Assembly: GCA_902787305.1 (NCBI GenBank)
Contig: CADAFS010000001.1
Span: 16,980-80,979, forward strand
DNA: 64,000 nucleotides
Direction of reading: 5' to 3'
Source: an uncultured Pseudomonadota bacterium
Lineage (GTDB): Bacteria; Pseudomonadota; Alphaproteobacteria; Rs-D84
In this document: piece after piece, positions 1-64,000 of the stretch
How the letters are laid out: every line of letters starts with the position of its first letter
How positions within the stretch are numbered: position 1 is the stretch's first letter
Translations under genes and position numbers: made by a program
The notes under the pieces: generated by a model
Told to the model about the DNA's origin: nothing
Databases searched by the model: none
Seen by the model: only the letters and a program-made list of their open reading frames with translations

Positions 1-1
1 C

Positions 2-1663
2 ATTGATAAAGATGCATCGATAAATGACCAATTGGACCGTATGCGGCACAGTGCGACGCGCGCAATGTTGGAAGAACGCGATGTTATTGTTGTTTCTTCG
101 GTGTCGTCGATATATGGACTTGGGACGCCGGAACAATATTCAAGTATGAAGTTGGTTTTGCATGTTGGTGATGTTATGGGAATTGCCGATGTTATGCGCG
201 AATTGGTGAATATACAATATAAGCGAAACGATGTTGCGTTTGAACGCGGTAATTTTCGGGCACGTGGTGACACATTGGATATTTTTCCGTCACACAGTCA
301 AGATATTGGTTGGAAAATTTCTTTTTGGGGTGATGAAATCGAAGAAATTTGGGAATTTGATGCACTGACCGGGGCAAAGTTGCGAAAAATTGATAGAATC
401 GCGGTCTATCCAAATACGCACTATGCAACGCCTATGCCATCGATATTACAGGCGATTGGTAATATTCGTTCGGATTTGGACGAAAGGTTAAAATACTTTC
501 ACGATAATATGAAGTATATTGAAGAACAACGTTTGCGCGAACGCGTGAATATGGATATCGAAATGATGGAATCGACCGGAACATGTCGTGGAATTGAAAA
601 CTATTCGCGATATTTATCTGGACGTATGCCGGGACAACCGCCACCGACACTGTTTGAATATCTGCCGCGTGATGCGATTTTATTTATTGATGAAAGTCAT
701 GTGACCGTACCCCAAATTGCCGCGATGTCGCGTGGCGATAGGGCGCGCAAAGAAACACTTTCGCAATATGGTTTTCGGTTGCCGTCGTGTATCGATAACC
801 GGCCGTTGACCTTTGATGAATGGGATGCGATGCGGCCACAAACGATTTTTGTTTCCGCAACGCCCGCCGAATGGGAAATGAAACAATCGAACGGAATAGT
901 GGCAGAGCAGGTGATACGACCGACGGGGCTGCTGGACCCGGAATGTATTGTGCGACCAATAAAAAATCAAGTTGATGATTTGTTGGCAGAGGTAAAATCG
1001 ATAAAGGGACGCGTGTTGGTGACGACGCTTACCAAAAAAATGGCGGAACAATTGACGGACTATTTCGTGGAAAATGGCGTTCGGGCGCGATATCTGCACA
1101 GTGATATTGAAACATTGGAACGTATTGAATTGTTGCGCGATTTGCGAATCGGAAAATTTGATGTGTTGGTCGGAATCAATTTGCTGCGTGAAGGATTGGA
1201 TGTCCCCGAATGCGAATTGGTTGCGATTATGGATGCCGATAAAGAAGGGTTCTTGCGGTCGACACGGTCACTGATTCAAACAATAGGGCGGGCGGCGCGA
1301 AATGCAAATGGGCGCGTGATACTTTATGCCGATGTTATAACGGAATCTATGCGGGCGGCACTGGATGAAACAAATCGTCGCCGTCAAAAACAAATGGCGT
1401 ATAATACCGAACATGGAATTGTTCCGAAAACCGTGACCAAGGCGGTGTTTGATAATGTTGCCGATACAAATGAAAAGACCGATAAAAAGCGCCGGTTTGT
1501 TTATACCAAAGATGGTGTGTGGGACGCGGAAAGTTTGCAGCGCGAAATAAAGAAATTGAATAAAAAAATGCGCGATGCGGCGGAAAATTTGGACTTTGAA
1601 ACGGCGGCGGAAATTCGTGACGCAATTCGAAAAATGGAAGACGATTTATTGTTGTTGGAGTAA
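2..1663 (+). CDS. uvrB: Excinuclease ABC subunit B (UvrB), 5'-truncated by the window edge
   Basis: The frame is open from nt 2 (IDKDASINDQLDRMRHSATRAML...). Helicase C-terminal motifs are present (VLVTTLTKKMAEQLTDY, DVLVGINLLREGLD, QTIGRAARN) and a C-terminal UVR motif (FETAAEIRDAIRKME). The TTG at 32 in the ORF track is internal. Confidence 0.95.
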   Translation: MDKDASINDQLDRMRHSATRAMLEERDVIVVSSVSSIYGLGTPEQYSSMKLVLHVGDVMGIADVMRELVNIQYKRNDVAFERGNFRARGDTLDIFPSHSQDIGWKISFWGDEIEEIWEFDALTGAKLRKIDRIAVYPNTHYATPMPSILQAIGNIRSDLDERLKYFHDNMKYIEEQRLRERVNMDIEMMESTGTCRGIENYSRYLSGRMPGQPPPTLFEYLPRDAILFIDESHVTVPQIAAMSRGDRARKETLSQYGFRLPSCIDNRPLTFDEWDAMRPQTIFVSATPAEWEMKQSNGIVAEQVIRPTGLLDPECIVRPIKNQVDDLLAEVKSIKGRVLVTTLTKKMAEQLTDYFVENGVRARYLHSDIETLERIELLRDLRIGKFDVLVGINLLREGLDVPECELVAIMDADKEGFLRSTRSLIQTIGRAARNANGRVILYADVITESMRAALDETNRRRQKQMAYNTEHGIVPKTVTKAVFDNVADTNEKTDKKRRFVYTKDGVWDAESLQREIKKLNKKMRDAAENLDFETAAEIRDAIRKMEDDLLLLE

Positions 1664-1666
1664 GAA

Positions 1667-2080
1667 ATGAAAACATATATAACAAAAGATATAAATGAAA
1701 CACATAAATGGGCGGCGGATTTTGCGAAAATTCTGCGTGCGCCGGTGACGGTTGCATTGCATGGTGATTTGGGTGTTGGAAAATCGGAAATTGCGCGAAC
1801 AATTATACAAACACTTTGTGGGGCGGATACGGTTGTGCCAAGTCCGACGTTTACAATCGTGCAATCGTATGAAAACAAAACGGGTCGAATATCGCACTTT
1901 GATTTGTATCGTGTGTCGGACGCGTCCGAACTTGTTGAAATTGGTTTAATGCATGCGGTGCAAAATGATATTACACTAATTGAATGGCCGGATATTGCGC
2001 GTGATTTCTTGCCAAAAGATACGATTCATTTATATATAACCGAATTTGAAAATGGTCGAAAAATAGAAGTCGCTGATTAA
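1667..2080 (+). CDS. tsaE: tRNA threonylcarbamoyladenosine (t6A) biosynthesis ATPase TsaE
   Basis: 137 aa. P-loop GDLGVGKSEIAR, conserved HFDLYR and LIEWP motifs. It starts 4 nt after the uvrB stop. Confidence 0.85.
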   Translation: MKTYITKDINETHKWAADFAKILRAPVTVALHGDLGVGKSEIARTIIQTLCGADTVVPSPTFTIVQSYENKTGRISHFDLYRVSDASELVEIGLMHAVQNDITLIEWPDIARDFLPKDTIHLYITEFENGRKIEVAD

Positions 2081-3864
2081 ATACTTTTTGCGGATGGCAA
2101 TAGTGACATTACCGCAAGTGGAAAATCCGCAGCGCGCGCAAGGTATGAACCACTGACCAGCAAATCTGCGCCGGCACCCCAACAAAGTCGTGCCGTTTCG
2201 GGGTTTATTCCGCCATCAACCGATATTGTAAATCGCAGGCCATATTTTTTTCTTGTTCCCGCAAGTACAGATATTTTATTCAACACATTCATATTAAACT
2301 TTTGTCCCGCCGCGCCGGGTGCAACGCCCATCACCATAATTTCATCAATGTCACGCAAAATTGTTTTAAGTAATGATACCGAAGATTCCGGATTTAATGC
2401 GATACCAACGCGTTTGCCGGCGGCGCGGACAATTTGAACCGCGCGGCGCAGGCCGACCGTGTTTGTTGAAAGTATCACCGTGTCCGCGCCGGCGTTTATT
2501 GCGTCGGTTGCCCACGCCGATGGTGCGTCGGTCATTAAATGAACATGTAAATGGCCCGGCCATGCGGCGCGAATTTTGCGTAATTCTTCGATACCACCGG
2601 TTATTTTATCAACATAAAGTCCGTCCATAATATCGACATGTATTGCCGATATTCCGCCCGCGCGAAACATCGTATATGTTTCGGGGCGTGACATATCAAA
2701 GCAAAGTGTGCTTGGCATAATCGGAACGGCGGTTTGGCGTTTTTTCTTTGGTTTCTTGCGATGGAAAATGCCAAAAATTTTGTCGGTTGTTCTTTGCCAT
2801 TTTTTAAGGCGTGCAATGTATGCGCGACGATACGGTCGCGCCGATTCCCATATATATTTTGCAAGTGCGCGAACATTTGTGTCGGGTCCGGTTTGTGTTA
2901 TTTCGATGTCAAATGTTTGCGAAAGTAATTCAACAATTCCGTTTAACCTTGCGCCGCCGCCGGTTATGATTATTTCGGTTGGGGTGTATCTTTCGATGTA
3001 TCGCGCCGAATCATTTCTTATTTGTTCAACAATGTTATAGAAAAACGGAACAACAATTTCATTTACATCGGCGCATGAAAATGCGTATGCGGTGTCGGCC
3101 GGACTAAACCGTGCCATTTCATTTGAATAAAGGTTTGCAACATTACGTTTTATCCGTTCGGCTTCGGCAAATGGAATATCAAGTTTTGTTGATATTTCAT
3201 TTGTTAAATCGTTGCCACCGATAAAGTGGCCGTCATACCACACCGGGCCACGGTCCGTCCAAATAGATGCGGTTGTGTGTTCGGCACCAAAATCGATAAA
3301 CATTACATTTTTTTTCTTTTGGCGCAGCACGTTTGATGCCAAAAATTGCGGTGCATAAAATGCCGATGGTTGTATGTGCGATTGTCGCAGCAAACTTAAA
3401 ATTTTTTGCATACGTTCGTTTTCAAAAAACAGTGCAGAAATTTTTGATATAAGTTTTGTGTCGCTTTGTCCGATTGGTGTAAGCAGGTTGTGTGTGTTGC
3501 CCGTATCATATCGTAATGGTATTATATGCATGGGATAAAAACCGTCGGGTCTATCGATTTGTGAAATTTGTGATTTTACATCCGATGGGGTGATTTTATG
3601 TTCACCGTTCCAAACGGTTTCTTTGGTCGATATGTTAAAAAATGAATTGCCAAAATTTCCGGTTATGTATGCCGTGTCGAAATGCGTCCCCATTTGCCGT
3701 TCAAGTTCGTCCGCCACAGATTTTAGTGCAAAAACCGTATCAAAATCATCAACCGCATAGTATGCAGATTTATCAATCATTGCGTTTCTAACGCGGTGCG
3801 CAACGCCACGGACACCGCACGTTCCGATATCAAGACACAAAAAACAAGAATCAATCATATGCAT
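2077..3864 (-). CDS. ftsA/rpe: FtsA (actin-like cell-division ATPase) fused in-frame to ribulose-phosphate 3-epimerase (Rpe)
   Basis: Residues 1-382 look like FtsA (CLDIGTCGVRGVA, FIDFGAEHTT, IIITGGGARL, amphipathic tail KKWQRTTDKIFGIFHRK). Residues 383-595 look like a full-length Rpe (IHVDIMDG, HVHLM, SVDGGI). There is no stop codon between them. An internal ATG lies at 2718. Confidence 0.8.
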   Translation of the reverse strand: MHMIDSCFLCLDIGTCGVRGVAHRVRNAMIDKSAYYAVDDFDTVFALKSVADELERQMGTHFDTAYITGNFGNSFFNISTKETVWNGEHKITPSDVKSQISQIDRPDGFYPMHIIPLRYDTGNTHNLLTPIGQSDTKLISKISALFFENERMQKILSLLRQSHIQPSAFYAPQFLASNVLRQKKKNVMFIDFGAEHTTASIWTDRGPVWYDGHFIGGNDLTNEISTKLDIPFAEAERIKRNVANLYSNEMARFSPADTAYAFSCADVNEIVVPFFYNIVEQIRNDSARYIERYTPTEIIITGGGARLNGIVELLSQTFDIEITQTGPDTNVRALAKYIWESARPYRRAYIARLKKWQRTTDKIFGIFHRKKPKKKRQTAVPIMPSTLCFDMSRPETYTMFRAGGISAIHVDIMDGLYVDKITGGIEELRKIRAAWPGHLHVHLMTDAPSAWATDAINAGADTVILSTNTVGLRRAVQIVRAAGKRVGIALNPESSVSLLKTILRDIDEIMVMGVAPGAAGQKFNMNVLNKISVLAGTRKKYGLRFTISVDGGINPETARLCWGAGADLLVSGSYLARAADFPLAVMSLLPSAKSI

Positions 3865-3866
3865 TT

Positions 3867-4685
3867 TTATTTTACCAAAATTCTTGCGTCATCGCGCATA
3901 TCAATTACTTTTATGTCCTTGGATAATATATTGTGTTTTTTATCCAAAACAACAATGTTTCCGATTGCGGCGATTGGGTCATTTTCAGGCAACATAATTG
4001 TAATTCCACCAAGTGTCACCAAATTCCACCGCCGGCCATCAATCCATTCCAAATAATCAAGTGTTCCGATAAGATTGTTTGCTACCTTGGTAATTTCGCC
4101 GATTTCATTTGGAACACGGCCACGCAAAACAGCGGTGTTTGGTTGACATTTTTCGGATATTTGGGATTTATCATTATCATGGATAACAATTGTGTCACAT
4201 TTTTCGGGCGTTTTTTTATCGCATTTTTCTTTGCATTCTGTTATGCATTCGCCACGGAAAACGATGCTTCCTGCACTACGGGTTTCAGACGGGGTTTCTA
4301 TGCATTCACCTTTGTCGGAAAGCGGATAATAGTAAACGCCGTTTGTGATTTCTGCAACCGCCTTGTAAAAGTTCACTTTGATTGCTAGGTTTCCATTTGG
4401 CAATCGCCGGACCGCAGATTTTTCAATGTTGGGTATTTTTTGTTTGAGTTGGGTATTTATATGTTCAAGTTTTTTTGTATACGTATGTGTACCTGACTGT
4501 ATTCCAATGTTGTTTTCAATAGACGATAAAAGATTGCGATTCGTTGTTTCGGCGGATATAGATATATGCCGAATCATTGCGGTTGGGCCGTATCCCATAC
4601 GCGCCATAACTATGCGGGTTGCAAAATAAATGCTAAGCAAAATAGCGGCAATAAAATACAGCCAAAACCAAAGATTTCGTTTCAT
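3867..4685 (-). CDS. ftsQ: Cell division protein FtsQ-like (N-terminal TM anchor plus POTRA-type region)
   Basis: It lies directly upstream of ftsA on the same strand. The start was chosen at MKRNLWFWLYFIAAILLSIYF (TM helix), and the ORF-track start at 4778 is probably an over-extension. The sequence itself is divergent, so the call leans on dcw-like context. Confidence 0.65.
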   Translation of the reverse strand: MKRNLWFWLYFIAAILLSIYFATRIVMARMGYGPTAMIRHISISAETTNRNLLSSIENNIGIQSGTHTYTKKLEHINTQLKQKIPNIEKSAVRRLPNGNLAIKVNFYKAVAEITNGVYYYPLSDKGECIETPSETRSAGSIVFRGECITECKEKCDKKTPEKCDTIVIHDNDKSQISEKCQPNTAVLRGRVPNEIGEITKVANNLIGTLDYLEWIDGRRWNLVTLGGITIMLPENDPIAAIGNIVVLDKKHNILSKDIKVIDMRDDARILVK

Positions 4686-4738
4686 GGTGGATATTATAGC
4701 ATATTTTTGTTCGATATGAAAGTTTTGGAGGCAAATTT

Positions 4739-5119
4739 TTATGTTGCGCGGAGTAGATAACCGCGTTTGAACATACATTTACGATACGAACCGACCGAAC
4801 GCGATGTTGTGTTGCGTGGCACCGAAAGCAGGGCGCGTTGACCAACATCCCTGTACTCATTTGATTGGAATGTGACCCAAAGTCCGTCCCAATCCGGCAT
4901 ACGAACGGTCTGATTCGGTGAAAGCAATTTTGCGATGCGTGACCGGGGCAGGTAAGATGGCTTTGTTATGCCTAAACACGCCTTGTGGTCACGAACAAAC
5001 TGTTCCATTGTGACAGATTCGTTTTCCCAATTTAGGATTGTTGCGTCATCAATGCTGCCCCCGTTTGGGGATGCACAGGCACATAAACCCAGTAATAAAA
5101 TCACTTTTAATATTTTCAT
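4739..5119 (-). CDS. Hypothetical lipoprotein
   Basis: 126 aa. Signal peptide with lipobox MKILKVILLLGLCAC. No family recognised. Confidence 0.6.
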   Translation of the reverse strand: MKILKVILLLGLCACASPNGGSIDDATILNWENESVTMEQFVRDHKACLGITKPSYLPRSRIAKLLSPNQTVRMPDWDGLWVTFQSNEYRDVGQRALLSVPRNTTSRSVGSYRKCMFKRGYLLRAT

Positions 5120-5195
5120 ATTTTACATTATAATTTAATTGCGTTTTTGTGGCAATAGTTTTTATAATGTGTAAAACTATATCGGGAGAAAAGAG

Positions 5196-5519
5196 ATGGC
5201 GACAACCGTTCAGAACTTTATAAAGTTTGCAAATTTCTATAATCAAATGGCCAAGACCATGTCTGCGATATGTGTTAGCAAGGGCGGAATTCCGATGGAA
5301 AAATATGTGGGTCGTTTCTTTGCCGCCGATGTGTTGGAATTTGTTGTGGAATATGGTGAACGTTTGCTAAAATCGAAAAAAGATGTGGCACCGGATGTCG
5401 TATCGGTTATCGATATGTTTAAAAAACAGTTGGCGGGTGTTAAGGAATGGGTGACCGGTTCCCAAAAACCGATATATGAAATGTCACTTGAAGAATTCGA
5501 ACGGGCGATGAATATATAA
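5196..5519 (+). CDS. Hypothetical protein (107 aa, no signal peptide)
   Basis: ATG preceded by GGGAGAAAAGAG. No motif recognised. Confidence 0.5.
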   Translation: MATTVQNFIKFANFYNQMAKTMSAICVSKGGIPMEKYVGRFFAADVLEFVVEYGERLLKSKKDVAPDVVSVIDMFKKQLAGVKEWVTGSQKPIYEMSLEEFERAMNI

Positions 5520-5529
5520 AGGATGCAGT

Positions 5530-6855
5530 ATGAAAAAATTGATATGTTTTTTGTGTCTTGGGTTCACACTTGCGGCGTGTATGGAGGTTCAAGACCCATA
5601 TGATGTAGAAGAGGTTGAATATAACACCACCCAGGTCATTGATAATTTGGTTATTGACGACAATTCAGTGCCAATTTTCCCGAAAAAGGCGGCGCTGACC
5701 ACCGATACGGCGCGGCGGTTTTCGGTTGAATTACCGCGGCGTTGCACCGTGAATTGGGATTCGCAACAGGTTGTGTCGGTTGTGCCGGATGAAAAAATCG
5801 AAATCGTTCGTTTGAATGTTGGTGATCCCTTGCCAGATTTGACAGTATCTAATTATGATTTTAGAAAGCAAGGTGTGCGCGACACGTTGGATAAATTATT
5901 GGCCGGGACGGATATTGCGGTTATTGAACAAGAACAAATTCATGAACGTATATCGGGGTCGATTGTTGGTGGAAACCTTGGCGATGCGGTAAATTTGATT
6001 ACGCATCTTGGGCGGGCGTATTATTCGTATGATGAAAAACTTGGCGAATTAAAATTGTTTAATCGCGGAAAGTGGTTGATTAAAATGCCAAAGAATGAAG
6101 ATATTGTTATGGCGATTTTGGACGCGATGCATGGTGCGGATGTGCGAAATGTTATTGTTGATTGGGGTGATAATACCGTGATATTCGAAGGTAATTATCA
6201 AACCGAACGCGAAGTTGCGCGGATCATTTCAGATATTGCGTCAAAAAAATATGTGATGGCGTGGGATATGGACGTGTATCGCGTTTATCCGCGCACCGAT
6301 AATCCGATTATTTGGATGAATATGTTGCCGGCGTTTGGTGAAAAGAATATAAAGATGTCTGTGCCGGGTGTCGTTGGGCGTGCGTTGGTTGTTGGACCAG
6401 AGGTGAATACGAAAACATTACAAGAATTTTTGGCGCAACAGGCAAATGTTGTTTTGATATCCCAGGGGCATTTTGTCGTACCTGATGGGTGGCAATCGCG
6501 ATTCGATATTGGTCAGTGTGGCAAGGAAGAAAGATTGGAAACAGACCTGATTGTTGGGGCGACCGCAAAATATGGCGATTTTGGTGGCAAAGATAAAATA
6601 GATGCAAAAATTGTTCTGCGGACCAGTAATGGCGAACTTTCATCGTTCACAATTCCGTCCAGTGTTGGTGATAACTATGTAATTGTTGGTATTCCGACAC
6701 ATTCTTTTGTGACAACACCGGAAACATTGATAAGTCCGTTTGCAGAATTGGTTGTATTTATGTCACCGCGAATTGTTTCAATTGTGAATCCGGCGGATGT
6801 TCCGGATGATGCGCCACTCGTTGGTGATGCGTTGCGTGATTGGTTAAAGGAATAA
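5530..6855 (+). CDS. Outer-membrane lipoprotein with a secretin-like C-terminal region (tentative)
   Basis: Lipobox LGFTLAAC. The C-terminal half follows the secretin (PF00263-type) pattern by eye: AWDMDVYRVYP ... VVLISQGHFVVPDGWQSRFDIGQ ... DNYVIVGIP ... ELVVFMSPRIV. Confidence 0.4.
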   Translation: MKKLICFLCLGFTLAACMEVQDPYDVEEVEYNTTQVIDNLVIDDNSVPIFPKKAALTTDTARRFSVELPRRCTVNWDSQQVVSVVPDEKIEIVRLNVGDPLPDLTVSNYDFRKQGVRDTLDKLLAGTDIAVIEQEQIHERISGSIVGGNLGDAVNLITHLGRAYYSYDEKLGELKLFNRGKWLIKMPKNEDIVMAILDAMHGADVRNVIVDWGDNTVIFEGNYQTEREVARIISDIASKKYVMAWDMDVYRVYPRTDNPIIWMNMLPAFGEKNIKMSVPGVVGRALVVGPEVNTKTLQEFLAQQANVVLISQGHFVVPDGWQSRFDIGQCGKEERLETDLIVGATAKYGDFGGKDKIDAKIVLRTSNGELSSFTIPSSVGDNYVIVGIPTHSFVTTPETLISPFAELVVFMSPRIVSIVNPADVPDDAPLVGDALRDWLKE

Positions 6856-6859
6856 AGAT

Positions 6860-8113
6860 ATGTTTACGAAACTGGAAAGAAAAATTGCATTTAGATATTT
6901 GGCGGCGCGACGGCGTGGGTTTGGTTCGGTTGTGTCGTGGGTGTCACTTTTGGGAATTATGTTGGGTGTTGCAACACTTATTGTTGTGATGTCGGTGATG
7001 GGTGGTTTTCATGATACATTGCTTGCGCGGATTGTTGGTATGAACGGTCATGTTGTTGTTTATCACCAAGATGGCGCGATTGCGGACTATGATTTTTTGG
7101 CCGAAAAAATGATGGAAAATAAAACGGTGGCGCGCGACGTATCCGCCATTGTTCCAATTGCCGAAGGCCAAGTGATGGTGACCGCAAATGGAAAAAATTC
7201 TGGTGCGATGGTGCGCGGTATTCGTATGAACGATTTGATGACCAAAACCAACAGTGGTGTGCGCATGTATGGGCGCGATTTGGCCGATATTCGCGACGGG
7301 GAACTTATAATCGGGTCAACACTTTCGCGGAATTTGGGCGTGCATATGGGCGAAAGTGTTTCGTTGGTTTCTGCCGATAATGCAACGCCAACGCCGTTTG
7401 GGACTATGCCACGGATTATGTCGTATCCGGTGCAAACATCTTTCTTTATGGGAATGTATGAATATGATTCGGGGTATATATTTATGCCACTGATGACCGC
7501 GCAAAAGTATTTGAATTTGGGTGACGCGGTGACGCATATTGATTTATTCTTGCGTAATCCCGATGATACAGACGCGGTGCGTGATGCGTTGATTGATGTG
7601 TTGCCGGACGGATATATCGTTCGTGATTGGCGCGATTTGAATCGGGGCTTTGTTGGCGCGTTGCAAGTTGAATCTAATGTTATGTTTTTAATTTTGATGT
7701 TGATTGTTATTGTCGCAGCGTTTAATATAGTTTCGTCGTTGGTTATGCTGGTCAAAGATAAATCCAAAGATATCGCGGTGTTGCGGACATTTGGTGTTTC
7801 ACGGCGTTCGATGATGCGCATATTTATTTTGTCGGGAACAAGCATTGGTGTTATCGGTGCGGTGTTTGGAACGATATTGGGTGTGGTGGTTGCGATTTAT
7901 ATCGAACCGATACGGCGATTCTTTCAATGGATGACGAGGCGTGACCTGTTTCCGGCGGAGTTGTATTATTTGTCGGAATTGCCGTCGCGTGTGGAATTTG
8001 CAAGTGTTTTGGGAATTGCGTTGATTGCGATTGCACTTGCGTTTTTGGCCACAATATATCCGGCATGGAAGGCGGCAAACACAGACCCAGTAGAGGTATT
8101 GCGGAATGAATAA
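6860..8113 (+). CDS. lolC: Lipoprotein-releasing system transmembrane subunit LolC/LolE
   Basis: 417 aa. N-terminus IAFRYLAARRRGFGSVVSWVSLLGIMLGVATLIVVMSVMGGF, large periplasmic loop, C-terminal FtsX-type TM bundle. Confidence 0.9.
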   Translation: MFTKLERKIAFRYLAARRRGFGSVVSWVSLLGIMLGVATLIVVMSVMGGFHDTLLARIVGMNGHVVVYHQDGAIADYDFLAEKMMENKTVARDVSAIVPIAEGQVMVTANGKNSGAMVRGIRMNDLMTKTNSGVRMYGRDLADIRDGELIIGSTLSRNLGVHMGESVSLVSADNATPTPFGTMPRIMSYPVQTSFFMGMYEYDSGYIFMPLMTAQKYLNLGDAVTHIDLFLRNPDDTDAVRDALIDVLPDGYIVRDWRDLNRGFVGALQVESNVMFLILMLIVIVAAFNIVSSLVMLVKDKSKDIAVLRTFGVSRRSMMRIFILSGTSIGVIGAVFGTILGVVVAIYIEPIRRFFQWMTRRDLFPAELYYLSELPSRVEFASVLGIALIAIALAFLATIYPAWKAANTDPVEVLRNE

Positions 8114-8753
8114 AGATTTGATGAAATATTTGGAAAAAATGGCATTAGATTGGTCACCCTTTGGGTCGACCTGGGATTCGGCAGCGAAAGATTTAGAAGA
8201 AGATTTGGCGAAACGCGGAATAAATATGAAACTTTATTATAAATATGCGTTGCCGGAAAACATGACGCCACAGAAATTTATGACGCGTGTTGCGGTGTTA
8301 GATTTTTGCGCAAATCCGTCACTGTTTTTTAAGGCGAAAATCGAGATATTTTTCGATAAAAGTTTAAGTTTGGTTGAAAGACTTCGGCTTGTAAAATATA
8401 TCAAGGGTGGGCGTAAGGCGAGTCGCGAAAAATTGGACGAGTATGTTAAATTTGTTCAACACGCAAATCCAGAATTATCAAAGTTAAAAATAGAAAATGA
8501 TTTTGATAAATTTGATATACTGGCGGGTGCAACATTTGGTTTCGCCCCAGACGAGATAGAATATTTTATGAAAAGAAAAGAACGTGACTTGAATCGGGAA
8601 CATGAAACAGACGGTAAATTTAAACAGTTTGGCATTGAATTGCACTATGTTTTGTCGCCACAGACCGCAAAAAAAGTAATAGCAGAGTTAGGAAAAAATA
8701 AAAAAGTAACGATGGGAAACCCAAAGTTGCGCGGAAATGTAAGGGTAATATAA
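8106..8753 (+). CDS. Hypothetical cytoplasmic protein inserted between lolC and lolD
   Basis: 215 aa. Its start overlaps the lolC stop (ATGAATAA) and its stop abuts the lolD ATG (TAAATG). No signal peptide, TM segment or recognised motif. Confidence 0.6.
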   Translation: MNKDLMKYLEKMALDWSPFGSTWDSAAKDLEEDLAKRGINMKLYYKYALPENMTPQKFMTRVAVLDFCANPSLFFKAKIEIFFDKSLSLVERLRLVKYIKGGRKASREKLDEYVKFVQHANPELSKLKIENDFDKFDILAGATFGFAPDEIEYFMKRKERDLNREHETDGKFKQFGIELHYVLSPQTAKKVIAELGKNKKVTMGNPKLRGNVRVI

Positions 8754-9464
8754 ATGGCGTCGATATTAAATTCTTTATCACGGGTGAAAAAGGGCGAAGT
8801 CGTCCTTTCGGTGCGTGATATCAAAAAGACTTTTATCGAAGGTGGACAACCGTTGCATATTCTAACCGGCGGTGGGTTTGATTTGCACCGTGGTGAAATT
8901 GTTGCACTTGTCGGGCCATCGGGCAGTGGGAAATCCACGCTGTTACAGTGTGTTGGATTATTGGATAAACCGTCGGGGGGCAGTATTGTTGTGTCGGGTA
9001 CACCGGTGCATAAAATGAGTGATGAAATGCGGACAATGGTGCGGCGGCGGAAAATGGGATTTGTGTATCAGCGGCATAATTTATTGTCTGATTTTACGGC
9101 AATCGAAAATGTTATGTTGCCGATGCTTGCCAATGGGGTTGATACGGATATCGCCATGGCGCGTGCCAAAAATTTATTAAAAGCGGCAAATGTTGCACAT
9201 CGTGCTTCACATTTGCCGGGACAAATGTCGGGCGGCGAACAACAGCGAACCGCGGTGGCGCGCGCGCTTGCCAATAATCCCGATATATTGTTGGCGGACG
9301 AACCAACGGGCAGTTTGGATCCGAATCATGCGATTGCGGTTTTTGAACTCTTGTTGGATTTGGTGCGTAAAAATAAAATGGCGATGTTGTTTGTCACGCA
9401 TGATATGTCACTTGCTAATCGTGCGGACCGGCGCATAACAATCAAAAATGGAATAGTTAAATAA
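8754..9464 (+). CDS. lolD: Lipoprotein-releasing system ATP-binding protein LolD
   Basis: Walker A GPSGSGKST, ABC signature MSGGEQQR, Walker B ILLADEPT, H-loop VTHD. Confidence 0.9.
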   Translation: MASILNSLSRVKKGEVVLSVRDIKKTFIEGGQPLHILTGGGFDLHRGEIVALVGPSGSGKSTLLQCVGLLDKPSGGSIVVSGTPVHKMSDEMRTMVRRRKMGFVYQRHNLLSDFTAIENVMLPMLANGVDTDIAMARAKNLLKAANVAHRASHLPGQMSGGEQQRTAVARALANNPDILLADEPTGSLDPNHAIAVFELLLDLVRKNKMAMLFVTHDMSLANRADRRITIKNGIVK

Positions 9465-9497
9465 AAAAATAATAAACTAAAAAAAAGGAGAGAGAAA

Positions 9498-10307
9498 ATG
9501 AAAGACATCAAAAATACAAATTGTGAAAATTGCTATATTTGTTCACGTAAACAAAAGTTTTGGGCATGGGTTTTGTTGTTTGGTATATTTGGTTGCGGGG
9601 TTATGACGGGGCTTTATCCATTGGGACATAAATTGGCCAATACGCCGGATTCCGCCGTAAAGACGGAATCAAAAGAACCGGATGCGGTTGTTGATTTGTC
9701 TGACCCGGAACCGCAAAAGCCGTGTGAAATAAATGAAAAGGTTTTGAAAACGCGTCTTGCACGGAACATAGATGATACGCACCCTGGTGCATTTACCGCA
9801 CACCAAAATAATATGTTGGTTTATAAACGGTTGTTTAATACGGGGTGTTTGGAAAACCGCGATTATTTTTCGGAAATGGCGGCAAATGAACGCATATATA
9901 TGGATGCACTTGCGGGGGTTGAAAAGAAAAACAACGAATCGGTGGAACGGCCGTGTCGTGAAATTGAAAGCGCGTTAAGTCGCCGAATTATTTCGGGGTG
10001 CGATACAAACCAATATGTTTCGGAATGTCATTTGAATAATGCCGAAGTTTATTCGAAACTTGCCGAAGACGGTTGCCCGGAAAATATCGAACGTTATCGT
10101 AAAAACGCGCTTGATGAATTGCAGATTGCGGACGGTGTTCGCATAAACGCAAGTGATATAAATCCGCGTGAAGTGCGTTCCACAATAAATACATATAAAA
10201 AATTACAGATGCAAAATGAAGCGCGCCGGTATTTGAACAAGGTTGAAAAAATGCTGGACCCGGGAATCGATTTCATAATGGAATTGCAAAAGGTCATAGA
10301 AGAATAA
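9498..10307 (+). CDS. Hypothetical membrane-anchored protein with two internal Cys-containing repeats
   Basis: 269 aa. N-terminal TM segment (FWAWVLLFGIFGCGVMTGLY). Repeats: PCEINEKVL...HQNNMLVYKRLFNTGCLEN and PCREIESAL...HLNNAEVYSKLAEDGCPEN. Confidence 0.55.
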   Translation: MKDIKNTNCENCYICSRKQKFWAWVLLFGIFGCGVMTGLYPLGHKLANTPDSAVKTESKEPDAVVDLSDPEPQKPCEINEKVLKTRLARNIDDTHPGAFTAHQNNMLVYKRLFNTGCLENRDYFSEMAANERIYMDALAGVEKKNNESVERPCREIESALSRRIISGCDTNQYVSECHLNNAEVYSKLAEDGCPENIERYRKNALDELQIADGVRINASDINPREVRSTINTYKKLQMQNEARRYLNKVEKMLDPGIDFIMELQKVIEE

Positions 10308-10320
10308 GAAAGGAAATAAT

Positions 10321-11031
10321 ATGAACATAAAAACAATCGGAATCTTTGCGGTCTTGTCGATTTTTGTGGCGGTGCCGGCGGTGCGTGCCGAAGAAGAATC
10401 TAATGAAGACCCCGCCGCGGTTGAATATGCGGATTATGAAGATTACGAGGTTTTTGATGATGTGCAAGAATTGATTGATGAAGAATTGACCGAAGCGGCG
10501 GTTGTGGCGGATGATATGGGGCAGGTTGTGGTTGAAAATGTCGAACCAGAAATTGTCGATGTCCCCGCACCGCGCGCCGTTGCGGACAGGTTATCGTGTG
10601 ATGAAATAAATACGCGTGTTTCGGAATTGCGAGAAGATGTCAAGGCATATCCGGAATTAAAGGCGGATTTGGAATATATGCTTTCGCGGCAACGTAATCA
10701 ATGCGCGCCGCGTGCCGCGCGCCGGCCGGTACATAACTATCGTAATGTGAACCCGGTTGCGGAAATTGAAATTCCCGAAGTGTCGGTATCCACGGAACCG
10801 CCCGCGGTGGAAAAAACGCCGGAAGAAATAGCCGCAGAAGAGGCCGCCGCCGAAGCCGCACGTCAGGCACAAGTAGCAGAAAATCGCACAAAGGGTTTGT
10901 GTGATGATGGCGAAAAACCGAATCAGTATGGGTGCTGTGCCGGCGAAGTGTTTAAGCAGGTTGAACATTTGAACTTTGCGTGTTGTCCAAAGGAAGGCGA
11001 TGGTGATTGTGTCGCATCGCGGAAAAAATAA
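10321..11031 (+). CDS. Secreted acidic protein with a C-terminal 6-Cys motif
   Basis: Signal peptide MNIKTIGIFAVLSIFVAVPAVRA, a long Glu/Asp-rich region, and C-terminus LCDDGEKPNQYGCCAGEVFKQVEHLNFACCPKEGDGDCV. Confidence 0.6.
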   Translation: MNIKTIGIFAVLSIFVAVPAVRAEEESNEDPAAVEYADYEDYEVFDDVQELIDEELTEAAVVADDMGQVVVENVEPEIVDVPAPRAVADRLSCDEINTRVSELREDVKAYPELKADLEYMLSRQRNQCAPRAARRPVHNYRNVNPVAEIEIPEVSVSTEPPAVEKTPEEIAAEEAAAEAARQAQVAENRTKGLCDDGEKPNQYGCCAGEVFKQVEHLNFACCPKEGDGDCVASRKK

Positions 11032-11033
11032 TC

Positions 11034-11381
11034 ATGGGGCGACAAGATATCATAAATTTTATAAATAAAAAATATAATGCGAATCCGGAATACCTTTGGC
11101 GTCGGTATCCGGATTTTTGCGTGTTTCGGCGCGCGGATAATAAAAAGTGGTTTGCGATAATTATGAAAATTTCGCGCGGAATACTAAAGATTCCCGGAGA
11201 AGGTGCGGTTGATATTATAAATGTTAAAACCGATAATGCGGAATTCTTGCGCGGGGTGCCCGGATTTTTGCCGGCGTATCATATGAACAAAAATAACTGG
11301 GTGACGGTTTTGATGGATGGCACAGTGCCGATTGGTAATGTTAAAAAGTTGATAGAAATGTCGTATAATGCAACGCAATAG
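11034..11381 (+). CDS. MmcQ/YjbR family DNA-binding protein
   Basis: Family-typical NPEYLWRRYPDFCVFRR..NKKWFAIIM ... YHMNKNNWVTVLMDG. The ATG at 11034 is preferred over the track start at 11007. Confidence 0.8.
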   Translation: MGRQDIINFINKKYNANPEYLWRRYPDFCVFRRADNKKWFAIIMKISRGILKIPGEGAVDIINVKTDNAEFLRGVPGFLPAYHMNKNNWVTVLMDGTVPIGNVKKLIEMSYNATQ

Positions 11382-11388
11382 AAAATGT

Positions 11389-11417
11389 TTGGAAACATGC
11401 GTGTTTTATGATATAAT
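11389..11417 (+). promoter_or_regulatory. Candidate sigma70 promoter for the 11438 gene
   Basis: TTGGAA-N17-TATAAT, about 20 nt upstream of the ATG. Confidence 0.45.
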
Positions 11418-11437
11418 TCCGTAAAAAGGAGTTAAAT

Positions 11438-11731
11438 ATGTCTTCGGATGCAAATACAAATGCTTTTGATATTGTTCGTTGGGTTTTGTTGGTGCCGATG
11501 TGGGTTGCGGTGTGGTTCTTTGTGCCGTATGCGTATTATAAGATTTTTGGCGTCGGCGCAAGTTGGTGGACCATTATGGTGGTGCCGTATACACTGACGA
11601 CGATTTTTGAATTTTTCGTGATGCGTGCGATGGCGCCGTCACACAAGAACGTATTCGCGATTCTTGCGGTGGTGTGCACGATATTGCTTAGTGTGTATTT
11701 GTATTACACTTTGTCGAATATGGCATATTAA
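11438..11731 (+). CDS. Small integral membrane protein (3 predicted TM helices)
   Basis: 97 aa, hydrophobic throughout. RBS AAGGAG upstream. Confidence 0.55.
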   Translation: MSSDANTNAFDIVRWVLLVPMWVAVWFFVPYAYYKIFGVGASWWTIMVVPYTLTTIFEFFVMRAMAPSHKNVFAILAVVCTILLSVYLYYTLSNMAY

Positions 11732-11754
11732 AATCGTGTACCATGATATGTTTT

Positions 11755-11786
11755 AACACCTGGTGCTTTTGGCCAGGTGTTTTTTG
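11755..11786. terminator. Bidirectional intrinsic terminator between convergent genes
   Basis: Stem AACACCTGG/CCAGGTGTT flanked by TTTT and TTTTT. Confidence 0.6.
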
Positions 11787-11792
11787 TTGATA

Positions 11793-12338
11793 TCAATCCC
11801 TTTTGGGTTTGTAAACGATTCGGTTTTGGGTCATGTAATCGCGCAGGACCGATTCGCCATGTTCGGGTTCGATATTGCCGTATACGGTGATATTCCGGCG
11901 TTTGAATTCGTTCAACCAATTTGGTTTGAAACCTTCATCAAATCCGGTTATTGATTCGACTACCTTGGATGTGATGCCAAAATATACCTCCCGAATGCCG
12001 GACCACATAATACCGCCCAAACACATAATGCACGGTTCCGCCGTCACATACAGCGACAGGTTATGTCCCGATAAATCGTATGTGTGCAGTAATTCTTCGG
12101 CGTCACGTATGGCGTTCATTTCGGCGTGGTTGTGACTGCAATTCATGGAAACCACACTGTTTGCGGTACGCACAATTTGTTTGCCGTCCGCGTCATAAAT
12201 CGCGGCTAAGAACGGACCGTGCCCGCGTGCGATATAGTTCGGCAATTCGTCGTATAATTCAGTAATGATTTTTTTTGCGCGCCTAAGTTTGCGTGCATCG
12301 ATTTTTTCGTTCGCAATTATGTTGTCTGTATTTCGCAT
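11793..12338 (-). CDS. Nucleoside deaminase (CMP/dCMP-type zinc deaminase superfamily)
   Basis: Zinc and catalytic motifs HAEMNAI and PCIMCLGGIMWSG. Confidence 0.8.
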   Translation of the reverse strand: MRNTDNIIANEKIDARKLRRAKKIITELYDELPNYIARGHGPFLAAIYDADGKQIVRTANSVVSMNCSHNHAEMNAIRDAEELLHTYDLSGHNLSLYVTAEPCIMCLGGIMWSGIREVYFGITSKVVESITGFDEGFKPNWLNEFKRRNITVYGNIEPEHGESVLRDYMTQNRIVYKPKRD

Positions 12339-12738
12339 TTTTTTGCCCCCGTAATCTTTGTGATAATTTTACGATTCGGTGCATAAAATCGCAAGTGATT
12401 TTGATAAAACCGATTCGGTAATTGGTATTTTTTTATATAAAAAATATGTTTTTTTATGGGCGATATTTTTTCCTATGATAAAAATTTTCCTTTATACCAA
12501 AAAGACAAAAACCCTAGGAAAATCAACGGGTGCGGCGGTTTTTGTGTGTTGTGATTTTTTGCATAATAAAAAAATATGCTTGTGCCCCATGTATCTGTTT
12601 GTTTTTAGGTGATTTATATAAATTTTTTTGTGTTGGTGTGTCTTTTTTGGGTTATCCGATGCATAAAAATAGGATAACCTAAATTTTCCTGGGAATGAAT
12701 ATAATGTGGGCATGGTTAACAAACAAAAGGAGATTACC

Positions 12739-12966
12739 ATGACTCATCAAGATATATGGCAAGCAATTGATAATTTCGCTTTTCAGCATAACATGTCCTG
12801 TTCAGGGTTGGCGAAATTTTCAGGATTAGATGCAACCACATTTAACAAGAGCAAGCGTTGGTCGAAATATGGGCAACCACGGTGGCCTTCGACAAACAGT
12901 ATTGCCAAGATATTAAATTCCACCGGAAAAACTATCGCAGATTTTATAAAATGTATCGGTGAATAA
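12739..12966 (+). CDS. Small helix-turn-helix transcriptional regulator (XRE/phage-repressor N-domain-like)
   Basis: 75 aa. CSGLAKFSGLDATTFNKSKRWSKYGQPRWPSTNSIAKIL resembles the stand-alone alphaproteobacterial HTH family. RBS AAGGAG. An inverted repeat GGTTATCC-N14-GGATAACC lies upstream at 12650-12679. Confidence 0.7.
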   Translation: MTHQDIWQAIDNFAFQHNMSCSGLAKFSGLDATTFNKSKRWSKYGQPRWPSTNSIAKILNSTGKTIADFIKCIGE

Positions 12967-13011
12967 AATATTTTTGTTTACAAAGGTTTTTGGTCGTGTA
13001 GGATACACCAT

Positions 13012-13914
13012 ATGTCGACATTAAAAACAAAAATAATTTTATTGAAAGAATTACTGGCACTAAAAGAGGTTGTTGATAAGGGCAGTATTCAAATCGCCGC
13101 GGGTGAAAACGGGATTAAAAATTCCAACATGTCGCAAATGATTCGGGATTTAGAGCATAGGTTTAATACTAAACTTATCAACAGGGGCGCGAGTGGCAGT
13201 TTACCAACAAATTCTGCGCAACTTATATACAATGATATATGTGCAATAGAAGAAGAGATTGCCAAGATTTCTGAAAATTTTGTGGATATGGACGCACTGT
13301 CGGGGTCTATGTCTGTGTGGACCGAGGAGGGTTTGTTCGGAAGTTTTGTTTTGAAAGATTTGTCGGAATTTTATGCAAAGTATCCAAAGATTCGTTTGGA
13401 ATTATTTATGCGGCATGAACCTGACATTTCCACAATGGATATTTTAATTATTAAACCAAAGTTGCATCCAAATGTTCATGGAACGGTTTTGTTCAAATTC
13501 AAAACTCATTTGAAATTTTATACCAGTAAAAAATATCTGGCCGAACATGGAATGCCAAAAAATATAAATGATTTATTGGAAAATCATGATTTGTGCATGG
13601 TCTATCGTTATATGAATTTACCGGAATGTCAAAGTATTATAAAACGTGCAAAACATTTGAATACTACATCTGATTCGTTGGCGTTGATATATCGGTTGGT
13701 GAACGATGGTGACGGTATTACCGTTTTCCCGTCGTGGTTCCAAGAAAGCAGCGAAAAATTGGTCTGTTTGGATAACCTGGATTTTGAATATGAAATGGAA
13801 ACCCAGTGTATTTGTCGAACGGAAATCGCGGAATCACCAAAGGTTGGTGCATTTGTAAATTTCTTTATGGATTTCTGCAAGGGCCACAAAGTGCCGATTG
13901 ATATTTATTATTGA
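13012..13914 (+). CDS. LysR-family transcriptional regulator
   Basis: N-terminal HTH (LLALKEVVDKGSIQIAAGENGIKNSNMSQMIRDLEHRFNTKLINRG) plus a substrate-binding-type C-domain. The DNA is very AT-rich. Confidence 0.8.
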   Translation: MSTLKTKIILLKELLALKEVVDKGSIQIAAGENGIKNSNMSQMIRDLEHRFNTKLINRGASGSLPTNSAQLIYNDICAIEEEIAKISENFVDMDALSGSMSVWTEEGLFGSFVLKDLSEFYAKYPKIRLELFMRHEPDISTMDILIIKPKLHPNVHGTVLFKFKTHLKFYTSKKYLAEHGMPKNINDLLENHDLCMVYRYMNLPECQSIIKRAKHLNTTSDSLALIYRLVNDGDGITVFPSWFQESSEKLVCLDNLDFEYEMETQCICRTEIAESPKVGAFVNFFMDFCKGHKVPIDIYY

Positions 13915-13961
13915 TGCGCGGGGTAAAGTTTTCTGGAATACGTTACATATCATTGATAAAA

Positions 13962-14207
13962 TTATTTCCAAAAATGTCTTTTTGCGAATGCGTATCCGGA
14001 ACCTGTTTTAAGGTATTGTTCAAATTCCAAAGCGGCGTCTTTGGAACTAAATGCAAAATAATTTACCAATTCCCAAGGTTTATATTTTGCTGTATGTATT
14101 GAATATCCTGCATTATGTTGCTTTAATCGTCGTTTCAAATCATCAGTTTGCCCGATGTATTTTTTTTCTGGATGGAAAATACTTTTTATAAGATAGACGT
14201 AGAACAT
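13962..14207 (-). CDS. GIY-YIG nuclease family protein (UPF0213-like)
   Basis: MFYVYLIKS...KKYIGQTDDLKRRLKQHN. The ATG at 14207 was chosen. Confidence 0.8.
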   Translation of the reverse strand: MFYVYLIKSIFHPEKKYIGQTDDLKRRLKQHNAGYSIHTAKYKPWELVNYFAFSSKDAALEFEQYLKTGSGYAFAKRHFWK

Positions 14208-14307
14208 GTGATTTTGGTCCCCCTTCGTTAAAACTTCGGGCGACACGCGAGTTTGGTTAATGTTCTGTATTTTTTGTTGACAGCACTAGCTTTTGTGGTA
14301 ATATTCA

Positions 14308-14835
14308 ATGCGAATCGTGTTATTAAAAGGTATAATTATGTTATTGTCAAACGAAAATAACCTCATGCTGTTACAATTAATGGATGATAAAGAAGTAAAA
14401 ATTAGATTTGAGCACTCTTATGCAGTGTGCAAAGTAGAGCTGCGTACGGATTATTGGTGGGATTCTTTTTATAGAAAACTGAAAGAGAGCAAAATGGAAG
14501 TTCCTGTATATCCAAGGAGCGTTTTGGGACACGAATATGAGAAAATCGTGTTTGATAAGTATCAATTGTTTAAGAAAAACAAACACGTGTGCACCATAGG
14601 TAAAGAAACGTGTACTGATGGTTTTCAATTAAAGGGAAATCATATATACTACTATGTTTGGTGGCCGGGTGTTGGTAAATTGCAGTCTTTGGACAGTAAC
14701 TTATATAATCGGGCAATGCGAGTTTGCACAGAACAACAGGAAGAGGAAAACAGAGTAAAAATAGAAAAAGAATCGCAACCAGCAAATTCGATGATAGCAA
14801 AAGTTTTATCAGATAGCTTGCGACACACAATGTAA
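14308..14835 (+). CDS. Hypothetical protein
   Basis: 175 aa, AT-rich, no recognised motif. An alternative start at 14338 has a better RBS. Confidence 0.45.
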   Translation: MRIVLLKGIIMLLSNENNLMLLQLMDDKEVKIRFEHSYAVCKVELRTDYWWDSFYRKLKESKMEVPVYPRSVLGHEYEKIVFDKYQLFKKNKHVCTIGKETCTDGFQLKGNHIYYYVWWPGVGKLQSLDSNLYNRAMRVCTEQQEEENRVKIEKESQPANSMIAKVLSDSLRHTM

Positions 14836-15168
14836 ATCATAATATCTTGCCCACACACCACAACCACATTGAACGAATGTATAAAGCGGGGTAGATTATT
14901 GTTGTAAATCTAGCCTTTTTATCGGTTCGAATGTTTTTGGCGATTTATAAGTAGTTCGAAAGTGTGGATAATTACATAATTTTTATAAAAATTACTTTCG
15001 AACTTACCAAAGTCTTATATTTTTGCTCTCTGGAATGCGCACGGGTGCCTCGATACACAATAACAAAAATCAAAAAAATCTCCGCGGGTCGATTTTTTAA
15101 GATTTTTCTAATTGTGTATTCTCGTATTGGTGCTGCGCCCGACGGGCTCGCACCGATCCGTGCGCGAC

Positions 15169-15201
15169 CAAAAATTGAACCACCCGTAAGGGGTGGTTGA
15201 A
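15169..15201 (-). terminator. Intrinsic terminator downstream of tRNA-Gln
   Basis: 8-bp stem AACCACCC/GGGTGGTT with loop GTAAG, followed on the minus strand by TTTTTGG. Confidence 0.7.
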
Positions 15202-15205
15202 TTTT

Positions 15206-15279
15206 TGGTTGGGGCGCACGGATTCGAACCATGATAAAGAGAACCAAAATCTCTTGTCCTACCATTAGACGACACCCCA
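15206..15279 (-). tRNA. tRNA-Gln (anticodon UUG), CCA encoded
   Basis: Hand-folded cloverleaf. Acceptor TGGGGTG/CGCCCCA, D arm GTCT..GGAC, anticodon stem AGAGA/TCTCT with loop TTTTGGT, T arm CATGG-TTCGAAT-CCGTG, then A-CCA. Confidence 0.9.
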
Positions 15280-15291
15280 AAAGTGGTCTTG

Positions 15292-15319
15292 ATTATAGTA
15301 GGTTTTCTGATTTTTGCAA
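15292..15319 (-). promoter_or_regulatory. Sigma70-type promoter for tRNA-Gln
   Basis: TTGCAA-N16-TATAAT on the minus strand, about 13 nt upstream of the mature 5' end. Confidence 0.6.
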
Positions 15320-15348
15320 TAATAAAATAATTTTTGTTATTTTAGGAC

Positions 15349-15376
15349 TTGATTTTTAATCGTTAAAAATTATAAT
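15349..15376 (+). promoter_or_regulatory. Sigma70-type promoter of the marR-efflux operon, with a palindrome in the spacer
   Basis: TTGATT-N16-TATAAT. The spacer contains the palindrome TTTAATCGTTAAA, a plausible MarR operator. Confidence 0.55.
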
Positions 15377-15408
15377 AATTGTCGGTTTTAATAAAGCAGG
15401 GGGTTAAA

Positions 15409-15858
15409 ATGGCTCATAAAGAGTTGGTTTCTTTGATGTGGAAAAATATTTTGTCGTTCGCAAAATTGTCCGAACGCATAAACCGCAGTCAGATGTCGTT
15501 TAGCGATTATTCGCGGACACAAATGCAATTGTTGATTCGCCTGTACCTTGGGGGGCGGGTGCGGTTAAAGGATTTGGCGGCGCGCGAATTTGTGCCGGCA
15601 CCAAATTTGTGCACGGCGTTTCGTAAAATGGAACACGATGGTTTGGTTTTACGTGCGGTGGACGAAGATGATAGGCGCAATACATGGTATTCGGTTAGCG
15701 AACGCGGGGCCCAGGTTGCGGCGGAAATAATTGAAATGTTGCACAATGCAATTGGTTCTATGTTCACCGATATTGATAAAAAGGACGAAGAAGAATTGGT
15801 TCGTTCTTTCAAATCTATGAATGAAATTTTGGCAAAGTTGGAGGCGAAAAATGCGTAA
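15409..15858 (+). CDS. MarR-family transcriptional regulator
   Basis: Winged-helix region LKDLAAREFVPAPNLCTAFRKMEHDGLVLRAVDEDDRRNTWYSVSERG. The ATG at 15409 follows the predicted promoter. Confidence 0.8.
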   Translation: MAHKELVSLMWKNILSFAKLSERINRSQMSFSDYSRTQMQLLIRLYLGGRVRLKDLAAREFVPAPNLCTAFRKMEHDGLVLRAVDEDDRRNTWYSVSERGAQVAAEIIEMLHNAIGSMFTDIDKKDEEELVRSFKSMNEILAKLEAKNA

Positions 15859-17170
15859 AATTTTTGGTTGTCTTTTTGCGCTATACGCCGGATTTTGCTG
15901 TATAGACGGTTTTGCGATGGATTTGTCACTGGATGATGCGGTGCAAAAAATTGTCGCCGAATCGCACGATTTGAAAAAGGCCAATGCCAATGTTAAAAAG
16001 GCCCAGGCATCTTTGGACGCGGTAAATGCCAATCGTTGGTTTAGTATCGAAGGAACGGCGTCTTATATGAATTTAATCAATGTTGAAAAACCATTTGATT
16101 CTTTCAATGTAAAATTGCCGCCGGAACTTGGCGGATTGGTGCCGCAATTGGCCGGGGTGGAAAATATAGATGTGCCGGATAATATATTTATGGCGGGTGT
16201 GACGGTGACACAACCGATTTATACTTTTGGAAAAATCGGTAATGCGGTGGACAGTATGCGCAACGCAATAAAGATGAGTGAATATAGCAAGGAAATGGTT
16301 CTGCGTGAGGTTCGATATAGCGCGGCGGATTTGTATTGGACCGCGAAAATGACCGATGAAATCGTTGAAATTGCGCGTAAAAACCTAAATGACGCGGTTG
16401 GGGCAAAAAAGAAACTGACCGGGGCGGGGCGTGCAAATCGTGGTAATTTGGTGAAAATAGAATCTGATATCGCAACCAAAGAAATCAATCTTTCGGACGC
16501 GGAATTTAATCGCGATACCGCGCATCGAATGCTAAAAATTTTGGCGGGGATTGATATAGATGAACCGTTAAATTTGACCGATGAATTTCCAGAAACTTTC
16601 CCGGAAATGGAAAGCAAAAAACTTTCCAATACCCCGGAATGGCAGATATTGGACCAGCAAGTAAAGATGTATGAATCCAAAGCATCATCAAATCGCGCAA
16701 ACGGTTATCCAACACTTGCGGCGGTTGGTTCCTATGATTATGTGACGATGGATAAAGATTTCAAAAATATGTTTAATAGTAGTGGAGAGCAGGCCGCGTA
16801 TGTGGGGCTTGCGTTAAAAGTTCCGATTTTTAGTGGTGGGGTCAATCGTGCAAATGCGACAATTGATGTGATGAATGCAGAGGCCGCACGGCAAGATTTG
16901 GACAAGTCCAAAAAAATCACATCTGAAAAATACGAAAATGCGATAAAGCAATATAATCATTTGCGTGACAACTTGGGGGGGCTTGTCAATGCGCGGAATT
17001 TGGCGGCCAAGGCGTATGGTTTTTCACTTGATAGATTTGCGGCCGGGCAAACATCGGCGGTGGAATTGGCGGATGTATCAAGTGGGCTTTATCAATTGGA
17101 TATCGCGCTTCTTAATGCGAAATACAAGATTTTAATGTCGGCGGAATCAATCAAAAAACTTGGTGAATAA
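15851..17170 (+). CDS. TolC-family outer-membrane efflux protein
   Basis: Signal peptide MRKIFGCLFALYAGFCCIDGFA. Two-repeat OEP architecture (LSLDDAV..., QPIYTFGK, VPIFSGG). It overlaps the marR stop by 8 nt. Confidence 0.85.
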   Translation: MRKIFGCLFALYAGFCCIDGFAMDLSLDDAVQKIVAESHDLKKANANVKKAQASLDAVNANRWFSIEGTASYMNLINVEKPFDSFNVKLPPELGGLVPQLAGVENIDVPDNIFMAGVTVTQPIYTFGKIGNAVDSMRNAIKMSEYSKEMVLREVRYSAADLYWTAKMTDEIVEIARKNLNDAVGAKKKLTGAGRANRGNLVKIESDIATKEINLSDAEFNRDTAHRMLKILAGIDIDEPLNLTDEFPETFPEMESKKLSNTPEWQILDQQVKMYESKASSNRANGYPTLAAVGSYDYVTMDKDFKNMFNSSGEQAAYVGLALKVPIFSGGVNRANATIDVMNAEAARQDLDKSKKITSEKYENAIKQYNHLRDNLGGLVNARNLAAKAYGFSLDRFAAGQTSAVELADVSSGLYQLDIALLNAKYKILMSAESIKKLGE

Positions 17171-17172
17171 TC

Positions 17173-17772
17173 ATGAAGATATTTGGTAAAAAATTTGATG
17201 ATAAAAAATTAAAGAAAAACGTCTATACGGCGGTTTTTGCTGTATTGGCGCTTTGGTTTATATATCGTTTTGTTATGGTTGCAATTGAATCGCGTATGGT
17301 TGTTTTTAACCCGATGCGCGCGGCGGAACAAAACGGAATTGTTGTTGATACGATCGTCGCCGAACAAAAAAGTGGAATTATAAAAACGCCGCTTTCGGTT
17401 GAAAATAATCGGGCGTATGTTTCGGGCGCGCATCGTCGTGGATTAAAGGTTGGGCAAAAAGTTGCGAACGGTGAAATCGTTTTTGTTGCGAATAGTTTAG
17501 ACCTTGATACCGGAATGTATGTGGTTAAAACAAAAAATGTTGATGATGGTGTTGTATATGTCGAATCAGAATGTAATGGATTTTTTATTCCAACCTATGC
17601 GGTGCGCGAATCGCAAGTTATGCGTGCGGAATCAGGGGTGGCGGTTGCGGTGCCGGTGACCGTGAATGCAAGTGATTCAGAATTTTCGTGTGTTTCCGGT
17701 GAAATCAAAGACGGTGATATTATTGTGCTGTCCAAGGTTGAACCAAATCAAAAAATAAATGTTCAAAAGTAA
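17173..17772 (+). CDS. Short periplasmic adaptor-like protein (miniature membrane-fusion protein)
   Basis: 199 aa. N-terminal TM anchor, then beta-rich segments like the MFP barrel/lipoyl parts (LKVGQKVANGEIV, GFFIPTYAV, GDIIVL). No room for an alpha-hairpin. It sits between tolC and the RND pump. Confidence 0.5.
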   Translation: MKIFGKKFDDKKLKKNVYTAVFAVLALWFIYRFVMVAIESRMVVFNPMRAAEQNGIVVDTIVAEQKSGIIKTPLSVENNRAYVSGAHRRGLKVGQKVANGEIVFVANSLDLDTGMYVVKTKNVDDGVVYVESECNGFFIPTYAVRESQVMRAESGVAVAVPVTVNASDSEFSCVSGEIKDGDIIVLSKVEPNQKINVQK

Positions 17773-17784
17773 AAGGGTGTGGAT

Positions 17785-20700
17785 ATGTTAAAATTCTTTG
17801 TTCGGCGGCCGGTCACAACAGTTATGTTTGTATTGCTTTGGGTGGTGTTGGGTTTGGTTTCTTTCCCAAAGATGAATATAGAACGTACGCCGGCATTGGA
17901 CTTTCCAATGGTGACGGCGACATTTGTTTACCCCGGGGCCGCACCGTCCGAAATAGAATCCCAGGTTATTAAAAAGGCCGAAGACGCAATTTCCCAAGTG
18001 CCGGAACTTAAAAAAATTACATCCCAGGCGTTTGAAAATGGTGGCTATGTGATGGCGGAATTTAATTTGGGTGTAAATGTTAATGACAAGGCAAGTGAGG
18101 TTAAATCAAAAATTGACGCGTTGGCTTCGGAATTTCCAACTGATTTGAAACAGCCCGTGATTGAAAAATTAAATCCGTTGCAGACATCGGTTGTTGATAT
18201 TGCGCTTTATGGTGCAAATCTGCGTGATTTGCAGGAATATGCTGATAATACATTGTCGAATAAAATCACATCTATAAATGGCGTGGCAAGTGTGTCGATT
18301 TTTGGTGGTGAAAAACGCGCGATACGTGTGGCGTTAAATCCGGAAACAATGGCAGCATACGGTATAACAATTATGGATGTCGTAAGCGCGATGGGTGCAA
18401 ATAATATAAATGTGCCGGGTGGAAAGATAGAGGTTGGGGCGGATTCATCAAATGTGCGTTTCATCGGTGAATTTGAATCTGTTGACGCGATAAAAGATTT
18501 GCATATAACAACCGCCGAAGGTAGGCGTTTCAAACTTTCCGATGTGGCAACGGTGACCGATTCGGCGCGTGATATTGACACGGGCGCGCGGTTCAATGGT
18601 TCTGATGTTGTGATTTTGTCTGTGGTCAAGGCATCAGATGGCAACGCGATAAAGGTGGCGCGCGCGCTAAATAGAAAATTGCCGGATTTTAATACGGATT
18701 TATCGGCGCATTTCCCGGGGGCACAGATGGAGATAATTTCTGATTCATCCATCGTGATTTCAAACGAAACGACCGGCACGATATATGGAATTTTGATTGG
18801 TGTTGTGTTCACAATTTTGGTTTTGTTGGCGTTCACCGGAAATTGGCGTTCGACGATTGTTGCGGGTGTTGTGATTCCGGCGTCGTTGATTGCGGGGTTG
18901 TTCTTTGTGAATGCAAGTGGTTTCACGATAAATGTTATGACGTTGCTTGCGTATTCGTCGGCATTGGGGACATTGGTGTCGAACGCGATTATTCTTATCG
19001 AATCGGCGTTGCAAGAAATGCGAAATGGGAAAACGGCGGAAAGTGCCGCAATTGATGGAACGAAAAAGGTTGCTGTTTCGGTTTTGGCGGGCGTGGGGAC
19101 AAATGTTGTTGTGTTTTTGCCGTTGGCGTTTATGGGCGGAATTGCCGGTAAATTTATGACCCAGTTTGGTATGACGGTTGTTTACCTTACACTGTTGTCG
19201 TTGGTGTTTTCTTTTACATTGACCCCGATGATGATTGCGAAAATTTTACGCATAACCAAGGAACGGCGCGTTTCGGTGAATACACTAAAGAAGTCGGCGT
19301 TTCATAAATGGTTCGCGTATCAATATAAACATTCGGGGCGTGTGATTTTGTTTGCGTTTCTTGCGTTGGTTGCAAGTTCTATGTTGATGCGGTTCACCGG
19401 AAACGAATTTAGTCCCGCGACCGATGCAAATGAAATAAATATCACCGCGCGTGCGCCGATGGGGGCGACATATGAAAGGTCACAATCTATTGCAAAAGAT
19501 ATTGAAAAAGTTTTATCCGGGTTTGATGAAGTAAAATCGACATCGGTAAAAATCGGTGAACGCGGGTTGCAAAATATCGCGGTAAAAATCAAATTGGTTG
19601 ATAAAAGCGAACGCCGTCACAGTGACAAAGAAATCGCACGCCGTATATTACCAAAAATTGCCGTGATTCCGGATGCGGAAATTCAAATTCGTGCGGGCGA
19701 AGGTGTGTCGTCGTCAATATCGGCTGATATTGTTTTGAATATATATGGTGACGATGATGCGAAAAGGCAAGAGTATGCAACGCGTGCATTAAATGCCATA
19801 AACAACATTTCCGAAGTGCAAACCGCGGTGTTGGCGCAACAAACGCCGGGTAATGAAATAAAATTTATTCCGGACGCAGAGCAAATGGATTTTTGGGGAA
19901 TAAAAAATTCTTATGCTGGGGCGACGCTAAGGACGGCGCTTTATGGGAACGACACATATAAATACAAAGAAAATGGTGAAGAATATCCGATTCTTTTGGA
20001 ATTTGCGCGGCCGTTCAAAAATCCAAAAATGTTTGAAAATGTTTTGGTGAATTCGCAAAAAGGCATGGTTGCACTGTCGCAAATCGGAACTATAAAGACA
20101 GAAAAAGCGACACCGAATATTTACCGGTTGGATAAAAGTCGTATTACAGAAATTGATATAAATCTTGGCAAGTCAACCAGTGGTCCCGTGCAATCGAAAA
20201 TTGTGTCGGAATTAGACAGGTTTGATTGGGAACCGGGATATGGTTATTCATTTGGCGGTATGGCCGAAATCCAGGGTGAAACAACCGGCGAAATTGGAAC
20301 GGCGTTCTTGCTTGCCACGGTTTTGACATTTATGTTGTTGGCGGCCATTTTGAATTCGTTGATTCATCCGCTTACCATCGCGACATCAATTATCACAAGT
20401 TTTGCGGGCGTGTTTATATTGCTGTTTTTGTCGGGGGCATCAACGAATGTCGGCGCGATGCTTGCGTTCGTTATGTTGGTTGGATTGGTTGTGAACAATA
20501 ACATTTTGGTGTTGGAACCAACAGTGCAACGAATCGCGCGTGGTGAAAATGCCAAGGTTGCGTTATTGGATGAATTGACCGCGAAAAAGAATATGGTGCT
20601 GATGACATCTATTGCGGTTATGGCGGGTATGTTGCCACAACTTTGGAGTGCCGATGGTATGAAGCGCGCGATGGCGGCGGTTATGATTGGTGGAATGCTG

Positions 20701-20787
20701 GCATCGCTGATATGGACATTTACACTAACGCCGGCGTTGTTCTTTGCGATGGAACGTCTGCGCCAGAGATTAAAGGGGAAAAAATAA
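17785..20787 (+). CDS. RND (AcrB/AcrD/AcrF family) efflux transporter permease
   Basis: About 1000 aa, 12-TM architecture. N-terminus MLKFFVRRPVTTVMFVLL, with the two large periplasmic loops. A GTG at 17779 is an alternative start. Confidence 0.95.
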   Translation: MLKFFVRRPVTTVMFVLLWVVLGLVSFPKMNIERTPALDFPMVTATFVYPGAAPSEIESQVIKKAEDAISQVPELKKITSQAFENGGYVMAEFNLGVNVNDKASEVKSKIDALASEFPTDLKQPVIEKLNPLQTSVVDIALYGANLRDLQEYADNTLSNKITSINGVASVSIFGGEKRAIRVALNPETMAAYGITIMDVVSAMGANNINVPGGKIEVGADSSNVRFIGEFESVDAIKDLHITTAEGRRFKLSDVATVTDSARDIDTGARFNGSDVVILSVVKASDGNAIKVARALNRKLPDFNTDLSAHFPGAQMEIISDSSIVISNETTGTIYGILIGVVFTILVLLAFTGNWRSTIVAGVVIPASLIAGLFFVNASGFTINVMTLLAYSSALGTLVSNAIILIESALQEMRNGKTAESAAIDGTKKVAVSVLAGVGTNVVVFLPLAFMGGIAGKFMTQFGMTVVYLTLLSLVFSFTLTPMMIAKILRITKERRVSVNTLKKSAFHKWFAYQYKHSGRVILFAFLALVASSMLMRFTGNEFSPATDANEINITARAPMGATYERSQSIAKDIEKVLSGFDEVKSTSVKIGERGLQNIAVKIKLVDKSERRHSDKEIARRILPKIAVIPDAEIQIRAGEGVSSSISADIVLNIYGDDDAKRQEYATRALNAINNISEVQTAVLAQQTPGNEIKFIPDAEQMDFWGIKNSYAGATLRTALYGNDTYKYKENGEEYPILLEFARPFKNPKMFENVLVNSQKGMVALSQIGTIKTEKATPNIYRLDKSRITEIDINLGKSTSGPVQSKIVSELDRFDWEPGYGYSFGGMAEIQGETTGEIGTAFLLATVLTFMLLAAILNSLIHPLTIATSIITSFAGVFILLFLSGASTNVGAMLAFVMLVGLVVNNNILVLEPTVQRIARGENAKVALLDELTAKKNMVLMTSIAVMAGMLPQLWSADGMKRAMAAVMIGGMLASLIWTFTLTPALFFAMERLRQRLKGKK

Positions 20788-20797
20788 AAAATTTTTG

Positions 20798-20826
20798 TTG
20801 CACAAGATTGGTTTTTTGTGTAGTAT
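20798..20826 (+). promoter_or_regulatory. Candidate sigma70 promoter for the 20865 gene
   Basis: TTGCAC-N17-TAGTAT. Confidence 0.45.
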
Positions 20827-20864
20827 CCGGACGGATGTGGGATACAAAGTAAAAGGATTGATTT

Positions 20865-21683
20865 ATGTCTGGACGTTATAAACCACGAGGTGATAATTAT
20901 ATCCCACCGTTTTTTGTTTTTGGTACGAATGTTGATGGTAAACTTGCCCCAAGGTTTTATAATCTTCCTGTTTGGGATATTTATGAAGGGAACAAACATG
21001 TTGATGGAACGCCGTATCAATTTAAAGATTTTTGTCCTGGGCCGTTTGTTAATTTGTATGCTGCACAGCAAGCCGAATATCGTTTGGCCGTAGATGATTT
21101 TTATATTACGTCTAACCCAAATGCACAAACGGGTAAAAACGAAATCACATTTTGGGATAAGGGGGAAATACCAGAGCAAATAGATTATGTAAGCACGAAC
21201 AGACCACCAAGGTTATCACAACCGATGATTTTTAAACCATTATTTTCTTGGAATGGATTGGTTCCTAAAAGGATAGAAATGGATTGGCATGCCAAGCGGT
21301 TAACTTGTCGGCCCCGTACAGTCACAGGAAAACCAAAGCGGATTGTAAATGATGATGATTGGACCGCGTTTATGTTGATAAACAGAATGAATTTTGATAC
21401 AATTTCATCATGTACAGCAAACAGGTTCTTTTATCCGAATAGCGAGATTAGGCAGGGGGCCGATACAGAAATTATCTTTAAAGTGGCTCCTTTATCGTAT
21501 CGTATGGTTATACTAATACGTCCGGATTTTGGTTATGTGAAACAAGTGACCTATAACGAAGACAAAAAAGAATTTGAAGAGAGTTGTTATGCCGACATCG
21601 ATCGTAATGTAGATTTGGTGAATGTGTTGCGTGAGATTAAACGGCTACGTGATGCATATGTTGAAAAACAATATATACACTAA
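20865..21683 (+). CDS. Hypothetical protein (272 aa)
   Basis: Long ORF with its own promoter candidate. No signal peptide and no recognised motif. Confidence 0.6.
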   Translation: MSGRYKPRGDNYIPPFFVFGTNVDGKLAPRFYNLPVWDIYEGNKHVDGTPYQFKDFCPGPFVNLYAAQQAEYRLAVDDFYITSNPNAQTGKNEITFWDKGEIPEQIDYVSTNRPPRLSQPMIFKPLFSWNGLVPKRIEMDWHAKRLTCRPRTVTGKPKRIVNDDDWTAFMLINRMNFDTISSCTANRFFYPNSEIRQGADTEIIFKVAPLSYRMVILIRPDFGYVKQVTYNEDKKEFEESCYADIDRNVDLVNVLREIKRLRDAYVEKQYIH

Positions 21684-21695
21684 AAATAAATAAAA

Positions 21696-22154
21696 ATGCC
21701 GCAAGAAATTCGATTTTGTAAACCCGAAGGCAAATATGGATTTTTAAGTCCGCTGGCGGCGTTTCCGATAAAAATGTCTGTGGACGGTGAAGATTTTATT
21801 TTTCCAACGGTGGAACATTATTACCAAGCGATGAAGTTTTATTCCAAAGATTCGCGGTTTGGTGTGATTTTGAATTTGCCGGACCCTGATGCGGCGCGGC
21901 TGCTTACGAAAACACCAGAATATAAAATAAATCGTCGCAAAAATTTTAATAAAGAAAAGTTTGATATTATGGAACGTGCGTTGCGTGCAAAGTTTGAACA
22001 AAACCCAAATGCGGCGGAATTGTTGAAATCCACCGGTGATGCGATTTTAATTAAATCTTGTCCGGTTTGTTATAAATGTGGTTTCGGTGAAGGCAGTGGT
22101 GAAAATCGTATAGGAAAAGTATTGATGCAAATTCGGTCCGAATTGCAGGGGTGA
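21696..22154 (+). CDS. NADAR (YbiA/DUF1768) family protein
   Basis: FLSPLAAFPI...FPTVEHYYQAMKF...RALRAKFEQNPNAAELLKSTGDAILI...NRIGKVLMQIR. Confidence 0.75.
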   Translation: MPQEIRFCKPEGKYGFLSPLAAFPIKMSVDGEDFIFPTVEHYYQAMKFYSKDSRFGVILNLPDPDAARLLTKTPEYKINRRKNFNKEKFDIMERALRAKFEQNPNAAELLKSTGDAILIKSCPVCYKCGFGEGSGENRIGKVLMQIRSELQG

Positions 22155-22200
22155 AGCGTTTTTTATTGTTAATACACAATTAAAAGGGGATGGGATTATT

Positions 22201-22373
22201 ATTCCAGAATGCCGTCATCCCGCGGAAGCGCGGGATCCAGGCCGAGCAACGCCGAGGCCCTGCGTCGCAGACAGTTTGTCGTCGCAATGCGACGACAAAT
22301 CCCCTGCGGGGCAAGTTTTTGCATTCGCAAAAACTGGGCACCGCTCTTCAGCGGTGTGACGATTCTCTGGAAT
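22201..22373. repeat. MITE-like cluster of six consecutive perfect hairpins bounded by inverted ATTCCAGA / TCTGGAAT ends
   Basis: Hairpins: TCCCGCG-GAAG-CGCGGGA, GGCC..GGCC, TTTGTCGTCGCA/TGCGACGACAAA, CCCC-TGC-GGGG, AGTTTTTGC-ATTC-GCAAAAACT, CACCGC-TCTTCA-GCGGTG. Confidence 0.75.
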
Positions 22374-22478
22374 TTTAAGTGTCCCGTTTTAATTGGGCAT
22401 TAACATGAAATGTTTTTTGTTTGCTATATCATTTTTCATTATTATAATTCGGTGAATTTTAGATAAAGGTGTTTATGC

Positions 22479-23075
22479 ATGTTAAAACCTGTGGATGTTG
22501 TTTTGTTTGATTTTGATGGAACGCTGTCGTGGCCGGATTCGAATATGGCGTTTGGGCGGTACTGTTTCCGGCGCAGTTTTCGGCCGTGGTTGTTTTTGCC
22601 ACTGATTGGTGTGTGCTTTGTTGCGCGAATTTTTAATCGTGGTGGGGTGTGGTGGCGGCAAAATATACGTCGGTTTATCACGCCGAATATGATTAAAAAA
22701 TTCGCACCGGGCTTTGTGCGCGAACATATGCGGAATCGCTTTGGTTGGGCGGCGGAGCAAATTGCAAATGAACGCGCGCGTGGGAACAAGGTTTTACTGA
22801 TTACCGCGTCGCCGGATTACCTGGTGGATGGGTTGGTGCGTGGTTTGCCGTTCGATGCGGTGATTTGTTCGAAAATGGATAAAAAAAGACCATGGAAATA
22901 TGAATTTTTGTGTTGGGGAAAAAATAAAGTTGTTGCGATGGATGAATGGGCGGTGGCGCATAAATTTATTCCGCATGTGGTGCGGGCGTATTCGGACAGT
23001 AAATCTGATTTACCAATGATGTCCATCGCCGATGAACAGGTATGGATAAATCCGAAAACAGGAATGAGAAGATAA
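22479..23075 (+). CDS. HAD-superfamily (subfamily IB-like) hydrolase
   Basis: Motif I VVLFDFDGTLS, motif II LLITASP, motif III/IV AYSDSKSDLPMM. Confidence 0.75.
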   Translation: MLKPVDVVLFDFDGTLSWPDSNMAFGRYCFRRSFRPWLFLPLIGVCFVARIFNRGGVWWRQNIRRFITPNMIKKFAPGFVREHMRNRFGWAAEQIANERARGNKVLLITASPDYLVDGLVRGLPFDAVICSKMDKKRPWKYEFLCWGKNKVVAMDEWAVAHKFIPHVVRAYSDSKSDLPMMSIADEQVWINPKTGMRR

Positions 23076-23079
23076 CAAA

Positions 23080-23102
23080 CCCCGCCGCAATGGCGGGGTT
23101 TT
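23080..23102 (+). terminator. Intrinsic terminator after the HAD hydrolase gene
   Basis: CCCCGCC-GCAAT-GGCGGGG followed by TTTT. It continues into the repeat motif TTTGCTCTCTGGAA. Confidence 0.7.
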
Positions 23103-23123
23103 GCTCTCTGGAAATTTTTTATT

Positions 23124-23151
23124 TTGAATAAAGTCAAATATGTGATATAGT
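23124..23151 (+). promoter_or_regulatory. Strong sigma70-type promoter (extended -10) of the candidate sRNA
   Basis: TTGAAT-N16-(TGA)TATAGT. Confidence 0.55.
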
Positions 23152-23157
23152 AGAAAT

Positions 23158-23356
23158 GTCGGCGGGTGTTCCGTTGATGTGGTTTGAAAGCCACTGTCCT
23201 AAGGCGTCAATCACGGCGCGACTATTGCGTCGTTATTTTGACGAAAAAATGTTCCTGGCGTTGGCCAGGAAGGCGGCAAAATATTTAATATGCCGCACAA
23301 TTCCTTAGGATTGCTTTCAACCTCCTGGCCACTTGGGTTCGTTCCGGTGGTTTTTT
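23158..23356 (+). ncRNA. Candidate structured small RNA of about 200 nt (class unknown)
   Basis: Bounded by the promoter and a terminator (CCACTTGG..CCGGTGG plus TTTTTT). Nested helices: 23181-23191/23313-23322 and 23196-23204/23303-23311, enclosing three hairpins (23205-23243, 23252-23271 with loop GUUG, 23273-23296). No ORF. Confidence 0.45.
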
Positions 23357-23373
23357 GGTAATAAATACATCTT

Positions 23374-23495
23374 TGTCATTGCGGCCCCCGAGCCGCAATA
23401 GGGAAAAAGAAAGCCCTATGGCGGACCAAGCCCGCCATGACAAAAAAGAAATGGTTGTCATCTTGAACTTGTTTCAGGACCGCCATGACAAAAAA
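23374..23495. repeat. Palindromic repeat units (REP-like)
   Basis: ATTGCGGC-N7-GCCGCAAT and ATGGCGG-ACCAAGC-CCGCCAT. The 29-nt string CCCTATGGCGGACCAAGCCCGCCATGACA (23414-23442) recurs exactly at 52724-52752. Confidence 0.7.
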
Positions 23496-23503
23496 GAGAG
23501 AGC

Positions 23504-23803
23504 ATGAAAAAAGTTTTGGTGATTTTTTTAATTCTTTTTTCGCCGGTGGCGGCGCGGGCGGATGATGGTGTTGTTATGGATGCGGATATGGCGCGGCAAA
23601 TGGAACTTTCGAAATTAAAACGTGAAGTGAGTGAACTTGAAATCAAACTTTCCGAATGCAAACGAAAGAATAAAAATTGGCGCACGGCGACATGGATTGG
23701 TGCGGCGGGAACCGTTGCTACCGGCACAGCGGCGATAGTGCAGGGCGTAAAACTAAATAATTTAAAGAAAGAAAAAGCGAACGCAAAACAAAATGAAAAA
23801 TAA
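23504..23803 (+). CDS. Small exported coiled-coil protein, family A (copy 1)
   Basis: Signal peptide MKKVLVIFLILFSPVAARA, heptad-like ELSKLKREVSELEIKLSEC, then the small-residue hydrophobic segment WIGAAGTVATGTAAIVQGV. Confidence 0.6.
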   Translation: MKKVLVIFLILFSPVAARADDGVVMDADMARQMELSKLKREVSELEIKLSECKRKNKNWRTATWIGAAGTVATGTAAIVQGVKLNNLKKEKANAKQNEK

Positions 23804-24227
23804 AATTGTGATTTTAATTGGAATGTTTGCGTGCTGTGGCGCAATTGCGGAAACGGACTATATCGATATACAAATTCATGAATTGCAACAACGTCGCGAT
23901 GCGTTAAAGGCGGAATTGGACGCATGTGAAGAAAACACGCGTAAATTCAAAATCGCCGGTGTTGCGACGCTGGGCGCAACGGGCGTTGGTGTGGTTGGAA
24001 ACATCGCATTGCATAACGAAATTAAAAAAATCGAACAATCCAAAAATGGTGGTGGGTATGGTGGGGGTGGTTCGGCGGGTACATTAAAAGCGGATACACG
24101 AAGTGAAGTTGAAAAATGGGAGTATCAATGTAAAGAGCAGGGGTATGAAGTGACAATTTGTGATGAATGCAAAGATTGTTGCGCTGCTTCGGGGTGTCCG
24201 TGTAAGGAGGAATGTCCAGATGAATAG
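23793..24227 (+). CDS. Small exported coiled-coil protein, family A (copy 2), with Gly-rich linker and Cys-rich tail
   Basis: Signal/lipobox-like MKNKIVILIGMFACC. ELQQRRDALKAELDAC...KFKIAGVATLGATGVGVVGNIAL parallels copy 1. The tail is CDECKDCCAASGCPCKEECP. It overlaps the previous stop by 11 nt. Confidence 0.6.
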   Translation: MKNKIVILIGMFACCGAIAETDYIDIQIHELQQRRDALKAELDACEENTRKFKIAGVATLGATGVGVVGNIALHNEIKKIEQSKNGGGYGGGGSAGTLKADTRSEVEKWEYQCKEQGYEVTICDECKDCCAASGCPCKEECPDE

Positions 24228-24846
24228 AATATTTATTGGTATCGTTTTGATTGTAATATCGATTGTTTCAGCGTTTGCTATACCAACACTTGCAGACCGA
24301 CAGCATTTGTGTGAATCAAAACCATTAAGTTTTGTTTGGGTTGAAAAGACAAATGCGTGCATACCAATTAATCCTTGTGAATCGCAGGAAGATGATATTC
24401 GTGATGGATATTGTATTCCTTCAATTGCCACAGTTGAATCTGAAAAAAATGCGGAACTTGTTATGCAACGATATACGGAAAAAGTTTTGAATACGCATGT
24501 AATCAATGTAATCCCTATAACATCTAAAGATGATAAGTATTTGATATATCTTGGGGTTCGTACTGCGGATGATTCTTATTATGTTTTTAGATTTTATAAA
24601 CCGTTTGGGATGCCTGTGGCTGATAATTTATTGATTGCTGCATGTTGGGCGTACGGTAAAAGTTATGTTGAACAAGAAACAAAAGAAAATGAATATTGGT
24701 GTACTGTTCATGATGAGAATGAATGTACCGATATAGTAGATTTTGCATCATTGTTGGTTGGTGAAATGGTTTCCGGTGAAATTGTGAACCTTGGAACCAC
24801 GTTATGCAAAATGAATAGAACAACAAACAAAAAGGAGAAAAAATGA
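24220..24846 (+). CDS. Secreted Cys-containing protein, family B (copy 1)
   Basis: RBS TAAGGAGG. Signal peptide ...IVSAFA/IP. Conserved block DRQHLCESKPLSFVWVEKTNACIPINPC...IRDGYCIP and ACWAYGK...ECTDIVDFASLLVGEMVSGEI. The ATG at 24220 overlaps the upstream stop. Confidence 0.65.
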   Translation: MNRIFIGIVLIVISIVSAFAIPTLADRQHLCESKPLSFVWVEKTNACIPINPCESQEDDIRDGYCIPSIATVESEKNAELVMQRYTEKVLNTHVINVIPITSKDDKYLIYLGVRTADDSYYVFRFYKPFGMPVADNLLIAACWAYGKSYVEQETKENEYWCTVHDENECTDIVDFASLLVGEMVSGEIVNLGTTLCKMNRTTNKKEKK

Positions 24847-25547
24847 GAAAAACTGTTGTATCTGTAATCACTGGTTTAACAGTAATTGGTTCGGCTTTTG
24901 CTATACCAAGTCCGGGGGATCGTAAAAAACTGTGTGAATCAAAACCGTTTGATTTTGTATGGGTTGAAAAAACGCAAACCTGTGTCCCTATAAATCCCTG
25001 TACGACATCAAATTCAAAAATTCGTGATGCGTATTGCATACTAGCAGGTGGTGTTGTAGGGGCGGGAGATAACGCAGAAGAAGCAATAAGACGTTATGCA
25101 AAAAGTGTGATGAAAATTGGTGTTGACTCTATCAAATTTGTTGAATCGTCGTATGGAAGACCCGGGTGGTCGCTTCGTACAACAGATGGTGGGTATTATG
25201 TTGTTGAATTCGACGGGTACGCTAAGGGTAAAGATATAAAAGCACAATTAGAGGTCGCATGTTGGGCCTATGGAAAAGAATTGTATTTTTATACGGATGA
25301 CGAAAATCCAAGGTATGGTTGCTTGGGTAGCGTTTCGAAAAAAGAATGTGATGATATGGCCGATTTTGCATCTTTATTGACAGGGAATTTGGTTGAAGGT
25401 GAAATTGAACAGTTGGGGCAAAAAGTATGTTGGTTAACAAATTTTGATGGTTGGTATGAACAAAAAGAAAAATTGCAAGATGGCGTTATATATAATAATT
25501 CTTATCAGTCACAAGGTTCCACGATAGCAACAGGGGTGAGCAATTAG
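24843..25547 (+). CDS. Secreted Cys-containing protein, family B (copy 2)
   Basis: RBS AAGGAG and an ATGA overlap with copy 1. Signal peptide ...IGSAFA/IP. DRKKLCESKPFDFVWVEKTQTCVPINPC...IRDAYCI and ACWAYGK...ECDDMADFASLLTGNLVEGEI. Confidence 0.65.
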   Translation: MRKTVVSVITGLTVIGSAFAIPSPGDRKKLCESKPFDFVWVEKTQTCVPINPCTTSNSKIRDAYCILAGGVVGAGDNAEEAIRRYAKSVMKIGVDSIKFVESSYGRPGWSLRTTDGGYYVVEFDGYAKGKDIKAQLEVACWAYGKELYFYTDDENPRYGCLGSVSKKECDDMADFASLLTGNLVEGEIEQLGQKVCWLTNFDGWYEQKEKLQDGVIYNNSYQSQGSTIATGVSN

Positions 25548-25585
25548 TCTTTGTGTGTAATTATAGAAAATAATGTAAATATAAA

Positions 25586-25612
25586 ACACGGTTGCGATTG
25601 CAACCGTGTTTT
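25586..25612 (+). terminator. Intrinsic terminator after family B copy 2
   Basis: ACACGGTTGC-GATT-GCAACCGTGT followed by TTT. The 31-nt string ATAAAACACGGTTGCGATTGCAACCGTGTTT is repeated at 26523-26553. Confidence 0.7.
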
Positions 25613-25882
25613 ACCAATCCCCCACCTCGTCGCTTTTCGGCGCCACTCCTCCGCAGGAGGAGAACTTTATGCTCTGGAATAATTTTGTAATTATAAAAAC
25701 ATAAAAACACTGATCACTATTTATTAAAATCTAATTCTTTTATTTTTTTCTGTGCAGGGCGAGTTCTCCTCCATTGGAGGAGTACCCGAAGGGGGAGGTG
25801 GTTAGAGTATTCGTTATTTATTTCATATTTTCTAACCACCCCGCCCAGTTCCACTGGGCACCCCTCCACAGGAGGGGAATTA
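25613..25882. repeat. Three copies (mixed orientation) of the GC-rich double-hairpin repeat around an AT-rich core
   Basis: 25617-25680: ..CCCACCTCGTCGCTTTTCGGCGCCACTCCTCCGCAGGAGGAGAACTTTATGCTCTGGAAT. 25762-25806: inverted copy. 25832-25878: CTAACCACCCCGCCCAGTTCCACTGGGCACCCCTCCACAGGAGGGGAAT. Confidence 0.75.
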
Positions 25883-26134
25883 TTATTTATCAAAATCTAA
25901 ATCTTTAATTTTCTCGGCGCGGGGGGTGATTTTGCCGATGGATGTTTGTAATTGTTCTATGTCCGTTTGGGCAAGGTTAAAGTGTTGTGAAACTTTGCCC
26001 GCGCGGTCCGCAAGGCGCGAAAGGTCGGTTAGCAACATGTCGAGTTCGCGTTTAATTTGACCCGCAACACGTTTGATTTTTATGTCTGATAATACTGCGC
26101 GGATTGTGTTTAATGTTGCCCACAATGTCGCTGG
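25883..26134 (-). pseudogene. Duplicated 3' fragment of rmuC (last ~83 codons plus stop)
   Basis: 252 nt matching 32832-33083 with 9 mismatches by eye. It begins exactly at the stop codon and encodes ..LWATLNTIRAVLSDIKIKRVAGQIKRELDML...EKIKDLDFDK. Confidence 0.85.
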
Positions 26135-26498
26135 ATCGTATGTAGGTAATAGGCACAGAGATACCAGTTTATTAGGTCAAGATTTTATACCATATGAACT
26201 AAACGATGGTGGGTATGTTGTGTTCGAATTTGATGATTTGTCAGATATAACAGAATCGCAAATTGCAGATGGGGCTATGGAGGGTGCCTGTTACGTATTC
26301 GATGGTAGTTATTATTTGAACCCTGGATATTGCGCTGGTCTGGAAAATGAGAAATCTTGCGAATCTGTTGCAGAACTTGCTACAGAAGTTAGTGGTCAAG
26401 TTATACATTGGTCATGGAGTGAAAAAGAAGAACTTTTGTCGCCTTCTAGTGAACTGACACATACTATGAAAAGATGTGTGCTAACAGTAGTGGACTAA
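26135..26498 (+). pseudogene. 5'-truncated third copy of secreted family B
   Basis: Only the C-terminal half is present (NDGGYVVFEFDD...GACYVFDG...KSCESVAELATEVSGQVI), aligning with TDGGYYVVEFDG...ACWAYGK...ECDDMADFASLLTGNLVEGEI. The signal peptide and N-domain are replaced by the rmuC fragment. Confidence 0.6.
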
Positions 26499-26529
26499 AT
26501 ATGTTGAAAAAAGTATGATGAAAAATAAA

Positions 26530-26553
26530 ACACGGTTGCGATTGCAACCGTGT
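26530..26553. terminator. Hairpin terminator (second copy), bidirectional; it also serves nth on the minus strand
   Basis: Same stem as 25586-25609. On the minus strand it is followed by TTTTATTTTT. Confidence 0.65.
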
Positions 26554-26561
26554 TTACAAAA

Positions 26562-27209
26562 TTATTTATTACAATCGCAGAGTTTTGCAAGGGGACATGT
26601 TGCACATTTTGGGCGCAGGGCGGTACAGGTATATCGCCCAAACAGTACCATCACATGATTGGTTATCGCGTGATATTTTTTTGGAATTTTCTTTAACAGT
26701 TCAATTTCAACCTTTTCGGGCGTGTTTGCGGAATCCGGCACCCAACCATAACGGTGTGAAAGGCGGAAAACATGCGTATCAACCCCGATATTTGGCGCGT
26801 TCCACAAAACATTTGTGATAACATTTGCGGTCTTTTGCCCGATGCCCGGCAATTTTACAAGTTCCGCGCGGTCGTGATATTTCTGTGGGAAAACAAAATT
26901 ATCTTTGTTCGTTGGAATTTCTTTTAATCGTTCGGCCAATGCGATGATATTTTTTGCCTTGTTATTAAAAAATGAAATAACCCGGATATGTTTTTTCAAA
27001 CCGTCAATTCCCAATTCCAACATTTTTTGCGGTGTTGGGGCCACGCGGAATAGGGCGGGTGTGACCTCGTTCACCTTTTTATCGGTCGCCTGGGCCGACA
27101 AAATTACGGCAACCGCAAATGTAAATTCGTTTACCGAATACAATTCCGAACGAATATCCATATTCAGATTTTTTGGAACAATTTCGAAAAAATCCCGCGG
27201 TGTTATCAT
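26562..27209 (-). CDS. nth: Endonuclease III (DNA-(apurinic/apyrimidinic site) lyase)
   Basis: HhH-GPD motif LVKLPGIGQKTANVITNVLW and Fe-S cluster loop CTALRPKCATCPLAKLC. The ATG at 27209 was chosen because the track start at 27284 overlaps the upstream gene. Confidence 0.9.
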   Translation of the reverse strand: MITPRDFFEIVPKNLNMDIRSELYSVNEFTFAVAVILSAQATDKKVNEVTPALFRVAPTPQKMLELGIDGLKKHIRVISFFNNKAKNIIALAERLKEIPTNKDNFVFPQKYHDRAELVKLPGIGQKTANVITNVLWNAPNIGVDTHVFRLSHRYGWVPDSANTPEKVEIELLKKIPKKYHAITNHVMVLFGRYTCTALRPKCATCPLAKLCDCNK

Positions 27210-27210
27210 T

Positions 27211-27666
27211 TTATTCGGCGCAAATTTCCGCACATTTTTTATTACAATTTGTTTCGGTTGCATCCGGTTCAGACGAATATTCATACACCATCTTTTTTTC
27301 GAATCTTTCGCCGCCTGTTTCGCACACGCATGTTATTTCATTTGTAGCATGGTAACGATCAACCGATTGCCCGTCGTCCAAATCACGCGCCCAAATCTTT
27401 GATTTGAAACGCGAAGAACAACCGGTAAAATTGCCGTGCACGATTTCATCGTTTTTCTTTTCTTCGGTCGCATTATCATCAGATGGGACATCGATAAAGA
27501 AATCTTCCGAATCCACCCGTTCATTTGATTCGTCTGATTCGGAAAATTCCACCGGTTCGACATCATAAGAAATTTCTATGTCAACCGGCATACGAAAACA
27601 CAACCACATCGCACACAGAAACGTTATAACAACACAACCATAAAACAAAAATTTATTTTCTTTCAT
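27211..27666 (-). CDS. Hypothetical membrane-anchored acidic protein with Cys-containing C-terminus
   Basis: 151 aa. TM segment FLFYGCVVITFLCAMWLCF, an acidic linker, and C-terminus CVCETGG...NCNKKCAEICAE. It is packed between ileS and nth. Confidence 0.55.
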   Translation of the reverse strand: MKENKFLFYGCVVITFLCAMWLCFRMPVDIEISYDVEPVEFSESDESNERVDSEDFFIDVPSDDNATEEKKNDEIVHGNFTGCSSRFKSKIWARDLDDGQSVDRYHATNEITCVCETGGERFEKKMVYEYSSEPDATETNCNKKCAEICAE

Positions 27667-27669
27667 TTT

Positions 27670-30600
27670 TTAAGCCTTTTGTATAGAGATTCCAAAGTTA
27701 TACCCTTCGATTTCCGTAAAGTGTTCGGCCGAACCCGGCGACATTTCACGGACAAGCGCGTTCGACATTATCATCTTTTTATGCTGTTCCAACGCACCGG
27801 ACAACGCCAAATCCGCCGTATAGGTAAGATTTATTCGGTCGGACACATCCAAACCCAACGCTTTGCGCGTGTCTTGGATAAAGCGCAACGCGTCGTTCGC
27901 CAAACCTTCGGCAATCAATTCGGAATTTAATTCAGCGTCCAAAATGACAACCGCGGTATTATCCGGCAACGGCATACCCGTCACACCATCGCGGATATTC
28001 AGACGGTTTTCGAATTCATCCGCGTTCAGTGTATAATCGCCGACAACCAACTTATCGCCCGACAATTCGTAGTCACCCCGTTTCACGGCCGGTGCAATTT
28101 CGCGCAACGCACCGCCCAAACGCGCACCGATTTTCGGCGTGATCAAATATATGAAACTGTCCGCGACCTTTGCCGTGTTATCGACCCATTCAACAGATTT
28201 TACATTTAATTCATCGCGAATGATATTCGTATATTCGGTCATAGGTGTGCCGCCCGCAACCGTCAATTTGTTCAGTGGTAAACGATTACGCAATTTGTAT
28301 TGTTCACGCAATTGCTTTCCAACAGACACGATTTCTTGGACACGGCGCATATCGGCGACGATTTTTTCGTCCCCCGCGTTTGCCACCGGCCAATCGGTCA
28401 AATGCACCGATTCCGCACCAGTTAAATTTTTATAGATGTATTCGGATACGAACGGCGCAAGCGGTGCCAAACAGCGGCATACGGTACAAAGCACCGTATA
28501 GAGCGTATTGAACGCGGTTGTGTCTTCATCCCAAAAACGCGTGCGCGAACGACGGATATACCAATTGTTTAGGATGTCCAAGAATCGCACAAATTCTTTG
28601 ACCGCCGTGTCCGGTTTATATTCGTTTAGTGCATTGCCAACCGTATCAACCAAAACGCCTGTTTCCGACAAAATATATTTATCCAAAACATTTCGTGCAT
28701 TTGTCCCCGATACATCGTGTGCCGTCATGTTTCCGGCATTCGCATATAATGTAAAGAAATGATATGCGTTCCAAAGCGGGGTTAAAATCGTCTTTATCGG
28801 TTCGGCAAAAACCTTGCCTTCTTTATCAACGGGAACAGGTTCGGCCTTCATAAAATTACTGCCCAAGATATAAAGTCTAACCGCATCCGCACCATATGCT
28901 TCGAATTGTTCCGATGGGTCAACAAAGTTATGAAGCGATTTTGAAAACTTTCTTTTGTTTTCATCAACAACCATACCATTTGCCGAAACAACACGGAAAG
29001 CCGGTTTATCAAACAGCGCGACCGCTATTACCATTAGAGAATAAAACCAACCACGTGTTTGGTCTTGACCTTCGATGATATAATCCGCCGGGAAAGTTTT
29101 TTCAAATGTATCTTTGTTTTCAAACGGATAGTGCAGGGCCGCAAACGGCATTGAACCCGATTCAAACCAGCAATCCAAAACATCGGGTATGCGTTTCCAA
29201 CCGTCACGCGTTAGTGCATCCAATGTCGGACGATGCAAATCGTCAATCTTTACACCAAAGAATTCTTCGAGTTCCGCAATTGAACCAAAGATTTTATATT
29301 CACCGTCGCGTTCCCAGATTGGTAATGGCACCCCCCAGAAACGGTTGCGCGAAATTCCCCACGGACGCGCGTTTTCAATCCAGGACAAAAATCTATTGCC
29401 CGCCGATGTCCATGTTGTGTCGTTTTTGGTTATTTCAACAAGGCGCTCGCGAATTTTCGGAACATCGATATACCATGCGTCCGTCGCGCGATAGATAAGT
29501 TTTTCCTTGCTGCGTGGGCCGAACGGATAACTGTGCCGGTGCTGATCTTTTTTAACCAAGATTCCATTTGCCCGCAACCAATCAATAATCTTTGGATTGG
29601 CAACAAATATGTTTTCGCCCGCCCATTCGGTGACCGTGTTATCAAAGTTGCCGTAATCGTCAACATTTAATATAACCGGGAATTGCGGGTCAATAGCCTT
29701 GGCCACGATATAGTCGTCTTCACCATACGCCGGCGCGATATGAACGATACCGGTTCCGTCACTGTCCGACACGTAATCGCCGGAAATCACCGTATACAGG
29801 CCGTGCCCATCCTTTGCCAAATCGGTATAATATGGGAAAATCGGTTTATAATGTAATCCAACAAGGTCGGCCCCCATAACCGTCCCCAGGTTTTCGGAGT
29901 TTGCAAAAATCTTGTCATATGCCGAAAGTCGCGATTCCGCCAGAACATAAACATGGCCGTCATCATGACGCATACGAACATATTTCATATTGTTATTCAC
30001 CGCCAATGCCGAATTTGCCGGCAACGTCCATGGTGTTGTTGTCCATGCAATCGCACGGTCGCCATTTGACAGTTCAAACCAAACCGTCACGGTATCGTCA
30101 ACGATATCTTGGTATTCGCTTGACGCTTCGGAATTAGAAAGCACCGTTCCCAATTTCCAATCAAACGGGTTCACTTTGAAATCTTTATAGAGCAACCCAC
30201 GTTCATACATTTGTTTTAATGCCCAAATCACAGATTCCATATAGTTTTTATCCATTGTGCGATAACCATATTCATCGCCACCATCAACCCAACGACCAAC
30301 GCGTTCAATGAAACGCAACCATTCGTTGGTATATGTTGTCACATCGGAACGGCATAAATCACAGAAATGCGCCATACCGTCAGAACCAACAATATCCTTG
30401 GCGGTGCGGCCTTGTTTTTTTTCAACAGATGCCTCCGCCGGCAGGCCATGACAATCCCACCCAAGAACCCGGTCAACATACCGACCGTGCATAGTTTGAA
30501 AGCGTGCAACCATATCTTTGACCGCCGACACCCCAAGGTGCCCCCAATGTGGCAATCCATTTCCAAACGGTGGCCCATCGTAAAATGTGAATGGATGCCC

Positions 30601-30714
30601 AAGTTTCGTTTTGTTCAAACTTTTGTGGAAAGTATCGTCCCCGCGCCAAAACTCTATTATTTCATGTTCCAGTTTCGGAAAATCGGCCTTTGGTTCGGTC
30701 TTTGGATATGCCAT
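27670..30714 (-). CDS. ileS: Isoleucine--tRNA ligase (long, type-2-like form)
   Basis: 1014 aa. HIGH-type motif PHWGHLG, KMSKS-type KFSKSLHN, and a CP1 editing domain. Confidence 0.95.
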   Translation of the reverse strand: MAYPKTEPKADFPKLEHEIIEFWRGDDTFHKSLNKTKLGHPFTFYDGPPFGNGLPHWGHLGVSAVKDMVARFQTMHGRYVDRVLGWDCHGLPAEASVEKKQGRTAKDIVGSDGMAHFCDLCRSDVTTYTNEWLRFIERVGRWVDGGDEYGYRTMDKNYMESVIWALKQMYERGLLYKDFKVNPFDWKLGTVLSNSEASSEYQDIVDDTVTVWFELSNGDRAIAWTTTPWTLPANSALAVNNNMKYVRMRHDDGHVYVLAESRLSAYDKIFANSENLGTVMGADLVGLHYKPIFPYYTDLAKDGHGLYTVISGDYVSDSDGTGIVHIAPAYGEDDYIVAKAIDPQFPVILNVDDYGNFDNTVTEWAGENIFVANPKIIDWLRANGILVKKDQHRHSYPFGPRSKEKLIYRATDAWYIDVPKIRERLVEITKNDTTWTSAGNRFLSWIENARPWGISRNRFWGVPLPIWERDGEYKIFGSIAELEEFFGVKIDDLHRPTLDALTRDGWKRIPDVLDCWFESGSMPFAALHYPFENKDTFEKTFPADYIIEGQDQTRGWFYSLMVIAVALFDKPAFRVVSANGMVVDENKRKFSKSLHNFVDPSEQFEAYGADAVRLYILGSNFMKAEPVPVDKEGKVFAEPIKTILTPLWNAYHFFTLYANAGNMTAHDVSGTNARNVLDKYILSETGVLVDTVGNALNEYKPDTAVKEFVRFLDILNNWYIRRSRTRFWDEDTTAFNTLYTVLCTVCRCLAPLAPFVSEYIYKNLTGAESVHLTDWPVANAGDEKIVADMRRVQEIVSVGKQLREQYKLRNRLPLNKLTVAGGTPMTEYTNIIRDELNVKSVEWVDNTAKVADSFIYLITPKIGARLGGALREIAPAVKRGDYELSGDKLVVGDYTLNADEFENRLNIRDGVTGMPLPDNTAVVILDAELNSELIAEGLANDALRFIQDTRKALGLDVSDRINLTYTADLALSGALEQHKKMIMSNALVREMSPGSAEHFTEIEGYNFGISIQKA

Positions 30715-30742
30715 TTTTTACTCCATTATTTGCAATTATCAT

Positions 30743-30768
30743 AAAAAAACGGGCGCATCTGCGCCCGG
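30743..30768 (-). terminator. Intrinsic terminator inside the ileS 5' leader (candidate attenuator)
   Basis: On the minus strand: CGGGCGC-AGAT-GCGCCCG followed by TTTTTTT, ending 29 nt upstream of the ileS ATG. No upstream minus-strand gene is available for it to terminate. Confidence 0.65.
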
Positions 30769-30793
30769 GCCATCGCCAAAGCGCAAGGCCAGA

Positions 30794-30829
30794 TTATCTT
30801 ATAATAATGATTGTTTTTTTGTTCATCAT
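30794..30829 (-). CDS. Candidate Ile-rich leader peptide MMNKKTIIIIR
   Basis: ATG ATG AAC AAA AAA ACA ATC ATT ATT ATA AGA TAA. Four consecutive Ile codons lie 25 nt upstream of the terminator stem. A TATAAT sits at 30842-30847 (minus strand). Confidence 0.5.
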   Translation of the reverse strand: MMNKKTIIIIR

Positions 30830-30921
30830 GCGCAGTAGTCTATTATACAAAATACAATATTTCAAGTATTTTTTGACAAACCGTATATTTAATATAAAAT
30901 CAACAAAAAAAGGATTTAAGC

Positions 30922-31551
30922 ATGAAAGACGAAAATTTTGAAAATCTTGCGTATTTTATGGGTCGGTTGTTAAAGCCGTTTGTTGCGATTTGGGCGCCCG
31001 TCTATGCACTACAAAAAGTACGATGCGAAATTGCCGACCCACAAAAAATAGACGAACCACTTGAACTTGGCAAAAGCATAAGAAAACATACCAATGCTTT
31101 TATGAAAAACAAAGTGCATGCGTTGCCTGATTATTTTTTTAATCGGGCCTGGACATACAACGAATGGCGCAAACAAAAATATGACAATTCGTATACCGTG
31201 CCTATTAATGTGCAACCTGAAATTGATGAAAAACAAATTGGCGACATTGTTGCAAAGTTAGAGTTTGCTCCTGTGCTTCATGTTTCTTATTTTGAAAAAA
31301 CAGAACATCAACCACGGGTGCCGTCATTGTGTAATTTTGGGGACTATGTTATTCAATTTTCATCGGCCGGAACCGAATGGTGTGGTGGTATGCGCGGGAA
31401 TGGATATATCTCAAAAAAAATGCCGGACAGAACACGGGAACCAATTTGCACAATTTCACCAGACCTTTCTGATTATTTGGCGGAAGTTGCACATGTACAG
31501 TATGAATTGATGAAAACGAAAGATAGGTTATCAATGTTTTGTGCGCGATAA
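30922..31551 (+). CDS. Hypothetical protein (209 aa)
   Basis: RBS AAAGGA. No recognised motif. Confidence 0.55.
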   Translation: MKDENFENLAYFMGRLLKPFVAIWAPVYALQKVRCEIADPQKIDEPLELGKSIRKHTNAFMKNKVHALPDYFFNRAWTYNEWRKQKYDNSYTVPINVQPEIDEKQIGDIVAKLEFAPVLHVSYFEKTEHQPRVPSLCNFGDYVIQFSSAGTEWCGGMRGNGYISKKMPDRTREPICTISPDLSDYLAEVAHVQYELMKTKDRLSMFCAR

Positions 31552-31553
31552 CA

Positions 31554-31740
31554 ATTTGCTACAGCCCGCCTTCGCCGATAAGTGTGAAGTTTTTTTCTTT
31601 GGTTGCGACCAATGCTACGGCGAGGCACTCAAAAATTTTAATCGCGCACTTTATTGTGCGCGATAACAGATAATATCTGGAATTTCTGTCCGTCTTCGTG
31701 CGTTTCACGCACTCCGCCGTGACACTCAATTTTCTTAACT
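31554..31740. repeat. Palindromic repeat cluster, with 15-bp direct repeats at 31539-31553 and 31654-31668
   Basis: TTGTGCGCGATAACA occurs twice. Hairpins: GCCTTCGCCG..CGGCGAGGC, ATCGCGCAC-N6-GTGCGCGAT, GTGCG-TTTCA-CGCAC. An ATCTGGAAT motif lies at 31674-31682. Confidence 0.55.
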
Positions 31741-31768
31741 AAAAATCCCGCAAAATGCGAGATTTTTA
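31741..31768 (-). terminator. Intrinsic terminator downstream of tRNA-Thr
   Basis: Minus strand: ATCTCGC-ATTTT-GCGGGAT followed by TTTTT. Confidence 0.6.
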
Positions 31769-31782
31769 CTAACGAAAATTGG

Positions 31783-31858
31783 TGGTGCCGGTGATAAGAC
31801 TCGAACTTACGACCCCCTCATTACGAATGAGATGCTCTACCAACTGAGCTACACCGGC
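31783..31858 (-). tRNA. tRNA-Thr (anticodon CGU), CCA encoded
   Basis: GCCGGTG-TA-GCTC-AGTTGGTA-GAGC-A-TCTCA-TTCGTAA-TGAGG-GGGTC-GTAAG-TTCGAGT-CTTAT-CACCGGC-A-CCA (hand fold). Confidence 0.9.
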
Positions 31859-31982
31859 GTTCCGTGACACATACTTTACAGAACAATATATCCTTTTTCA
31901 AGTATTTTCCGCGTTATTTTTTTTCGACCATATTGTATTGTTGCTGTGGGTATGTTTCCCGGCTTTTTTACAATTTTTTTAC

Positions 31983-32003
31983 AAAAAAGCCGGCGATGCC
32001 GGC
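31983..32003 (-). terminator. Intrinsic terminator after the VirB2-like / micro-ORF unit
   Basis: GCCGGC-ATC-GCCGGC followed on the minus strand by TTTTTTG. It is nested in a longer AT-rich inverted repeat. Confidence 0.55.
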
Positions 32004-32042
32004 CTAAATGATAAAAATGTTTAAAAATGCCGGAAAATTTTT

Positions 32043-32120
32043 TTACAACGCCAACATATACCCACACACCAATATCCCAAGTGTCACAAGAACGTAAACA
32101 ATTTTATCTTTGGTTGTCAT
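32043..32120 (-). CDS. Candidate 25-aa hydrophobic micro-protein MTTKDKIVYVLVTLGILVCGYMLAL
   Basis: Below the ORF-track length cut-off. It lies 27 nt downstream of the VirB2-like gene, has a single TM-like segment, and precedes the terminator. Confidence 0.3.
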   Translation of the reverse strand: MTTKDKIVYVLVTLGILVCGYMLAL

Positions 32121-32147
32121 TTTTGATAACATTATTTCCACCTTTGG

Positions 32148-32528
32148 TTACCATGTTTTTAATTCGTTTGCACACTCAACAATTCTTCCGCTAAGCAGTG
32201 CAGAAAGCACAATACCGATTGAAAATAGCAACACAAATCCAATTATCATCGGCACACCAACGGTTTTGACTCCTTCGACCATATTGTCTTTGCTGTTGAT
32301 TTTACCGGTGGTGATGGCTTCCCATGCATATTTTGCAAGGATAAATCCAGCCCCCACGAACGCCAACGTTCGCAATGTTCCAAACACACCTTTTAGTTTT
32401 GTGATAAGGTCGCACAAACCACTGTCCGTCCCAATGGCGGCAAATGTCGGTGATGACATCATGAACACCGCCACAGATGTTTGTATGCGTAGCAACGCAG
32501 TTTTTGTTTTGTTCATCATTTTCTCCAT
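32148..32528 (-). CDS. TrbC/VirB2-family type IV secretion pilin-like protein
   Basis: Long signal peptide (..MMSSPTFA/A), then two hydrophobic helices separated by a polar loop (LRTLAFVGAGFILAKYAW ... VGVPMIIGFVLLFSIGIVLSALL), the classical VirB2 layout. Starts at 32519 or 32516 are also possible, with the SD GGAG at 32523-32526. Confidence 0.5.
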   Translation of the reverse strand: MEKMMNKTKTALLRIQTSVAVFMMSSPTFAAIGTDSGLCDLITKLKGVFGTLRTLAFVGAGFILAKYAWEAITTGKINSKDNMVEGVKTVGVPMIIGFVLLFSIGIVLSALLSGRIVECANELKTW

Positions 32529-32712
32529 TTTCGTTGTGTTAAACGGAACCGCACATTTACTATGCGGTTGGAGGTTGATGACAATACTCAGGAATTGTGT
32601 CGCTATTCAATATATTCGCGACCCTCCAACCACAGGTTGGAGTTTTTCGTCCGTTTTATGGACGCCTGAATATGGGTCATCACACCCAATTCCGATACAC
32701 CCGTATCAGAAC
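32529..32712 (-). promoter_or_regulatory. Long structured 5' leader of the VirB2-like gene
   Basis: About 184 nt between the predicted promoter and the ATG. Outer pairings TGATGAC/GTCATCA and TCAGG/CCTGA enclose three hairpins. CTCCAACC occurs twice and can pair either with GGTTGGAG or with the SD GGAG. Confidence 0.4.
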
Positions 32713-32718
32713 GTTTCA

Positions 32719-32747
32719 ATTATAACAGCAAACCGTGAATTTTGCAA
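32719..32747 (-). promoter_or_regulatory. Sigma70 consensus-like promoter of the VirB2-like gene
   Basis: TTGCAA-N17-TATAAT on the minus strand. Confidence 0.6.
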
Positions 32748-32831
32748 TTTTAAAAAAACAAGAAAAATTTTGTCGTTTTTTTATTGAATCGAATCCTGTC
32801 AGCACAAAGTGGTGCCGCGGCAGGTAAAGAT

Positions 32832-33083
32832 TTATTTATCAAAATCCAGTTCTTTAATCTTTTCTGCGCGGGGGGTGATTTTGCCGATGGATGTTTGTAA
32901 TTGTTCTATGTCCGTTTGGGCAAGGTTAAAGTGTTGTGAAACTTTGCCCGCGCGGTCGGCAAGGCGCGAAAGGTCGGTTAGCAACATGTCGAGTTCGCGT
33001 TTAATTTGACCCGCAACACGTTTGATTTTTATGTCTGATAATACCGCGCGGATTGTGTTTAATGTTGCCCACAATGTCGCCGG
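32832..33083. repeat. Master copy of the 252-bp direct repeat (rmuC 3' end)
   Basis: Matches 25883-26134 in the same orientation, 6.95 kb away. Confidence 0.85.
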
Positions 33084-33710
33084 TGAAACGATAAATACTT
33101 TTCTGCGTGCGGCATATTCTATGGTACCCGGGAATTCGCGGTGTAATGTTTCAAATATGGATTCAGATGCTATGAACATCATTGCAACCTCGGCCGTTTT
33201 GCCGGGGATAATGTATTTTTCCGCAATTGCATCGATGTGTTTGCGGACGTCCAATTCGAATTGTTTGCGATACGGTTCCGGGTTTTCGCCGTTCATCATA
33301 TGATTGTATGATTCCAATGGAAATTTACTGTCGATAATCATGTCGCCCGGCGGATAGGGCAGGCGGATTATGCAATCGGGCCGTACGCCCGTATCCAATA
33401 CACTTTGAAATGCGTATGTTTCGGGTGGCATGATGTCGGCGATTAAATCCGCAAGTTGCCGTTCGCCGAATGTGCCGCGCGCCTGTTTATTGCCCATAAG
33501 GATATTTTTGAAATTCGCGATATCCGAACTGATGTTTTTAAGTTCAATCGCATTTTGCGACAGTGCGCCAAGCCGTTCAGAAAGCCGTTCGCGCAGGCGG
33601 GCGTTGTCTTCGCGCAGTGCCGACATATCCGTTGTTGCCGGCCGCATAAGCAGCGCGCCCAGCATGATGATTATAACCGTGCACATCGCAATCAAAATAT
33701 AAGTTGTCAT
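32832..33710 (-). CDS. rmuC: DNA recombination protein RmuC
   Basis: N-terminal TM segment (MTTYILIAMCTVIIIMLGALL), a coiled coil, and a RmuC nuclease-like core (GERQLADLIADIMP...RPDCIIRLP...IIDSKFPLESY). The track start at 33959 overlaps def and is rejected. Confidence 0.85.
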   Translation of the reverse strand: MTTYILIAMCTVIIIMLGALLMRPATTDMSALREDNARLRERLSERLGALSQNAIELKNISSDIANFKNILMGNKQARGTFGERQLADLIADIMPPETYAFQSVLDTGVRPDCIIRLPYPPGDMIIDSKFPLESYNHMMNGENPEPYRKQFELDVRKHIDAIAEKYIIPGKTAEVAMMFIASESIFETLHREFPGTIEYAARRKVFIVSPATLWATLNTIRAVLSDIKIKRVAGQIKRELDMLLTDLSRLADRAGKVSQHFNLAQTDIEQLQTSIGKITPRAEKIKELDFDK

Positions 33711-33753
33711 TTGGAAATCCTTTGCTATCATTTTATTATAAAAGGATTTATGT

Positions 33754-34254
33754 ATGTTGCAAATGAAACTTTGTGGCGATTTGGTGTTGCGGGAAAAATG
33801 TGCGCCCGTGGATGCCATAACGCCGGAAATTTTGCAGAATATGGACGAAATGGTGAAAATGATGTCCGAACAAAATGGGGTTGGCCTTGCCGCACCCCAG
33901 GTTGGTGTGTTGCAACGGTTCTTGGTTATGATGAATCCCGACACAAATGAAGTTTTCAAAATGATAAATCCGGTGATTTTGTCACGCAGTGATGAAACTG
34001 TCGTTATGGAGGAAGGTTGTCTTTCTGTGCTGGGGCCCGATGGGTTGCCGGTCTATGCCAATGTGACACGGCCGGCGGTCGTCACGGTCGAATGGACGGA
34101 TGTGGACGGAAATCGGCGCGCGGCGGAAATGTCCGGGTTGCCCGCGCGGATTGTGCAACATGAAACCGACCATTTGGACGGGATTTTATTTATTGACTAT
34201 CTGTCGCCGGTAAAGCGGGAAATGGTTATGCGCAAGGTAAGGCGGCGGAAATGA
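33754..34254 (+). CDS. def: Peptide deformylase
   Basis: Motifs GVGLAAPQVG, EGCLS, HETDHLDG. Confidence 0.95.
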   Translation: MLQMKLCGDLVLREKCAPVDAITPEILQNMDEMVKMMSEQNGVGLAAPQVGVLQRFLVMMNPDTNEVFKMINPVILSRSDETVVMEEGCLSVLGPDGLPVYANVTRPAVVTVEWTDVDGNRRAAEMSGLPARIVQHETDHLDGILFIDYLSPVKREMVMRKVRRRK

Positions 34255-35054
34255 ATGTAGTGCTGATGGGGACGCCCGGTTTTGTTGTGCCGATTTTTGA
34301 TGCGATTGCCGCGCGGCATCATGTGTTGGCGGTCTTTACGCGTGCGCCAAAGCCGGTTGGGCGAAAGCATATTATTACAAAATCGCCGGTGCACGTGTGG
34401 GCGGAATCGCGGGGGCTGCCGGTCTATCATAAACCCGCCGAATATAATTTTACGCCCGATATGGTCTTTGTTGCGGCATATGGTGCGATATTGCGTGATA
34501 ATGTTTTGAATTCGGCGCCGTGTGTAAATTTGCACCCAAGTTTATTGCCACTGTATCGTGGGCCGTCGCCGATTATCACCGCAATTAAAAATGGGGACAC
34601 GGAAAGCGGTGTTTGTTTGATGAAAATGGTGGCGGAACTGGACGCGGGTGATGTTTTAATGTGTCGCAAATTTGAAATCGGTATTGATGACACAACCGAA
34701 TCGGTGGAACAAAAGGTTTCTAAAATCGGCACGGATATGATTTTGGAATATATGGAAAATCCGCAAAAATATCCACCGATTCCGCAAAGTGGAAAAATCG
34801 TCTATACGGCGAAAACCGGCGTATACGACGAAATTATCGATTGGAAGAAATCGCCGATTGAAATACATAATTTGGTCCGTAGCATGGGCGCGGGACGGAC
34901 AAAAATAAACGGAATTGATGTTAAGATTTTAAAGACAAAAATGAACGGTGATAATTTGGAAATTTTAACAATTCAACCCGCGGGTAAAAAACCGATGGAT
35001 TGGAAAAGTTTTGTAAATGGCCTGCATGGGGCGGAAATAAAGTTTGGGGAATAA
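34251..35054 (+). CDS. fmt: Methionyl-tRNA formyltransferase (compact, 267 aa)
   Basis: MGTPGF.., NLHPSLLPLYRGPSPI. It overlaps the def stop by 4 nt. Confidence 0.9.
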   Translation: MNVVLMGTPGFVVPIFDAIAARHHVLAVFTRAPKPVGRKHIITKSPVHVWAESRGLPVYHKPAEYNFTPDMVFVAAYGAILRDNVLNSAPCVNLHPSLLPLYRGPSPIITAIKNGDTESGVCLMKMVAELDAGDVLMCRKFEIGIDDTTESVEQKVSKIGTDMILEYMENPQKYPPIPQSGKIVYTAKTGVYDEIIDWKKSPIEIHNLVRSMGAGRTKINGIDVKILKTKMNGDNLEILTIQPAGKKPMDWKSFVNGLHGAEIKFGE

Positions 35055-35797
35055 TGACGCGATATAAAGTAATCTTGGAATACGATGGAACGAATCTGAT
35101 TGGGTGGCAAGAAAATCGCCAGGGGCCGTCGGTGCAATCGTTGCTAAAAGACGCAATAGAAAAATTCTGTGGTGCGCGACCGGATGTCGTTGGTGCGGGG
35201 CGGACGGATGCGGGGGTGCATGCGATTGCAATGTGTGCACATTTTGATTTGAATTCCGGGGCGGATGCAAATACGGTTATGCGGGCGGTGAATTTTTACC
35301 TGAATGATGCGCCGGTGTCGGTGGTTGATTGCGAAATTGTTCCCGATGATTTTAATGCGCGTTTTTCATGTGTTATGCGGCACTATAAATATATCGTTCT
35401 AAATCGTTCCGCACCGCCGGTGTTGGATAAGAATCGTGCTTGGTGGGTGCCACGGAAATTAAATGTTAAAAAAATGCGTGATGCGGCGCGGACTTTGGTT
35501 GGAAAACATGATTTTACATCGTTTCGTGCGTCGCAGTGCCAGGCGAAAAGCCCGATAAAAACCCTTGATTCTTGCCGTATAGAGAAAAAAGATGATTTAA
35601 TCGTTTTTGATTTTTCGGCGCGTTCATTTTTGCATCACCAGGTTCGAAATATGGTTGGAACATTGGTTGAAATTGGGCTTGGTACACCATATGATATAAA
35701 TGAAATTTTTGCGGCGCGTAATCGTTCGGCGGCGGGGGCAACGGCACCGGCGTGTGGACTTTATTTTATTCAGGCCGATTATGCCACCACCGATTAG
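35054..35797 (+). CDS. truA: tRNA pseudouridine(38-40) synthase TruA
   Basis: YKVILEYDGTNLIGWQ, catalytic GAGRTDAGVHA. TAATG overlap with fmt. Confidence 0.9.
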   Translation: MTRYKVILEYDGTNLIGWQENRQGPSVQSLLKDAIEKFCGARPDVVGAGRTDAGVHAIAMCAHFDLNSGADANTVMRAVNFYLNDAPVSVVDCEIVPDDFNARFSCVMRHYKYIVLNRSAPPVLDKNRAWWVPRKLNVKKMRDAARTLVGKHDFTSFRASQCQAKSPIKTLDSCRIEKKDDLIVFDFSARSFLHHQVRNMVGTLVEIGLGTPYDINEIFAARNRSAAGATAPACGLYFIQADYATTD

Positions 35798-37697
35798 ATG
35801 GAATCTGAATCATTTTCCCAGATTTGTATATAACGCCACCACCATGGATGATTTTGTCCGCACATTTTTCAGATTTTATATCAAAGTTTGATGCGATATA
35901 TTTTATGTGTGGATTATCGCAAAGGTTTGAAAAGTGTTTAGAAAGTGAAACAAAATTTTTGAAATAAACAATGTCAAAATTTTGTTGTAAAATTGTGTAT
36001 ACGCCGGATTCCGCCGTAAAGCGTAAATTTTCTGTGCCGATTTTTTCACCGTTAAATTTCTTCCAATTATCAAAGGCAAAATAATTTCCACTGTCGTGTG
36101 ATTTGTTGAATTGTAATTTACCATCGATTGGTGTGGCGATAAGTTTGTGGTCGTGGCTTATATAAAAAATTGGTTTTTCGGTTGTTGCGCAAATGGTTAT
36201 GCCGGTGCAGATAAATAGAATCGCGCATACTGGTCCAATGTGGCGGGCGAAAAAGTTTTTGAAACTTGTATCATCTTTGATAAATATCAAACACGCTAAA
36301 CCGATGGATATTAGTATAATTGTGCCGTTTGGGATATTCCCAATCGTAATTTCAGAATATGGGATTTGTGATAACTTTTCGGCGATTGAGTATGTACGGT
36401 CATATATTATGTGTGCGATTTCAAGTGGCGTATGTATTCCAACGCATGCGCACATTGTGCCGATGATAACAAGTGGCATTATGATAAAAGAAAAGATTGG
36501 CAGGAATATAATGTTGCCGATAATACCGTAAATCGGTATTGTTCCAAAGTGTAAAATTATAAATGGTGCGGTAAATACCGTTGCCACCAATGCGGTTAAA
36601 ATCGCCGTATAGACATATTTTAATGCTTTTGAATTTGGGGTTCGTGGGTTTATGTTTTGCCACAACCATATGATTCCAAATATCGCGGCAAAAGATAACT
36701 GAAACCCCGCGGTCATTACATAATATGGATTGAATAGCATAATTATAAAAAGTGCAATTGATATAATGCGCAATGATAACGCGTTGCGTCCAAACATAAA
36801 TGCCACCATAACAAGTGTTGCCATGATAAATGCGCGCAGTGTTGCAACGCCGGCGCCGGATATAAAAATATACCCAAGTAAACCAATCCAGGTACATGCA
36901 ATGGCAGGGATACGCGCAGGAATATGACGAACAAGGGGCGGAATTAGTCTGAATATAAAATAAAACAATATGAATAACCAACCACCAATAAGTGTCATAT
37001 GATAACCACTGATTGACCAAATGTGTGCCATGCCATTTGTTGCCCATGTGTCGCGATGCCCATCGGGCAGGGCGTTTTTATAACCCAAAACAAGTGTGTC
37101 TGTTAAAAAAGATTTTGATAACTCGTGTATGGGTTCGCGAACGCTGTATACGGCGGAATCCGGCGTATAGATGATTTTTATGTCGCGTAAATATCCGGTT
37201 GCGGAAAGGTTTTTGAAATACATGTGCCTTGCAAAATCAAATCCATGTGGTATGTCCGCGGGTTTTGGTTTGAACAGGCCGCCGTTGCCGGATATTGTGT
37301 CGCCGATTTTTATATCGATTGTGTCGGTTGTTGATACGCGGACTTTCCCAAAGTTTTCAGTGTGCATGTATATTTTTGTCTTTTCGCCACCGGTATCGAT
37401 TTCGGTTACGTTGCCGGTGATTTCCGTGCCATGTATGTCGTGGCGCAGCATTGGAACATTTTTCATATGTGTGTATATTCCGGCGTATCCAAAACCCAAT
37501 ATAAAACATGCGATGATTGCAAAAAATGGTCGCCGCCGCAGTGCGATTATTGCGGAAACACCGATTATAAACATAATTGCAAGTGTGGTAATCTTTGGTT
37601 CGATGAATAATGAAAAATAAAGTGCAATACCGAACGCCGTCACAATCGGTGACCATAAAAATAAATTTTCGTGTTGATTATACAGAAATTTTTTCAT
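35766..37697 (-). CDS. comEC: ComEC/Rec2-family DNA internalisation channel protein
   Basis: 643 aa, polytopic. It has the DUF4131-like N-terminus and the competence-domain TM bundle. It lacks an obvious C-terminal metallo-beta-lactamase domain. Confidence 0.75.
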   Translation of the reverse strand: MKKFLYNQHENLFLWSPIVTAFGIALYFSLFIEPKITTLAIMFIIGVSAIIALRRRPFFAIIACFILGFGYAGIYTHMKNVPMLRHDIHGTEITGNVTEIDTGGEKTKIYMHTENFGKVRVSTTDTIDIKIGDTISGNGGLFKPKPADIPHGFDFARHMYFKNLSATGYLRDIKIIYTPDSAVYSVREPIHELSKSFLTDTLVLGYKNALPDGHRDTWATNGMAHIWSISGYHMTLIGGWLFILFYFIFRLIPPLVRHIPARIPAIACTWIGLLGYIFISGAGVATLRAFIMATLVMVAFMFGRNALSLRIISIALFIIMLFNPYYVMTAGFQLSFAAIFGIIWLWQNINPRTPNSKALKYVYTAILTALVATVFTAPFIILHFGTIPIYGIIGNIIFLPIFSFIIMPLVIIGTMCACVGIHTPLEIAHIIYDRTYSIAEKLSQIPYSEITIGNIPNGTIILISIGLACLIFIKDDTSFKNFFARHIGPVCAILFICTGITICATTEKPIFYISHDHKLIATPIDGKLQFNKSHDSGNYFAFDNWKKFNGEKIGTENLRFTAESGVYTILQQNFDIVYFKNFVSLSKHFSNLCDNPHIKYIASNFDIKSEKCADKIIHGGGVIYKSGKMIQIPSNRWWHNRPE

Positions 37698-37721
37698 GGG
37701 GCATATTATAGGATTTTATTA

Positions 37722-37751
37722 TTGATTGGCAACCATGATTTTTTGTAGAAT
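37722..37751 (+). promoter_or_regulatory. Candidate promoter for pyrG
   Basis: TTGATT-N18-TAGAAT. Confidence 0.35.
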
Positions 37752-37776
37752 TTTTACACATAAGGAGAAAAAACTT

Positions 37777-39345
37777 ATGTCGAAATATATATTTGTGACC
37801 GGTGGGGTTGTTTCAAGTTTAGGCAAGGGCGTTTCGGCGGCATCGTTGGGCGCCCTTTTACAATCCCGTGGGTACAGCGTTCATGTGCGCAAATTTGACC
37901 CATATTTGAATGTGGACCCAGGGACAATGTCGCCGTTACAACATGGCGAAGTATATGTCACCAATGACGGGTTCGAAACAGATTTGGACCTTGGGTATTA
38001 TGAACGATTTTTGGGTATAAAACTGTCCAAAAACGATTCGGTGTCGGGCGGTCGTATTTATTGGGAGGTATTAAATGCCGAACGGCGTGGCGATTATTTG
38101 GGTGCAACGGTGCAAATGATTCCACATGTCACGAACAAGATAAAAGAACATATCGGGGTGCCAACGGATACTGATTTTGTTATTTGTGAAATCGGTGGCA
38201 CGGTCGGTGATATTGAAGGCAAAGTTTTTCTTGAATCGATTCGACAATTTGCAAACGAGGTGGGTCGCCGAAATGTTATGTTCGCGCATTTAACACTTGC
38301 GCCATATTTGGAACAAAGCGGTGAATTGAAAACCAAGCCGACCCAGATGTCGGTGCGGCGGTTGCTTGAAAACGGGATTCAGGCGGATGTTTTGTTCGTG
38401 CGGTCGCCGCGTATGCTGACCGCGGATGAACGCGCAAAGATTGGTATGTTCTGTAATTTGCCGGCGAAAAACGTTATTACCAGTATGGATGTTGATAATA
38501 TATACAAGATTCCGTTGGTTTATGACGGACAAGATGTTTTCAATATAATGGCGCAACACTTTGGTTTGCCAGAGGCCGCCGGTGATATGTCGAAAATTAA
38601 AAAAATAGAACAGTATTTGAATGCGGATTTACCGGTATGCACAATCGGGATGGTTGGAAAATACTTTGATGTGGCGGATGCGTATAAATCACTGAACGAG
38701 GCATTGTTTCATGCGGGAATTCAAAACAATGTGCGCGTAAAAATAAAAAAGATAGATGCGGAAAATTTTTCAGACACAGATTGCGCGGATGTTGATGCGA
38801 TTCTTGTGCCCGGTGGTTTTGGGGTGCGTGGGGTCGAAGGCAAAATTGCCGCGGCAAAATATGCCCGTGAAAATAATGTGCCGTATATGGGTATTTGTTT
38901 GGGAATGCAGGTCGCCGTCATAGAATTTATGCGAAATGTTGTTGGGGACGAACGCGCAAATTCTACGGAATTTACAAAAAATTGCACGCCGGTCATAGAT
39001 ATTATGCGCGATTGCGATGCGGAAAATATGGGTGGAACTTTGCGTTTGGGTGCGTACCCGTGTGAGATTAAATCCGGGACAATGGCGGAAAAAATCTATG
39101 GTTCGAATCATATTTCCGAACGGCACAGGCATAGGTATGAAGTGAACATTGAATATAAAGATGTGTTGGAAAAAAACGGTATGATAATTTCGGGTATGTC
39201 GCCGGACGGTAAATTGCCGGAAATGATAGAGATACCGTCGCACAGGTTCTTTGTTGCGGGGCAGTTCCATCCGGAATTTCAGAGTAATCCATTTACCGGA
39301 CATCCGTTGTTCAATGCCTTTGTTGCCGCGGCAAAAGACAAGTAA
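37777..39345 (+). CDS. pyrG: CTP synthase
   Basis: MSKYIFVTGGVVSSLGKG, and the glutamine amidotransferase motifs GICLGMQ and HRHRYEVN. RBS TAAGGAG. Confidence 0.95.
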   Translation: MSKYIFVTGGVVSSLGKGVSAASLGALLQSRGYSVHVRKFDPYLNVDPGTMSPLQHGEVYVTNDGFETDLDLGYYERFLGIKLSKNDSVSGGRIYWEVLNAERRGDYLGATVQMIPHVTNKIKEHIGVPTDTDFVICEIGGTVGDIEGKVFLESIRQFANEVGRRNVMFAHLTLAPYLEQSGELKTKPTQMSVRRLLENGIQADVLFVRSPRMLTADERAKIGMFCNLPAKNVITSMDVDNIYKIPLVYDGQDVFNIMAQHFGLPEAAGDMSKIKKIEQYLNADLPVCTIGMVGKYFDVADAYKSLNEALFHAGIQNNVRVKIKKIDAENFSDTDCADVDAILVPGGFGVRGVEGKIAAAKYARENNVPYMGICLGMQVAVIEFMRNVVGDERANSTEFTKNCTPVIDIMRDCDAENMGGTLRLGAYPCEIKSGTMAEKIYGSNHISERHRHRYEVNIEYKDVLEKNGMIISGMSPDGKLPEMIEIPSHRFFVAGQFHPEFQSNPFTGHPLFNAFVAAAKDK

Positions 39346-39672
39346 TTATTTACCAAAAATAAAATCCGAATTCGATGATATTTTGATGATTTCGTCAATG
39401 TCATCGTTTTCGGCGCTGTGTTGCCGAATTGTTTTTCCGCACTTTTGACATTTGTGTGTGATAATGTATCCACCCCTGTCGGGTTCGGCGGAAATTGGTT
39501 CCATCATACCGCCACATATCGCGGCGCGGTCGCCGGGGTTATTATCAACATGGCGCGACCACAAACATTTTGGGCAATGGTTTGTGTATCCATTGCCCAC
39601 GACGGTTGCCCCACAATGGGCGCAAACAAAATCTTCAACGGTTTTTGTGAATTTTTTCATTTGTAAAATCAC
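39346..39672 (-). CDS. RNHCP domain-containing protein
   Basis: CAHCGATVVGNGYTNHCPKCLWSRHVD...ICGGMMEP...HKCQKCG. Confidence 0.8.
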   Translation of the reverse strand: MILQMKKFTKTVEDFVCAHCGATVVGNGYTNHCPKCLWSRHVDNNPGDRAAICGGMMEPISAEPDRGGYIITHKCQKCGKTIRQHSAENDDIDEIIKISSNSDFIFGK

Positions 39673-39917
39673 AGCCCAAGTGCATTGCGATACATCTTGG
39701 TCAATTCGTCGGTTTCGTCTAATTCGTCCGGGTCCATTTTACGCAGACGAATCATTTGCCGAATGTATTTCGGGTCGTATCCGGCGGATTTTGCCTCTGT
39801 GAAAATTTCTTTGATATCCGCAGCAATGGCCGCACTATCTTCGTTTAATTTTTCGATTCGTTCGATGATACCAAGCAATTGTTGGTTATCAAAACTTCCG
39901 TGGTTTGCATTTTTCAT
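39669..39917 (-). CDS. gapR: GapR-like nucleoid-associated protein (DUF2312/UPF0335)
   Basis: LLGIIERIEKLNEDSAAIAADIKEIFTEAKSAGYDPKYIRQMIRLRKMDPDELDE. This is an alphaproteobacterial hallmark family. Confidence 0.85.
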   Translation of the reverse strand: MKNANHGSFDNQQLLGIIERIEKLNEDSAAIAADIKEIFTEAKSAGYDPKYIRQMIRLRKMDPDELDETDELTKMYRNALGL

Positions 39918-39996
39918 TGATGTTTTCCCCTTGTTAAAGTGACCTTTTTATGATATACAATAAAACATAAAAATCAACCAGAGAGATTGCAAAATT

Positions 39997-41370
39997 ATGA
40001 CAAGATTTACAAAAATAACTGCTTCCATTGGTCCAAGTTGCGAAAGTCCGGCCGTTTTGCGAAAAATGATTTTGGCGGGCGTAAATGTGTGCCGTATGAA
40101 TTTTAGTCATGATACCGGCGATGCCCAAGGTAAAAAGATTGATGCGATTCGTAAAATATCGGCGGAATTAAATATGCCCGTGGGGGTGTTGGTTGACCTG
40201 CAGGGGCCAAAGCATCGAATCGGAAATTTCAAAACCGAAGAAAAATATCCAATTTCGGTTGGACAAACATTTGTTTTTGATTCGAATCCTGCGCCGGGCG
40301 ATTCGCGGCGCGTGCAATTGCCGGACGCGGATGTTATGCGTTCGTTGCATGTCGGTGAAAGAATTTTGCTAAATGATGGAAAAATTGAAATGCAGGTGAC
40401 CGAGGTATTGCCCGATTCGGTTAAAACCAAGGTGATTCGCGGAACGGAAATTTGGTCGCGACGTGGATTTAATTTGCCGGATACAATTGTTGATACATCG
40501 GTTTTGACCGAAAAGGACAGGGCGGATTTGGAATATGCTTTACCCAAAAATCCGGATTGGGTGGCGGTTTCTTTTGTGCAACGGCCCGAAGATATTGCCG
40601 AAGTTCGTGATTTTATTACCGCACATACGGCGCGCCCAGTAAAAATAATGGCAAAGATAGAACGCAAAAGTGCGGTTGAACAAATTGATGAAATTGCGCG
40701 CGCGGCGGACGGAATTATGATTGCGCGTGGGGATATGGCGGTTGAATTGCCTTTTGAACAAGTGCCGGCGATTTCACGACATATTATACGTGAATGTCGG
40801 CGATTAAATCGACCGGTTGTTATGGCAACGCAAATGCTGGGGTCGATGGTGGAAAGTGAATTTCCAACGCGTGCGGAAATAAGTGATGTTGCAAATGCGG
40901 CGTATCTGCGCGTGGATTCGACAATGACATCCGAAGAAACAACGATTGGCGCGAATCCGTTAAATGTTATCGAAACAATGGCCAAGATTTTGAATTATTC
41001 GGATGATGATGCGATGGCGAATCCAAGTGATTGGGTGCGCGCGGAAAGTTCGGCCGAGGATAATGATTGGTCGCGTTCGGTGTCGTCAATGGCGTACCTT
41101 AATAAAGCAAGTGCGATAATTGTTTTTGCGCGTGACACCGAATCGGTAATAAAGATTTCTTGTCGGCGGCCGGATACAAAAGTTATTGCCGTGTGCGATG
41201 GTGAAATTGTTGCGAATCAACTTTGTTTGGTGCGTGGTGTGTTTCCGGTCTATACGCCGGATTTGTTCGCACAGCGTGATTTTGTTGCCGTTGCACATGA
41301 TGCCAACATTATGCATGGAAATATCGTCATTGTTGACGGTGAAAATGTAAGTTTACAAAATCTTGATTAA
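39997..41370 (+). CDS. pyk: Pyruvate kinase
   Basis: TKITASIGPS...AGVNVCRMNFSH, MAKIERKSAV, IMIARGDMAVE. Confidence 0.95.
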   Translation: MTRFTKITASIGPSCESPAVLRKMILAGVNVCRMNFSHDTGDAQGKKIDAIRKISAELNMPVGVLVDLQGPKHRIGNFKTEEKYPISVGQTFVFDSNPAPGDSRRVQLPDADVMRSLHVGERILLNDGKIEMQVTEVLPDSVKTKVIRGTEIWSRRGFNLPDTIVDTSVLTEKDRADLEYALPKNPDWVAVSFVQRPEDIAEVRDFITAHTARPVKIMAKIERKSAVEQIDEIARAADGIMIARGDMAVELPFEQVPAISRHIIRECRRLNRPVVMATQMLGSMVESEFPTRAEISDVANAAYLRVDSTMTSEETTIGANPLNVIETMAKILNYSDDDAMANPSDWVRAESSAEDNDWSRSVSSMAYLNKASAIIVFARDTESVIKISCRRPDTKVIAVCDGEIVANQLCLVRGVFPVYTPDLFAQRDFVAVAHDANIMHGNIVIVDGENVSLQNLD

Positions 41371-41373
41371 GTT

Positions 41374-41631
41374 TTATTGTTCGATTGGCGGAAAGCAATC
41401 GCCACCAGAATCCGGACAGCAATTCCACCCAAGTTCACCCATGTCTGTATATGTTTCGCCCGGGCAACAACCGTTTTTATCGGGTGCCATGTCATCTTTG
41501 CATACAAGCTTTTCCGAATAGTGCAGATTGAAAACATCATGATTCATAATGTAAACGGTTGCGAACGCGGTTGCAACACATGTTATTATGCATGCAATTA
41601 TGATTTTATATTTCGTTTTCATTGTCGGCAC
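41374..41631 (-). CDS. Small membrane-anchored protein with the same 6-Cys C-terminal motif as 10321-11031
   Basis: 85 aa. TM segment IIIACIITCVATAFATVYI. C-terminus VCKDDMAPDKNGCCPGETYTDMGELGWNCCPDSGGDCF. Confidence 0.55.
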   Translation of the reverse strand: MPTMKTKYKIIIACIITCVATAFATVYIMNHDVFNLHYSEKLVCKDDMAPDKNGCCPGETYTDMGELGWNCCPDSGGDCFPPIEQ

Positions 41632-41637
41632 CGTTTG

Positions 41638-43242
41638 TTATTCTGTAATTTCAACCGAATCGATATATGTACGACTTATGTTATCCAGTGGCACAGGTTG
41701 ATAATCTTCGGATGTTATGGATTCGGAATCGTTTATTGGCAATATGGTTGAAGTATGGAATATTGGTTCATTGTTTTTAGACGACGAATGATTTATGCCA
41801 TATGTTTTCGCACTATATTTTCCACGAAAACGTTCGGGTATTTTTATATAGTCCAACGGATTTACACCGTCCGAATCCAAAGGTTCGCTTTCCGCCGCGG
41901 ACATATATGTCCCCCCGGTTCGATATATTGGAACGGTAAATGCCGCGGGTTCGGTGCGGGCAATAGATGTTGTTCCGTCACCATTAAGGCGCATAATGCG
42001 CAGTGCGCGTTCATTTGTGCCGTCGGTATGTAACCGGAACAGGCCGTTTATGCCGGTATAACCACTGGGGTTCATTAAATGTGCGTGAATATCGTCGTGC
42101 GAATATAATGTGCCAATGGCAAGCAATGTCGATTCATACCCAATTGTTGACATACGTGTTGGATATGTTCCGGTTGCAAGTGAATATGTGTTCCTGAAAT
42201 TTTCCGGGATATCCGGTAATGTGGCGTACACGGCGCCAGTCATTGTTAAATCGGATGCGATATCGCTATCTTCCCAAAGTGGTGTGCCATAAAACTTTGC
42301 AGCCCGTGCATCAACCCCATAATATCGCAAGAACGATGCCACGGACTTTGTATCGTTTCCATCACCAAGGAATAAAATCGAATCGTATGGTAAATCGCCC
42401 AATGTGTCGAATCTGTTTAGGTTTTCAAGTTGGCGCGATAATGAATATTTTTCCGAACGACTTAAACTTTCATGATTTATTATCGCGGATAAAATTTCTT
42501 TGGCGCGCGTGTTTGCCGCATTGCGTGCGTTATACATAGATGCCGCAAGGGCGGCCGATTTTATCGAATCGGTATCACGTTCGTTGTAATAGAATATTCC
42601 GACATTACCGATGTTATAAGTGTCGGCAATTGCGTTTGCCGCGCCCGCCATAACCGGCCCAGATGTGTTGTTTGGTGCAATTACAATAAAGTTCTTTGCC
42701 CCGTTTGCAGACATTTCGGCAATTGCAGATTCAACGACGTTCATTGGCATAACCGCCATACTGATAACGCCGTCACCAATCGCGGATACATCGGATGTTA
42801 GTGACAGTGCCGGTATCGCAGATGGTTTTTTATCACGCAAAATGCGTGCATTGTCGGCAAACACCGGTCCAATTATTATTTCCGGGTTTGATGCCAATGC
42901 GCGTTCGATTGTTTCGCCCGTGTCACCGGTTCCAGTATCAAAAAATCTTACCTGTAATCCATCGGGGGCAAATTGCATGGTTGCGGCCTCAACGCCTAAC
43001 CGAATCGATTTGCCGATTTTTGCGTTTGCGCCACTTGTTGGAATTAGCACCGCGATACTATGCGATGCGTCGGGTGCAGAACCGTACATCCCAAGTGAAT
43101 ATGTTCCATATTGCAACTGGGTCGGTGCGGTGATTGGCACATCGGTGTATTCCGAACGCCACGCAGAACCCTTGTTGCCATGACACGATGAAAGCAACAC
43201 CGCAATACAAGTTAAACCAAAAATCTGTTTTATAATATGCAT
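41638..43242 (-). CDS. Penicillin-binding protein activator LpoA-like lipoprotein (type-1 periplasmic-binding fold)
   Basis: Lipobox IAVLLSSC. PBP1-like IAVLIPTSGANAKIGKSIRLGVEAA. It is divergent from rsmI, as lpoA/yraM is in other proteobacteria. Confidence 0.6.
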   Translation of the reverse strand: MHIIKQIFGLTCIAVLLSSCHGNKGSAWRSEYTDVPITAPTQLQYGTYSLGMYGSAPDASHSIAVLIPTSGANAKIGKSIRLGVEAATMQFAPDGLQVRFFDTGTGDTGETIERALASNPEIIIGPVFADNARILRDKKPSAIPALSLTSDVSAIGDGVISMAVMPMNVVESAIAEMSANGAKNFIVIAPNNTSGPVMAGAANAIADTYNIGNVGIFYYNERDTDSIKSAALAASMYNARNAANTRAKEILSAIINHESLSRSEKYSLSRQLENLNRFDTLGDLPYDSILFLGDGNDTKSVASFLRYYGVDARAAKFYGTPLWEDSDIASDLTMTGAVYATLPDIPENFRNTYSLATGTYPTRMSTIGYESTLLAIGTLYSHDDIHAHLMNPSGYTGINGLFRLHTDGTNERALRIMRLNGDGTTSIARTEPAAFTVPIYRTGGTYMSAAESEPLDSDGVNPLDYIKIPERFRGKYSAKTYGINHSSSKNNEPIFHTSTILPINDSESITSEDYQPVPLDNISRTYIDSVEITE

Positions 43243-43290
43243 TGAAATATCCATTTTATTCTGTATCATTTTACTACAAAGGATTCATAA

Positions 43291-44079
43291 ATGCAAACGG
43301 GGCTTTATATTGTTGGTACACCTATTGGAAATCTGGGCGATATGTCGCCGCGGGCGGTGGATGTTTTGAAAAATGTCGATTTAATTGCCGCCGAAGATAC
43401 ACGGGTTTTTGCCAAAATTGCGTCACATTTTGATATAAAAACGCGGCGCGTGTCGTGCCATGAACATAATGAACGCGATGTTATTGGCGGATTGATAGAA
43501 AAAATTATGGGTGGCGAATCGGTTGCGGTTGTGACCGATGCGGGTATGCCGGGTATCAGTGACCCGGGATACCGAATCGTGCGTGCGGCGCGTGACGCGG
43601 GTGTGCCGGTGTATGTTGTGCCGGGGCCGACGGCGGTTATATCTGCGTTGGTGCTGTCGGGGTTTCCGACCGACCGATTTACATTTTGTGGGTTCTTTGA
43701 TGAAAAGAAATTGCGCGATGATAATAAAATTCGGCATACAATAGTTTACTATGAAAGTCCGAATCGGATTATGAATACAATCGATGCGATTGCGCGGGTT
43801 ATGCCGGAACGGCAAATCGCAATTGTGCGCGAAATAACGAAAATTCATGAACAGGCGATAATCGGGTATCCGGCGGAACTAAAAAATATCGAACCGCCAC
43901 GTGGGGAAATTGTTATTGTGGTTGCGCCGGCACCGGAACACAAAATGTCTGATGCGGAAATATCGGAAATCGTGAACGATGTTGTTGCAAATTCAACCAA
44001 GGCCGCGGCAAGCGATTTGGCGGCGCGTGCGGGAATTTCAAAGAAGGAAGCGTATAGGCGTTTGATTAAAAAGGATTAA
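43291..44079 (+). CDS. rsmI: 16S rRNA (cytidine1402-2'-O)-methyltransferase RsmI
   Basis: LYIVGTPIGNLGDMSPRAVDVLKNVDLIAAEDTR, VTDAGMPGISDPG. Confidence 0.9.
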   Translation: MQTGLYIVGTPIGNLGDMSPRAVDVLKNVDLIAAEDTRVFAKIASHFDIKTRRVSCHEHNERDVIGGLIEKIMGGESVAVVTDAGMPGISDPGYRIVRAARDAGVPVYVVPGPTAVISALVLSGFPTDRFTFCGFFDEKKLRDDNKIRHTIVYYESPNRIMNTIDAIARVMPERQIAIVREITKIHEQAIIGYPAELKNIEPPRGEIVIVVAPAPEHKMSDAEISEIVNDVVANSTKAAASDLAARAGISKKEAYRRLIKKD

Positions 44080-44083
44080 ACAC

Positions 44084-44638
44084 ATGATAAAATTTGTCGG
44101 TGGTTTTGAAAATGTATGCGATTTGCCACAAACGCAATTCCCGGAATATGCGTTTGCGGGACGCAGTAATGTTGGAAAGTCATCACTGATAAACGCGGTG
44201 CTTGGTGAAAATGTTGCGCGAACATCGAATACGCCGGGGCGGACACAAACACTGAATATGTTTAATGTGAATGACAAAATAATAATTCTTGATTTGCCGG
44301 GGTATGGATATGCACGTGTGTCGCGGGCGGATGCGGCGCGGTGGATGATGCGATTCCAAGAATATATTATGACGCGGCGACAATTAAAGCGTTTGTTTAT
44401 CCTGGTTGATTCACGTATTGGGGTGCGTCCGTCGGATACGGAACTTATGGAATTTTGTGATGCGAACGGGATATCCTATCAAATCGTTTATACGAAAAAG
44501 GATAAACGGGTCCGTGAAAAAGACCAGGTCACAATTTGCGCAGACGAACATCCGGCGATGGTTGATGATATTGTTGAAACATCCGCCGAAAAAAAATATG
44601 GTATTGATAACCTAAGGGCGATAATTGGTATCAAATAA
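44084..44638 (+). CDS. engB: Ribosome biogenesis GTP-binding protein EngB/YihA
   Basis: G1 GRSNVGKSSLIN, G3 DLPGYGYA, G4 TKKD. Confidence 0.9.
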   Translation: MIKFVGGFENVCDLPQTQFPEYAFAGRSNVGKSSLINAVLGENVARTSNTPGRTQTLNMFNVNDKIIILDLPGYGYARVSRADAARWMMRFQEYIMTRRQLKRLFILVDSRIGVRPSDTELMEFCDANGISYQIVYTKKDKRVREKDQVTICADEHPAMVDDIVETSAEKKYGIDNLRAIIGIK

Positions 44639-47150
44639 AAATATCTTTTGTGTTTCGAATCCGGCAAAGATTTTGGATGGTCTTTGGCGGATTATAAATG
44701 ATTCCGGTATTGATTTGACGGATATGCTGATTTTCTTGCCGAATCGGCGTGCAGTGCGCAGTGTTGAAAAAATGATTGTTGATAAAGTTGGACACGCGAC
44801 ACTTTTGCCGCGACTGGTGCCACTGGGCGAAGGGGTTGAAGATGTTGATTCGGATGATGAAAAATTTGGCGTTGTTTCAACATTGGAACGCGTTGTCGCA
44901 ACCGCGTATTTGTTGGCGTCAATTCCGACAATTAAAAATATATCAAATGCGTTGCCGGTCGCCCGAACACTGATTACTATGCAAGATTATTTGGAAAACA
45001 GTTCTGTTGATATTGCCGATATTGATTGGACGACATTGGTTGATGATAAATATGCAAAACACTTTCAAGACAAAGCGCAAATTTTATCCGTGCTTTCGCG
45101 TGTGCAAAATGAAATTTTTGTGGGACGTGATACGGAAACAAAACGCCGGAATTCCGACGTATACGCGTGGTACGAATATGTAAAAAATATGGACGCGCGT
45201 AAATCATTGGTTGTTGTTTGTGGGTCAACCGCAAGTGTCCCCGTCACGCGTGATTTAATGTCGGTAATTGCGTCGTTGCCAAATGGTCGGATAATTTTGC
45301 CGGGGCGGATTTCCGGACAAAAGGAAGATTTTGAATTGGATACAAACCCGTATAATTCAGAATATAAATTTTTGTCGGCAATCGGTGTTGATGTATCAGA
45401 TGTCCAAGAAATTGATGTCGGCGCGTCACATATTGATTTTATGAATACGGCGTTTTCTAATGTATACAGCGATTTAAGTGGTTGTGATTTATCGAATTGT
45501 CATTTAATAGAGGCTGCGCGTGAATCCGAAGAAGCGTCCGCCGCCGCCGAAATTACGGCGCGTGCAATTCGCGACAAAAAAATGGTTTTAATTATAACGC
45601 CCGATGCGGCGGGAAACCAACGATTGAAAAGCGAATTTGAACGGCGAAACATTGATGCAGATTTTTCGGGTGGCCTGTCCGGTACAATGACCGTGGCGGG
45701 GCGCGCGATTTTGAATTTGTTTGATGATTGGATTGAAAATGGCACTAATTATTTTGAAGAAATTTATTCGCGTAGTAATTCTAATTTGTTTGATACGGTT
45801 GCGAAAATTGTTGATAAATACGCCGAAAGTTTTGCACCACAGTTTGATATTGAAAGTTCCGAATCTGTTGCGATTTGGACGGCGATAAAAAAACTTTCCG
45901 ATTGTTTGACGGGTAAGAGTATACAGGTTAGTTTGACCGATGCGCGTGCGTTTATTGCGGATACCCTTGGCGGTGTTCGTGTGCGACCGCCGATGAATGA
46001 TACGGCAAGTGTCTGTGTTTTGGGAACAATAGAATCGCGTATGCAAACGGCGGACGTGGTTATACTTACCGGATTAAACGAAGGTATGTTTCCGGCAACC
46101 GGGTATGAAAACCCGTGGTTGCCACGGCAAATATCGAATAAAATTGGGTTGCCATCACCGAATCACAAGGTGTCACTGATGGCACTTGATTTTATAAATT
46201 TGTCGTGTGGGCGCGAAGTGTATTGGTTGCGCAGCAAGGTTTCGGGTGGAGTGCAAACACAAGAATCGCGATTTATTTCGCGTGTTATTGTTGCACGTGG
46301 TCGGTTTGATACAGATGCGGCAAATGACATATTAAATGTTGTGCGTTCGCGTGATGCGGTTGAATCAAGGCCACTTTGTTATGCCAACCCGCAACCGCCC
46401 GCAGATTGGTCTGATGTATATGTCACAAGTTTGGAATTGTTGATACATAATCCATATGCGTTCTATGTGCGGCATATACTGCGTTTGCGCCGAACGGATG
46501 ATTATTGGGTTGGGGCCGATGTGCGTGATTTTGGAACACTGGTGCATAGCGTTTTGGAAAGTGCGCCCGCGGGTGCGACCGAACAGTGGCTGATTGCGGA
46601 AATGGACAGACGCGCGTTGGAAGTGTTGGGTAATAATAACCTTATATTTTATTTCTGGCATCGGCGGTTCATGGAAATTGCGCCGATTGCAATGCAAATG
46701 TTGTGTGAAACCTATGGCGCACTTGTTGAAATCGAAGGCGCGGTAAAAATCGCCGGGCGTAATGTTCGTGCGCGTGCCGACCGAATTTGGGATGGTGGGG
46801 TGTTGGATATTAAAACGGGTGCTGCACCCAGTAAAAAGCAATTGTTCGATGGTACAATGCCACAATTATCGTTAGAGGCGTATATGTTGCAAAACCACGG
46901 TTTTTGTTTCAAAACAACCGTTAAAAGTGAAATGCCAATTATGCAATTTTTGCAACTTAAATCCGGGGACGCAAAAATTATAAAATATGATGTCGAAGAA
47001 ACCGCAACCGCAATAAATGCGGCGTATAGCAAGGTCACAGAATTATTTAATATGTATTCGGCGGGTGGGGCGGAATATGAATATCGCCGAACCGGTGAAC
47101 AAAAATATCAAGAATACGATGACTTTGCGCGGGCAGATGAACGCGATTAA
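44625..47150 (+). CDS. addB: Double-strand break repair protein AddB-like (alphaproteobacterial type, PD-(D/E)XK nuclease C-domain)
   Basis: 841 aa. C-terminal nuclease-like block RADRIWDGGVLDIKTGAAPSKKQ. Inactivated helicase-like N-region. Confidence 0.6.
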   Translation: MVSNKNIFCVSNPAKILDGLWRIINDSGIDLTDMLIFLPNRRAVRSVEKMIVDKVGHATLLPRLVPLGEGVEDVDSDDEKFGVVSTLERVVATAYLLASIPTIKNISNALPVARTLITMQDYLENSSVDIADIDWTTLVDDKYAKHFQDKAQILSVLSRVQNEIFVGRDTETKRRNSDVYAWYEYVKNMDARKSLVVVCGSTASVPVTRDLMSVIASLPNGRIILPGRISGQKEDFELDTNPYNSEYKFLSAIGVDVSDVQEIDVGASHIDFMNTAFSNVYSDLSGCDLSNCHLIEAARESEEASAAAEITARAIRDKKMVLIITPDAAGNQRLKSEFERRNIDADFSGGLSGTMTVAGRAILNLFDDWIENGTNYFEEIYSRSNSNLFDTVAKIVDKYAESFAPQFDIESSESVAIWTAIKKLSDCLTGKSIQVSLTDARAFIADTLGGVRVRPPMNDTASVCVLGTIESRMQTADVVILTGLNEGMFPATGYENPWLPRQISNKIGLPSPNHKVSLMALDFINLSCGREVYWLRSKVSGGVQTQESRFISRVIVARGRFDTDAANDILNVVRSRDAVESRPLCYANPQPPADWSDVYVTSLELLIHNPYAFYVRHILRLRRTDDYWVGADVRDFGTLVHSVLESAPAGATEQWLIAEMDRRALEVLGNNNLIFYFWHRRFMEIAPIAMQMLCETYGALVEIEGAVKIAGRNVRARADRIWDGGVLDIKTGAAPSKKQLFDGTMPQLSLEAYMLQNHGFCFKTTVKSEMPIMQFLQLKSGDAKIIKYDVEETATAINAAYSKVTELFNMYSAGGAEYEYRRTGEQKYQEYDDFARADERD

Positions 47151-47914
47151 TCGATTTTAATCATTAGTCCGCAATGGTCGGTTGGTTTTTCGCCACTGCG
47201 TGGGGCGGTGTCGATTTCACACTTTGTAATCATTTTCGCGGCGGTTTTGTTCGCCATAAAATAGTCAAGGCGCAGACCGTGTTTGTTTTCAAAACTGCGT
47301 TGGCGATAACCATACCAAGTGTATCCGATTTCATCGGGGTGCATTTTTCGCCACATATCGGTCCAACCGTCATCAAACCAACCTTGTAAAATTTCGCGTG
47401 CCGCGGGCGCAGAAATACTGGAGCCCACATAGTTTTCCGGTTTCCAAATATCGCGGTCGGCAATTGCCACATTAAAATCACCGCCGATTATTACCGATTC
47501 GGGTGAATCAATGTATTGTTTTATGTATTCGCCAAATGCGCGCATCCAATCAATTTTATATTCGAATTTGGGCGATGTTTCAGATTCGCCGTTCGGCATA
47601 TAGACATTTATAACACGGATACGACCATCGATTACCGTTTCCAAAAATCGCGCGTTTATATCGGTATAGTTCGGTATTCCGCGGATGGTGTCTTCGATAG
47701 AAAATTTTGAAAAAGTCGCAACACCGTTCCAACTTTTTTGTCCGAAAACCTTTATATTGTATCCGTATTCTTCGAATATATTATGTGGAAAACCGGCGGT
47801 TTCAACCTTTAATTCTTGGACCAGTATCGTGTCGTATTCGTTTGATTCAAGGATTTTTATAAAACTTTCCGCGTGGGCGCGAATCGAATTGATATTGATG
47901 GTTAGTATTTTCAT
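47147..47914 (-). CDS. xth: Exodeoxyribonuclease III
   Basis: MKILTININSIRAH..., QELK, GDFN, DH at the C-terminus. The ATG at 47914 was chosen, and the 117-codon upstream extension in the track is rejected. Confidence 0.9.
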   Translation of the reverse strand: MKILTININSIRAHAESFIKILESNEYDTILVQELKVETAGFPHNIFEEYGYNIKVFGQKSWNGVATFSKFSIEDTIRGIPNYTDINARFLETVIDGRIRVINVYMPNGESETSPKFEYKIDWMRAFGEYIKQYIDSPESVIIGGDFNVAIADRDIWKPENYVGSSISAPAAREILQGWFDDGWTDMWRKMHPDEIGYTWYGYRQRSFENKHGLRLDYFMANKTAAKMITKCEIDTAPRSGEKPTDHCGLMIKID

Positions 47915-47983
47915 ATTTGCAATCTTTCCTTTTATGGGTATAATAACCTTAATAAATTGTAAAAACAACAAGGATTTTGAATC

Positions 47984-49567
47984 ATGAACAGTATGTTTCA
48001 ATTTTTGGAAAGGGCGGTTGAAAAATGGCCGAACGGCATTTATTTGGTGCGTGAAAATGTGACATTTTCGGACTTTATGAAAATGGTTCGTGCGCGTGCG
48101 GCGACGCTTTCTGCGCTTGGGGTGGGGGCCGGCGATGTCGTTGGAATTTTGTCGCATAATATACCGGCGTTTCCGATAACGCTGTTTGCAATTTGGTTTT
48201 TGGGTGGAACGGTGCTGTTGCTGGATACGAATTTGACGCCGTTCGAATACGATAATATGGCCCAAATTACAAAGTGCAAATTAGTTTGTGCGGAAAAGTC
48301 GTTCTTTTATAAAACCGATGTGTTTCAGTTTTTTGATATCACGACCGCGGATGGGGGTGAAAATCCCGATTTGAAACCGGCGGAATTAAAGCCGACGGAT
48401 ATCGCAACATTGTCGTTCACATCGGGTTCGACCGGCACGCCAAAGGTTGTGCCACTTTCGCACTATAATTTGTTGGAATGTGCAAATTCATTGTTGGACA
48501 TGCGCGAATGGTTTGAGGTTGGCGATGTCATGTATGGATTTTTGCCGATGTATCATATTTTCGGGTTTGCGGTGGAAATACTTGCAACATTGCAATACGG
48601 CGCGGGTGTGTTGTTGCAACCGACCGTCAATCCAAAGGAAATTTTGGCGGATTTTAAACGCTATCGTCCACATGTGATTCCGGCGGTCCCCCGTTTGTTT
48701 GAGGTTTTTCGTAACAAAATCATCGATGGAATAAAGGCACAGCATAAATGGTGGCTGTTTTCGTTCGTGTTGAAAAATGCAGATTTGTTAAAGAAAATCG
48801 GCCTGCGTAAATTGGTGGATGCGGCGTTTAGGCCGGTATTAGATGTGTTTGGGGGCCGCGTAAAATTGCTGATTGCGGGTGGCGCGGCGACAAAGCCCGA
48901 AATTGAAAATTTCTTTGTCGCGCTGGGCCTTGGGTTCATTCAGGGTTATGGTATGACCGAAACGGTCGGACCGATTTGCATTTCCAAACCGTGCAAGGGT
49001 CGAATCCCATTTGCATTTGGTGCACCGACCACGAATAACGAGGTTGAAATCCGTGATAAAAATGAAGACGGGGTTGGTATTTTGTGGCTGCGCGGTAATC
49101 AGATTTTTAATGGGTATCTAAATAATGACGATGCGAATAAACAGGCGTTCGATGACCGCGGCTTCTTTAACACCGGCGATATGGTGTCGATGGATAAAAA
49201 TGGTGAATTGCACTTTGCCGGTCGCAAGAAACAGGTGATTGTTTTGGACAGTGGTAAAAATGTTTATCCGGATGAGTTGGAGGGTCTGTTTATAAATATC
49301 CCGGGGGTAAAAAATGTCGCGGTGTTTGAACACAAGGTAAAAGATAAAACTGTTTCGTATGGCGTGTTCAGTGTCGATAAAGATATGACTATGGAAAAAC
49401 TGTCCGCGGCAATTGCGGCGGCGAATAAAAAGGTGGCGTCCTATAAATGGGTGACGCACTTTGCGATGACAACCGAAGATTTGCCGATGACCAGCACGCA
49501 AAAGGTCAAACACCACATTGTCCGTCAGAATTTGATTGATGGAAAGTACCCGTTGCGAAAGGAATAG
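47984..49567 (+). CDS. AMP-dependent acyl-CoA synthetase/ligase (FadD-like)
   Basis: AMP-binding motif LSFTSGSTGTPKVV, GYGMTET, TGDM, and the C-terminal K of the ANL superfamily. Confidence 0.8.
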   Translation: MNSMFQFLERAVEKWPNGIYLVRENVTFSDFMKMVRARAATLSALGVGAGDVVGILSHNIPAFPITLFAIWFLGGTVLLLDTNLTPFEYDNMAQITKCKLVCAEKSFFYKTDVFQFFDITTADGGENPDLKPAELKPTDIATLSFTSGSTGTPKVVPLSHYNLLECANSLLDMREWFEVGDVMYGFLPMYHIFGFAVEILATLQYGAGVLLQPTVNPKEILADFKRYRPHVIPAVPRLFEVFRNKIIDGIKAQHKWWLFSFVLKNADLLKKIGLRKLVDAAFRPVLDVFGGRVKLLIAGGAATKPEIENFFVALGLGFIQGYGMTETVGPICISKPCKGRIPFAFGAPTTNNEVEIRDKNEDGVGILWLRGNQIFNGYLNNDDANKQAFDDRGFFNTGDMVSMDKNGELHFAGRKKQVIVLDSGKNVYPDELEGLFINIPGVKNVAVFEHKVKDKTVSYGVFSVDKDMTMEKLSAAIAAANKKVASYKWVTHFAMTTEDLPMTSTQKVKHHIVRQNLIDGKYPLRKE

Positions 49568-49571
49568 TAAA

Positions 49572-49802
49572 ATGTGTTTCGTTCGAAAAAGTAGAAAAGC
49601 AAACGTGCTGGTAGAGAACCCTGTTGCCCCAGGTAGTATAGAGTGGTACATGAGAGAGTGGGCAAAAGATGCCGCGGTTGAACGATATTGTCGGTGGCTT
49701 GATGAACAACTTGCTAATAAAGAAACAGCCAGAAAAATATGGGAATACGAAGCAGCGATGAATGCTTTGGTTGAAGAGATTTTTGGCAAAAAAGCGTATT
49801 AG
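49572..49802 (+). CDS. Hypothetical small protein (76 aa)
   Basis: ORF immediately after the ligase gene. No motif recognised. It abuts the mnmE stop in a convergent arrangement. Confidence 0.35.
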   Translation: MCFVRKSRKANVLVENPVAPGSIEWYMREWAKDAAVERYCRWLDEQLANKETARKIWEYEAAMNALVEEIFGKKAY

Positions 49803-51143
49803 TTATTTTCCCAAACATAATTGCGAAAAGGTCATATCAAGTATTTCGGCGGTGCCGATGGTGCCGAGTATTTTGCCAATCGCGTCCGCCGCGTATCGCA
49901 CGTGTTCAGATAAAATATCATAGTCGCCATTAAAATCGTTCAATGCCGCAAATAATTCATCGCGCGCGGTCATCAACAGGTCGTATGTGCGGGCGTTTAT
50001 CATGACCGTGCTTTCGCCGTTGTTTGTGATTTCGGCGATTCGGTTTCGGATTTCGTGCATAAGTTCCGGTATGCCCGCACCGGTTTTGGCGGAAACATAT
50101 ATTGCGCCGCGTATGTCGCGTGAATCGATTGTATCAGATTTATTTATGACCAAGATTTCATTTTCTGCAACCGGTGTGACCGAACCGTTGATATCGATGA
50201 CATGTAAAACTATATCGGCGTTGGCGATTTCGGTATTTGTTCGTTCAATTCCGATTTTTTCCACAAAATCCACCGTATTGCGCAGGCCCGCCGTATCAGA
50301 TAAATTCACCATATATCCGTCAATGTCCATTTGTGCGGACACGACATCGCGCGTTGTGCCGGGGATATCGGATACTATGGCGCGGTTCGCACCAACGATG
50401 CGATTGAACAACGAAGATTTTCCGACATTTGTTTCGCCAACGATTGCGATATTTATTCCGCACATTATTGCACGTGAAACTTTGTAATTGTCCAATACGC
50501 CGGAAACCGCCGTATAGAGCGTTTTTATATGCTCCAAAATTATATCAGAAATGTTTGGCGGTAAATCGTCGGCGTCATAGTCCGTCATTGCGGCGGCGTA
50601 TGCGGATATTTCCAACATTTGGTCGCGCCAATTTTCATAAATCGCACTGTCGCCACCCATCATGGAACGCAGTGCCGCCGCGCGCTGCTTATCCGTTTGT
50701 GCGTCAAGCAACGCAACCAATCCGTCAACATCCGTCAAATCCATTTTGCCATTATAAAACGCGCGCCGCGAAAATTCACCAGGGGTGGCAACACGCATAT
50801 TATGCCCGCGCAAAAATTCAAAGATTTTATTTATAACCGCCGGTGCGCCGTGGCATTGAATTTCGATTATATCGGTGCCGGTAAAACTGTGCGGTGCGGC
50901 AAAATAGATAACGACGCATTGGTCGATTATTTCGCCGTTATCATCGCGCAGGTTTGTAAAATACGCATGTCGGGGTACGATGCCACTACCCCCCGGCGTT
51001 CCACGCCGTACCCCTTCGCCAGCGAAGGGGAGAACGAGGCGTTGCGCGAATTTTTCTAAATCATTTCCCGATATGCGAATCACCGCAACGCCGGATTTCC
51101 CATGCCCAGATGATAATGCAAAGATTGTGTCGTTGTTATTCAT
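49803..51143 (-). CDS. mnmE: tRNA uridine-5-carboxymethylaminomethyl modification GTPase MnmE
   Basis: DTIFALSSG.GKSGVAVIRISG, G-domain GETNVGKSSLFN and DTAG, C-terminal CLGK. The ATG at 51143 is preferred over the GTG at 51158. Confidence 0.95.
   Translation of the reverse strand: MNNNDTIFALSSGHGKSGVAVIRISGNDLEKFAQRLVLPFAGEGVRRGTPGGSGIVPRHAYFTNLRDDNGEIIDQCVVIYFAAPHSFTGTDIIEIQCHGAPAVINKIFEFLRGHNMRVATPGEFSRRAFYNGKMDLTDVDGLVALLDAQTDKQRAAALRSMMGGDSAIYENWRDQMLEISAYAAAMTDYDADDLPPNISDIILEHIKTLYTAVSGVLDNYKVSRAIMCGINIAIVGETNVGKSSLFNRIVGANRAIVSDIPGTTRDVVSAQMDIDGYMVNLSDTAGLRNTVDFVEKIGIERTNTEIANADIVLHVIDINGSVTPVAENEILVINKSDTIDSRDIRGAIYVSAKTGAGIPELMHEIRNRIAEITNNGESTVMINARTYDLLMTARDELFAALNDFNGDYDILSEHVRYAADAIGKILGTIGTAEILDMTFSQLCLGK
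50982..51035. repeat. In-frame 54-nt copy of the GC-rich double-hairpin repeat inside mnmE
   Basis: + strand CACTACCCCCCGGCGTTCCACGCCGTACCCCTTCGCCAGCGAAGGGGAGAAC shares the hairpin loops TTCCAC and GCCAG with the intergenic copy at 55583-55630. It encodes VLPFAGEGVRRGTPGGSG. Confidence 0.7.
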
Positions 51144-51144
51144 A

Positions 51145-51720
51145 TTATCTGTTTCCACTTATTTCTTTTAATGCCATCGGGACCAGTTTTGATACCCCCG
51201 CGTCCGGATTTTGTGCAACCAATTTTTGTGCCATTTCGATTATGTCCATACGGCGGTACCCCAATGTTTCCAATGCCGCCAACAAATCGGGCAGGGCGCC
51301 CGTGTCGCCGGATGTATCAAATGCAAACGATGCGCCGCCAACCTTGGACTTTAATTCAACAATGATTTTTTCAGCGACCTTTTTCCCAACACCCGGTGCG
51401 GTTGCGATTGTTTTTGCGTCGCCGGTTGCGATTGCGGTTAGTAATGTATCGGTCTTTATCGTGCCCATTATCGCCATGGCAACCCGCGGTCCGACACCCG
51501 ATACACCGTTTAGCATATTGAATAAATTTTGTGCAGCGGGCGTTCCAAACCCGAACAAACGAATCGAATCTTCGCGCACGACCGTTTCAATCCAAAGTGT
51601 CGCCGTCGTGCCGGTGGCCGGGTTTTCCGGCGTATATACCTTGTACCCGACGGGGCCCGCCATCAAAATAATGAACCCGTCACCAATATAATCAACAATG
51701 CCTTGCAATTTTCCAATCAT
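51145..51720 (-). CDS. ruvA: Holliday junction branch migration complex subunit RuvA
   Basis: MIGKLQGIV...GYKVY, HhH motifs LNGVSGVGPRVAMAI and APGVGKKVAEKI. Confidence 0.9.
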   Translation of the reverse strand: MIGKLQGIVDYIGDGFIILMAGPVGYKVYTPENPATGTTATLWIETVVREDSIRLFGFGTPAAQNLFNMLNGVSGVGPRVAMAIMGTIKTDTLLTAIATGDAKTIATAPGVGKKVAEKIIVELKSKVGGASFAFDTSGDTGALPDLLAALETLGYRRMDIIEMAQKLVAQNPDAGVSKLVPMALKEISGNR

Positions 51721-51771
51721 TTGCTATCCTTTGCCGGTAATTTTAATCTAATTAAATCAAAAGGTCAAATC

Positions 51772-52488
51772 ATGAGCGGACATAGCAAATGGCACAACAT
51801 TCAACATAAAAAGGGTCTTGCCGACGCGGCACGCAGTGGATTGTTTACGAAACTTGCGCGCGAAATCACGATGGCGGCGAAATTGGGCGACAAAAATCCG
51901 GATAATAACCCGCGGTTGCGTCTTGCGATTTTACAGGCGCGCAAGAATTCTATGCCGAACGATAATATCAAACGCGCAATCGACAAGGCATCGGGCGCAA
52001 ACACCGAAAGTTATGTGGCGGTGCGGTACGAAGGTTACGGCCCGGGTGCGGTGCCGATTATAGTAGAGGCACTGACCGACAACCCGCGGCGCACCGTGCC
52101 AGAGGTGCGGAATATCTTTTCCAAGCACGGTGGCAACATGGGCGAAGAGGGCAGTGTCGCATTTATGTTCACGCGCGTTGGGCAAATTTTCTATCCGGCA
52201 TCGATTGGTAAAACCGAAGATGAAATGATGGAAATTATTATGGACGCGGATGCGGACAATTTGGAAACAACCGACGAAGGTTTTATCATTACAACAAAAC
52301 CTGATGATTTTATGAATGTGCAGAAAAAGATTGCCGATGTTTTGGGCGAACCGGAAAATGCGGAATTGACATGGGTTCCGAATATGCCGGTGGACGTGGA
52401 CGAAGAAACATGGGACAAGGTTGAACGCCTGGTTGACGCGTTGGACGATAATGACGATGTGCAAAAGGTATTCACAGGCGCGGCGTAA
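51772..52488 (+). CDS. yebC: YebC/PmpR-family DNA-binding transcriptional regulator
   Basis: MSGHSKWHNIQHKKG...RLRLAILQARKNSMPNDNIKRAI. The ATG at 51772 was chosen. Confidence 0.9.
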   Translation: MSGHSKWHNIQHKKGLADAARSGLFTKLAREITMAAKLGDKNPDNNPRLRLAILQARKNSMPNDNIKRAIDKASGANTESYVAVRYEGYGPGAVPIIVEALTDNPRRTVPEVRNIFSKHGGNMGEEGSVAFMFTRVGQIFYPASIGKTEDEMMEIIMDADADNLETTDEGFIITTKPDDFMNVQKKIADVLGEPENAELTWVPNMPVDVDEETWDKVERLVDALDDNDDVQKVFTGAA

Positions 52489-52757
52489 AAGTGTAAGTGT
52501 TAGTGGTTAGTGTTAGTCCGTCACGACCGCGGCGCGGCGTGCCGCGACGGGTGCGCGGGGCAAAAGCCCCGCATTTTTTTGCCTCATACTTTTTTGTCAT
52601 TCCGGACAGGTGTCACCCACGAAAAATTTTATTTTTCGTGGGGCCCGTGGTCCGGAATAGGGCTAAGTAGTTGTGACGAATATTTCGTAATAAATTTGTG
52701 TTATTCGTCACAGGTTTTACAGACCCTATGGCGGACCAAGCCCGCCATGACAATTCT
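52489..52757. repeat. Heptad array plus palindromic repeat cluster
   Basis: GTGTAAGTGTTAGTGGTTAGTGTTAGT, then nested hairpins (ATTCCGGAC...GTCCGGAAT, CCCACGAAAAAT..TTTTTCGTGGG, TGTGACGAATA..TTATTCGTCACA) and the exact 29-nt repeat at 52724-52752. Confidence 0.75.
52555..52580 (+). terminator. Intrinsic terminator after yebC (embedded in the repeat cluster)
   Basis: GCGGGG-CAAAAG-CCCCGC followed by ATTTTTTT. Confidence 0.6.
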
Positions 52758-52787
52758 TTTAAAATCGGTGACGTTGGTTGTTGCTTT

Positions 52788-53081
52788 TTATAATTCCCCA
52801 TACATCGCATTGAATAATTCTACCAACAATTCCGTGTTTTCGATGTCGGGAAATGACAGCATTGGCTTTGCGCCGGGGTATGGAATTTCCGGTTTTGCAT
52901 TCTGGATAATTTTTTGTGCCGCCGTGGTCGGTTTAATTAGCAACCGGTTGTCATAAATTCCGCCGATGATTTTCCCGCGATAGTAAATAATGTATTCGCC
53001 CATCATCGCGCGATATGTTATGTCGGGCAACGCGGATAATTGTGTAAGCACGAAATCTAAAAATTCTTTGCTTGATGACAT
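52788..53081 (-). CDS. TfoX N-terminal-domain protein
   Basis: 97 aa. MSSSKEFLDFVLTQLSALPDITYRAMMGEYIIYYRGKIIGGIYDNRLLIK matches the TfoX/Sxy N-domain pattern. No C-terminal domain is present. Confidence 0.7.
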   Translation of the reverse strand: MSSSKEFLDFVLTQLSALPDITYRAMMGEYIIYYRGKIIGGIYDNRLLIKPTTAAQKIIQNAKPEIPYPGAKPMLSFPDIENTELLVELFNAMYGEL

Positions 53082-53085
53082 TGTG

Positions 53086-53577
53086 TTATTTTATAAACTT
53101 TTCAAATCGTGTTGTGTTGGCGTGGGCCAGGGCGATTGCTATGGCGTCACTTTCGTCCGCGGTTTTGGGGTTCGCGGCTGGCAATAAAATTCGCACCATT
53201 TTATCGACCGCGGTTTTATCCGCATGTCCCGCGCCGGTTAGAATTTTTTTTACTTTGTTTGGTTCGTATTCAAATACCGGAATTTCACGCACAGACACCG
53301 CAACCATTGCCGCCGCGCGTGCGTGGCCCAATATCAGTGTCGTTGTCGGATTTTTATTCACAAATGTTATTTCCATACTGCATTCATCGGGAGAAAATGT
53401 TTCGCAAAGTTTTGTGACACCATTGAATATAATTGCAAGTCGTTCGGGCAGTGCACCGGTTTTCTTGGGCAAGATAACACCACTGGCCACATATTTTCTT
53501 TCGTTGCCGTTTGTGTCGATGATTGCCCATCCAGTATGTAAAAGTCCCGGGTCAATGCCAAGTATTCGTTTCGTCAT
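53086..53577 (-). CDS. ruvC: Crossover junction endodeoxyribonuclease RuvC
   Basis: ILGIDPGLLHTGWAII..., EITFVNKNP, DESDAIAIA. Confidence 0.9.
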   Translation of the reverse strand: MTKRILGIDPGLLHTGWAIIDTNGNERKYVASGVILPKKTGALPERLAIIFNGVTKLCETFSPDECSMEITFVNKNPTTTLILGHARAAAMVAVSVREIPVFEYEPNKVKKILTGAGHADKTAVDKMVRILLPAANPKTADESDAIAIALAHANTTRFEKFIK

Positions 53578-53581
53578 TTTG

Positions 53582-53920
53582 CTATTTCCTGAAACTTATT
53601 TTGCCGACGCAAGACGCGCCAAAGTATTTGTTTATTTTCTTTGTGATTTCCGGAACCATATAAGACAGATTTAATGTATACGCCGGATTCCGTGGTCTTA
53701 GTGTTATATTATATGTTCCGTCACGTTGTTTTTTTATCGCACAAATGTCGGCAAGGTTTGAAATTTCCGGGCCGATTATTTCCGCCCAACGCGCAACAAG
53801 GTCGGAATCTGATGCGCGTACACCAAAAATTTTCATCAGCCCCCCAAGCGCGCTCGCAATTGTTTGTGGGCGTTTTATGCGTTTGGTGAAATCGTTTTTA
53901 TTTTGGTTTGACATAGACAT
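53582..53920 (-). CDS. DUF721 (DciA-like) domain protein
   Basis: LVARWAEIIGPEISNLADICAIKK....YNITLRPRNPAYTLNLSYMVPEITKKINKYFG. The start is at 53920 or 53914 and overlaps the mltA end. Confidence 0.6.
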   Translation of the reverse strand: MSMSNQNKNDFTKRIKRPQTIASALGGLMKIFGVRASDSDLVARWAEIIGPEISNLADICAIKKQRDGTYNITLRPRNPAYTLNLSYMVPEITKKINKYFGASCVGKISFRK

Positions 53921-55001
53921 ATTCTTTTGGCATAAGGATATACATTTCGCCTTGGGAATGTTGGCCGTGCGCGTATTTATATGCTTCATCGCCCTTGCCA
54001 AAGAATATATCGGCGCGAACGAAACCGCGTATCGCACTGCCGGTGTCTTGGGCAATCATAAGGCGTCTAAATTTTTGTCCGTCCGAAAGGGTTGTGTCGA
54101 CGTATACGGGCAAACCCAACGTATAGAGCGAATCGTCCATCGCGATACTGCGTATTTTTGAAAGTGGTGTCCCAAGTTTTCCAATCACATCCGGTGGCAC
54201 CGATTCATAGAAATATACATACCGCGGATTGTTATAGATTACTTCGCGTGCAAGTTTTGGATTTTTCTTTAAATGTTTCCAAACCGCGTCTGCCGAATAA
54301 CCGCCTTCGGGTTTTATGCCACGGTTGCGCAATTGTTCGCCAATAGATTTGAATGGCATATCATTTACGGCGGCAAAGTTTAGTTTTACCATTTTGCCGT
54401 CATCAAGTTTTAACATACCGCTGCCTTGGATTTGTATGTTTTGCACATCGACGATGTTCGCCCAATAAAGAACACGGCCAATTTTATCCCGGACGATTTT
54501 TTCCTTTGGTACGCCACGAAAGTTTTGACCGTTGGTTGGAACGCCCATAAGTGGTTCGTTGCATTCGGCGGTTTTTGTCCTGCATGCCGGGATTATCGGC
54601 GAATAATATCCGGTAAACGTCCCCCGCGTACTTCCATTGTCATTATATATTTTATATGGTTGGAAATGTGATTCGAACCACGCGCGCACCGTTTCGGTGT
54701 CGGCACTGGCACTGGGCAGCATATTGCATTTTTCTTGGAATAATGCGCGGTCGGGTATTACGCGGCCGGTGTATTGAATTTTTGCCTTGCACGAATTACG
54801 AAACGCCTGGAGTGCATATCGCACATCGTCATCCCGCCATCCGGGCAGGTCCGAATAAGACACTTTTTTCAAATTTTCGGACGGAATCGTCGAATCGTCG
54901 CCCGTGTGCGTTGGTGTCGAAACATCGCAAGACGCCAGCACCGTGCCCGCGATAACCAGTAAAATTCCCCTTTTTACCAGTTTAATTATGTTTGTTGTCA
55001 T
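53898..55001 (-). CDS. mltA: Membrane-bound lytic murein transglycosylase A
   Basis: Lipoprotein-type signal (VLASC). MltA core and 3D domain (IAQDTGSAIRGFVRADIFFGKGDEA). Confidence 0.85.
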   Translation of the reverse strand: MTTNIIKLVKRGILLVIAGTVLASCDVSTPTHTGDDSTIPSENLKKVSYSDLPGWRDDDVRYALQAFRNSCKAKIQYTGRVIPDRALFQEKCNMLPSASADTETVRAWFESHFQPYKIYNDNGSTRGTFTGYYSPIIPACRTKTAECNEPLMGVPTNGQNFRGVPKEKIVRDKIGRVLYWANIVDVQNIQIQGSGMLKLDDGKMVKLNFAAVNDMPFKSIGEQLRNRGIKPEGGYSADAVWKHLKKNPKLAREVIYNNPRYVYFYESVPPDVIGKLGTPLSKIRSIAMDDSLYTLGLPVYVDTTLSDGQKFRRLMIAQDTGSAIRGFVRADIFFGKGDEAYKYAHGQHSQGEMYILMPKEYVYVKPK

Positions 55002-55081
55002 TTTTTTTATCCCCCCACTTGTAAAATTCCCCTTGTATGCTATATTATCATAAAACGAGTCATAAAAAAAGGAGCAATCGC

Positions 55082-55522
55082 ATGGCTAAGTTCAATATTA
55101 TATCTCAGTTCTTGAAAGACATTTCTTTCGAAAGCCCAAATGTGCCGGATTTATTCTTTAAACAGGATAATGGCCAGGCCGAATTGGAAATCAATATCGA
55201 TATGCAGGTCAAAGGGTCGGAAAAAAATCTGTTTATGGTTGATTTGATTACAAAAATTCATTCGAAATTAAAGGCCGATTCGAAGTCTATATTTTTGATA
55301 GAGGCGACATATTCCGGTCTTGTGCAGATGGAAGAAGAAAAAGATGAAGAAAAGAAAAAACGCACACTGTTGATTGATGTGCCGACATTGTTGTTCCCGG
55401 CGGTGCGCGCATTGGTGACACGCCTTACGGCCGAATCCGGATTTCCACCGTTTGCAATGCAGATGGTTGATTTCGCAGATTTGTATGAAAAGCGGAATCA
55501 AAAGCAAGCCGAAGCAAAATAA
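55082..55522 (+). CDS. secB: Protein-export chaperone SecB
   Basis: FNIISQFLKDISFESPNVP..., LLFPAVRALVTRLTAESGFPPFAMQMVDF. Confidence 0.9.
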   Translation: MAKFNIISQFLKDISFESPNVPDLFFKQDNGQAELEINIDMQVKGSEKNLFMVDLITKIHSKLKADSKSIFLIEATYSGLVQMEEEKDEEKKKRTLLIDVPTLLFPAVRALVTRLTAESGFPPFAMQMVDFADLYEKRNQKQAEAK

Positions 55523-55528
55523 GAAAAA

Positions 55529-55550
55529 CGCACCGAATGGTGCGTTTTTT
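55529..55550 (+). terminator. Intrinsic terminator after secB
   Basis: CGCACC-GAAT-GGTGCG followed by TTTTTT. Confidence 0.8.
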
Positions 55551-55705
55551 AGTGTTAGTGGTCAGTGTAAGTGGGTAGTGAACCACACCCCGCCCCGTTC
55601 CACGGGGCACCTCTCTAGCCAGAGGGGAACTTTGCTTTCTGGAATAAATCTGTAATTACGAACAAATTCCAGAGCTCACTAACCACTTACATTAACACTA
55701 ACCAC
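55551..55705. mobile_element. MITE-like element: ~30-bp heptad-array inverted termini flanking a GC-rich double hairpin and a TCTGGAAT/ATTCCAGA core
   Basis: Left arm AGTGTTAGTGGTCAGTGTAAGTGGGTAGTGA. The reverse complement of the right arm is AGTGGTTAGTGTTAATGTAAGTGGTTAGTGA. Internal sequence CCCCGTTCCACGGGG and CTCTCTAGCCAGAGGGG. No ORF. Confidence 0.6.
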
Positions 55706-55764
55706 TTTTTGCGTTTCGGTCGTTTTTGTGATATATTTATCAGGGTAGGGGGAAAGTTAGTTTA

Positions 55765-56955
55765 ATGGCCAAAGATAAATATATCTCTATGCGAAGTTCG
55801 CTTAGTGGGTTTTCTTTCGCGAATCTTGGTATTTTTACCGGATTTGCCGATGGTATTTATAATGCCGTTTATTCCCTTGTTATCTTGGAAATTTTTATGA
55901 ATTCCGCGGTTGTTGGTGTCTATGTCGCGATTTATTCGGTGTTCTGTATGATTGTCGCGTTGTTCGCGCATGAGATTTTTCGCCAATTTTCCAAGACTAA
56001 GGTTTTTTATTTCGCACTGTTGATGTTGGTTGTGTGCTATGCGATGATGGGTTTTTCCGTGTTGCCACGAACGTTTATTGTTTTGGATTATACAAGTGGC
56101 TTTGCAATCACGCTTACCGCGATGTTGGTGCCACTGTTTATGTCAGATTTTTCGCGTGATGTTGGTATGGCGCGGCTAAATTCGCGGTATCATTTGTGGA
56201 TGAATATTGGTGCGCTGTTCGCGCCGATGTTGGCGGTGATTGTTGCCACCCGATTCGGTAATCGGTCGGCGTTCTTTTTGTCATCGGCGATTTATTTGGG
56301 GGCCTGGGTGTTTTTTAGGTATTTTCATTTAACCCAAGAAGACAAAGTTATAAAACCCGTTAGTCCGCGTCGGACGGTACGCGCACTTTGGCGCAACACG
56401 ATGAATTTTTTCAAAACGCCGGGAATGAAGCGCGCGTACATCGTGAATTTTGGATATTATTCGTTGCGGGCGATGCGTCTTTTGTATGTGCCGATTGTGG
56501 TGATAGAGGCCGGATTTACCAAGGATACATTGGGGTTGATTTTAAGTTTCGGTATTGTGCCATATTTGATTTTATCAGAAATTATGGGGCGTTTGGTGCG
56601 AAAATTTGGAAAAAGTATATGGTTGGTTTTGGGTTTCGGTTCGTTTGCGGCGTTTTCGGTATGGGCGACATTTGCGACCGGTTTCCCACTGCTTGCCATA
56701 TTTGTGTTGTGGCAGATTTCCGGCGCCCTTATGGAACCGGTGCATGATTTGTTATTCTTTGATGGAACAAAGCAGGCGCAACAGACAAAGTTTTATGGTG
56801 TGTTTCGCACAAGTTGCAATTTGCCAAGTGTGATTGCCCCCGGTATTGGCGCGGCATGTATTGCGGCGTTCGGAACAACCGCGGCGGTGTGGTGGGTGAC
56901 GGCCATAATAGGCGTGATTTCGATTGCGGTATTGATGGCAAGAAAAAGAGTGTAA
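55765..56955 (+). CDS. MFS transporter
   Basis: 396 aa with about 12 hydrophobic segments, typical of the major facilitator layout. Confidence 0.8.
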   Translation: MAKDKYISMRSSLSGFSFANLGIFTGFADGIYNAVYSLVILEIFMNSAVVGVYVAIYSVFCMIVALFAHEIFRQFSKTKVFYFALLMLVVCYAMMGFSVLPRTFIVLDYTSGFAITLTAMLVPLFMSDFSRDVGMARLNSRYHLWMNIGALFAPMLAVIVATRFGNRSAFFLSSAIYLGAWVFFRYFHLTQEDKVIKPVSPRRTVRALWRNTMNFFKTPGMKRAYIVNFGYYSLRAMRLLYVPIVVIEAGFTKDTLGLILSFGIVPYLILSEIMGRLVRKFGKSIWLVLGFGSFAAFSVWATFATGFPLLAIFVLWQISGALMEPVHDLLFFDGTKQAQQTKFYGVFRTSCNLPSVIAPGIGAACIAAFGTTAAVWWVTAIIGVISIAVLMARKRV

Positions 56956-57052
56956 GTGGTAAGTGTTAGTGGTTAGTGGCTAGTTCACACAGTGAAGGAA
57001 ACTACCCCACCGGCTTTGCCGGTCCCCCCCTTCACACAGTGAAGGGGAATAA
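56950..57052. repeat. Heptad array plus GC-rich double-hairpin repeat, overlapping the MFS stop codon
   Basis: GTGTAAGTGGTAAGTGTTAGTGGTTAGTGGCTAGT, then TTCACACAGTGAAGG, CCGGCTTTGCCGG, CCCCTTCACACAGTGAAGGGG. Confidence 0.75.
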
Positions 57053-57116
57053 AAAAATAAATTGCATAGTGTTTTTTTTGCGGTATCATACGGGGCGTAT
57101 AGCAAAGGAAGTTATT

Positions 57117-58190
57117 ATGGCAAAGAAAGAAACGGCGGCGGCCACGACGGGCGCGAAAAATCCGGCACTTGAATCGGCACTTGCACAAATTCAAAAGCAA
57201 TTCGGTAAAGAAGCAATTATGAAAATGGGCGATGGTTCGCAACAAAATATAGAGGCGATTTCTTCGGGGTCATTGGGGCTTGATATCGCACTGGGGATTG
57301 GCGGTTATCCGCGCGGACGTATCGTTGAAATCTATGGCCCGGAAAGCAGTGGTAAAACAACGCTTGCACTGCACGCGGTGGCCGAAGCGCAAAAGAAGGG
57401 CGGCACGTGTGCGTATATCGATGCGGAAAATGCGCTGGACCCAAGTTATGCGAAAAAGTTGGGTGTGGATGTTGCAAACCTTATTATATCGCAACCTGAT
57501 TCGGGGGAACAGGCGTTGGAAATTGCGGATACACTTATTAAATCCGGGGCGGTCGATGTTGTGGTTATCGATTCGGTTGCGGCATTGGTGCCCAAGGCGG
57601 AATTAGAGGGCAACATTGGCGACAGTTTCGTTGGAACGACCGCACGACTTATGAGTCAATCACTCAAAAAACTTGCGGGGTCGGTGTCGCGCAGTAATAC
57701 TTTGCTTATCTTTATCAATCAGATTCGTATGAAGATTGGCGTAATGTTCGGAAACCCTGAAACAACCAGTGGTGGTAATGCACTAAAATTCTATGCTTCG
57801 GTGCGACTTGATATTCGGCGCACGGGCGCAATCAAGGACAAGGAAAATGTCATCGGAAACGAAACGCGGGTCAAGGTTGTGAAAAATAAAGTTGCGCCGC
57901 CTTTCCGCACTGTTGATTTCAAGATTATGTATGGCGAAGGAATTTCGCGGATAAGTGAAATCTTGGATATGGGTGTGAAATATGACTTTATCGATAAGGC
58001 GGGCAGTTTTTATTCGTACAATAATGAACGCATAGGCCAAGGCGAAGCGAATGCGCGCCAATGGCTAAAAGACCATCCAGAAGCGCAACAAGAATTGTTG
58101 GATAAAATTATGGCGCGTGCGGGTGGTATTGCCGAAGAAATGACGACCGGTCCGTCGGACGATGCGGACGAAAGTGTGATGGAAGAATAA
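57117..58190 (+). CDS. recA: Recombinase RecA
   Basis: [19 protein letters not shown], Walker [27 protein letters not shown]. The ATG at 57117 has the RBS AAGGAAG. Confidence 0.97.
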
Positions 58191-58195
58191 CTTGT

Positions 58196-58222
58196 TCGGG
58201 CGGCGTTTGTCGCCCGATGCTT
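58196..58222 (+). terminator. Hairpin after recA (weak T-tract)
   Basis: TCGGGCG-N8-CGCCCGA followed by TGCTTT. Confidence 0.45.
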
Positions 58223-58241
58223 TAATCAAAAGGGGGCGGGT

Positions 58242-59141
58242 ATGAATATAGCAAAGATGTGGGCGATGACGCGTGTTGTGATGTTGGGGCATGTGTTTAA
58301 CCCGCTTTGGCGGTCGCGTGCGCATCGGCGCGCGGTGCGCAGTGATGTGATTTCGCGGATTATTCCGGATTATTTTAAACGATATTTGCCGGCGGCCGCC
58401 GCGATTCCGGAACGTGCGGTTGTGCATGATGATGAACATGAAAAAATTTTTACGATTTGGTTGCAAGGCGAAGAAAACGCGCCCGATTTGGTAAAGGCAT
58501 GTTTTCGTAGTGTGCGACGGCATTGTGAACAAGAACTGGTTGTGCTGGATGAAAATACGGTCTTTGATTATATTACTTTGCCCCAGGAAATTGTTGAAAA
58601 ATATCGTGCGGGTAAAATTGCGCGTGCACATTTTGCGGATATTTGTCGTGTGGAACTTTTGTATGAACATGGTGGATTTTGGCTTGATTCAACCGGCTTT
58701 GTGACCGCACCAATTCCAGATTGGATTCAAAAACAAGATTTCTTTGTTTATATGGCCGGGCAACATGTAGGCAGTCCGTATAGTTTTATGCAAAACTGTT
58801 TTATTCGTGCACGCAAGGGTGCATATTTGCTTGATGCATGGCGGGCGATGATTTTGGATTATTGGATGCATGAAAATCACAACTTTGATTATTTTATGCA
58901 TCAATTGTTGTTCAAAACATTGGTTCAAAACGATACGCGTGCAAAAAAGTATTTCGCTGAAATGCCACATGTTGACCAAGATCCAACGCATATGCTGTGG
59001 TGGGATTATAAAGACAAACCGTTTGATGCGGATACTTTTAATCGTGTGACGGCGGGTGCATTTTTTCAGAAACTGACCTATCGTGGGTCGGATAAACCGG
59101 TGCCGGGGTCGTTTGCGGACGAAATAATAAATAAAATGTAG
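58242..59141 (+). CDS. Capsular polysaccharide synthesis protein family (Caps_synth-like glycosyltransferase)
   Basis: IFTIWLQGEENAPDLVKACFRSVRRHC...LPQEIVEKYRAGKIARAHFADICRVELLYEHGGFWLDST. Confidence 0.75.
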   Translation: MNIAKMWAMTRVVMLGHVFNPLWRSRAHRRAVRSDVISRIIPDYFKRYLPAAAAIPERAVVHDDEHEKIFTIWLQGEENAPDLVKACFRSVRRHCEQELVVLDENTVFDYITLPQEIVEKYRAGKIARAHFADICRVELLYEHGGFWLDSTGFVTAPIPDWIQKQDFFVYMAGQHVGSPYSFMQNCFIRARKGAYLLDAWRAMILDYWMHENHNFDYFMHQLLFKTLVQNDTRAKKYFAEMPHVDQDPTHMLWWDYKDKPFDADTFNRVTAGAFFQKLTYRGSDKPVPGSFADEIINKM

Positions 59142-59150
59142 GAATAAAAT

Positions 59151-60167
59151 ATGCCGAAAATATCAATAATTATTCCAATGTACAATGTCGAAAAATACCT
59201 GCGGCGGTGTTTGGACAGTGTGCAAAATCAGACGTTTTCGGATTTTCAGGCAATTTGTGTTGATGATGGTTCGCCGGATAATTCGGGGCAAATCGCCGAA
59301 GAATACGCGGCACGCGATAATCGTTTTATTGTCGTGCACAAAGAAAATGGCGGTTTGTCCGATGCGCGCAATGCCGGTATGCCGTATGCAACTGGTGAAT
59401 ACATTATGTATTTGGACAGTGATGATTTTATTCATCCACAAACAATGGAAATTGCGTATGCGATGGCCCGGCGGGATAAGGCGGATATTGTTGCATATAC
59501 TTATGACCGATTTTATCGTCCGCAATTGATGGTGTATCATAAATTGGGTTTGAATACTGATAATGTTCGGCCACTGGGGATTAGGAAAAAATATAATGTT
59601 GCAAAAATAAAATCGCGCGTGACGGATGATGTGTTCGAATATGCAACTGAACGTGTGCATAATAAATTTAATAAAAATCGTAAATGGTTGATTAAACATT
59701 GTCAGGTTTGGAAAAATATGTATCGGCGGGAACTGATTGCGGATACGCCTTTTATAAAGGGAATTTTGTTTGAAGATTTTCCGTGGTGGAGTGAGGTTAT
59801 GTTAAAAAATCCACGTGTGTCGATTATAAATTTGCCGCTTTATTATTATATACCAAACTTTGGTGGAATCGTATTGTCGGCAAAACAATTGCGGATTATG
59901 CAATCGCTCTGTACAGGGATTTCCCATGCATACAGCGTTTATAAAAAATCAGCAACCGATTATCAGATGAAAAAATGGCAAGAACAATTTATGTGGTATT
60001 TTGTGAATTGGGCTTTTCGAAAAATAAAATATTTGAAGTCGGATGATGAATTAAAAGTTGCGCGTGAAATTTTTGCAGGTTTGAAAGATTCTGGGGTGTT
60101 TGATAATGTGCCGAATGAATGGTTCGAATTGCGGAATCAAATTTATGAATTTGTTGGGGAATGTTAG
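59151..60167 (+). CDS. Glycosyltransferase family 2 (copy 1)
   Basis: ISIIIPMYNVEKYLRRCLDSVQNQTFSDFQAICVDDGSPDNSG...YLDSDDF. Confidence 0.9.
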   Translation: MPKISIIIPMYNVEKYLRRCLDSVQNQTFSDFQAICVDDGSPDNSGQIAEEYAARDNRFIVVHKENGGLSDARNAGMPYATGEYIMYLDSDDFIHPQTMEIAYAMARRDKADIVAYTYDRFYRPQLMVYHKLGLNTDNVRPLGIRKKYNVAKIKSRVTDDVFEYATERVHNKFNKNRKWLIKHCQVWKNMYRRELIADTPFIKGILFEDFPWWSEVMLKNPRVSIINLPLYYYIPNFGGIVLSAKQLRIMQSLCTGISHAYSVYKKSATDYQMKKWQEQFMWYFVNWAFRKIKYLKSDDELKVAREIFAGLKDSGVFDNVPNEWFELRNQIYEFVGEC

Positions 60168-61175
60168 ATGCGACCGAAAATATCGATAATTATTCCGATG
60201 TATAATGTCGAAAAATACCTGCGGCGGTGTTTGGACAGTGTGCAAAATCAGACATTTTCGGATTTTCAGGCAATTTGTGTTGATGATGGTTCGCCGGACA
60301 ATTCGGGGCAAATCGCCGAAGAATATGCGAAAAAAGATAATCGTTTTATTGTCGGGCACAAAGAAAACGGCGGGCAATCAGATGCGCGAAATTTTGGAAC
60401 GAAAATTGCAAAAGGTGATTTTGTTTTATACCTTGATAGTGATGATTTTATTCATCCACAAACTTTAGAGATATTGTATAAATCGGTGGTTGATAATAAT
60501 GCCGATATGGTTGTTTTTAAGTTTGATATGACCGCGCGAAAACAAATGGGAAAAATGTTGGCGGCGGGTGTGGATATTTCAAATTTTGTGCCGAAGTTGT
60601 TTGATAAAAAATATGATGTAAAAAAAATTCCACATGTTGTGACCGATAACATACTTGGGTATGCGACCGAACGTGCACATGCGTTGGGGCGATTTACAGT
60701 TAAAAAATGTTATCCGGTGCTAAAAATGTTACGGCGCGATTTGGCGAAAAAATGTAAATTTATTACTGGGATAGTTATTGAAGATTTCCCATGGTGGATT
60801 GACATAATGTTTGCGCGGCCACGGACGGTCATATTGGATGCGCCACTTTATTTTTATGTGCCAAATTCGGGGTCAAGTTTGCATACGGCAAAGGTAATGT
60901 TTATGATTGAATGTATTTGTGTCGGTTTAAAACATGCGTATGGCGTGTGCGCGGGTGTTGCAACCCCGAAAGAGGCACGGCGATTTAATGCGGAATTTTT
61001 GTGGCCTTTTATAATTACGATGAAACGTTCGGCGGCGGTTATAGAAAATAAAAAAGATATTGCGCGAATAAAGCAGTTGTTTATGGAAATGCGTGATATG
61101 GGAATGCTTGGAAATCCGGTAAGGATGCGTGCAAAAAAGTATAAACGGCGTATAGAAAAATTTATATCGCGGTAG
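60168..61175 (+). CDS. Glycosyltransferase family 2 (copy 2, tandem paralog)
   Basis: The same N-terminal Rossmann/DXD region (nearly identical DNA for about 190 nt), then a diverged C-terminal half. It starts 1 nt after the copy 1 stop. Confidence 0.9.
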   Translation: MRPKISIIIPMYNVEKYLRRCLDSVQNQTFSDFQAICVDDGSPDNSGQIAEEYAKKDNRFIVGHKENGGQSDARNFGTKIAKGDFVLYLDSDDFIHPQTLEILYKSVVDNNADMVVFKFDMTARKQMGKMLAAGVDISNFVPKLFDKKYDVKKIPHVVTDNILGYATERAHALGRFTVKKCYPVLKMLRRDLAKKCKFITGIVIEDFPWWIDIMFARPRTVILDAPLYFYVPNSGSSLHTAKVMFMIECICVGLKHAYGVCAGVATPKEARRFNAEFLWPFIITMKRSAAVIENKKDIARIKQLFMEMRDMGMLGNPVRMRAKKYKRRIEKFISR

Positions 61176-61998
61176 TTTTGAATCTTTTTGGAATTTTTAC
61201 AACCCACTTTAATCCCATCATTCCAGGTTTGCCGGGTGCGTATATTGGACGGAATATGCGTTGCATAACGCGGGCGGTTTTTATGAAAGATTCGCCGTGT
61301 GCGGTTTTGGTTGTGACCGCGTTTATTGTTCCGTTTCCGCGGCGTCGCAGGTGATTTACCCAATCGGCACCACGTTTTTCTGCCTTCTTAATCAACATAT
61401 TCATATCAACCGCGCCAAAGTGAAGCAGATATAAATTTTTATCAATGTGAAAATTTTTGCCTTTGACATGATGAAAACCACTGCCCCAACGGGCGGGGCG
61501 GAATAAAACAACTGGCTTTGTGTATCGTGTGGAAAGCAGGGCATATTCGCGTTGTGATAACATTAGTTTTGATGTGTCGATTGGTTTTTCCGTTTTCATA
61601 TTTTGCCCAATGTCGAATCCAAGTCCGGAAACGGTTGTTTTGTATTTTGATTCGGATAGATATTCGCGAAGTGATTTTTTTGCATTCGGGTCAACGATTA
61701 AAAATTCGTCCGAATCGCAACCGATTACAATATCATAAGTTTTGAATAATTCATTTGCTAAATCCGAAATTTTTCCGATTCTGTATTTATCGCCCGCGGT
61801 GCGTGACATATCCGTGTGCGGCAGTTTTATTATGTTTGCGCCGTTTGCATTTTTTGGTGCGTCTTGGTCGGTTCCATCAAGAATTATATAAAGGTTTTCA
61901 TTTCCCAATTCGTGGCCGTAATATTCAACCCACCGCGATAGAAAAAATTCATCATTTCGTGCCATTGTGATGGCGGCAATTTTTTTTAGTTTTTGCAC
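61162..61998 (-). CDS. Glycosyltransferase family 2-like protein (Glyco_tranf_2_4-like)
   Basis: AAITMARNDEFFLSRWVEYYG...YIILDGTDQ...GCDSDEFLIV. Confidence 0.6.
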   Translation of the reverse strand: MQKLKKIAAITMARNDEFFLSRWVEYYGHELGNENLYIILDGTDQDAPKNANGANIIKLPHTDMSRTAGDKYRIGKISDLANELFKTYDIVIGCDSDEFLIVDPNAKKSLREYLSESKYKTTVSGLGFDIGQNMKTEKPIDTSKLMLSQREYALLSTRYTKPVVLFRPARWGSGFHHVKGKNFHIDKNLYLLHFGAVDMNMLIKKAEKRGADWVNHLRRRGNGTINAVTTKTAHGESFIKTARVMQRIFRPIYAPGKPGMMGLKWVVKIPKRFKTTAI

Positions 61999-62834
61999 AG
62001 CAACCTCGATATAACATATTTTGTTTTACGCAATAAGATTTTAACAGGATTTTTTGTTAAAAGCCAATTTATATATTCGGTTCCGAATGTGTCGCGCGCG
62101 GCGGATAAAACATCATCGCGCAATTTTTTTGGAACATGGTTTAGAACATATAAAATTTGTCGCCCGTATGCGCCGAAATGCCGCGTAAAGGAAAGTTTTT
62201 TGATAAACGGCATACGGATTTTATAAAGGTGTTTGACCCGATTATAAATTCCCCGATTGTATATGTTGTAAAGGCATTTCCATGCAATTTTATGTCCGTT
62301 TAATTTGCGTGTGAACCCGTTTTCGTAAAGCGCGGTCACCACTGTTTTGCTTTCGACCTTTTTTACTGACATGATAAAATCGTTGAACCAATCTGATAGA
62401 AATACAGTTGGGCGCATACCGATAAACCAAGATTGAATGTGTTGAAATTTGCCGCCTGTTTTTTTAACCATACCGAATGCATCGGTGCCGAAAGATTCCA
62501 TCTTGTTTAGGTATTCACCGATATCAAACAATGGGCCATATACGCTGTCGTTCACCATATACATAAAATCATAGGTTGATAAATTTGTGTTTTCGGTCGC
62601 CCAAATATATGCGCGCTTGTATGAACCAAAATCATATTCGCCGTGGCGTGCGCCGGCGACATATAGGCAATAAGGTTTGGCCTTGGCAATTTCAGATTCG
62701 TTGCAATCAGAATCCATAACCAAAACACAATCACCGTATTTTGCAAATGACTTTACCAAATGAATTAATGCGGAATTTATTTTCCCACATTTGTCGTATC
62801 CGGCGATTAAGAATAGGCGTTTGATTTTTTGCAT
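61986..62834 (-). CDS. Rhamnan-synthesis protein F (RgpF)-like glycosyltransferase
   Basis: KRLFLIAGYDKCGKINSALIHLVKSF...VMDSD...GEYDFGSYKRAY...MVNDSVYGPL...HIQSWFIG. Confidence 0.7.
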   Translation of the reverse strand: MQKIKRLFLIAGYDKCGKINSALIHLVKSFAKYGDCVLVMDSDCNESEIAKAKPYCLYVAGARHGEYDFGSYKRAYIWATENTNLSTYDFMYMVNDSVYGPLFDIGEYLNKMESFGTDAFGMVKKTGGKFQHIQSWFIGMRPTVFLSDWFNDFIMSVKKVESKTVVTALYENGFTRKLNGHKIAWKCLYNIYNRGIYNRVKHLYKIRMPFIKKLSFTRHFGAYGRQILYVLNHVPKKLRDDVLSAARDTFGTEYINWLLTKNPVKILLRKTKYVISRLLCKN

Positions 62835-62837
62835 TTT

Positions 62838-63710
62838 TTAATCAATGTGTTTTGTGCATATGTTTATACCAAATAAATAATACTTTTTCTTTTTTGTATA
62901 CATATCTGTTCTGAAAAAAGTTTTATTAAATATTTGATATTTATTTTGGTGATACGGTTCTTCTTTCTTTGTTAAAAGTTCGGTTGCGCCATGTTCATAT
63001 ATAAATTTATTGTATCGTTCAAATGCTTTTTTTGTGTCCTCTGAAATACTATGTTTAATTTTATTTTTGTTTTTGCCAAGTGCGGTTGGGGTGTTCACGA
63101 CATTGTATCGTGCGCCCGGGACAGTGGCAACAGTGTTCGCCAGAATAATCGCAGATTTTGAAAAAATTAAATCTTGGGCACCAAGGACAGCGGGTTCAAA
63201 TAGTAAATCGTTTTCGCGTAAAAAATTTGTTTTGTAAACATAACGCCATGCAGGATTAAATTGGTTTGCGCGTGTTTTTTGAATTTTGTCTTTTAAATCT
63301 GTGCAAATTTCTATGGCATTAAATTCGGGAAAATTGTAATCGGGTTGGTTGACTTCGCCACATAAAATATCCGCGTTTGTTATGTCGGCGGCATTAGCCA
63401 TTTTTTCATAGTAATCAAGATTTACAAAATCATCATGATCATGAAAGTGTATATAAGCCCCCGTGGCGGCCGCAAGTCCATTGTTTGACGCAATGGAAAC
63501 ACCGGCGTTTTTTTGATGGATTAGTTTTATTCGTTTGTCCGTTTTTGCATATGTTTTTACTATGTCGGCACATAAATCCGAACTGCCATCATCGACTATG
63601 ATGATTTCAAGATTACTATATGTTTGGTGAACCAAGTGTTCCAATGTTTTTGATATGAATTTTTCGGCGTTGTACATCGGGACAACAACGGATATTTTTG
63701 TTTCTTTCAT
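62838..63710 (-). CDS. Glycosyltransferase family 2
   Basis: ISVVVPMYNAEKFISKTLEHLVHQTYSNLEIIIVDDGSSD...FHDHDDF. Confidence 0.9.
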   Translation of the reverse strand: MKETKISVVVPMYNAEKFISKTLEHLVHQTYSNLEIIIVDDGSSDLCADIVKTYAKTDKRIKLIHQKNAGVSIASNNGLAAATGAYIHFHDHDDFVNLDYYEKMANAADITNADILCGEVNQPDYNFPEFNAIEICTDLKDKIQKTRANQFNPAWRYVYKTNFLRENDLLFEPAVLGAQDLIFSKSAIILANTVATVPGARYNVVNTPTALGKNKNKIKHSISEDTKKAFERYNKFIYEHGATELLTKKEEPYHQNKYQIFNKTFFRTDMYTKKKKYYLFGINICTKHID

Positions 63711-63817
63711 AATGTACCTTTGTTAATTGCATTTTGATTATACCTGAAACATTTTCTAAAATCAAAATAGAATTTTATTCCTGGACTTATGAATTTTTTT
63801 CTTGTAGTTTTTTTGTG

Positions 63818-64000
63818 ATGTCCAAGACAAAAAGATTATTTTTATTTGCCGCATATGTTAAGGATGGCGTCGTAGATAAATCTTTGATGTATTATGTGCG
63901 CGCTTTATCCGATTGTGGCGATGTTGTGTTATGCATGGATTCAAATTGTAGTGATCGTGAATTAGAAAAATTAAAGAATTTTACCGTTCATACAATTGCC
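63818..64000 (+). CDS. RgpF-like glycosyltransferase paralog, 3'-truncated by the window edge
   Basis: MSKTKRLFLFAAYVKDGVVDKSLMYYVRALSDCGDVVLCMDSNCSDRELEKL parallels the N-terminus of 61986-62834. It is open to nt 64000 and is not in the ORF track because no stop is reached. Confidence 0.65.
   Translation, partial: MSKTKRLFLFAAYVKDGVVDKSLMYYVRALSDCGDVVLCMDSNCSDRELEKLKNFTVHTIA

What the first reader, a model, noticed from the sequence alone, without database searches (positions are those of the whole stretch)
23504..25547. Tight four-gene cassette of uncharacterised exported proteins: two novel families, each tandemly duplicated
Four ORFs are packed with overlapping start and stop codons (23793 vs 23803, 24220 vs 24227, 24843 vs 24846), and good RBSs precede the last two. 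All four begin with signal peptides.

Family A (99 and 144 aa) shares signal peptide, coiled-coil, Cys, K(N/K)(W/F)(R/K), then a Gly/Ala/Thr/Val-rich 20-residue segment (WIGAAGTVATGTAAIVQGV vs IAGVATLGATGVGVVGNIAL). Copy 2 adds a GGGYGGGG linker and a CDECKDCCAASGCPCKEECP tail.

Family B (208 and 234 aa) shares AFAIP..DR..LCESKP..FVWVEKT..C.PINPC......IRD.YCI and ACWAYGK...EC.D..DFASLL.G..V.GEI..LG..C.

I recognise neither family. The cassette lies in a repeat-rich accessory pocket: a candidate sRNA and palindromes lie upstream, and repeats plus a decayed third B copy lie downstream. The layout resembles an amplified surface or secreted (host-interaction, envelope or bacteriocin-like) module rather than housekeeping.
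Basis: seen in the sequence. Interest (0 to 1): 0.7.

Follow-up and report, generated by a model that had tools for sequence, protein, structure and literature searches.

The report
Modular exported-protein operon in a gut symbiont
The four genes are real, conserved genes for exported proteins found only in a group of tiny-genome gut bacteria (Candidatus Enterousia, order Rs-D84); they match no known protein family or fold, have a conserved "stalk" and swappable outer parts, and are transcribed behind a previously undescribed structured RNA leader.

Summary
All four ORFs, their overlapping start and stop codons, their signal-peptide-like N-termini, both paralogies and the decayed third B copy are present.

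The basic unit is a three-gene operon, A1-A2-B. It is found only in Candidatus Enterousia and related Rs-D84 Alphaproteobacteria, which live in guts and rumens, have genomes under 1 Mb and are predicted to depend on partner cells. There are at least two operon copies per genome. The window's lineage duplicated B.

No hit reached a family's cut-off in Pfam or NCBIfam, and nothing matched in PHROGs, PADLOC or PDB sequences. A confident B2 model finds no structural relative.

A1 and A2 share one continuous heptad stripe running from a coiled coil into a glycine-zipper helix, with one invariant core Cys each. The hypervariable A2 tail has an even Cys count in 101 of 102 clusters. I therefore predict a disulfide-linked A1/A2 stalk with an oxidised tail outside the cytoplasm. 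B has a conserved 4-Cys N-domain and a variable alpha/beta domain.

The genes are under purifying selection (dN/dS 0.08-0.31) but are mosaic, and they diverge far faster than their neighbours.

Each operon sits behind a conserved promoter and a roughly 190-nt leader RNA supported by covariation, absent from Rfam. The same leader precedes many other genes, mostly for exported proteins.

Function is unproven. My best reading is a variable envelope or surface complex.

The parts
23111..23151 (+). Operon promoter: A/T-rich UP-like tract, -35 TTGAAT, 16-nt spacer, extended -10 TGATATAGT
   Evidence: The promoter scan finds it at 23124-23151. The same element (TTGnnn, then 16-17 nt, then TGnTAnnAT) lies 160-350 nt upstream of A1 in all 14 loci examined. 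It is 95-100% identical in L008, L009, L018 and L019 even though their flanking genes differ.
23157..23356 (+). Structured 5' leader RNA of about 200 nt. It has a P1 hairpin, a long-range closing stem around three hairpins, and a terminator-like hairpin followed by U6 (23351-23356).
   Evidence: MFE is -86.7 kcal/mol with z=-6.1. RNAalifold on 49 copies predicts 31 pairs, 17 of them with compensatory changes. 97.3% of cells are paired against 86% in shuffles and 37-56% when partners are slid; 189 double-change cells against 51; 0/500 shuffles reach the observed values. No credible Rfam match at E<=1. A leader was detected upstream of A1 in 13 of 14 loci.
23357..23503 (+). Remainder of the 5' UTR. 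It is made of REP-like palindromic repeats, and a direct repeat CCGCCATGACAAAAAAGA supplies the weak A1 ribosome-binding site.
   Evidence: This segment is shared with L008 but absent from L001, L011, L014, L019 and L020, where A1 starts 20-40 nt after the U-run. A 30-bp piece recurs at 52724-52753.
23504..23803 (+). A1: signal peptide, coiled coil with one core Cys (C52), basic/Trp juxtamembrane motif, Gly/Ala/Thr zipper helix, Lys-rich tail with no Cys
   Evidence: ORF. The family has 103 clusters. 92/92 members have exactly one Cys before the zipper and none after it. dN/dS is 0.19-0.26.
23793..24227 (+). A2: signal peptide, coiled coil with one core Cys (C45), glycine-zipper helix, Gly-rich linker, conserved DTRSE motif, hypervariable Cys-rich tail (8 Cys in the window's copy)
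   Evidence: ORF. The family has 104 clusters. The a/d stripe positions C45, T49, G56, T59, T63, G66, N70 and L73 are invariant in 52 sequences. The tail Cys count is even in 101/102 clusters. The mosaic breakpoint lies in the linker, near 24070-24101.
24220..24846 (+). B1: signal peptide, conserved 4-Cys N-domain (C-x15-C-x5-C-x11-C with the WVEKT motif), variable alpha/beta domain with 4 more Cys
   Evidence: dN/dS is 0.17-0.31.
24843..25547 (+). B2: paralogue of B1 (39% identity) with an extra low-complexity C-terminal tail
   Evidence: The family has 268 representatives at 50% identity. The AlphaFold2 model has pLDDT 79.6 and pTM 0.74. It has no structural relative in PDB or BFVD; the best TM-score on the query is 0.25.
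25581..25614 (.). Palindromic, terminator-like element 34 nt after the B2 stop
   Evidence: The terminator scan finds it. A 31-bp core recurs 100% identical at 26525-26555, after the B3 stop. It also lies after the B gene of L018 at 90-97% identity.
25619..25879 (.). Dispersed hairpin repeats (CTCCTCC...GGAGGAG type)
   Evidence: Read directly from the sequence. They match both flanks of the L008 operon at 82-100% identity.
25883..26131 (-). 249-bp duplicate of the rmuC 3' end, marking a rearrangement junction
   Evidence: 96.8% identical to 32832-33080. The ORF at 32832-33959 matches Pfam RmuC at E=2e-56. In L011 and L014, rmuC follows the operon directly.
26132..26498 (+). B3 remnant: a 5'-truncated B gene. 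It lacks the signal peptide and the N-domain, but about 120 codons stay open up to the natural stop. It is of a different B type, closest to L007, L009 and L018.
   Evidence: It is 40-42% identical to the B proteins of L007, L009 and L018.
26525..26555 (.). Second copy of the palindromic terminator-like element, after the B3 remnant

Best explanation
The region is one copy of a lineage-specific operon, A1-A2-B (here A1-A2-B1-B2), that builds an exported, disulfide-stabilised protein complex with a conserved core and exchangeable outer parts.

**Shown**
- All four proteins carry Sec-type signal peptides by classical criteria.
- A1 and A2 are paralogues. Each has one long helix whose 3-4 (a/d) stripe runs unbroken from a soluble coiled coil, through one invariant Cys, into a Gly/Thr/Asn-cored and Val/Ile/Leu-faced zipper. 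Basic and aromatic residues flank the zipper.
- A2 ends in a hypervariable tail that falls into discrete classes with an even number of Cys.
- B has a conserved 4-Cys N-domain and a variable alpha/beta domain.
- There are at least two operon copies per genome. They are mosaic and evolve much faster than neighbouring genes, yet they are under purifying selection.
- Each copy sits behind a shared promoter and a structured leader RNA.

**Inferred**
- A1 and A2 pair in parallel and in register. They are stapled by a Cys-Cys bond in the periplasm, and their zipper helices sit together in a membrane or in a hydrophobic protein groove.
- The A2 tail is oxidised, so it lies outside the cytoplasm.
- The A2 tail docks onto the N-domain of B, because the two are always inherited as one block.
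- The variable domain of B is the exposed working end: a variable surface or contact module of a partner-dependent bacterium.
- The operon is switched on together with other exported proteins by read-through of the leader's terminator.
For: **The genes are real and constrained.**
- ORFs and overlaps.
- dN/dS of 0.08-0.31.
- A1-A2-B is conserved in at least 14 loci from different genomes.

**Export and oxidation.**
- Signal-peptide features run family-wide.
- Exactly one Cys precedes the zipper in 102/102 A2 and 92/92 A1 members, and the A1 tail has no Cys.
- The A2 tail has 2, 4, 6, 8 or 10 Cys, an even number in 101/102 clusters.
- B most often has 8 Cys.

**Stalk geometry.**
- The stripe positions I24, I28, L31, L38, C45, T49, G56, T59, T63, G66, N70, L73 and I77 are invariant or nearly so in 52 A2 sequences.
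- A1 has the same spacing from its Cys to the end of the helix (read from the sequences).
- The zipper is only marginally hydrophobic, with a simple Hessa sum near +4 kcal/mol. That fits passage through Sec followed by assembly as an oligomer.

**Modularity.**
- Window 23347-24101 is 88-92% identical to L008 and L019, and the match ends in the A2 linker. The tail, B1 and B2 match only L001 and L005, at 76%.
- A second operon, probably on the same 192,548-bp contig, has an A1 whose last 74 residues are identical to the window's, and an A2 N-part with 2 differences. Its A2 tail is different.
- A2 tail class tracks the B N-domain subtype across different stalk types and different B C-domains.

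**Fast turnover.** Neighbouring proteins are 75-87% identical to L011, against 69% for A1, 51% for A2 and 32-37% for B at the same syntenic site.

**Surface context.**
- The same promoter and leader precede List_Bact_rpt proteins and other signal-peptide proteins, and in the window a sub-threshold VirB2-like pilin.
- The organism is predicted to depend on partner cells and to carry many uncharacterised membrane proteins (PMC12306168).
Against: - There is no direct evidence of localisation, of an A1-A2-B complex, or of expression.
- The AlphaFold2 model of A2 is unusable (pLDDT 49), and no multimer prediction could be run.
- An even Cys count also fits Zn(Cys)4-type sites in a cytoplasmic tail, although the 24 clusters with only 2 Cys argue against that.
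- If the zipper is an ordinary stop-transfer anchor in the inner membrane, the tail would be cytoplasmic.
- Linkage of A2 tail class with B N-domain subtype could simply reflect adjacency between two recombination hot spots.
- Pairwise dN/dS gives no sign of positive selection, so fast divergence may come from module replacement rather than diversifying selection.
- Some B genes stand alone behind their own leader (L010), so B does not strictly need an adjacent A pair.
- No route across the outer membrane was identified.
Confidence: 0.4

Rival explanations
1. A1 and A2 are type I bitopic inner-membrane proteins. After the signal peptide is cleaved, the coiled coil lies in the periplasm, the glycine zipper acts as a stop-transfer anchor and the C-termini are cytoplasmic. 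The Cys-rich A2 tail then binds metal, and B is a periplasmic partner or ligand-binding subunit. The whole would be a small envelope sensor or scaffold rather than a surface structure.
For: - Signal peptide, short ectodomain, a hydrophobic stretch of about 20 residues flanked by Lys/Arg and Trp/Phe, and a Lys-rich A1 tail make up the textbook type I layout.
- The commonest tails have 4 or 8 Cys, with CxxC, CC and CxC spacings like those of metallothioneins or zinc knuckles.
Against: - 24 tail clusters have only 2 Cys and no His; 6 and 10 Cys also occur.
- The tails are acidic and hypervariable, and they travel with the exported B N-domain. That is unusual for a cytoplasmic domain.
- Charge is balanced on the two sides of the zipper, so the positive-inside rule does not decide orientation.
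- The Hessa sum of about +4 kcal/mol predicts poor stop-transfer. This is a crude estimate.
Confidence: 0.2
2. A1 and A2 are a small binary alpha-helical pore-forming or membrane-inserting toxin. They are secreted in soluble form, and their glycine-zipper helices enter a target (partner or competitor) membrane. B would act as a chaperone or as a receptor-binding or targeting subunit.
For: - A marginally hydrophobic Gly-zipper helix follows a coiled coil, as in membrane-inserting toxins (established knowledge of ClyA/XaxAB-type toxins and glycine-zipper channels).
- There are faint sub-threshold matches: A1 to alpha-xenorhabdolysin A at E=7e-5, and A2 to the translocon protein SseD at E=0.12.
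- The two genes are adjacent and translationally coupled.
- The variable parts could bind receptors.
- A partner-dependent lifestyle would benefit from tapping other cells.
Against: - The matches are far below the cut-offs (22 bits against 125) and cover only a stretch rich in coiled-coil and Gly/Ala/Thr residues, so they are probably compositional.
- The mature proteins are only about 80 and 125 aa, with none of the head and tail domains of known alpha-pore-forming toxins.
- No immunity or export genes lie nearby.
- Near-universal presence and several copies per genome look more like a structural component.
Confidence: 0.15
3. The operon is an accessory part of a type IV secretion or conjugative-type pilus apparatus, such as minor pilins or a tip adhesin.
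For: A sub-threshold TrbC/VirB2-like gene in the window (32148-32528, - strand; E=5e-4) sits behind a second copy of the same promoter and leader.
Against: - A1, A2 and B give no TrbC/VirB2 or other T4SS hit at E<=1.
- No T4SS genes lie next to the operon at any of the sites read, judged from the precomputed Pfam lists for four loci and from synteny with the window for L011 and L014.
- The leader also precedes many unrelated genes, so sharing it does not imply one machine.
Confidence: 0.05

Closest known systems
Multigene variable surface-protein systems of small-genome, host-dependent bacteria (Mycoplasma vsp/vlp families with shared 5' UTR and signal peptide; Anaplasma msp2/p44 and Neisseria pilE/pilS with 5'-truncated donor copies). 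Recalled from established knowledge, not tested by homology.
   Same: - Several copies per small genome.
- A nearly identical 5' module (promoter, leader, A1, A2 N-part) joined to divergent 3' modules.
- Mosaic gene structure.
- A 5'-truncated copy (B3) whose reading frame is still open.
- Proteins that look exported.
   Different: - No sequence or fold relationship.
- Each full copy has its own promoter, so there is no single expression site.
- Only one truncated copy was seen.
- No invertible element or simple-repeat switch was found.
- The unit is a three-protein operon, not a single lipoprotein or pilin.
Polymorphic toxin loci (CdiA-CT/CdiI, Rhs) with orphan C-terminal modules
   Same: - A conserved N-terminal part.
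- A short conserved motif (DTRSEEQK) just before a hypervariable C-terminal module that comes in discrete classes.
- The variable module and the start of the next gene are inherited together.
- A truncated orphan-like copy lies downstream.
   Different: - The variable tail is only 30-60 aa, Cys-rich and has no enzyme domain.
- The downstream protein B is itself exported and has a conserved N-domain, unlike a cytoplasmic immunity protein.
- The C-domain of B varies independently of tail class (L008 against L009).
- There is no large delivery domain and no secretion partner.
Binary alpha-pore-forming toxins XaxAB/YaxAB (NCBIfam NF033928) and glycine-zipper membrane proteins
   Same: - Two adjacent paralogous genes.
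- A coiled coil followed by a Gly-rich hydrophobic helix.
   Different: - The score is 22 bits against a cut-off of 125.
- A1 and A2 are 3-4 times smaller.
- They lack the head and tail domains.
- They have an interchain Cys and a Cys-rich tail.
Riboswitch-type transcription attenuators (comparison for the leader only)
   Same: - Promoter-proximal position.
- A multi-helix junction supported by covariation.
- An intrinsic terminator immediately before the coding region.
- A segment (CCUCCAACC, or CCUCCUGGCC in the window) that repeats the 5' arm of an internal hairpin and covaries with it, which allows alternative pairing.
   Different: - No Rfam family matches.
- The genes controlled are heterogeneous: surface proteins, XRE regulators and methyltransferases. 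A riboswitch normally controls one pathway.
- No ligand is evident.
- In the predicted minimum-energy fold the junction and the terminator form together, so it may instead be a multicopy sRNA with read-through, or a target for a protein antiterminator.

Membership tests
Any curated protein family (Pfam-A, NCBIfam, PHROGs, PADLOC) | Score at or above the family's curated cut-off | tested here: not met
   The best hits are far below their cut-offs: A1 to Pox_A_type_inc at 19.4 bits against 21.4 (a coiled-coil repeat), and A1 to alph_xenorhab_A at 22.2 against 125. A2, B1 and B2 give nothing meaningful. PHROGs and PADLOC give nothing for the four proteins.
Any solved or predicted fold in PDB / BFVD (for B) | Foldseek E<=1e-3 with TM-score above about 0.5 | tested here: not met
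   The B2 model has pLDDT 79.6. No match reaches E<=0.001, and the best TM-score on the query is 0.23 in PDB and 0.25 in BFVD. AlphaFold DB was not available.
Alpha-xenorhabdolysin / ClyA-type alpha-pore-forming toxins | A protein of about 350-400 aa with a long coiled-coil tail and a head domain carrying a hydrophobic hairpin; profile score above cut-off | tested here: not met
   The match covers only 62 residues of A1 and scores 22 bits against a cut-off of 125. Mature A1 is about 80 aa.
TrbC/VirB2 pilins (PF04956) | A long signal peptide followed by two hydrophobic helices; Pfam match | tested here: not met
   A1 and A2 give no hit at E<=1, and each has only one hydrophobic stretch after the signal peptide. 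By contrast, ORF 32148-32528 (- strand) does give a sub-threshold hit.
Glycine-zipper outer-membrane lipoproteins (Rick_17kDa_Anti, Gly-zipper_Omp families) and Braun lipoprotein | A lipobox Cys at +1 and a Pfam glycine-zipper match (a C-terminal Lys link to peptidoglycan for Lpp) | tested here: not met
   There is no Pfam hit. The Cys in the A2 signal peptide is absent from many relatives, for example P0015 and P0016. The cleavage sites are AxA type. Most A1 proteins end in Lys, but within a Lys-rich tail, so this is uninformative.
Polymorphic toxin - immunity pairs | The variable C-terminal toxin covaries with a cognate, non-exported immunity protein encoded immediately downstream | tested here: not met
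   B carries a signal peptide. The same tail class occurs with different B C-domains (L008 against L009), and similar B types occur with different tails. Only the first part of the B N-domain tracks tail class.
Class II bacteriocins / microcins | A double-glycine leader, or a dedicated ABC exporter with C39 peptidase, plus an immunity gene nearby | tested here: not met
   The signal peptides are Sec type. No transporter or peptidase gene lies next to the operon at the sites whose neighbours were read.
Gene-conversion antigenic variation (pilE/pilS, msp2/p44 type) | One expression site plus several promoterless, 5'-truncated donor copies, with variants arising within a population | tested here: inconclusive
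   One 5'-truncated open copy (B3) and clear mosaicism and concerted evolution were found. However, every full copy has its own promoter and leader. Variation within a population was not examined.
Rfam RNA families (for the leader) | A covariance-model score at or near the gathering threshold | tested here: not met
   The only overlapping match is sRNA-Xcc1 at 24.5 bits against 53 (E=0.54), which is a chance-level score.

The most novel reading that the evidence does not exclude
A1/A2/B would be a previously unknown kind of envelope apparatus in a partner-dependent alphaproteobacterium with a genome under 1 Mb. A disulfide-stapled coiled-coil and glycine-zipper stalk would span the outer membrane, or insert into a partner cell's membrane, and present exchangeable Cys-rich tail and B 'heads' for attachment or for tapping the partner. 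The apparatus would belong to a regulon of surface proteins, including a VirB2-like pilin, governed by a new class of structured leader RNA (a riboswitch-like or antiterminator-responsive attenuator) present in many copies per genome.
Probability: 0.15. Interest if true: 0.85.

Novelty: categorically new. Interest (0 to 1): 0.62.

Why it matters
Rs-D84 / Enterousia bacteria are widespread in human and livestock guts. They have genomes under 1 Mb and are thought to live off other cells, but nothing is known about how they make contact.

A genome that small keeps few non-essential genes. Even so, it holds at least two copies of this operon, keeps them under purifying selection and reshuffles their outer modules. 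That makes the operon a prime candidate for the interface with the partner or host.

The two protein families have no detectable sequence relatives outside the lineage, and B has no fold relative in PDB or BFVD. They are therefore good targets for structure and function work.

The shared leader RNA gives a handle on a whole regulon of surface proteins. It may also be a new regulatory RNA class in its own right.

Tried and rejected
- **Family and defence libraries.** No hit reached a family's cut-off in Pfam or NCBIfam, and the four proteins matched nothing in PHROGs or PADLOC.
- **PDB sequence searches.** Profiles of B and A2, and the A2 tail alone, found nothing.
- **Fold search.** Foldseek with the B2 model against PDB and BFVD found no relative.
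- **A2 structure.** AlphaFold2 with 52 sequences gave pLDDT 49, so the model was not searched.
- **Mobile elements.** tblastn of B2 against phage and plasmid collections, tblastn of A2 against plasmids, and scans of viral contigs for B and for the leader all found nothing. A phage or plasmid origin is rejected.
- **Second operon on the window's contig.** Look-ups of P0026 and P0291 failed because neither is on record. Placing them on the same contig therefore rests only on the shared contig length of 192,548 bp.
- **LepA as a divergence yardstick.** The window ORF of equal length is not LepA. Syntenic neighbours shared with L011 and L014 were used instead.
- **Lipoprotein reading of A2 and B.** Rejected, because the Cys near the cleavage site is not conserved.
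- **Toxin-immunity reading.** Rejected, because B is exported and its C-domain does not covary with the tail.
- **Leader specific to this operon.** Rejected: only about 9 of 103 instances found with the pattern precede A1-A2-B.


Full report
**1. Observation check**

| Gene | Coordinates | Length |
|---|---|---|
| A1 | 23504-23803 | 99 aa |
| A2 | 23793-24227 | 144 aa |
| B1 | 24220-24846 | 208 aa |
| B2 | 24843-25547 | 234 aa |

- The start/stop overlaps are 11, 8 and 4 nt.
- B1 and B2 have good Shine-Dalgarno sites. A2 has none and starts inside the end of A1. A1 has a weak site.
- B1 and B2 are 39% identical (E=6e-48).
- A1 and A2 are distant paralogues: 23% identical (E=1e-4), with profile cross-hits down to 4e-8.
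- A third, decayed B copy matches the C-terminal half of B2.
- All four N-termini look like classical Sec signal peptides. A crude heuristic finds the same in more than 90% of relatives. SignalP was not available.

**2. Organism**

- Relatives of B in reference genomes come only from Candidatus Enterousia and unnamed Alphaproteobacteria MAGs from rumen and gut.
- Published work describes Enterousia, in the order Rs-D84, as rod-shaped gut bacteria with genomes of about 0.75-1.0 Mb. They lack respiration, most biosynthesis and the usual transporters, and are predicted to be obligate symbionts or parasites of other cells. They carry many uncharacterised membrane proteins (PMC12306168).

**3. Families and the true unit**

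- The word-indexed search found only 13 B clusters. The exhaustive profile search found 268 representatives at 50% identity, all single-domain proteins of about 200-230 aa.
- A2 has 104 clusters and A1 has 103. Any names attached are 'hypothetical protein'.
- In 14 or more loci from different genomes the order is A1-A2-B, with overlapping or closely abutting genes. A1-A2-B-B occurs only in the window, L001 and L005.
- A 360-kb contig carries two operons about 40 kb apart, L018 and L019. One lies at a conserved site between tatC and a LysM/M23 peptidase gene, and L020 and L021 have an operon at that same site.
- Clusters P0026 and P0291 have the same longest contig length (192,548 bp) as the window's own proteins. 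This suggests a second operon in this genome. It is an inference, because the look-ups failed.
- Some B genes stand alone (L010, L012, L013, L016). The one in L010 has its own leader.

**4. Anatomy of A1 and A2**

- In 52 A2 sequences the 3-4 stripe is invariant or nearly so: I24, I28, L31, R35, L38, L/I42, C45, T49, F/Y52, G56, T59, T63, G66, N70, L73, I77, I80.
  - It describes one helix of about 57 residues.
  - The helix starts as an ordinary coiled coil.
  - Past the invariant Cys and a basic/aromatic collar (RKFK; in A1, KRKNKNW), the core turns small and polar (G, T, T, G, N) and the outer face turns Val/Ile/Leu.
- A1 has the same register from C52 to L87 (read from the sequence).
- Exactly one Cys precedes the zipper in 102/102 A2 and 92/92 A1 members. 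The A1 tail has no Cys.
- After a Gly-rich linker and a conserved DTRSEEQK-like motif, A2 tails fall into discrete and unrelated classes with 2, 4, 6, 8 or 10 Cys. The count is even in 101 of 102 clusters.
- A single unpaired core Cys in each partner, plus an even tail, is what a periplasmic interchain disulfide with intramolecular tail disulfides would give.
- A simple Hessa sum for the zipper is about +4 kcal/mol. This is marginal for autonomous stop-transfer, but the estimate is crude.

**5. Anatomy of B**

- The invariant residues cluster in the first ~45 mature residues: C31, VWVEKT (39-44), C47, P49, P52, C53, Y64, C65. Four more Cys lie further on.
- AlphaFold2 gives pLDDT 79.6 and pTM 0.74. 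The model has a small N-terminal knot followed by three helix-plus-beta-hairpin units.
- Foldseek finds no relative in PDB or BFVD. The best TM-score on the query is 0.25.

**6. Evolution**

- *Constraint.* Orthologue pairs give dN/dS of 0.08-0.31 for all four genes. These are functional genes, and pairwise averages give no sign of positive selection.
- *Fast divergence.* L011 and L014 share the order AcrB-family transporter, HAD hydrolase, operon, rmuC with the window. Neighbouring proteins are 75-87% identical to L011, against 69% for A1, 51% for A2 and 32-37% for B.
- *Mosaicism.* Window 23347-24101 covers the end of the leader, A1 and the A2 N-part. It is 88-92% identical to operons in other genomic contexts (L008, L019). 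The match stops in the A2 linker, and everything downstream resembles only L001 and L005, at 76%.
- *Concerted evolution.* The presumed second operon of the same genome has an A1 identical over its last 74 residues and an A2 N-part with 2 differences, but a different tail. This points to concerted evolution of the stalk and exchange of the distal modules.
- *Co-inherited block.* A2 tail class goes with the subtype of the first part of the B N-domain, across different stalk types and different B C-domains:

  | A2 tail class | B N-domain subtype | Loci |
  |---|---|---|
  | SSCxEF…EECKK | GIKETCLxHPDKLV | 3/3 |
  | …GCEC | DRKA(L/M)CE(K/G)HP(D/E)KYV | 5/6 |
  | 8-Cys, window type | CESKPxxFV | 3/3 |

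  This fits a tail-to-N-domain interface, but adjacency alone could produce it.

**7. Downstream scars**

- A 31-bp palindrome follows the B2 stop and recurs 100% identical after the B3 remnant. It also follows the B gene of L018.
- 25883-26131 is a 96.8% duplicate of the 3' end of the true rmuC gene at 32832-33959.
- Relative to L011 and L014, a 6.7-kb block (26132-32831) has been inserted. It holds the B3 remnant, nth, a 151-aa ORF, ileS, tRNA-Thr and a VirB2-like gene.
- B3 lacks its signal peptide and N-domain, but about 120 codons stay open. It belongs to another B type, 40-42% identical to L007, L009 and L018.

**8. Expression signals**

- *Promoter.* All 14 loci examined have a -35 TTGnnn element, a 16-17 nt spacer and an extended -10 TGnTAnnAT element 160-350 nt upstream of A1.
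- *Leader.* In 13 of the 14 loci a structured leader of about 170-250 nt follows the promoter and ends in a hairpin plus U-run. In L001 only about 20 nt separate the U-run from A1, so the operon must be transcribed through this terminator.
- *Support for the structure.*
  - On 49 non-redundant copies, 97.3% of cells pair, against 86% in shuffles and 37-56% with slid partners.
  - There are 189 double-change cells against 51, and 0/500 shuffles reach the observed values.
  - The P4 helix is invariant partly because it was the search pattern; the covariation sits in P1 and the long-range stem.
  - Single sequences fold to the same architecture, with z=-6.1 and -7.5.
- *Possible switch.* The 5' arm of an internal hairpin is repeated just before the terminator and covaries with it: CUCCAACC in most copies, UCCUGGCC in the window. 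This permits alternative pairing. It is an inference and was not tested.
- *Not in Rfam.* No credible match at E<=1.
- *Not specific to this operon.* A metagenome scan found 102 stretches, and only about 9 of 103 instances precede A1-A2-B.
  - The others precede mostly signal-peptide proteins, 9 of 54 with List_Bact_rpt domains.
  - They also precede XRE regulators, DNA methyltransferases and many proteins with no family.
- *Second copy in the window.* It lies at 32714-32541 on the - strand (E=6e-26) and precedes a 126-aa sub-threshold TrbC/VirB2-like protein.

**9. Mechanism**

- *Best reading (confidence 0.4).* An exported A1/A2 heterodimer or higher oligomer is stapled by the core Cys. Its zipper helices are buried in a membrane or in a hydrophobic groove. 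The oxidised A2 tail docks the conserved N-domain of B, and the variable domain of B is the exposed functional surface. Expression depends on read-through of the leader's terminator, together with other envelope proteins.
- *Rivals.*
  - Type I inner-membrane anchors with a cytoplasmic metal-binding tail (0.2).
  - A small binary membrane-inserting toxin with B as an accessory subunit (0.15).
  - An accessory part of a T4SS or pilus (0.05).
- The remaining probability is that the function is something not considered here.

**10. Comparison and novelty**

- The system behaves like known variable surface-gene families and, in its modular C-terminal swapping, like polymorphic toxin loci. It meets the defining features of neither (see the membership tests).
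- The proteins belong to no described family. B has no fold relative in the libraries available; AlphaFold DB could not be searched.
- I therefore rate it categorically new at the level of families and architecture, while the biological theme (variable exported proteins of a host-dependent bacterium) is familiar.
- Interest is moderate to high. The function is unproven and the lineage is narrow. However, the operon is a leading candidate for the contact interface of an unstudied, widespread gut symbiont, and the leader RNA is a separate, testable discovery.

Noticed in passing
window 23157-23356 (+) and 32541-32714 (-); loci L001-L123: A structured RNA of about 190 nt sits behind a conserved extended -10 promoter and ends in a terminator. 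It has strong covariation support and no Rfam match. Over 100 copies occur in Rs-D84 metagenome contigs, upstream of heterogeneous genes that mostly encode exported proteins. It could be a new riboswitch-like attenuator or a multicopy sRNA.
   Followed up: partly
window 32148-32528 (-), plus a 32-aa ORF at 32043-32141 (-): A 126-aa protein with a long signal peptide and two hydrophobic helices gives a sub-threshold TrbC/VirB2 pilin match (E=5e-4; 20.7 bits against 27.9). It lies directly behind the second leader copy and is followed by a tiny ORF that looks like a single transmembrane segment.
   Followed up: partly
window 25883-26131 versus 32832-33080; block 26132-32831: A 249-bp duplicate (96.8% identical) of the rmuC 3' end marks the edge of a 6.7-kb block. 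The block holds the B3 remnant, nth, a 151-aa ORF, ileS, a 209-aa ORF, tRNA-Thr and the VirB2-like gene. It is inserted between the operon and rmuC relative to the syntenic loci L011 and L014.
   Followed up: partly
window 25581-25611 and 26525-26555: A 31-bp perfect-copy palindrome (AAAACACGGTTGCGATTGCAACCGTGTTT) follows both the B2 stop and the B3 stop, and also the B gene of L018. It is probably a bidirectional terminator that travels with the operon.
   Followed up: partly
window 25619-25879: Three hairpin repeats of the type CTCCTCC-N-GGAGGAG (SD / anti-SD-like) lie here. They are 82-100% identical to sequences on both flanks of the L008 operon.
   Followed up: no
window 27211-27666 (-): A 151-aa ORF has an N-terminal hydrophobic anchor, an acidic middle and a Cys-rich C-terminus. 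It has no family match and overlaps the start of nth by 74 nt.
   Followed up: no
window 23414-23443 and 52724-52753; 22180-22403: Short REP-like palindromic repeats are dispersed in the window. Similar elements, which translate as '...IPRFRGMT...' or '...IPLFSGMT...', are inserted in the 5' UTRs of other operon copies (L018, L071, L104).
   Followed up: no
window 35766-37697 (-): A ComEC-family competence protein is only 59-62% identical to its syntenic orthologues in L011 and L014, whereas most neighbouring proteins are 81-87% identical. It is another fast-evolving envelope protein.
   Followed up: no
L015 7040-7199: This is the one operon with no detectable leader. Its upstream region carries a (CA)n microsatellite, and its A1 ORF looks 5'-truncated, so it may be decayed or phase-variable.
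   Followed up: no

Follow-up and report, generated by a model that had tools for sequence, protein, structure and literature searches.

What is controlled by an intrinsic terminator that is placed directly before ileS and has only an 11-codon ORF in front of it? This question is raised by one locus in the window, i.e., the whole 64,000-nt stretch analysed from an uncultured alphaproteobacterium of the order Rs-D84. The upstream gene (30922-31551, plus strand) is divergent, as stated in the initial annotation, and it is a real gene, for which approximately 40% identity is kept in L001 and L180. In the initial annotation, the locus was proposed to be an attenuator of ileS in which a translating ribosome reads Ile codons. 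The analysis supported this proposal. The mini-ORF, the terminator and an antiterminator were found in 18 of 18 family members, i.e., the window and 17 other sequences, so the mini-ORF and hairpin expected in relatives are conserved. Because of this conservation in 18 related gut bacteria with tiny genomes, the leader is very probably an attenuator that raises the enzyme when charged tRNA-Ile is short. We consider it highly likely that the leader is a ribosome-mediated (leader-peptide) transcription attenuator, which would make ileS transcription depend on how much charged tRNA-Ile is available.

The elements are arranged on the minus strand in the order of promoter, mini-ORF, P1 hairpin, antiterminator helix, terminator with T7, and ileS (Table 1). 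The elements named at first, i.e., TATAAT (30847-30842) followed by 12 nt and ATG, the mini-ORF, the terminator and T7, were all present. Two distances were corrected by one nucleotide, i.e., from 25 to 26 nt between the stop codon and the terminator stem, and from 29 to 28 nt between the T-tract and the ileS ATG (30714). The TATAAT motif exists, but its spacer to the -35 box is only 12 nt. TTGAAA-17-TAGACT (30865-30837), which overlaps it by 1 nt, is the better promoter. In three to four relatives, the tRNA-Thr gene directly abuts the leader.

Table 1. Features of the ileS leader and its surroundings in window coordinates.
Feature	Position	Strand	Basis or remark
-35 box TTGAAA	30860..30865	-	Promoter search, TTGAAA-17-TAGACT
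-10 box TAGACT	30837..30842	-	3' end 7 nt before the mini-ORF ATG
Leader mini-ORF MMNKKTIIIIR*	30794..30829	-	ATG ATG AAC AAA AAA ACA ATC ATT ATT ATA AGA TAA
Ile sensor codons, four in a row (ATC ATT ATT ATA)	30800..30811	-	Codon alignment
P1 hairpin GGCCUUGC-GCUUUG-GCGA-U-GGCC	30768..30790	-	Folding; predicted anti-antiterminator, possibly also a pause hairpin
Region 2, antiterminator 5' arm GCGCUUUGGC	30775..30784	-	92% mean pairwise identity
Region 3, antiterminator 3' arm GCCCGGGCGC	30761..30770	-	Last 7 nt are the terminator 5' arm
Intrinsic terminator hairpin CGGGCGC-AGAU-GCGCCCG	30750..30767	-	7 G-C pairs, -14.4 kcal/mol
U-tract (T7)	30743..30749	-	Sequence
Shine-Dalgarno GGAG of ileS	30721..30724	-	Sequence
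ileS, predicted target of control	27670..30714	-	1014-aa IleRS, long form, C-terminal DUF5915, type-2-like
tRNA-Thr(CGU)	31783..31858	-	Upstream of the leader in most relatives too (synteny)

This arrangement exceeds chance. Among the 13 terminator-like sites of the window, no other follows a short ORF that encodes a run of one amino acid. The (ATH)x4 motif is rare, with five occurrences in 128 kb (both strands of the window counted), and the arrangement recurs in the 17 other sequences. Other aaRS or amino-acid genes were searched among the 20 largest ORFs of the window, and none was found.

The mini-ORF was 9-11 residues long and ended with TAA in all 18 members. The second ATG of the window mini-ORF (30826) lines up with the start codon in most relatives. 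The N-terminal codons are just 60% identical, yet the frame and the length are maintained. The Ile run consists of 3-5 codons in every member, its 3' boundary is fixed whereas its 5' boundary is variable, and it is followed by one codon and then TAA in a fixed geometry. The boundaries fit a role of the last Ile codons as sensing positions. In the codon alignment, Ile was found at 70 of 72 aligned sensor codons. The third base was A, T or C, never G, and the first two bases deviated in two sequences only, there in the first sensor codon. The synonymous-only changes, the conserved frame, length and stop, and a promoter geometry compatible with leaderless mRNA are indirect signs that the mini-ORF may be translated.

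The same codons might be regarded as incidental AU-rich filler in a general translation-coupling sensor, which would respond to any ribosome behind the polymerase. In favour of this reading, the genome has a GC of about 0.43 and is rich in AT, ATH codons cost little, and the mini-ORF is very small and probably leaderless. However, such filler would not be expected to remain Ile with synonymous changes only and without third-base G, nor to stay fixed beside N-terminal codons that drift freely. The rarity of (ATH)x4 and the confinement of the element to the front of ileS or a GNAT-ileS operon also count against the general sensor, which we hold to be improbable.

The leader family was recovered by two independent routes, and the whole layout was present in each of the 18 members. 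By the IleRS-homologue route, an Ile-run ORF was found at 9 of 80 ileS loci, i.e., the window's clade plus L010, and at none of the other 71. L007 joined the member set through a covariance-model search. The other route was a metagenome scan for the RNA module, which was blind to ORFs. It gave 120 loci, of which 113 were GC-rich chance matches. Each of the seven matches with a T-rich tail lies between an Ile-run ORF and ileS, although the scan required no ORF, and the contigs of these genuine matches have a GC of 0.35-0.52. The leader was seen solely before ileS or a GNAT-ileS operon, and its strict linkage to ileS holds for IleRS proteins with 44-89% identity.

A leader that binds a protein or tRNA directly, i.e., a T-box or an autoregulation by IleRS in the style of ThrRS, would make the mini-ORF irrelevant. 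T-box control is known for other ileS genes, in Firmicutes and, as translational T-boxes, in Actinobacteria (PMC1262725). The aim would be the same as that of the present leader, i.e., more ileS at low tRNA-Ile charging through a terminator/antiterminator or sequestor/anti-sequestor switch (PMC1262725). The T-box binds uncharged tRNA directly, whereas in the present leader the ribosome would read the Ile codons. When the leader was searched for a T-box or any other Rfam family, only noise was obtained at the gathering threshold and at E <= 10. The structured RNA is only about 50 nt, too small for a T-box, and it has no conserved anticodon-like or specifier element. In the leader alignment, the stem arms are 88-92% identical and the hairpin loops, at 43-60%, are the least conserved parts. 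Direct binding is thus exceedingly unlikely here.

The RNA downstream of the mini-ORF was examined for alternative pairings. A short TGCGC/GCGCA pairing had been suspected as an anti-terminator, although no convincing one could be defined by eye. That pairing is the base of a well-defined and conserved antiterminator, i.e., GCGCUUUGGC paired with GCCCGGGCGC. It is a helix of 10 positions, with nine pairs in the window, and it sequesters the 5' arm of the terminator. Region 2 and region 3 pair at 9-10 of the 10 positions in 17/17 sequences, and the antiterminator cells were paired at 95.3%, against 32-56% in slid controls. Seven of the 10 pairs never vary and a single pair is compensatory (GC/GU/AU), so the antiterminator is supported by consistent pairing and conservation, not by covariation.

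The P1 hairpin has -12.2 kcal/mol in the window and is present in the 17 sequences tested (-9.4 to -15.3 kcal/mol). The P1 cells were paired at 87.5% versus 26-55% in slid controls, whereas the covariation was not significant and no better than in shuffles. The P1 chimera swap had a weak effect overall, as 35% of the chimeras matched the native stability (mean native -12.5 vs -11.7 kcal/mol), and the swap was convincing for the window, L003 and L006 only. A terminator stem of 5-7 pairs with a U-tract was found in all 18 members, and its basal pair varies among CG, UA, GC and GU. The combined covariation score of P1 and the terminator was 0.163 vs 0.127, and it was equalled by 7 of 500 shuffles. 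With most pairs invariant, the helices gain only weak support from covariation.

RNAfold also drew a closing helix that would join the last Ile codons to the U-tract and bases downstream of it. This helix was near zero in several members and was not taken into the mechanism. The mean of its duplex was -4.2 kcal/mol for native sequences, compared with -2.9 for chimeras and -2.0 for shuffles.

In full-length folds, P1 and the terminator coexist (-21 to -27 kcal/mol). When the transcript is cut before region 4, the two alternatives P1 and antiterminator exclude each other. P1 has its 5' strand outside the sensor codons, beginning 3 nt past the mini-ORF stop, and region 2 begins 9-11 nt past TAA. 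Folding with and without masking behind the Ile codons had been proposed as a check. The probability of the antiterminator came near 1 once the A site was set on the last one or two Ile codons, but at equilibrium without a ribosome the antiterminator already beats P1 in most sequences. The default 'off' state would therefore depend on a kinetic argument, i.e., P1 is transcribed first.

Directly observed are the conserved sequence elements, the signature in the codons and the pairings that compete with each other. The start of the RNA, the translation of the mini-ORF, the order in which the RNA folds and the way in which the switch responds are inferred as follows. The RNA would start at or near the AUG of the 11-codon ORF, and a ribosome would translate close behind the RNA polymerase. 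With ample Ile-tRNA, the ribosome would reach UAA and then be released, or rest with its leading edge just over the start of region 2. P1 and the terminator could both form, and transcription would stop at the U-tract, 28 nt short of ileS. When Ile-tRNA is scarce, the ribosome would be slow on the last Ile codons, with its leading edge over the 5' strand of P1. Region 2 would then be free to pair with the emerging region 3, the 5' arm of the terminator would be sequestered, and the polymerase would continue into ileS.

The same architecture could in principle be read with inverted logic, in which ileS goes up when Ile-tRNA is plentiful. A ribosome at the codon after the Ile run or at the stop codon would mask only the 5' strand of P1 and so allow the antiterminator, while an early stall on Ile codons 1-2 would lead to termination. 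With the ribosome at the stop codon, the leading edge reaches 0-4 nt into region 2. If a strict +12 footprint is taken, the whole post-stop segment is covered and region 2 is covered by only 0-1 nt, so geometry alone does not fix the direction of response. A ribosome stalled on Ile codons 1-2 leaves P1 free and intact, which also agrees with the inverted order. However, with a +15 edge, a ribosome at the stop codon overlaps the antiterminator at its strongest part by 1-4 nt, and the fixed 3' boundary of an Ile run varying from 3 to 5 codons at its 5' side marks the last codons as sensors. Inverted control would also not be homeostatic. To our knowledge, all characterised aaRS leaders, i.e., pheST attenuation and T-boxes, increase expression at low charging. 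It is thus very unlikely that the attenuator works in the inverted direction.

The 3' end of the -10 box lies 7 nt ahead of the mini-ORF ATG, so the transcription start is predicted at, or 1 nt before, the A of ATG. The -10-to-ATG spacing is 6-10 nt in every one of the 14 leaders under a promoter of their own (7 nt in 11 of them), and these leaders usually have a pyrimidine at -1 and the A of ATG at +1. The -35 boxes of the relatives are found at the same spacing, i.e., TGGAAA, TTGATT, TTGCAA or TTGCTT. This promoter spacing points to a start at, or a few nucleotides from, the mini-ORF AUG. The lack of a clear SD before the mini-ORF had been noted in the initial annotation and was agreed, as no GGAG-like motif was found there, whereas most relatives have GGAG or a similar motif before ileS. 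This lack would be explained by a leaderless or near-leaderless mRNA, which is probable from the -10/ATG spacing and the missing SD. In L004, L005, L048 and L139, the mini-ORF lies behind a tRNA and has no promoter of its own. In RNA-seq data, one contig of 151 nt ends exactly at 30829 and another crosses the promoter, at low depth and with DNA carry-over possible. The RNA-seq runs contain 5-15% of the sampled words, and their contigs are sparse, of low depth and partly from relatives, which makes them unfit to place 5' or 3' ends.

A promoter at the mini-ORF could also belong to an independent small RNA or micro-peptide gene, with ileS transcribed mainly from a weak promoter after the T-tract. 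A -10-like TAnnnT is found there in 11 of 18 members. In Sinorhizobium meliloti, roles in trans are reported for the terminated RNA of the trp leader and for its peptide (PMC6614838, PMC7298713). However, TAnnnT has no TG extension and no -35 element, the position of which falls inside the GC-rich terminator stem. A conserved antiterminator that sequesters the terminator arm would be purposeless for a stand-alone gene, and the strict linkage to ileS across such divergent IleRS proteins speaks against it too. We give the reading as an independent gene only a very small chance.

The preferred reading, attenuation of ileS by a leader peptide, was compared with known systems. The pheST operon is named as the precedent for aaRS attenuation (PMC1262725). 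The leader of Escherichia coli pheST (pheM) is alike in its short ORF with a run of cognate codons, its antiterminator/terminator alternatives and its proteobacterial aaRS target. It differs in amino acid and gene, i.e., Phe and pheST there but Ile and ileS here. The ORF of the ileS leader is shorter (10-11 codons) and apparently leaderless, and the 5' strand of its anti-antiterminator lies fully past the stop codon, whereas that of pheST overlaps the sensor codons. The two leaders have no sequence similarity, and the Rfam leader families gave no match in the ileS leader.

In enterobacteria, the ilvGMEDA (ilvL) and ivbL leaders, the latter of ilvBN, sense branched-chain aminoacyl-tRNA through Ile, Val and Leu codons and act by attenuation. 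Each of these leaders responds to several amino acids, is longer than the present one, depends on an SD and governs a biosynthetic operon. In contrast, the sensor here is pure Ile and the target is a synthetase, in a lineage reportedly without amino-acid biosynthesis (PMC12306168).

The leaderless start has an alphaproteobacterial parallel in the trp attenuator of S. meliloti (trpL/rnTrpL/peTrpL), the mRNA of which is leaderless from the AUG of the leader ORF (PMC10117765). The -10 box of the ileS leader, ending 7 nt before ATG, fits such a start, although the trpL start was mapped experimentally and the present one is predicted from the promoter. The trpL leader senses Trp and controls the biosynthetic trpE(G), whereas the ileS leader would sense Ile. 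Roles in trans were shown for the trpL RNA and peptide, and none is known for the ileS leader.

The initial annotation was not aware of this mechanism as an established one for ileS. That statement needs softening because an 'ileS leader CDS' (CCNA_03934), a small CDS before ileS, is mentioned in Caulobacter crescentus, where ribosome profiling shows its translation (PMC4117421). It is similar to the present mini-ORF as a small alphaproteobacterial CDS upstream of ileS. CCNA_03934 serves only as a negative control in that study, and no sequence, structure or regulatory analysis of it was found there. This passing mention in Caulobacter was the sole published ileS leader peptide found (PMC4117421).

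The element is very probably a genuine and conventional attenuator on an unusual target gene, and the mechanism is not new. In Gram-positive bacteria, ileS control is textbook T-box territory. As far as we know, proteobacterial aaRS genes beyond pheST are usually regarded as lacking amino-acid-specific attenuation. In the host lineage, Ca. Enterousia of the order Rs-D84, the genomes are smaller than about 1 Mbp and amino-acid biosynthesis is absent, and L048 is one of the MAGs of that study (PMC12306168). This lineage is probably unable to make its own isoleucine.

A more far-reaching reading joins these points. In auxotrophic gut symbionts below 1 Mbp, the leader would serve, with an unusual build, as an independent sensor of isoleucine that is supplied from outside. 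The mRNA would be leaderless or, in some species, cut by tRNA processing out of a joint transcript with tRNA-Thr. Only the last two Ile codons would act as sensors, and the anti-antiterminator, wholly 3' of the stop codon, would be read by the leading edge of the ribosome. The cassette would outlive its cargo, being near-unchanged before IleRS alleles of 44-64% identity and a GNAT-ileS operon. By analogy to rnTrpL, the terminated RNA of about 87 nt might act in trans. Taken whole, this combination is tentative and rather doubtful.

The leader is compact, probably leaderless and strongly conserved, which would make it a clean model or synthetic-biology part for ribosome-position sensing. In Rs-D84 genomes, it could also help as a marker in the annotation of ileS operons. 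With about 120 nt, this minimal attenuator would do a T-box-like job in a lineage below about 1 Mbp that reportedly has no amino-acid synthesis. This suggests that in such symbionts the dosage of the synthetase is the remaining lever for charging homeostasis.

The leader upstream of ileS lies on the minus strand, and its parts are listed in the table below. The Ile-codon mini-ORF and terminator described in the initial annotation were confirmed at this site. The TATAAT at 30847-30842, also reported there, does exist, but a spacer of just 12 nt separates it from the -35 box, while TAGACT has the canonical 17-nt spacer.

Features of the ileS leader and its neighbours in the window
Feature	Position	Strand	Remark
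-35 box TTGAAA	30865-30860	-	17-nt spacer to -10 box
-10 box TAGACT	30842-30837	-	7-nt spacer to mini-ORF
Mini-ORF ATGATG AAC AAA AAA ACA ATC ATT ATT ATA AGA TAA (MMNKKTIIIIR*)	30829-30794	-	
Structured segment TCTGGCCTTGCGCTTTGGCGATGGCC	30793-30767	-	last base shared with terminator stem
Terminator CGGGCGC-AGAT-GCGCCCG	30767-30750	-	
U-tract T7	30749-30743	-	
SD GGAG of ileS	30724-30721	-	
ileS ATG	30714	-	
ileS	27670-30714	-	1014-aa class-I synthetase, anticodon-binding domain and C-terminal DUF5915
Divergent neighbour gene, 209-aa ORF	30922-31551	+	own promoter TTGACA-16-TAAAAT
tRNA-Thr(CGU)	31783-31858	-	

By its domain content, the IleRS of the window is the long, type-2-like form. The upstream gene was correctly placed on the opposite strand. 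Because it is divergent with its own promoter, the terminator can only stop transcripts from the leader promoter. The 209-aa product is conserved in two relatives, with approximately 40% identity to the positional counterparts at loci L001 and L180, versus 87-89% for their IleRS, and had no Pfam match. It is an orphan that evolves fast and that, in the sub-clade of the window, has been inserted between the leader and tRNA-Thr. Elsewhere in the window, a 595-aa ORF (2077-3864, minus strand) joins an FtsA/PilM-like ATPase region (about 182-327) to a complete ribulose-phosphate 3-epimerase domain (383-575); it is either an unusual fusion or the result of ORF calling that joined two genes.

Rfam search over the window returned two tRNAs only, and relaxing the threshold to E <= 10 still gave no credible match in the leader. 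Thirteen terminator-like sites were found in the window, and a short ORF with at least three identical residues in a row precedes the leader's site only. The (ATH)x4 pattern occurs five times in the 128 kb that the two strands of the window make up together.

Conservation in relatives, a check proposed in the initial annotation, was examined by two routes. In the first, 80 loci encoding IleRS relatives were taken from one-genome-per-species contigs, and the mini-ORF was sought within 500 nt upstream. An Ile-run mini-ORF was found at L001-L006, L008 and L048 (72-87% IleRS identity) and at L010 (44%), and was absent from the other 71 loci, including those of AT-rich Rickettsiales. The second route was an ORF-blind scan of metagenome contigs with the RNA-module pattern GCGCTTNNGCN{5,7}CNNGGGCGCN{3,6}GCGCC. 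It returned 120 loci, of which 113 were chance matches in GC-rich DNA with neither T-tract nor ORF. A T-rich tail followed the other seven matches (contig GC 0.35-0.52), and each of these had M-x(3-5)-I(3-5)-(x)-TAA directly upstream and ileS directly downstream (58-89% identity). A covariance model built from 17 leaders recovered all 17 and added L007. Altogether, the mini-ORF and hairpins were kept, with the full architecture, in 18/18 family members.

The coding signature of the mini-ORF is strict. Ile was encoded by 70 of 72 aligned sensor codons (ATT 37, ATA 23, ATC 10). Apart from the opening sensor codon of two sequences (AAA, ACA), these codons do not vary at positions one and two. The third base varies in all four sensor codons among A, T and C, never G. 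The run comprises 3-5 Ile codons with a fixed 3' boundary, gains and losses always being 5'. It is followed by AAA, AGA, GAA or GGA (TAA in one sequence) and then by a stop codon that is TAA in 18/18 mini-ORFs. Identity falls to 60% over the N-terminal codons, with frame and length (9-11 residues) preserved. This substitution pattern is the outcome of selection on decoding, not on RNA sequence.

Some members differ around the leader. The L010 locus (2890-6051), from a MAG labelled Rickettsiales, carries the promoter, leader and attenuator in nearly identical form, and its IleRS, only 44% identical, resembles those of L009 and L011, both without leader. This suggests that the ileS allele was replaced behind a retained leader, or that the leader was transferred. 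At L007 (2338-6084, 62% IleRS identity), a gene for a 178-aa GNAT acetyltransferase, preceded by a strong SD (AGGAGG), stands between ileS and the leader MVTRNTIIIG* with its terminator; therefore, the attenuator would control a GNAT-ileS operon. As a speculation, this neighbourhood may recall acetyltransferases detoxifying aminoacyl-adenylate mimics. The leader-bearing IleRS of L087 (3412-6423, minus-strand copy), L161 and L007 (2992-6084), at 58-64% identity, are unusual before the HIGH signature, with FYDGPPTPSSKPHV or FFDGPATPSSIPHIGH in place of FYDGPPFxNGLPHxGH. In L161, an insertion in which units of the GAGGTTTGAAGTTTGAAG type form a long inverted repeat lies approximately 20-95 nt 3' of the terminator, before the ileS start.

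Three helices were recognized in the leader RNA. The terminator has 5-7 G-C pairs and a U-tract in all members (-7.1 to -15.2 kcal/mol). The antiterminator (AT) pairs region 2 (GCGCUUYNGC) with region 3 (GGGCGC and the four preceding bases), forms 9-10 of 10 pairs in 17/17 sequences and occupies 7 nt of the terminator 5' arm. The helix of the window reads GCGCUUUGGC / GCCCGGGCGC and contains a single U-C mismatch. The anti-antiterminator hairpin P1, present in 17/17 sequences (-9.4 to -15.3 kcal/mol), begins 0-3 nt after the stop codon (in L087, after the normal stop position), and the AT loop and the first bases of region 3 make up its 3' strand. Full-length folds gave P1 and the terminator together (-21 to -27 kcal/mol), and when the transcript stopped at region 3, P1 and AT were alternatives of similar energy.

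Mean pairwise identity was 0.92, 0.90 and 0.88 in arms 2, 3 and 4, and 0.60 in the AT loop, 0.43 in the terminator loop and 0.51 in the P1 5' strand, which fits the three-helix picture. Near-invariance of region 3 is expected because it must pair with two partners. AT had 95.3% of cells paired, versus 32-56% with slid partners; seven of its ten pairs are invariant and one is compensatory (GC 6, GU 6, AU 2). Its covariation score of 0.075, versus 0.056, was matched by 17/500 shuffles. P1 had 87.5% of cells paired, versus 26-55% in slid controls, with no covariation excess over shuffles. In a model-fitted alignment, P1 and terminator together reached 92.8% of cells paired and a score of 0.163 versus 0.127, matched by 7/500 shuffles; the basal terminator pair is CG, UA, GC or GU among members. 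When P1 strands were swapped, 35% of chimeras equalled the native hairpin, and the test was convincing only in divergent sequences (chimeras matching native: window 0/16, L006 0/16, L003 2/15). The helices are thus supported by conservation and thermodynamics, not covariation, and the structural evidence is limited.

A further complementarity was observed between 30794-30808 (last Ile codons, the following codon and stop) and 30734-30749 (U-tract and TATGAT/TATAAT-like bases) on the minus strand. The duplex reaches -7 to -8 kcal/mol in the window, L001, L003 and L004, with apparent compensatory changes in L155, L180 and L005, and its mean effect is weak (-4.2 versus -2.9 for chimeras). The bases after the U-tract are -10-like (TAnnnT in 11/18 members), without a -35 box.

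Region 2 begins 9-11 nt 3' of TAA in all members except L087. Nascent RNA was folded with its 5' part masked by a ribosome whose leading edge was set at +12 or +15. In L002, L003, L006 and L010, where P1 competes well, AT probability rose from 0.2-0.7 to approximately 1.0 with the A site at the last Ile codon (+12) or the last two (+15). A ribosome with the stop codon in its A site masks, at the GCGC base of AT, 0-1 nt (edge at +12) or 1-4 nt (edge at +15). Once P1 is complete, transcription must proceed by approximately 7 nt before AT becomes possible; P1 is therefore the kinetic default. With the ribosome absent or stalled early, P1 and the terminator would form and transcription would terminate. 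A ribosome stalled at the last Ile codons would block P1, so that AT forms and allows read-through. A ribosome at the stop codon, or its release, would hinder AT or let P1 refold, and the terminator would form. This ribosome-position model is classical attenuation logic. However, AT beats P1 at equilibrium in most sequences, P1 stays free when the ribosome stalls at Ile codons 1-2, and the mask over AT at the stop codon is marginal; therefore, geometry alone cannot prove the sign of the response. An inverted response logic is nevertheless considered highly improbable.

As the initial annotation remarked for the window, the mini-ORF lacks a clear SD, and none was found in the other members either; ileS, by contrast, is preceded by GGAG. 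Fourteen leaders have their own promoter, and in all of them a 17-nt spacer separates the -35 box from the -10 hexamer, which ends 6-10 nt before ATG (7 nt in 11), usually with a pyrimidine at -1. This spacing predicts a transcription start at or beside the A of AUG. The trp attenuator of S. meliloti, a leaderless mRNA starting at the trpL AUG, is a precedent in Alphaproteobacteria (PMC10117765). In most members, tRNA-Thr(CGU) lies upstream as a syntenic neighbour. From its CCA end to the mini-ORF there are 10-11 nt in L004, L005 and L048, and about 60 nt in L139. Neither promoter nor terminator was found in between, so these four leaders would be co-transcribed with the tRNA, which implies a 5' end generated by tRNA processing.

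Window DNA was present in bovine and goat gut metagenomes. RNA runs contained only 5-15% of sampled window words, and their contigs over the window were 149-382 nt long, at a depth of 2-7, some of them deriving from relatives. Of these, X26 (151 nt, 30679-30829) stops exactly at the predicted leaderless start 30829, a single low-depth observation; another, X27, also of low depth, spans the promoter and reaches 30873.

Leader-peptide attenuation of aminoacyl-tRNA synthetase genes is established for pheST and predicted for Streptomyces trpS and leuS (PMC1262725) and Bacillus hisS paralogues (PMC2965389), and ileS is known as T-box regulated (PMC1262725). In the literature searched, the only ileS leader peptide was the Caulobacter 'ileS leader CDS CCNA_03934', which served as a negative control and was not analysed there (PMC4117421), and no description of an ileS attenuator was found. 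The codon signature, helices and conservation support the ribosome-mediated attenuator first proposed from the window. The leader is therefore very likely a conserved Ile-codon leader-peptide attenuator of ileS, with a predicted mechanism. It is mechanistically conventional, and modestly unusual in its probable leaderless start, the anti-antiterminator downstream of the stop codon, the link to a tRNA gene and the persistence before divergent ileS alleles.

The L048 contig belongs to MAG KH370_54, classified as Candidatus Enterousia, order Rs-D84, a lineage reported to have genomes below approximately 1 Mbp and no amino-acid biosynthesis (PMC12306168). Among the 20 largest ORFs of the window, no other aminoacyl-tRNA synthetase or amino-acid biosynthesis genes were found. 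Such an auxotroph has no ilv operon to regulate, and it is plausible that adjusting the IleRS level serves as a defence of tRNA-Ile charging.

Follow-up and report, generated by a model that had tools for sequence, protein, structure and literature searches.

The mnmE gene of a Candidatus Enterousia-like rumen alphaproteobacterium was found to carry, in frame, a hairpin repeat that also occurs in the DNA between genes. We interpret this insert, with a probability of roughly 0.8, as a single module from a small family of selfish DNA in a rumen Candidatus Enterousia lineage. The modules occur in three settings, namely as single copies between genes, as inverted doublets and as inverted pairs that bracket a gene for a DUF559 protein. 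In the proposed course of events, a module would have been copied into the variable loop that joins helix 1 to the following strand in the MnmE N-terminal domain, with 67 nt overwriting 25 nt, and would now be translated as a disordered surface loop while MnmE keeps its function. A length divisible by three would have been the sole requirement, because the modules are mostly free of stop codons in every frame. The filled allele would then pass between lineages by homologous recombination, with short flanks carried along.

Rickettsia offers the best-known examples of essential proteins remodelled by repeats; the present case involves another element and a free-living-sized gut lineage. The process was caught under way, as empty, single and double insertions at two mnmE loops coexist in the same rumen communities. 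The features of the 64,000-nucleotide stretch that was analysed, here called the window, are listed in Table 1.

Table 1. Features of mnmE and of the repeat family in the window (CM, covariance model; AF2, AlphaFold2).
Feature	Position	Strand	Evidence
mnmE coding sequence, stop codon (49803-49805) included	49803-51143	-	Pfam, NCBIfam equivalog, AF2 fold
Second insertion hot spot, G-domain loop after ADIVLHVID	50154-50192	-	Protein and DNA alignments, CM matches in relatives
Remodelled tract, 67 nt in place of 25 nt of the empty allele (AAAAAAAATTATTGGCCGTACGCCA)	50979-51045	-	Filled versus empty DNA alignments
Repeat module within mnmE, 53 nt	50983-51035	+	CM R1, 37.5 bits, E = 1.7e-8; identical in six assemblies
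5' box CTACCCC(C), mirror image of the hairpin 2 5' arm, candidate triplex third strand	50986-50993	+	Three-way covariation
Hairpin 1, CGGCGT-tcc-ACGCCG	50994-51008	+	Fold; compensatory changes across the family
Hairpin 2, CCCCTTCG-ccag-CGAAGGGG, then AGAAC	51011-51030	+	Fold; 99% of cells paired in alignment A7
Intergenic module	25617-25668	+	CM, 39.6 bits, E = 4e-9
Inverted doublet: 25760-25806 (-), 24-nt spacer, 25831-25883 (+)	25760-25883	.	CM, 35.0 and 65.5 bits
Intergenic module, interval between secB and MFS transporter gene	55580-55633	+	CM, 76.8 bits; neighbouring genes by Pfam
Intergenic module, interval between MFS gene and recA, divergent subtype	56997-57053	+	Descriptor scan; fold z = -4.7; CM only 8.8 bits

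An in-frame insertion in mnmE

An earlier note on this DNA had assigned the gene to mnmE, an essential-type GTPase gene, and this assignment was borne out by the domains, the equivalog match and the fold. Pfam found TrmE_N (2.7e-35), MnmE_helical (9.6e-33) and MMR_HSR1 (3.5e-25) in the open reading frame, and the product scored 426.5 bits against the NCBIfam equivalog NF003661, which has a cut-off of 380. The protein had the architecture of MnmE, with TrmE_N at the N-terminus, a helical domain into which the G domain is inserted, and a C-terminal CxGK motif (...FSQLCLGK). The AF2 model matched the MnmE structures 9hip, 1xzp and 3gee with TM values of 0.67-0.72, and its N-domain kept its superposition on 1xzq_B (TM 0.87). 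The listed open reading frame, 49803-51158 on the minus strand, opens with GTG at 51158; the start of mnmE is likely the ATG at 51143.

Alignment with close orthologs confirmed that the extra MnmE residues are real. The filled allele, with the residues FAQRLVLPFAGEGVRRGTPGGSGIVPRHAYF, was present in the window and in L001, L002, L017, L082 and L088, and orthologs of 86-91% identity (L003, L004, L005 and L007) had the empty allele, with the residues FAKKIIGRTPVPRHAYF. Both alleles were found among orthologs of 86-97% identity, and the insert residues were absent from all of the more distant Enterousia, L010-L035. The net gain at this position (site 1) was 42 nt, or 14 codons, and the frame was intact. 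The earlier note had described a clean addition of 54 nt at 50982-51035 that amounted to 18 extra codons and, being a multiple of three, left the frame open. The module and the open frame were upheld, with the module trimmed to 53 nt, while the clean addition gave way to a 67-for-25-nt replacement and the 18 codons to 14. The module has its C-rich strand on the plus strand of the window and its G-rich strand on the sense strand of mnmE, and it translates as (V)LPFAGEGVRRGTPGGSG. A target-site duplication was not found in the filled and empty DNA alignments of site 1, nor at site 2 or in queA.

The presence of empty and filled alleles among close relatives shows that the insert is not ancestral. 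The opposite reading, in which the extra residues are a native lineage-specific MnmE loop and the likeness to the repeats is coincidental or the gene seeded the repeats, could draw on the variable length of this loop across bacteria, which is longer in Chlorobium tepidum MnmE. We consider it highly improbable and have rejected it, as it is already contradicted by the orthologs of 86-91% identity and L010-L035 that lack the residues, by the gene tree, in which the filled L088 groups beside the empty L007, and by the match to the covariance model (E = 1.7e-8). The same module type was also found at the other mnmE site, in queA and in fibre-protein genes. The finding that the earlier note had named as fatal to its own reading, residues ancestral to the lineage and dissimilar to the intergenic repeats, was the opposite of what the empty alleles and the model match revealed.

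Chimeric joins classically arise at repeats, and the Logan contigs of some runs end near the element, which could point to a repeat copy mis-joined into mnmE by metagenome assembly. The chance of such an artefact is negligible. Identical junctions were found in three GenBank MAGs (L001, L002 and L017) and two JGI contigs (L082 and L088), the reading frame was kept, and contigs of the independent runs X2, X3, X5 and X28 crossed the insert and both flanks. The X2 contig spanned 50800-51250 with two differences, and the X3 and X5 contigs spanned the insert exactly. This check against assembly chimeras, which the earlier note had called for, confirmed the filled allele and ruled against a chimera; the empty allele was found in the same samples as the filled allele.

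In the AF2 model the insert residues lay between H30-37 and E60-66 and had pLDDT values below 50. The insert is thus predicted to be a disordered loop in the N-terminal domain, at a site tolerant of insertion, in agreement with the surface loop that the earlier note had proposed looking for on a structure. The dN/dS ratio among filled mnmE alleles was 0.09-0.13, which reflects purifying selection and which, together with the equivalog score above cut-off and the open frame, supports a filled mnmE that is probably still functional. The insert peptide itself is presumably made; in the RNA-labelled runs, only a relative's empty allele and an unrelated copy of the module were found. Such inserts lengthen proteins, and gene callers and domain boundaries can be misled by them.

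The second hot spot in mnmE (site 2) was empty in the window, and relatives had between zero and two modules there. One module was present in L004 and two inverted modules in L017 and L088, and variants longer by 24 nt (L005) and 57 nt (L001, L002 and L006) were also found.

Copies of the repeat in the window and beyond

A covariance model, R1, was built from only the four best-aligned intergenic copies, because hairpin 1 falls out of register when MAFFT aligns all copies, and was run with filters off. With R1 the mnmE copy scored 37.5 bits (E = 1.7e-8 for the 64-kb window), a likeness that exceeds chance, and a strict double-hairpin descriptor matched three loci, compared to no match in 20 shuffles. 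Both results agree with the earlier note, which had taken the insert for a copy of a GC-rich double-hairpin repeat of intergenic DNA. The four intergenic copies that it had named all exist, at 25617-25668, 25831-25883, 55580-55633 and 56997-57053, and a fifth, which it had overlooked, lies on the minus strand at 25760-25806. Scores of R1 are too low for divergent subtypes, as for the copy at 56997-57053 with 8.8 bits. Across the family the module was 46-58 nt long, and copies were also found in frame in queA and in the signal peptides of fibre proteins. A search of the window against Rfam at gathering thresholds returned two tRNAs and nothing else, with no known RNA family on the module and no intron.

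The ends of the inverted doublet at 25760-25883 (..GGTGGTTAGAG / CTAACCACCCC..) matched, in a comparison with the cassettes of L139, the ends that bracket DUF559 genes elsewhere. The doublet is most likely an internally deleted cassette, as judged from these ends.

Three other candidates were set aside. A model match in yebC at 52074-52116 (12.6 bits, E = 0.17; also in L001, L002 and L006) was taken as chance, and no extra YebC residues were seen by eye. The elements at 55580 and 56997 were rejected as the ends of a composite transposon, since an ordinary MFS transporter gene lies between secB and recA; the syntenic L091 contig differed only by the number of modules and by the insertion of a 1.3-kb fibre-like gene. 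Finally, an rmuC duplicate (25866-26134 and 32815-33083) was checked for a start within a module at its second copy and does not start there.

Three blocks of the module covary

Three parts make up the module, which is about 50 nt in length: a 5' box, then a variable hairpin (hp1) and then another hairpin (hp2, CCCCTYY..RRAGGGG), after which comes AAC. Alignment A7 contained 98 module copies, of which 78 were distinct. In A7, 95.6% of the cells were paired and 176 changes were double-sided, which was matched by none of 500 shuffles. The pair counts are biased, since A7 is an alignment fitted to the model and its copies share ancestry. The helix of hairpin 1 had compensatory changes at all seven pairs across the family.

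At three positions, covariation between the box and the two arms of hp2 was perfect; six box/arm combinations occurred, and the Fisher p values for the 78 distinct copies were 3e-14 to 5e-17. No linkage was seen between box and hp2 in shifted-pairing controls. On the G-rich strand the base triples read G.GC, A.AT and T.AT. The box mirrors the hp2 5' arm in sequence, and therefore the G-rich strand can fold as a purine-motif intrastrand triplex with hp1 in one loop. Evolutionary evidence for such a triplex, which may form in vivo, comes from the three-way covariation.

Because its 5' box covaries three ways with hairpin 2, as an intrastrand triplex would, the module of two hairpins and a box is, in its sequence architecture, BoxC/TMECO-like. 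Triplex repeats of the BoxC/TMECO type were already known in the 1990s, and we know of no mobilising activity for them. The published pattern of the BoxC/PIT/TMECO repeats is CCCTCNCCC N3-6 GGGNGAGGG N3 GGGNGAGGG, with blocks of 9 nt (Hoyne et al. 2000; Holder et al. 2015, PMC4666352), and TMECO was reported to be always intergenic with no mobility gene nearby (PMC4666352). Like these repeats, the module combines three blocks on one strand, of which one is rich in C, the next is its G-rich complement and the third is again G-rich and mirror-symmetric, as the covariation at three positions confirmed. Both are GC-rich, occur singly or in inverted pairs and sit at loci that are unusually variable between strains, and in E. 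coli K-12 a TMECO lies close to a DUF559 gene. However, the module did not match the published TMECO pattern. Its blocks are 7-9 nt long (CCCCTYY/RRAGGGG), it has a hairpin of 15-19 nt where TMECO has a second loop of 3 nt, and its copies are translated within genes and flank a nuclease gene.

Invariance and spread of the insert

The 53 nt of the module did not differ between six assemblies, among which the mnmE cores diverge by 3-13%. Among five filled alleles, 53-nt intervals with zero variable sites were found only over the insert, compared to a gene-wide mean of 5.5 variable sites per interval. Either recent spread or a constraint on DNA or RNA structure would account for this invariance. 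L088 had an L007-like backbone in which about 190 nt, including the insert and the sequence around and downstream of it, were identical or nearly identical to L002. This mosaic shows that the L088 lineage gained the insert by recombination within the ~190-nt tract.

The invariance could also mean that the module was retained because it is useful, either as a DNA or mRNA structure (pausing, stability or regulation) or as an added protein loop beside the invariant Arg58 in the folate-binding/dimerisation domain, which would be compatible with a selfish origin. Both the identity of the 53 nt despite the divergence of the mnmE cores and the location of the only invariant intervals of the gene on the insert fit such an exaptation, as does the family-wide covariation of the hairpins and the box. 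We nevertheless consider it unlikely, as close relatives thrive without the insert, both alleles occur in the same rumen samples, the recent recombinational import into L088 suffices for the identity, and the insert is predicted to be disordered. A selfish module that was copied into mnmE is the reading that we carry forward.

DUF559 genes are flanked by modules

DUF559 proteins are common, and we know of no role for them. Six DUF559 open reading frames (Pfam PF04480, E values of 1e-29 to 4e-53) were found in 305 kb of module-bearing rumen contigs, which come from metagenomes and may represent other species than that of the window, and all six were flanked by modules. The six represent five distinct loci, because L098 and L139 appear to hold one locus. 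None was found in the window together with about 600 kb of loci centred on mnmE, and a scan for the DUF559 signature found nothing in the window or in L001-L080, including the 7-kb loci of the closest relatives. The DUF559 product of the cassettes was about 115-130 residues long. A queA open reading frame of 661 residues contained two whole cassettes in frame, and Pfam found only Queuosine_synth, DUF559 and MTES_1575 in it, with no Hint/intein domain. In L128 the modules around the DUF559 gene were in the opposite arrangement, and the intergenic doublets of L005 and L009 were tail-to-tail; to call the module the terminal inverted repeat of a cassette is a simplification, because its orientation is not uniform. 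In E. coli K-12, the only TMECO of a 30-kb stretch sits 168 nt downstream of the DUF559 gene ycjD, and the published TMECO pattern matched E. coli L142 at 16206-16240.

DUF559, Vsr and I-Bth0305I belong to one PD-(D/E)XK clade (PMC3424549), and I-Bth0305I is a homing endonuclease of the EDxHD or Vsr-like family (PMC3239194). The Vsr-like PD-(D/E)XK nuclease encoded by the DUF559 genes likely mobilises the modules, and we infer that it drives their copying by break repair in a homing-like manner. As with homing endonuclease genes and inteins, the cassettes are found in frame in a conserved gene (queA) and without target-site duplication, and the mnmE insert of L088 travelled with a short co-converted flank. 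In contrast to these elements, neither an intron ribozyme (Rfam, window) nor an intein splicing domain (Pfam, queA) was detected, and the cassette ends are structured inverted repeats. The nuclease reading frame was found in full cassettes only, and the mnmE copy, which has no reading frame of its own, is a nuclease-less single module.

We tentatively suggest, on what is still a minority view even among our own expectations, that DUF559 genes bracketed by triplex-capable modules could form an undescribed class of bacterial selfish element that spreads by nuclease-triggered break repair and not by transposition. Such an element would persist in essential genes as long as it kept the frame and contained no stop codon, in the manner of an unspliced intein, and would shed non-autonomous single modules and doublets. 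The E. coli BoxC/PIT/TMECO repeats would then be relatives, with DUF559 proteins of the YcjD type as their missing enzyme, and two orphans would be linked.

Comparison with REP, MITE and Rickettsia palindromic elements

By definition REP sequences lie outside genes, and a Y1 transposase moves them. The modules resemble REP, BIME and REPIN sequences as short, abundant and clustered palindromic repeats with inverted doublets and with stems kept by compensatory changes. They differ in that mnmE, queA and fibre-protein genes contain copies and in that a third block covaries. Terminal inverted repeats with a target-site duplication, as in a MITE, were not seen together; the doublets have inverted ends, no duplication was seen at mnmE site 1, at site 2 or in queA, and the target was overwritten. 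The modules might still be REP/REPIN or ordinary MITE repeats that are moved by a transposase encoded elsewhere (e.g. RAYT/Y1), with DUF559 as a frequent neighbour or cargo. The doublets and clusters, a GTAG that adjoins the palindromes in some copies (GGTAGTGG) and the varying orientation of the modules around DUF559 are in line with this possibility. It is nevertheless rather doubtful, as no filled/empty comparison revealed a target-site duplication and the target was overwritten instead of split. Moreover, all six DUF559 genes lay between or beside modules and none away from them, the sole TMECO in 30 kb of E. coli K-12 lies next to ycjD, and no transposase, RAYT included, was seen in the part of the genome that was covered. 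Mobilisation by the DUF559 nuclease is the mechanism that we prefer.

The earlier note had likened the insert to Rickettsia palindromic elements (RPEs). The likeness held for the behaviour, an in-frame insert in a functional gene, but not for the element, which is a different one and unrelated in size and sequence. To our knowledge, no enzyme is associated with RPEs. RPE-1 to RPE-10 are about 100-150 bp long and have family-specific conserved peptides (Ogata et al. 2000, summarised in PMC10969869). In contrast, the module was 46-58 nt (about 50 nt) in an Enterousia-like host and not in Rickettsia, a sequence relation was not evident, and no RPE or Wolbachia palindromic element (WPE) model was among the best 25 of 34 NCBIfam matches for MnmE. 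The module also differs in its triplex-type three-block architecture and in the inverted pairs that bracket a DUF559 gene. Shared with RPEs and WPEs are hairpin repeats that occur between genes and in frame in housekeeping genes of small-genome alphaproteobacteria, and a repeat that is translated as an extra peptide and tolerated by the fold. As with RPEs, the in-frame insertions were in unrelated conserved genes, namely mnmE, queA and the signal peptides of fibre proteins.

A repeat module lies in frame in mnmE

The window, with a G+C content of 43%, belongs to an uncultured member of the Candidatus Enterousia group, an alphaproteobacterium of the rumen. The mnmE product matched the NCBIfam equivalog NF003661 with 426.5 bits (cut-off 380), and the best mnmE matches were MAGs from the ruminant gut bearing the label Candidatus Enterousia or Alphaproteobacteria. 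When 80 mnmE loci were taken from species-representative genomes and the proteins were aligned, a filled form, FAQRLVLPFAGEGVRRGTPGGSGIVPRHAYF, was found in the window, in three relatives (L001, L002 and L017) and in two metagenome contigs (L082 and L088). A short form, FAKKIIGRTPVPRHAYF, was found in L003, L004, L005 and L007 (86-91% identical overall) and in all more distant Enterousia. The ortholog alignment separates filled from empty alleles and thus bears out the earlier note, which had described a palindromic repeat in frame in mnmE. In the DNA alignment, 25 nt of the empty allele were replaced by 67 nt (50979-51045), giving a net gain of 42 nt or 14 codons, and the filled and empty alleles showed no target-site duplication. 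The extra residues claimed by that note are therefore real, but the 18 codons it counted are the length of the module and not the net gain.

Contigs from independent public sequencing runs carried the same allele; those of run X2 covered 50800-51250 with two differences, and those of X3 and X5 crossed the insert and both flanks. An assembly artefact or chimera was rejected because the filled allele was spanned in these independent runs. Empty alleles occurred in the same samples as filled ones and were seen as a 37-nt replacement.

Positions of the features in the window and in related or metagenomic loci
Feature	Position	Strand	Remarks
mnmE ORF	49803..51158	minus	Pfam TrmE_N, MnmE_helical, MMR_HSR1
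Repeat module in mnmE (site 1)	50983-51035	plus	reads CCACTACCCCCCGGCGTTCCACGCCGTACCCCTTCGCCAGCGAAGGGGAGAAC
mnmE site 2	50154-50192		G-domain loop after ADIVLHVID; empty in window
Fifth intergenic module	25760-25806	minus
Intergenic module doublet	25760-25883
Intergenic module	56997-57053
GTWAGTG arrays	52493-52512, 55554-55573, 55677-55702 (reverse complement), 56952-56978
ATACGSCG octamers (examples)	50486-50526, 37147-37169		first copy in mnmE, codons KTLYTAVSGV
queA ORF	L139:515-2497	minus	661 aa; also in L098
Perfect TMECO/BoxC motif	L142:16206-16240		downstream of ycjD
Degenerate duplicate of ycjD 3' end	L142:16318-16425		between ycjD and TMECO
Fibre-like gene	L091:1782-3118		1.3 kb; site at window 56983
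Other fibre-like proteins	L092:1167-2726, L123:4345-5745, L133:11991-13574

The insert belongs to a family of triplex-type hairpin modules

The module in mnmE folds into two adjacent GC-rich hairpins. All four intergenic copies named previously were present in the window, together with a fifth, and a strict descriptor of the double hairpin matched at three window loci and at none in 20 shuffles. The training set of a covariance model, R1, was limited to four intergenic copies; two came from the window and the other two from different genomes. With filters off, the mnmE copy reached 37.5 bits against R1, with an E of 1.7e-8 over the 64-kb window, and the next unrelated match had an E of 0.17; the insert is thus a copy of the intergenic repeat, as had been proposed. 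Within the window, mnmE held the only intragenic module in the R1 scan. Among mnmE-centred loci, R1 matches were confined to the closest relatives (L001-L009 and L017), with none otherwise in L010-L035 (~180 kb); the family has thus expanded recently, in one sub-lineage.

A module-derived pattern scan of metagenomes yielded 61 loci with 84 R1 copies, and the total set with the earlier loci comprised 98 copies, 78 of them distinct. In this alignment, which was fitted to R1 and whose copies are related by descent, 95.6% of cells were paired and 176 cells had changed on both sides. Hairpin 1 showed covariation in 7/7 pairs, the level of pairing was reached in 0/500 shuffles, and slid controls were 47-61% paired. 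By this covariation, both hairpins are evidently maintained through compensatory change.

The 5' box mirrors the 5' arm of hairpin 2, and it covaried with both arms. Six box/arm combinations were found: CCACCCC/CCCCTCC/GGAGGGG, CTACCCC/CCCCTTC/GAAGGGG, ACACCCC/CCCCTCT/AGAGGGG, ATACCCC/CCCCTTT/AAAGGGG, CCACCTC/CTCCTCC/GGAGGAG and ACACCTC/CTCCTCT/AGAGGAG. The linkage was perfect at three positions (Fisher p 3e-14 to 5e-17) and absent in shifted box/hairpin 2 pairings. Read along the G-rich strand (the sense strand of mnmE), these combinations give G.GC, A.AT and T.AT, the canonical triples of the purine motif. The module thus shares its architecture with the BoxC/PIT/TMECO intrastrand triplex repeats, the triplex itself being predicted. 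The published pattern is CCCTCNCCC N3-6 GGGNGAGGG N3 GGGNGAGGG (PMC4666352); in comparison, the blocks of the module are shorter and its second loop holds a hairpin.

The likeness to Rickettsia palindromic elements (RPEs) drawn in the earlier note was supported as regards behaviour, with an in-frame repeat copy in mnmE and a dN/dS of 0.09-0.13 among insert-bearing alleles. The element itself is no RPE: it is a hairpin module of the triplex type, from a family whose members are associated with DUF559 nucleases.

mnmE takes up modules in frame at two sites

MnmE was modelled with AlphaFold2 from a 30-sequence alignment (mean pLDDT 78.8). The insert (about residues 38-55, numbered from MNNND) mapped to a stretch predicted to be unstructured (pLDDT <50, no secondary structure) between helix 30-37 and strand 60-66, with the loop ending three residues before the invariant Arg58. 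The model compared with solved MnmE structures at TM 0.67-0.72, and the N-domain alone with 1xzq_B at TM 0.87 and an rmsd of 2.6 Å. The loop at this position is short in Thermotoga MnmE and longer in Chlorobium MnmE, indicating that the site tolerates length change.

Site 2, in the G domain, held one module in L004 and two inverted modules in L017 and L088; length variants were +24 nt in L005 and +57 nt in L001, L002 and L006. The contents of both sites thus give 0 to 3 in-frame modules per mnmE in the clade, with the frame kept every time. Modules mostly lack stop codons: depending on which of the six frames is read, 41-72 of the 78 distinct copies were open. To survive in a gene, a module would then only have to be divisible by three in length.

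Modules flank DUF559 nuclease genes

Two signature scans found no DUF559-like ORF in the window and L001-L080 (~600 kb). The module-bearing contigs (305 kb) contained six, at five distinct loci with L098 and L139 apparently the same locus; 6/6 were flanked by modules, and Pfam PF04480 matched with E 1e-29 to 4e-53. The cassettes of L102 and L136 and both of L139 had a minus-oriented module upstream and a plus-oriented module downstream of the DUF559 gene, with the GGGGAAC ends facing outward. The arrangement in L128 was the opposite, and the intergenic doublets of L005 and L009 were tail-to-tail; therefore, the modules are not simply fixed cassette termini. The window doublet had the ends of the L139 cassettes (...GGTGGTTAGAG and CTAACCACCCC...), only 24 nt apart, and it resembles a cassette with an internal deletion. 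In mnmE, the insert consists of one module.

Two whole module-flanked DUF559 cassettes lay in frame in a queA ORF, where Queuosine_synth matched in three pieces (2e-111) and DUF559 in two, and Pfam found no intein domain. If the ORF were translated as written, the QueA host protein would be almost twice its usual size.

DUF559, Vsr and the homing endonuclease I-Bth0305I are classed in one PD-(D/E)XK clade (PMC3424549; PMC3239194). Holder et al. reported that mobility genes were never found near TMECOs and that TMECOs were always intergenic (PMC4666352). In a 30-kb stretch of E. coli K-12 (L142), the one TMECO match lay 168 nt downstream of ycjD, whose product is a DUF559 protein (Pfam 1.4e-49). 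The gene and the motif are separated by a degenerate copy of the ycjD 3' end, and a G/C-rich half-motif overlaps the stop codon of the gene. Among the DUF559 papers listed (15 of 25), titles and abstract openings mentioned no module-flanked cassettes, and no account of triplex-type modules combined with DUF559 was found in the searchable literature.

The insert has spread between lineages

The 53-nt module was identical in 6/6 filled assemblies, while the mnmE cores differed by 3-13%. Among five filled alleles, 53-nt windows without a variable site occurred only over the insert, against a gene-wide mean of 5.5 variable sites. The gene tree placed filled L088 beside empty L007 (support 89/87), apart from the window group. 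L088 was L007-like over most of the gene and identical or near-identical to L002 over a stretch that starts ~10 nt upstream of the insert and ends ~130 nt downstream; the insert thus reached the L088 lineage through recombination that also brought in a short piece of flanking DNA. The lack of a target duplication, the overwritten target, the co-conversion and the nuclease together make break repair a better fit than cut-and-paste transposition for the spread of modules, and it would thus be the probable route.

Separately, the window and L003 genes diverged by <=2% in the 3' 1000 nt and by 20-40% in the 5' 300 nt, so that recombination has left a further, sharply bounded mosaic with site 1 at its centre.

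Other repeats and genes at module sites

Arrays of the heptamer GTWAGTG lay directly 3' of yebC and secB and on either side of an MFS gene, and modules occurred at the same intergenic sites in the window or relatives, with a doublet after yebC in L005 and L009. The module end (GGTAGTGG, GGTTAGAG) resembled the heptamer. A syntenic rumen contig, L091, was 96% identical to window 55265-57722 and had three modules in the secB-MFS spacer, compared to one in the window. Inserted between the MFS gene and recA of this contig was a gene whose product would be an exported fibre-like protein of 328 aa, at the exact place that module 56997-57053 has in the window. Three other such proteins carried one to several in-frame modules in the N-terminal signal-peptide region (MKKINLF..ISPLSDGKGCPVERGGVW..). 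A metatranscriptome contig (X27) contained a near-identical module with unrelated flanks (1 difference in 44 nt from window 50983-51026), so transcription reaches at least some of the modules.

The octamer ATACGSCG occurred 18 + 15 times on the two strands across the window (~1.4 expected per strand), often within the palindrome TATACGGCGGnnnCCGGCGTATA, and its copy in mnmE caused no length change. It may serve as an uptake signal or act like a terminator.
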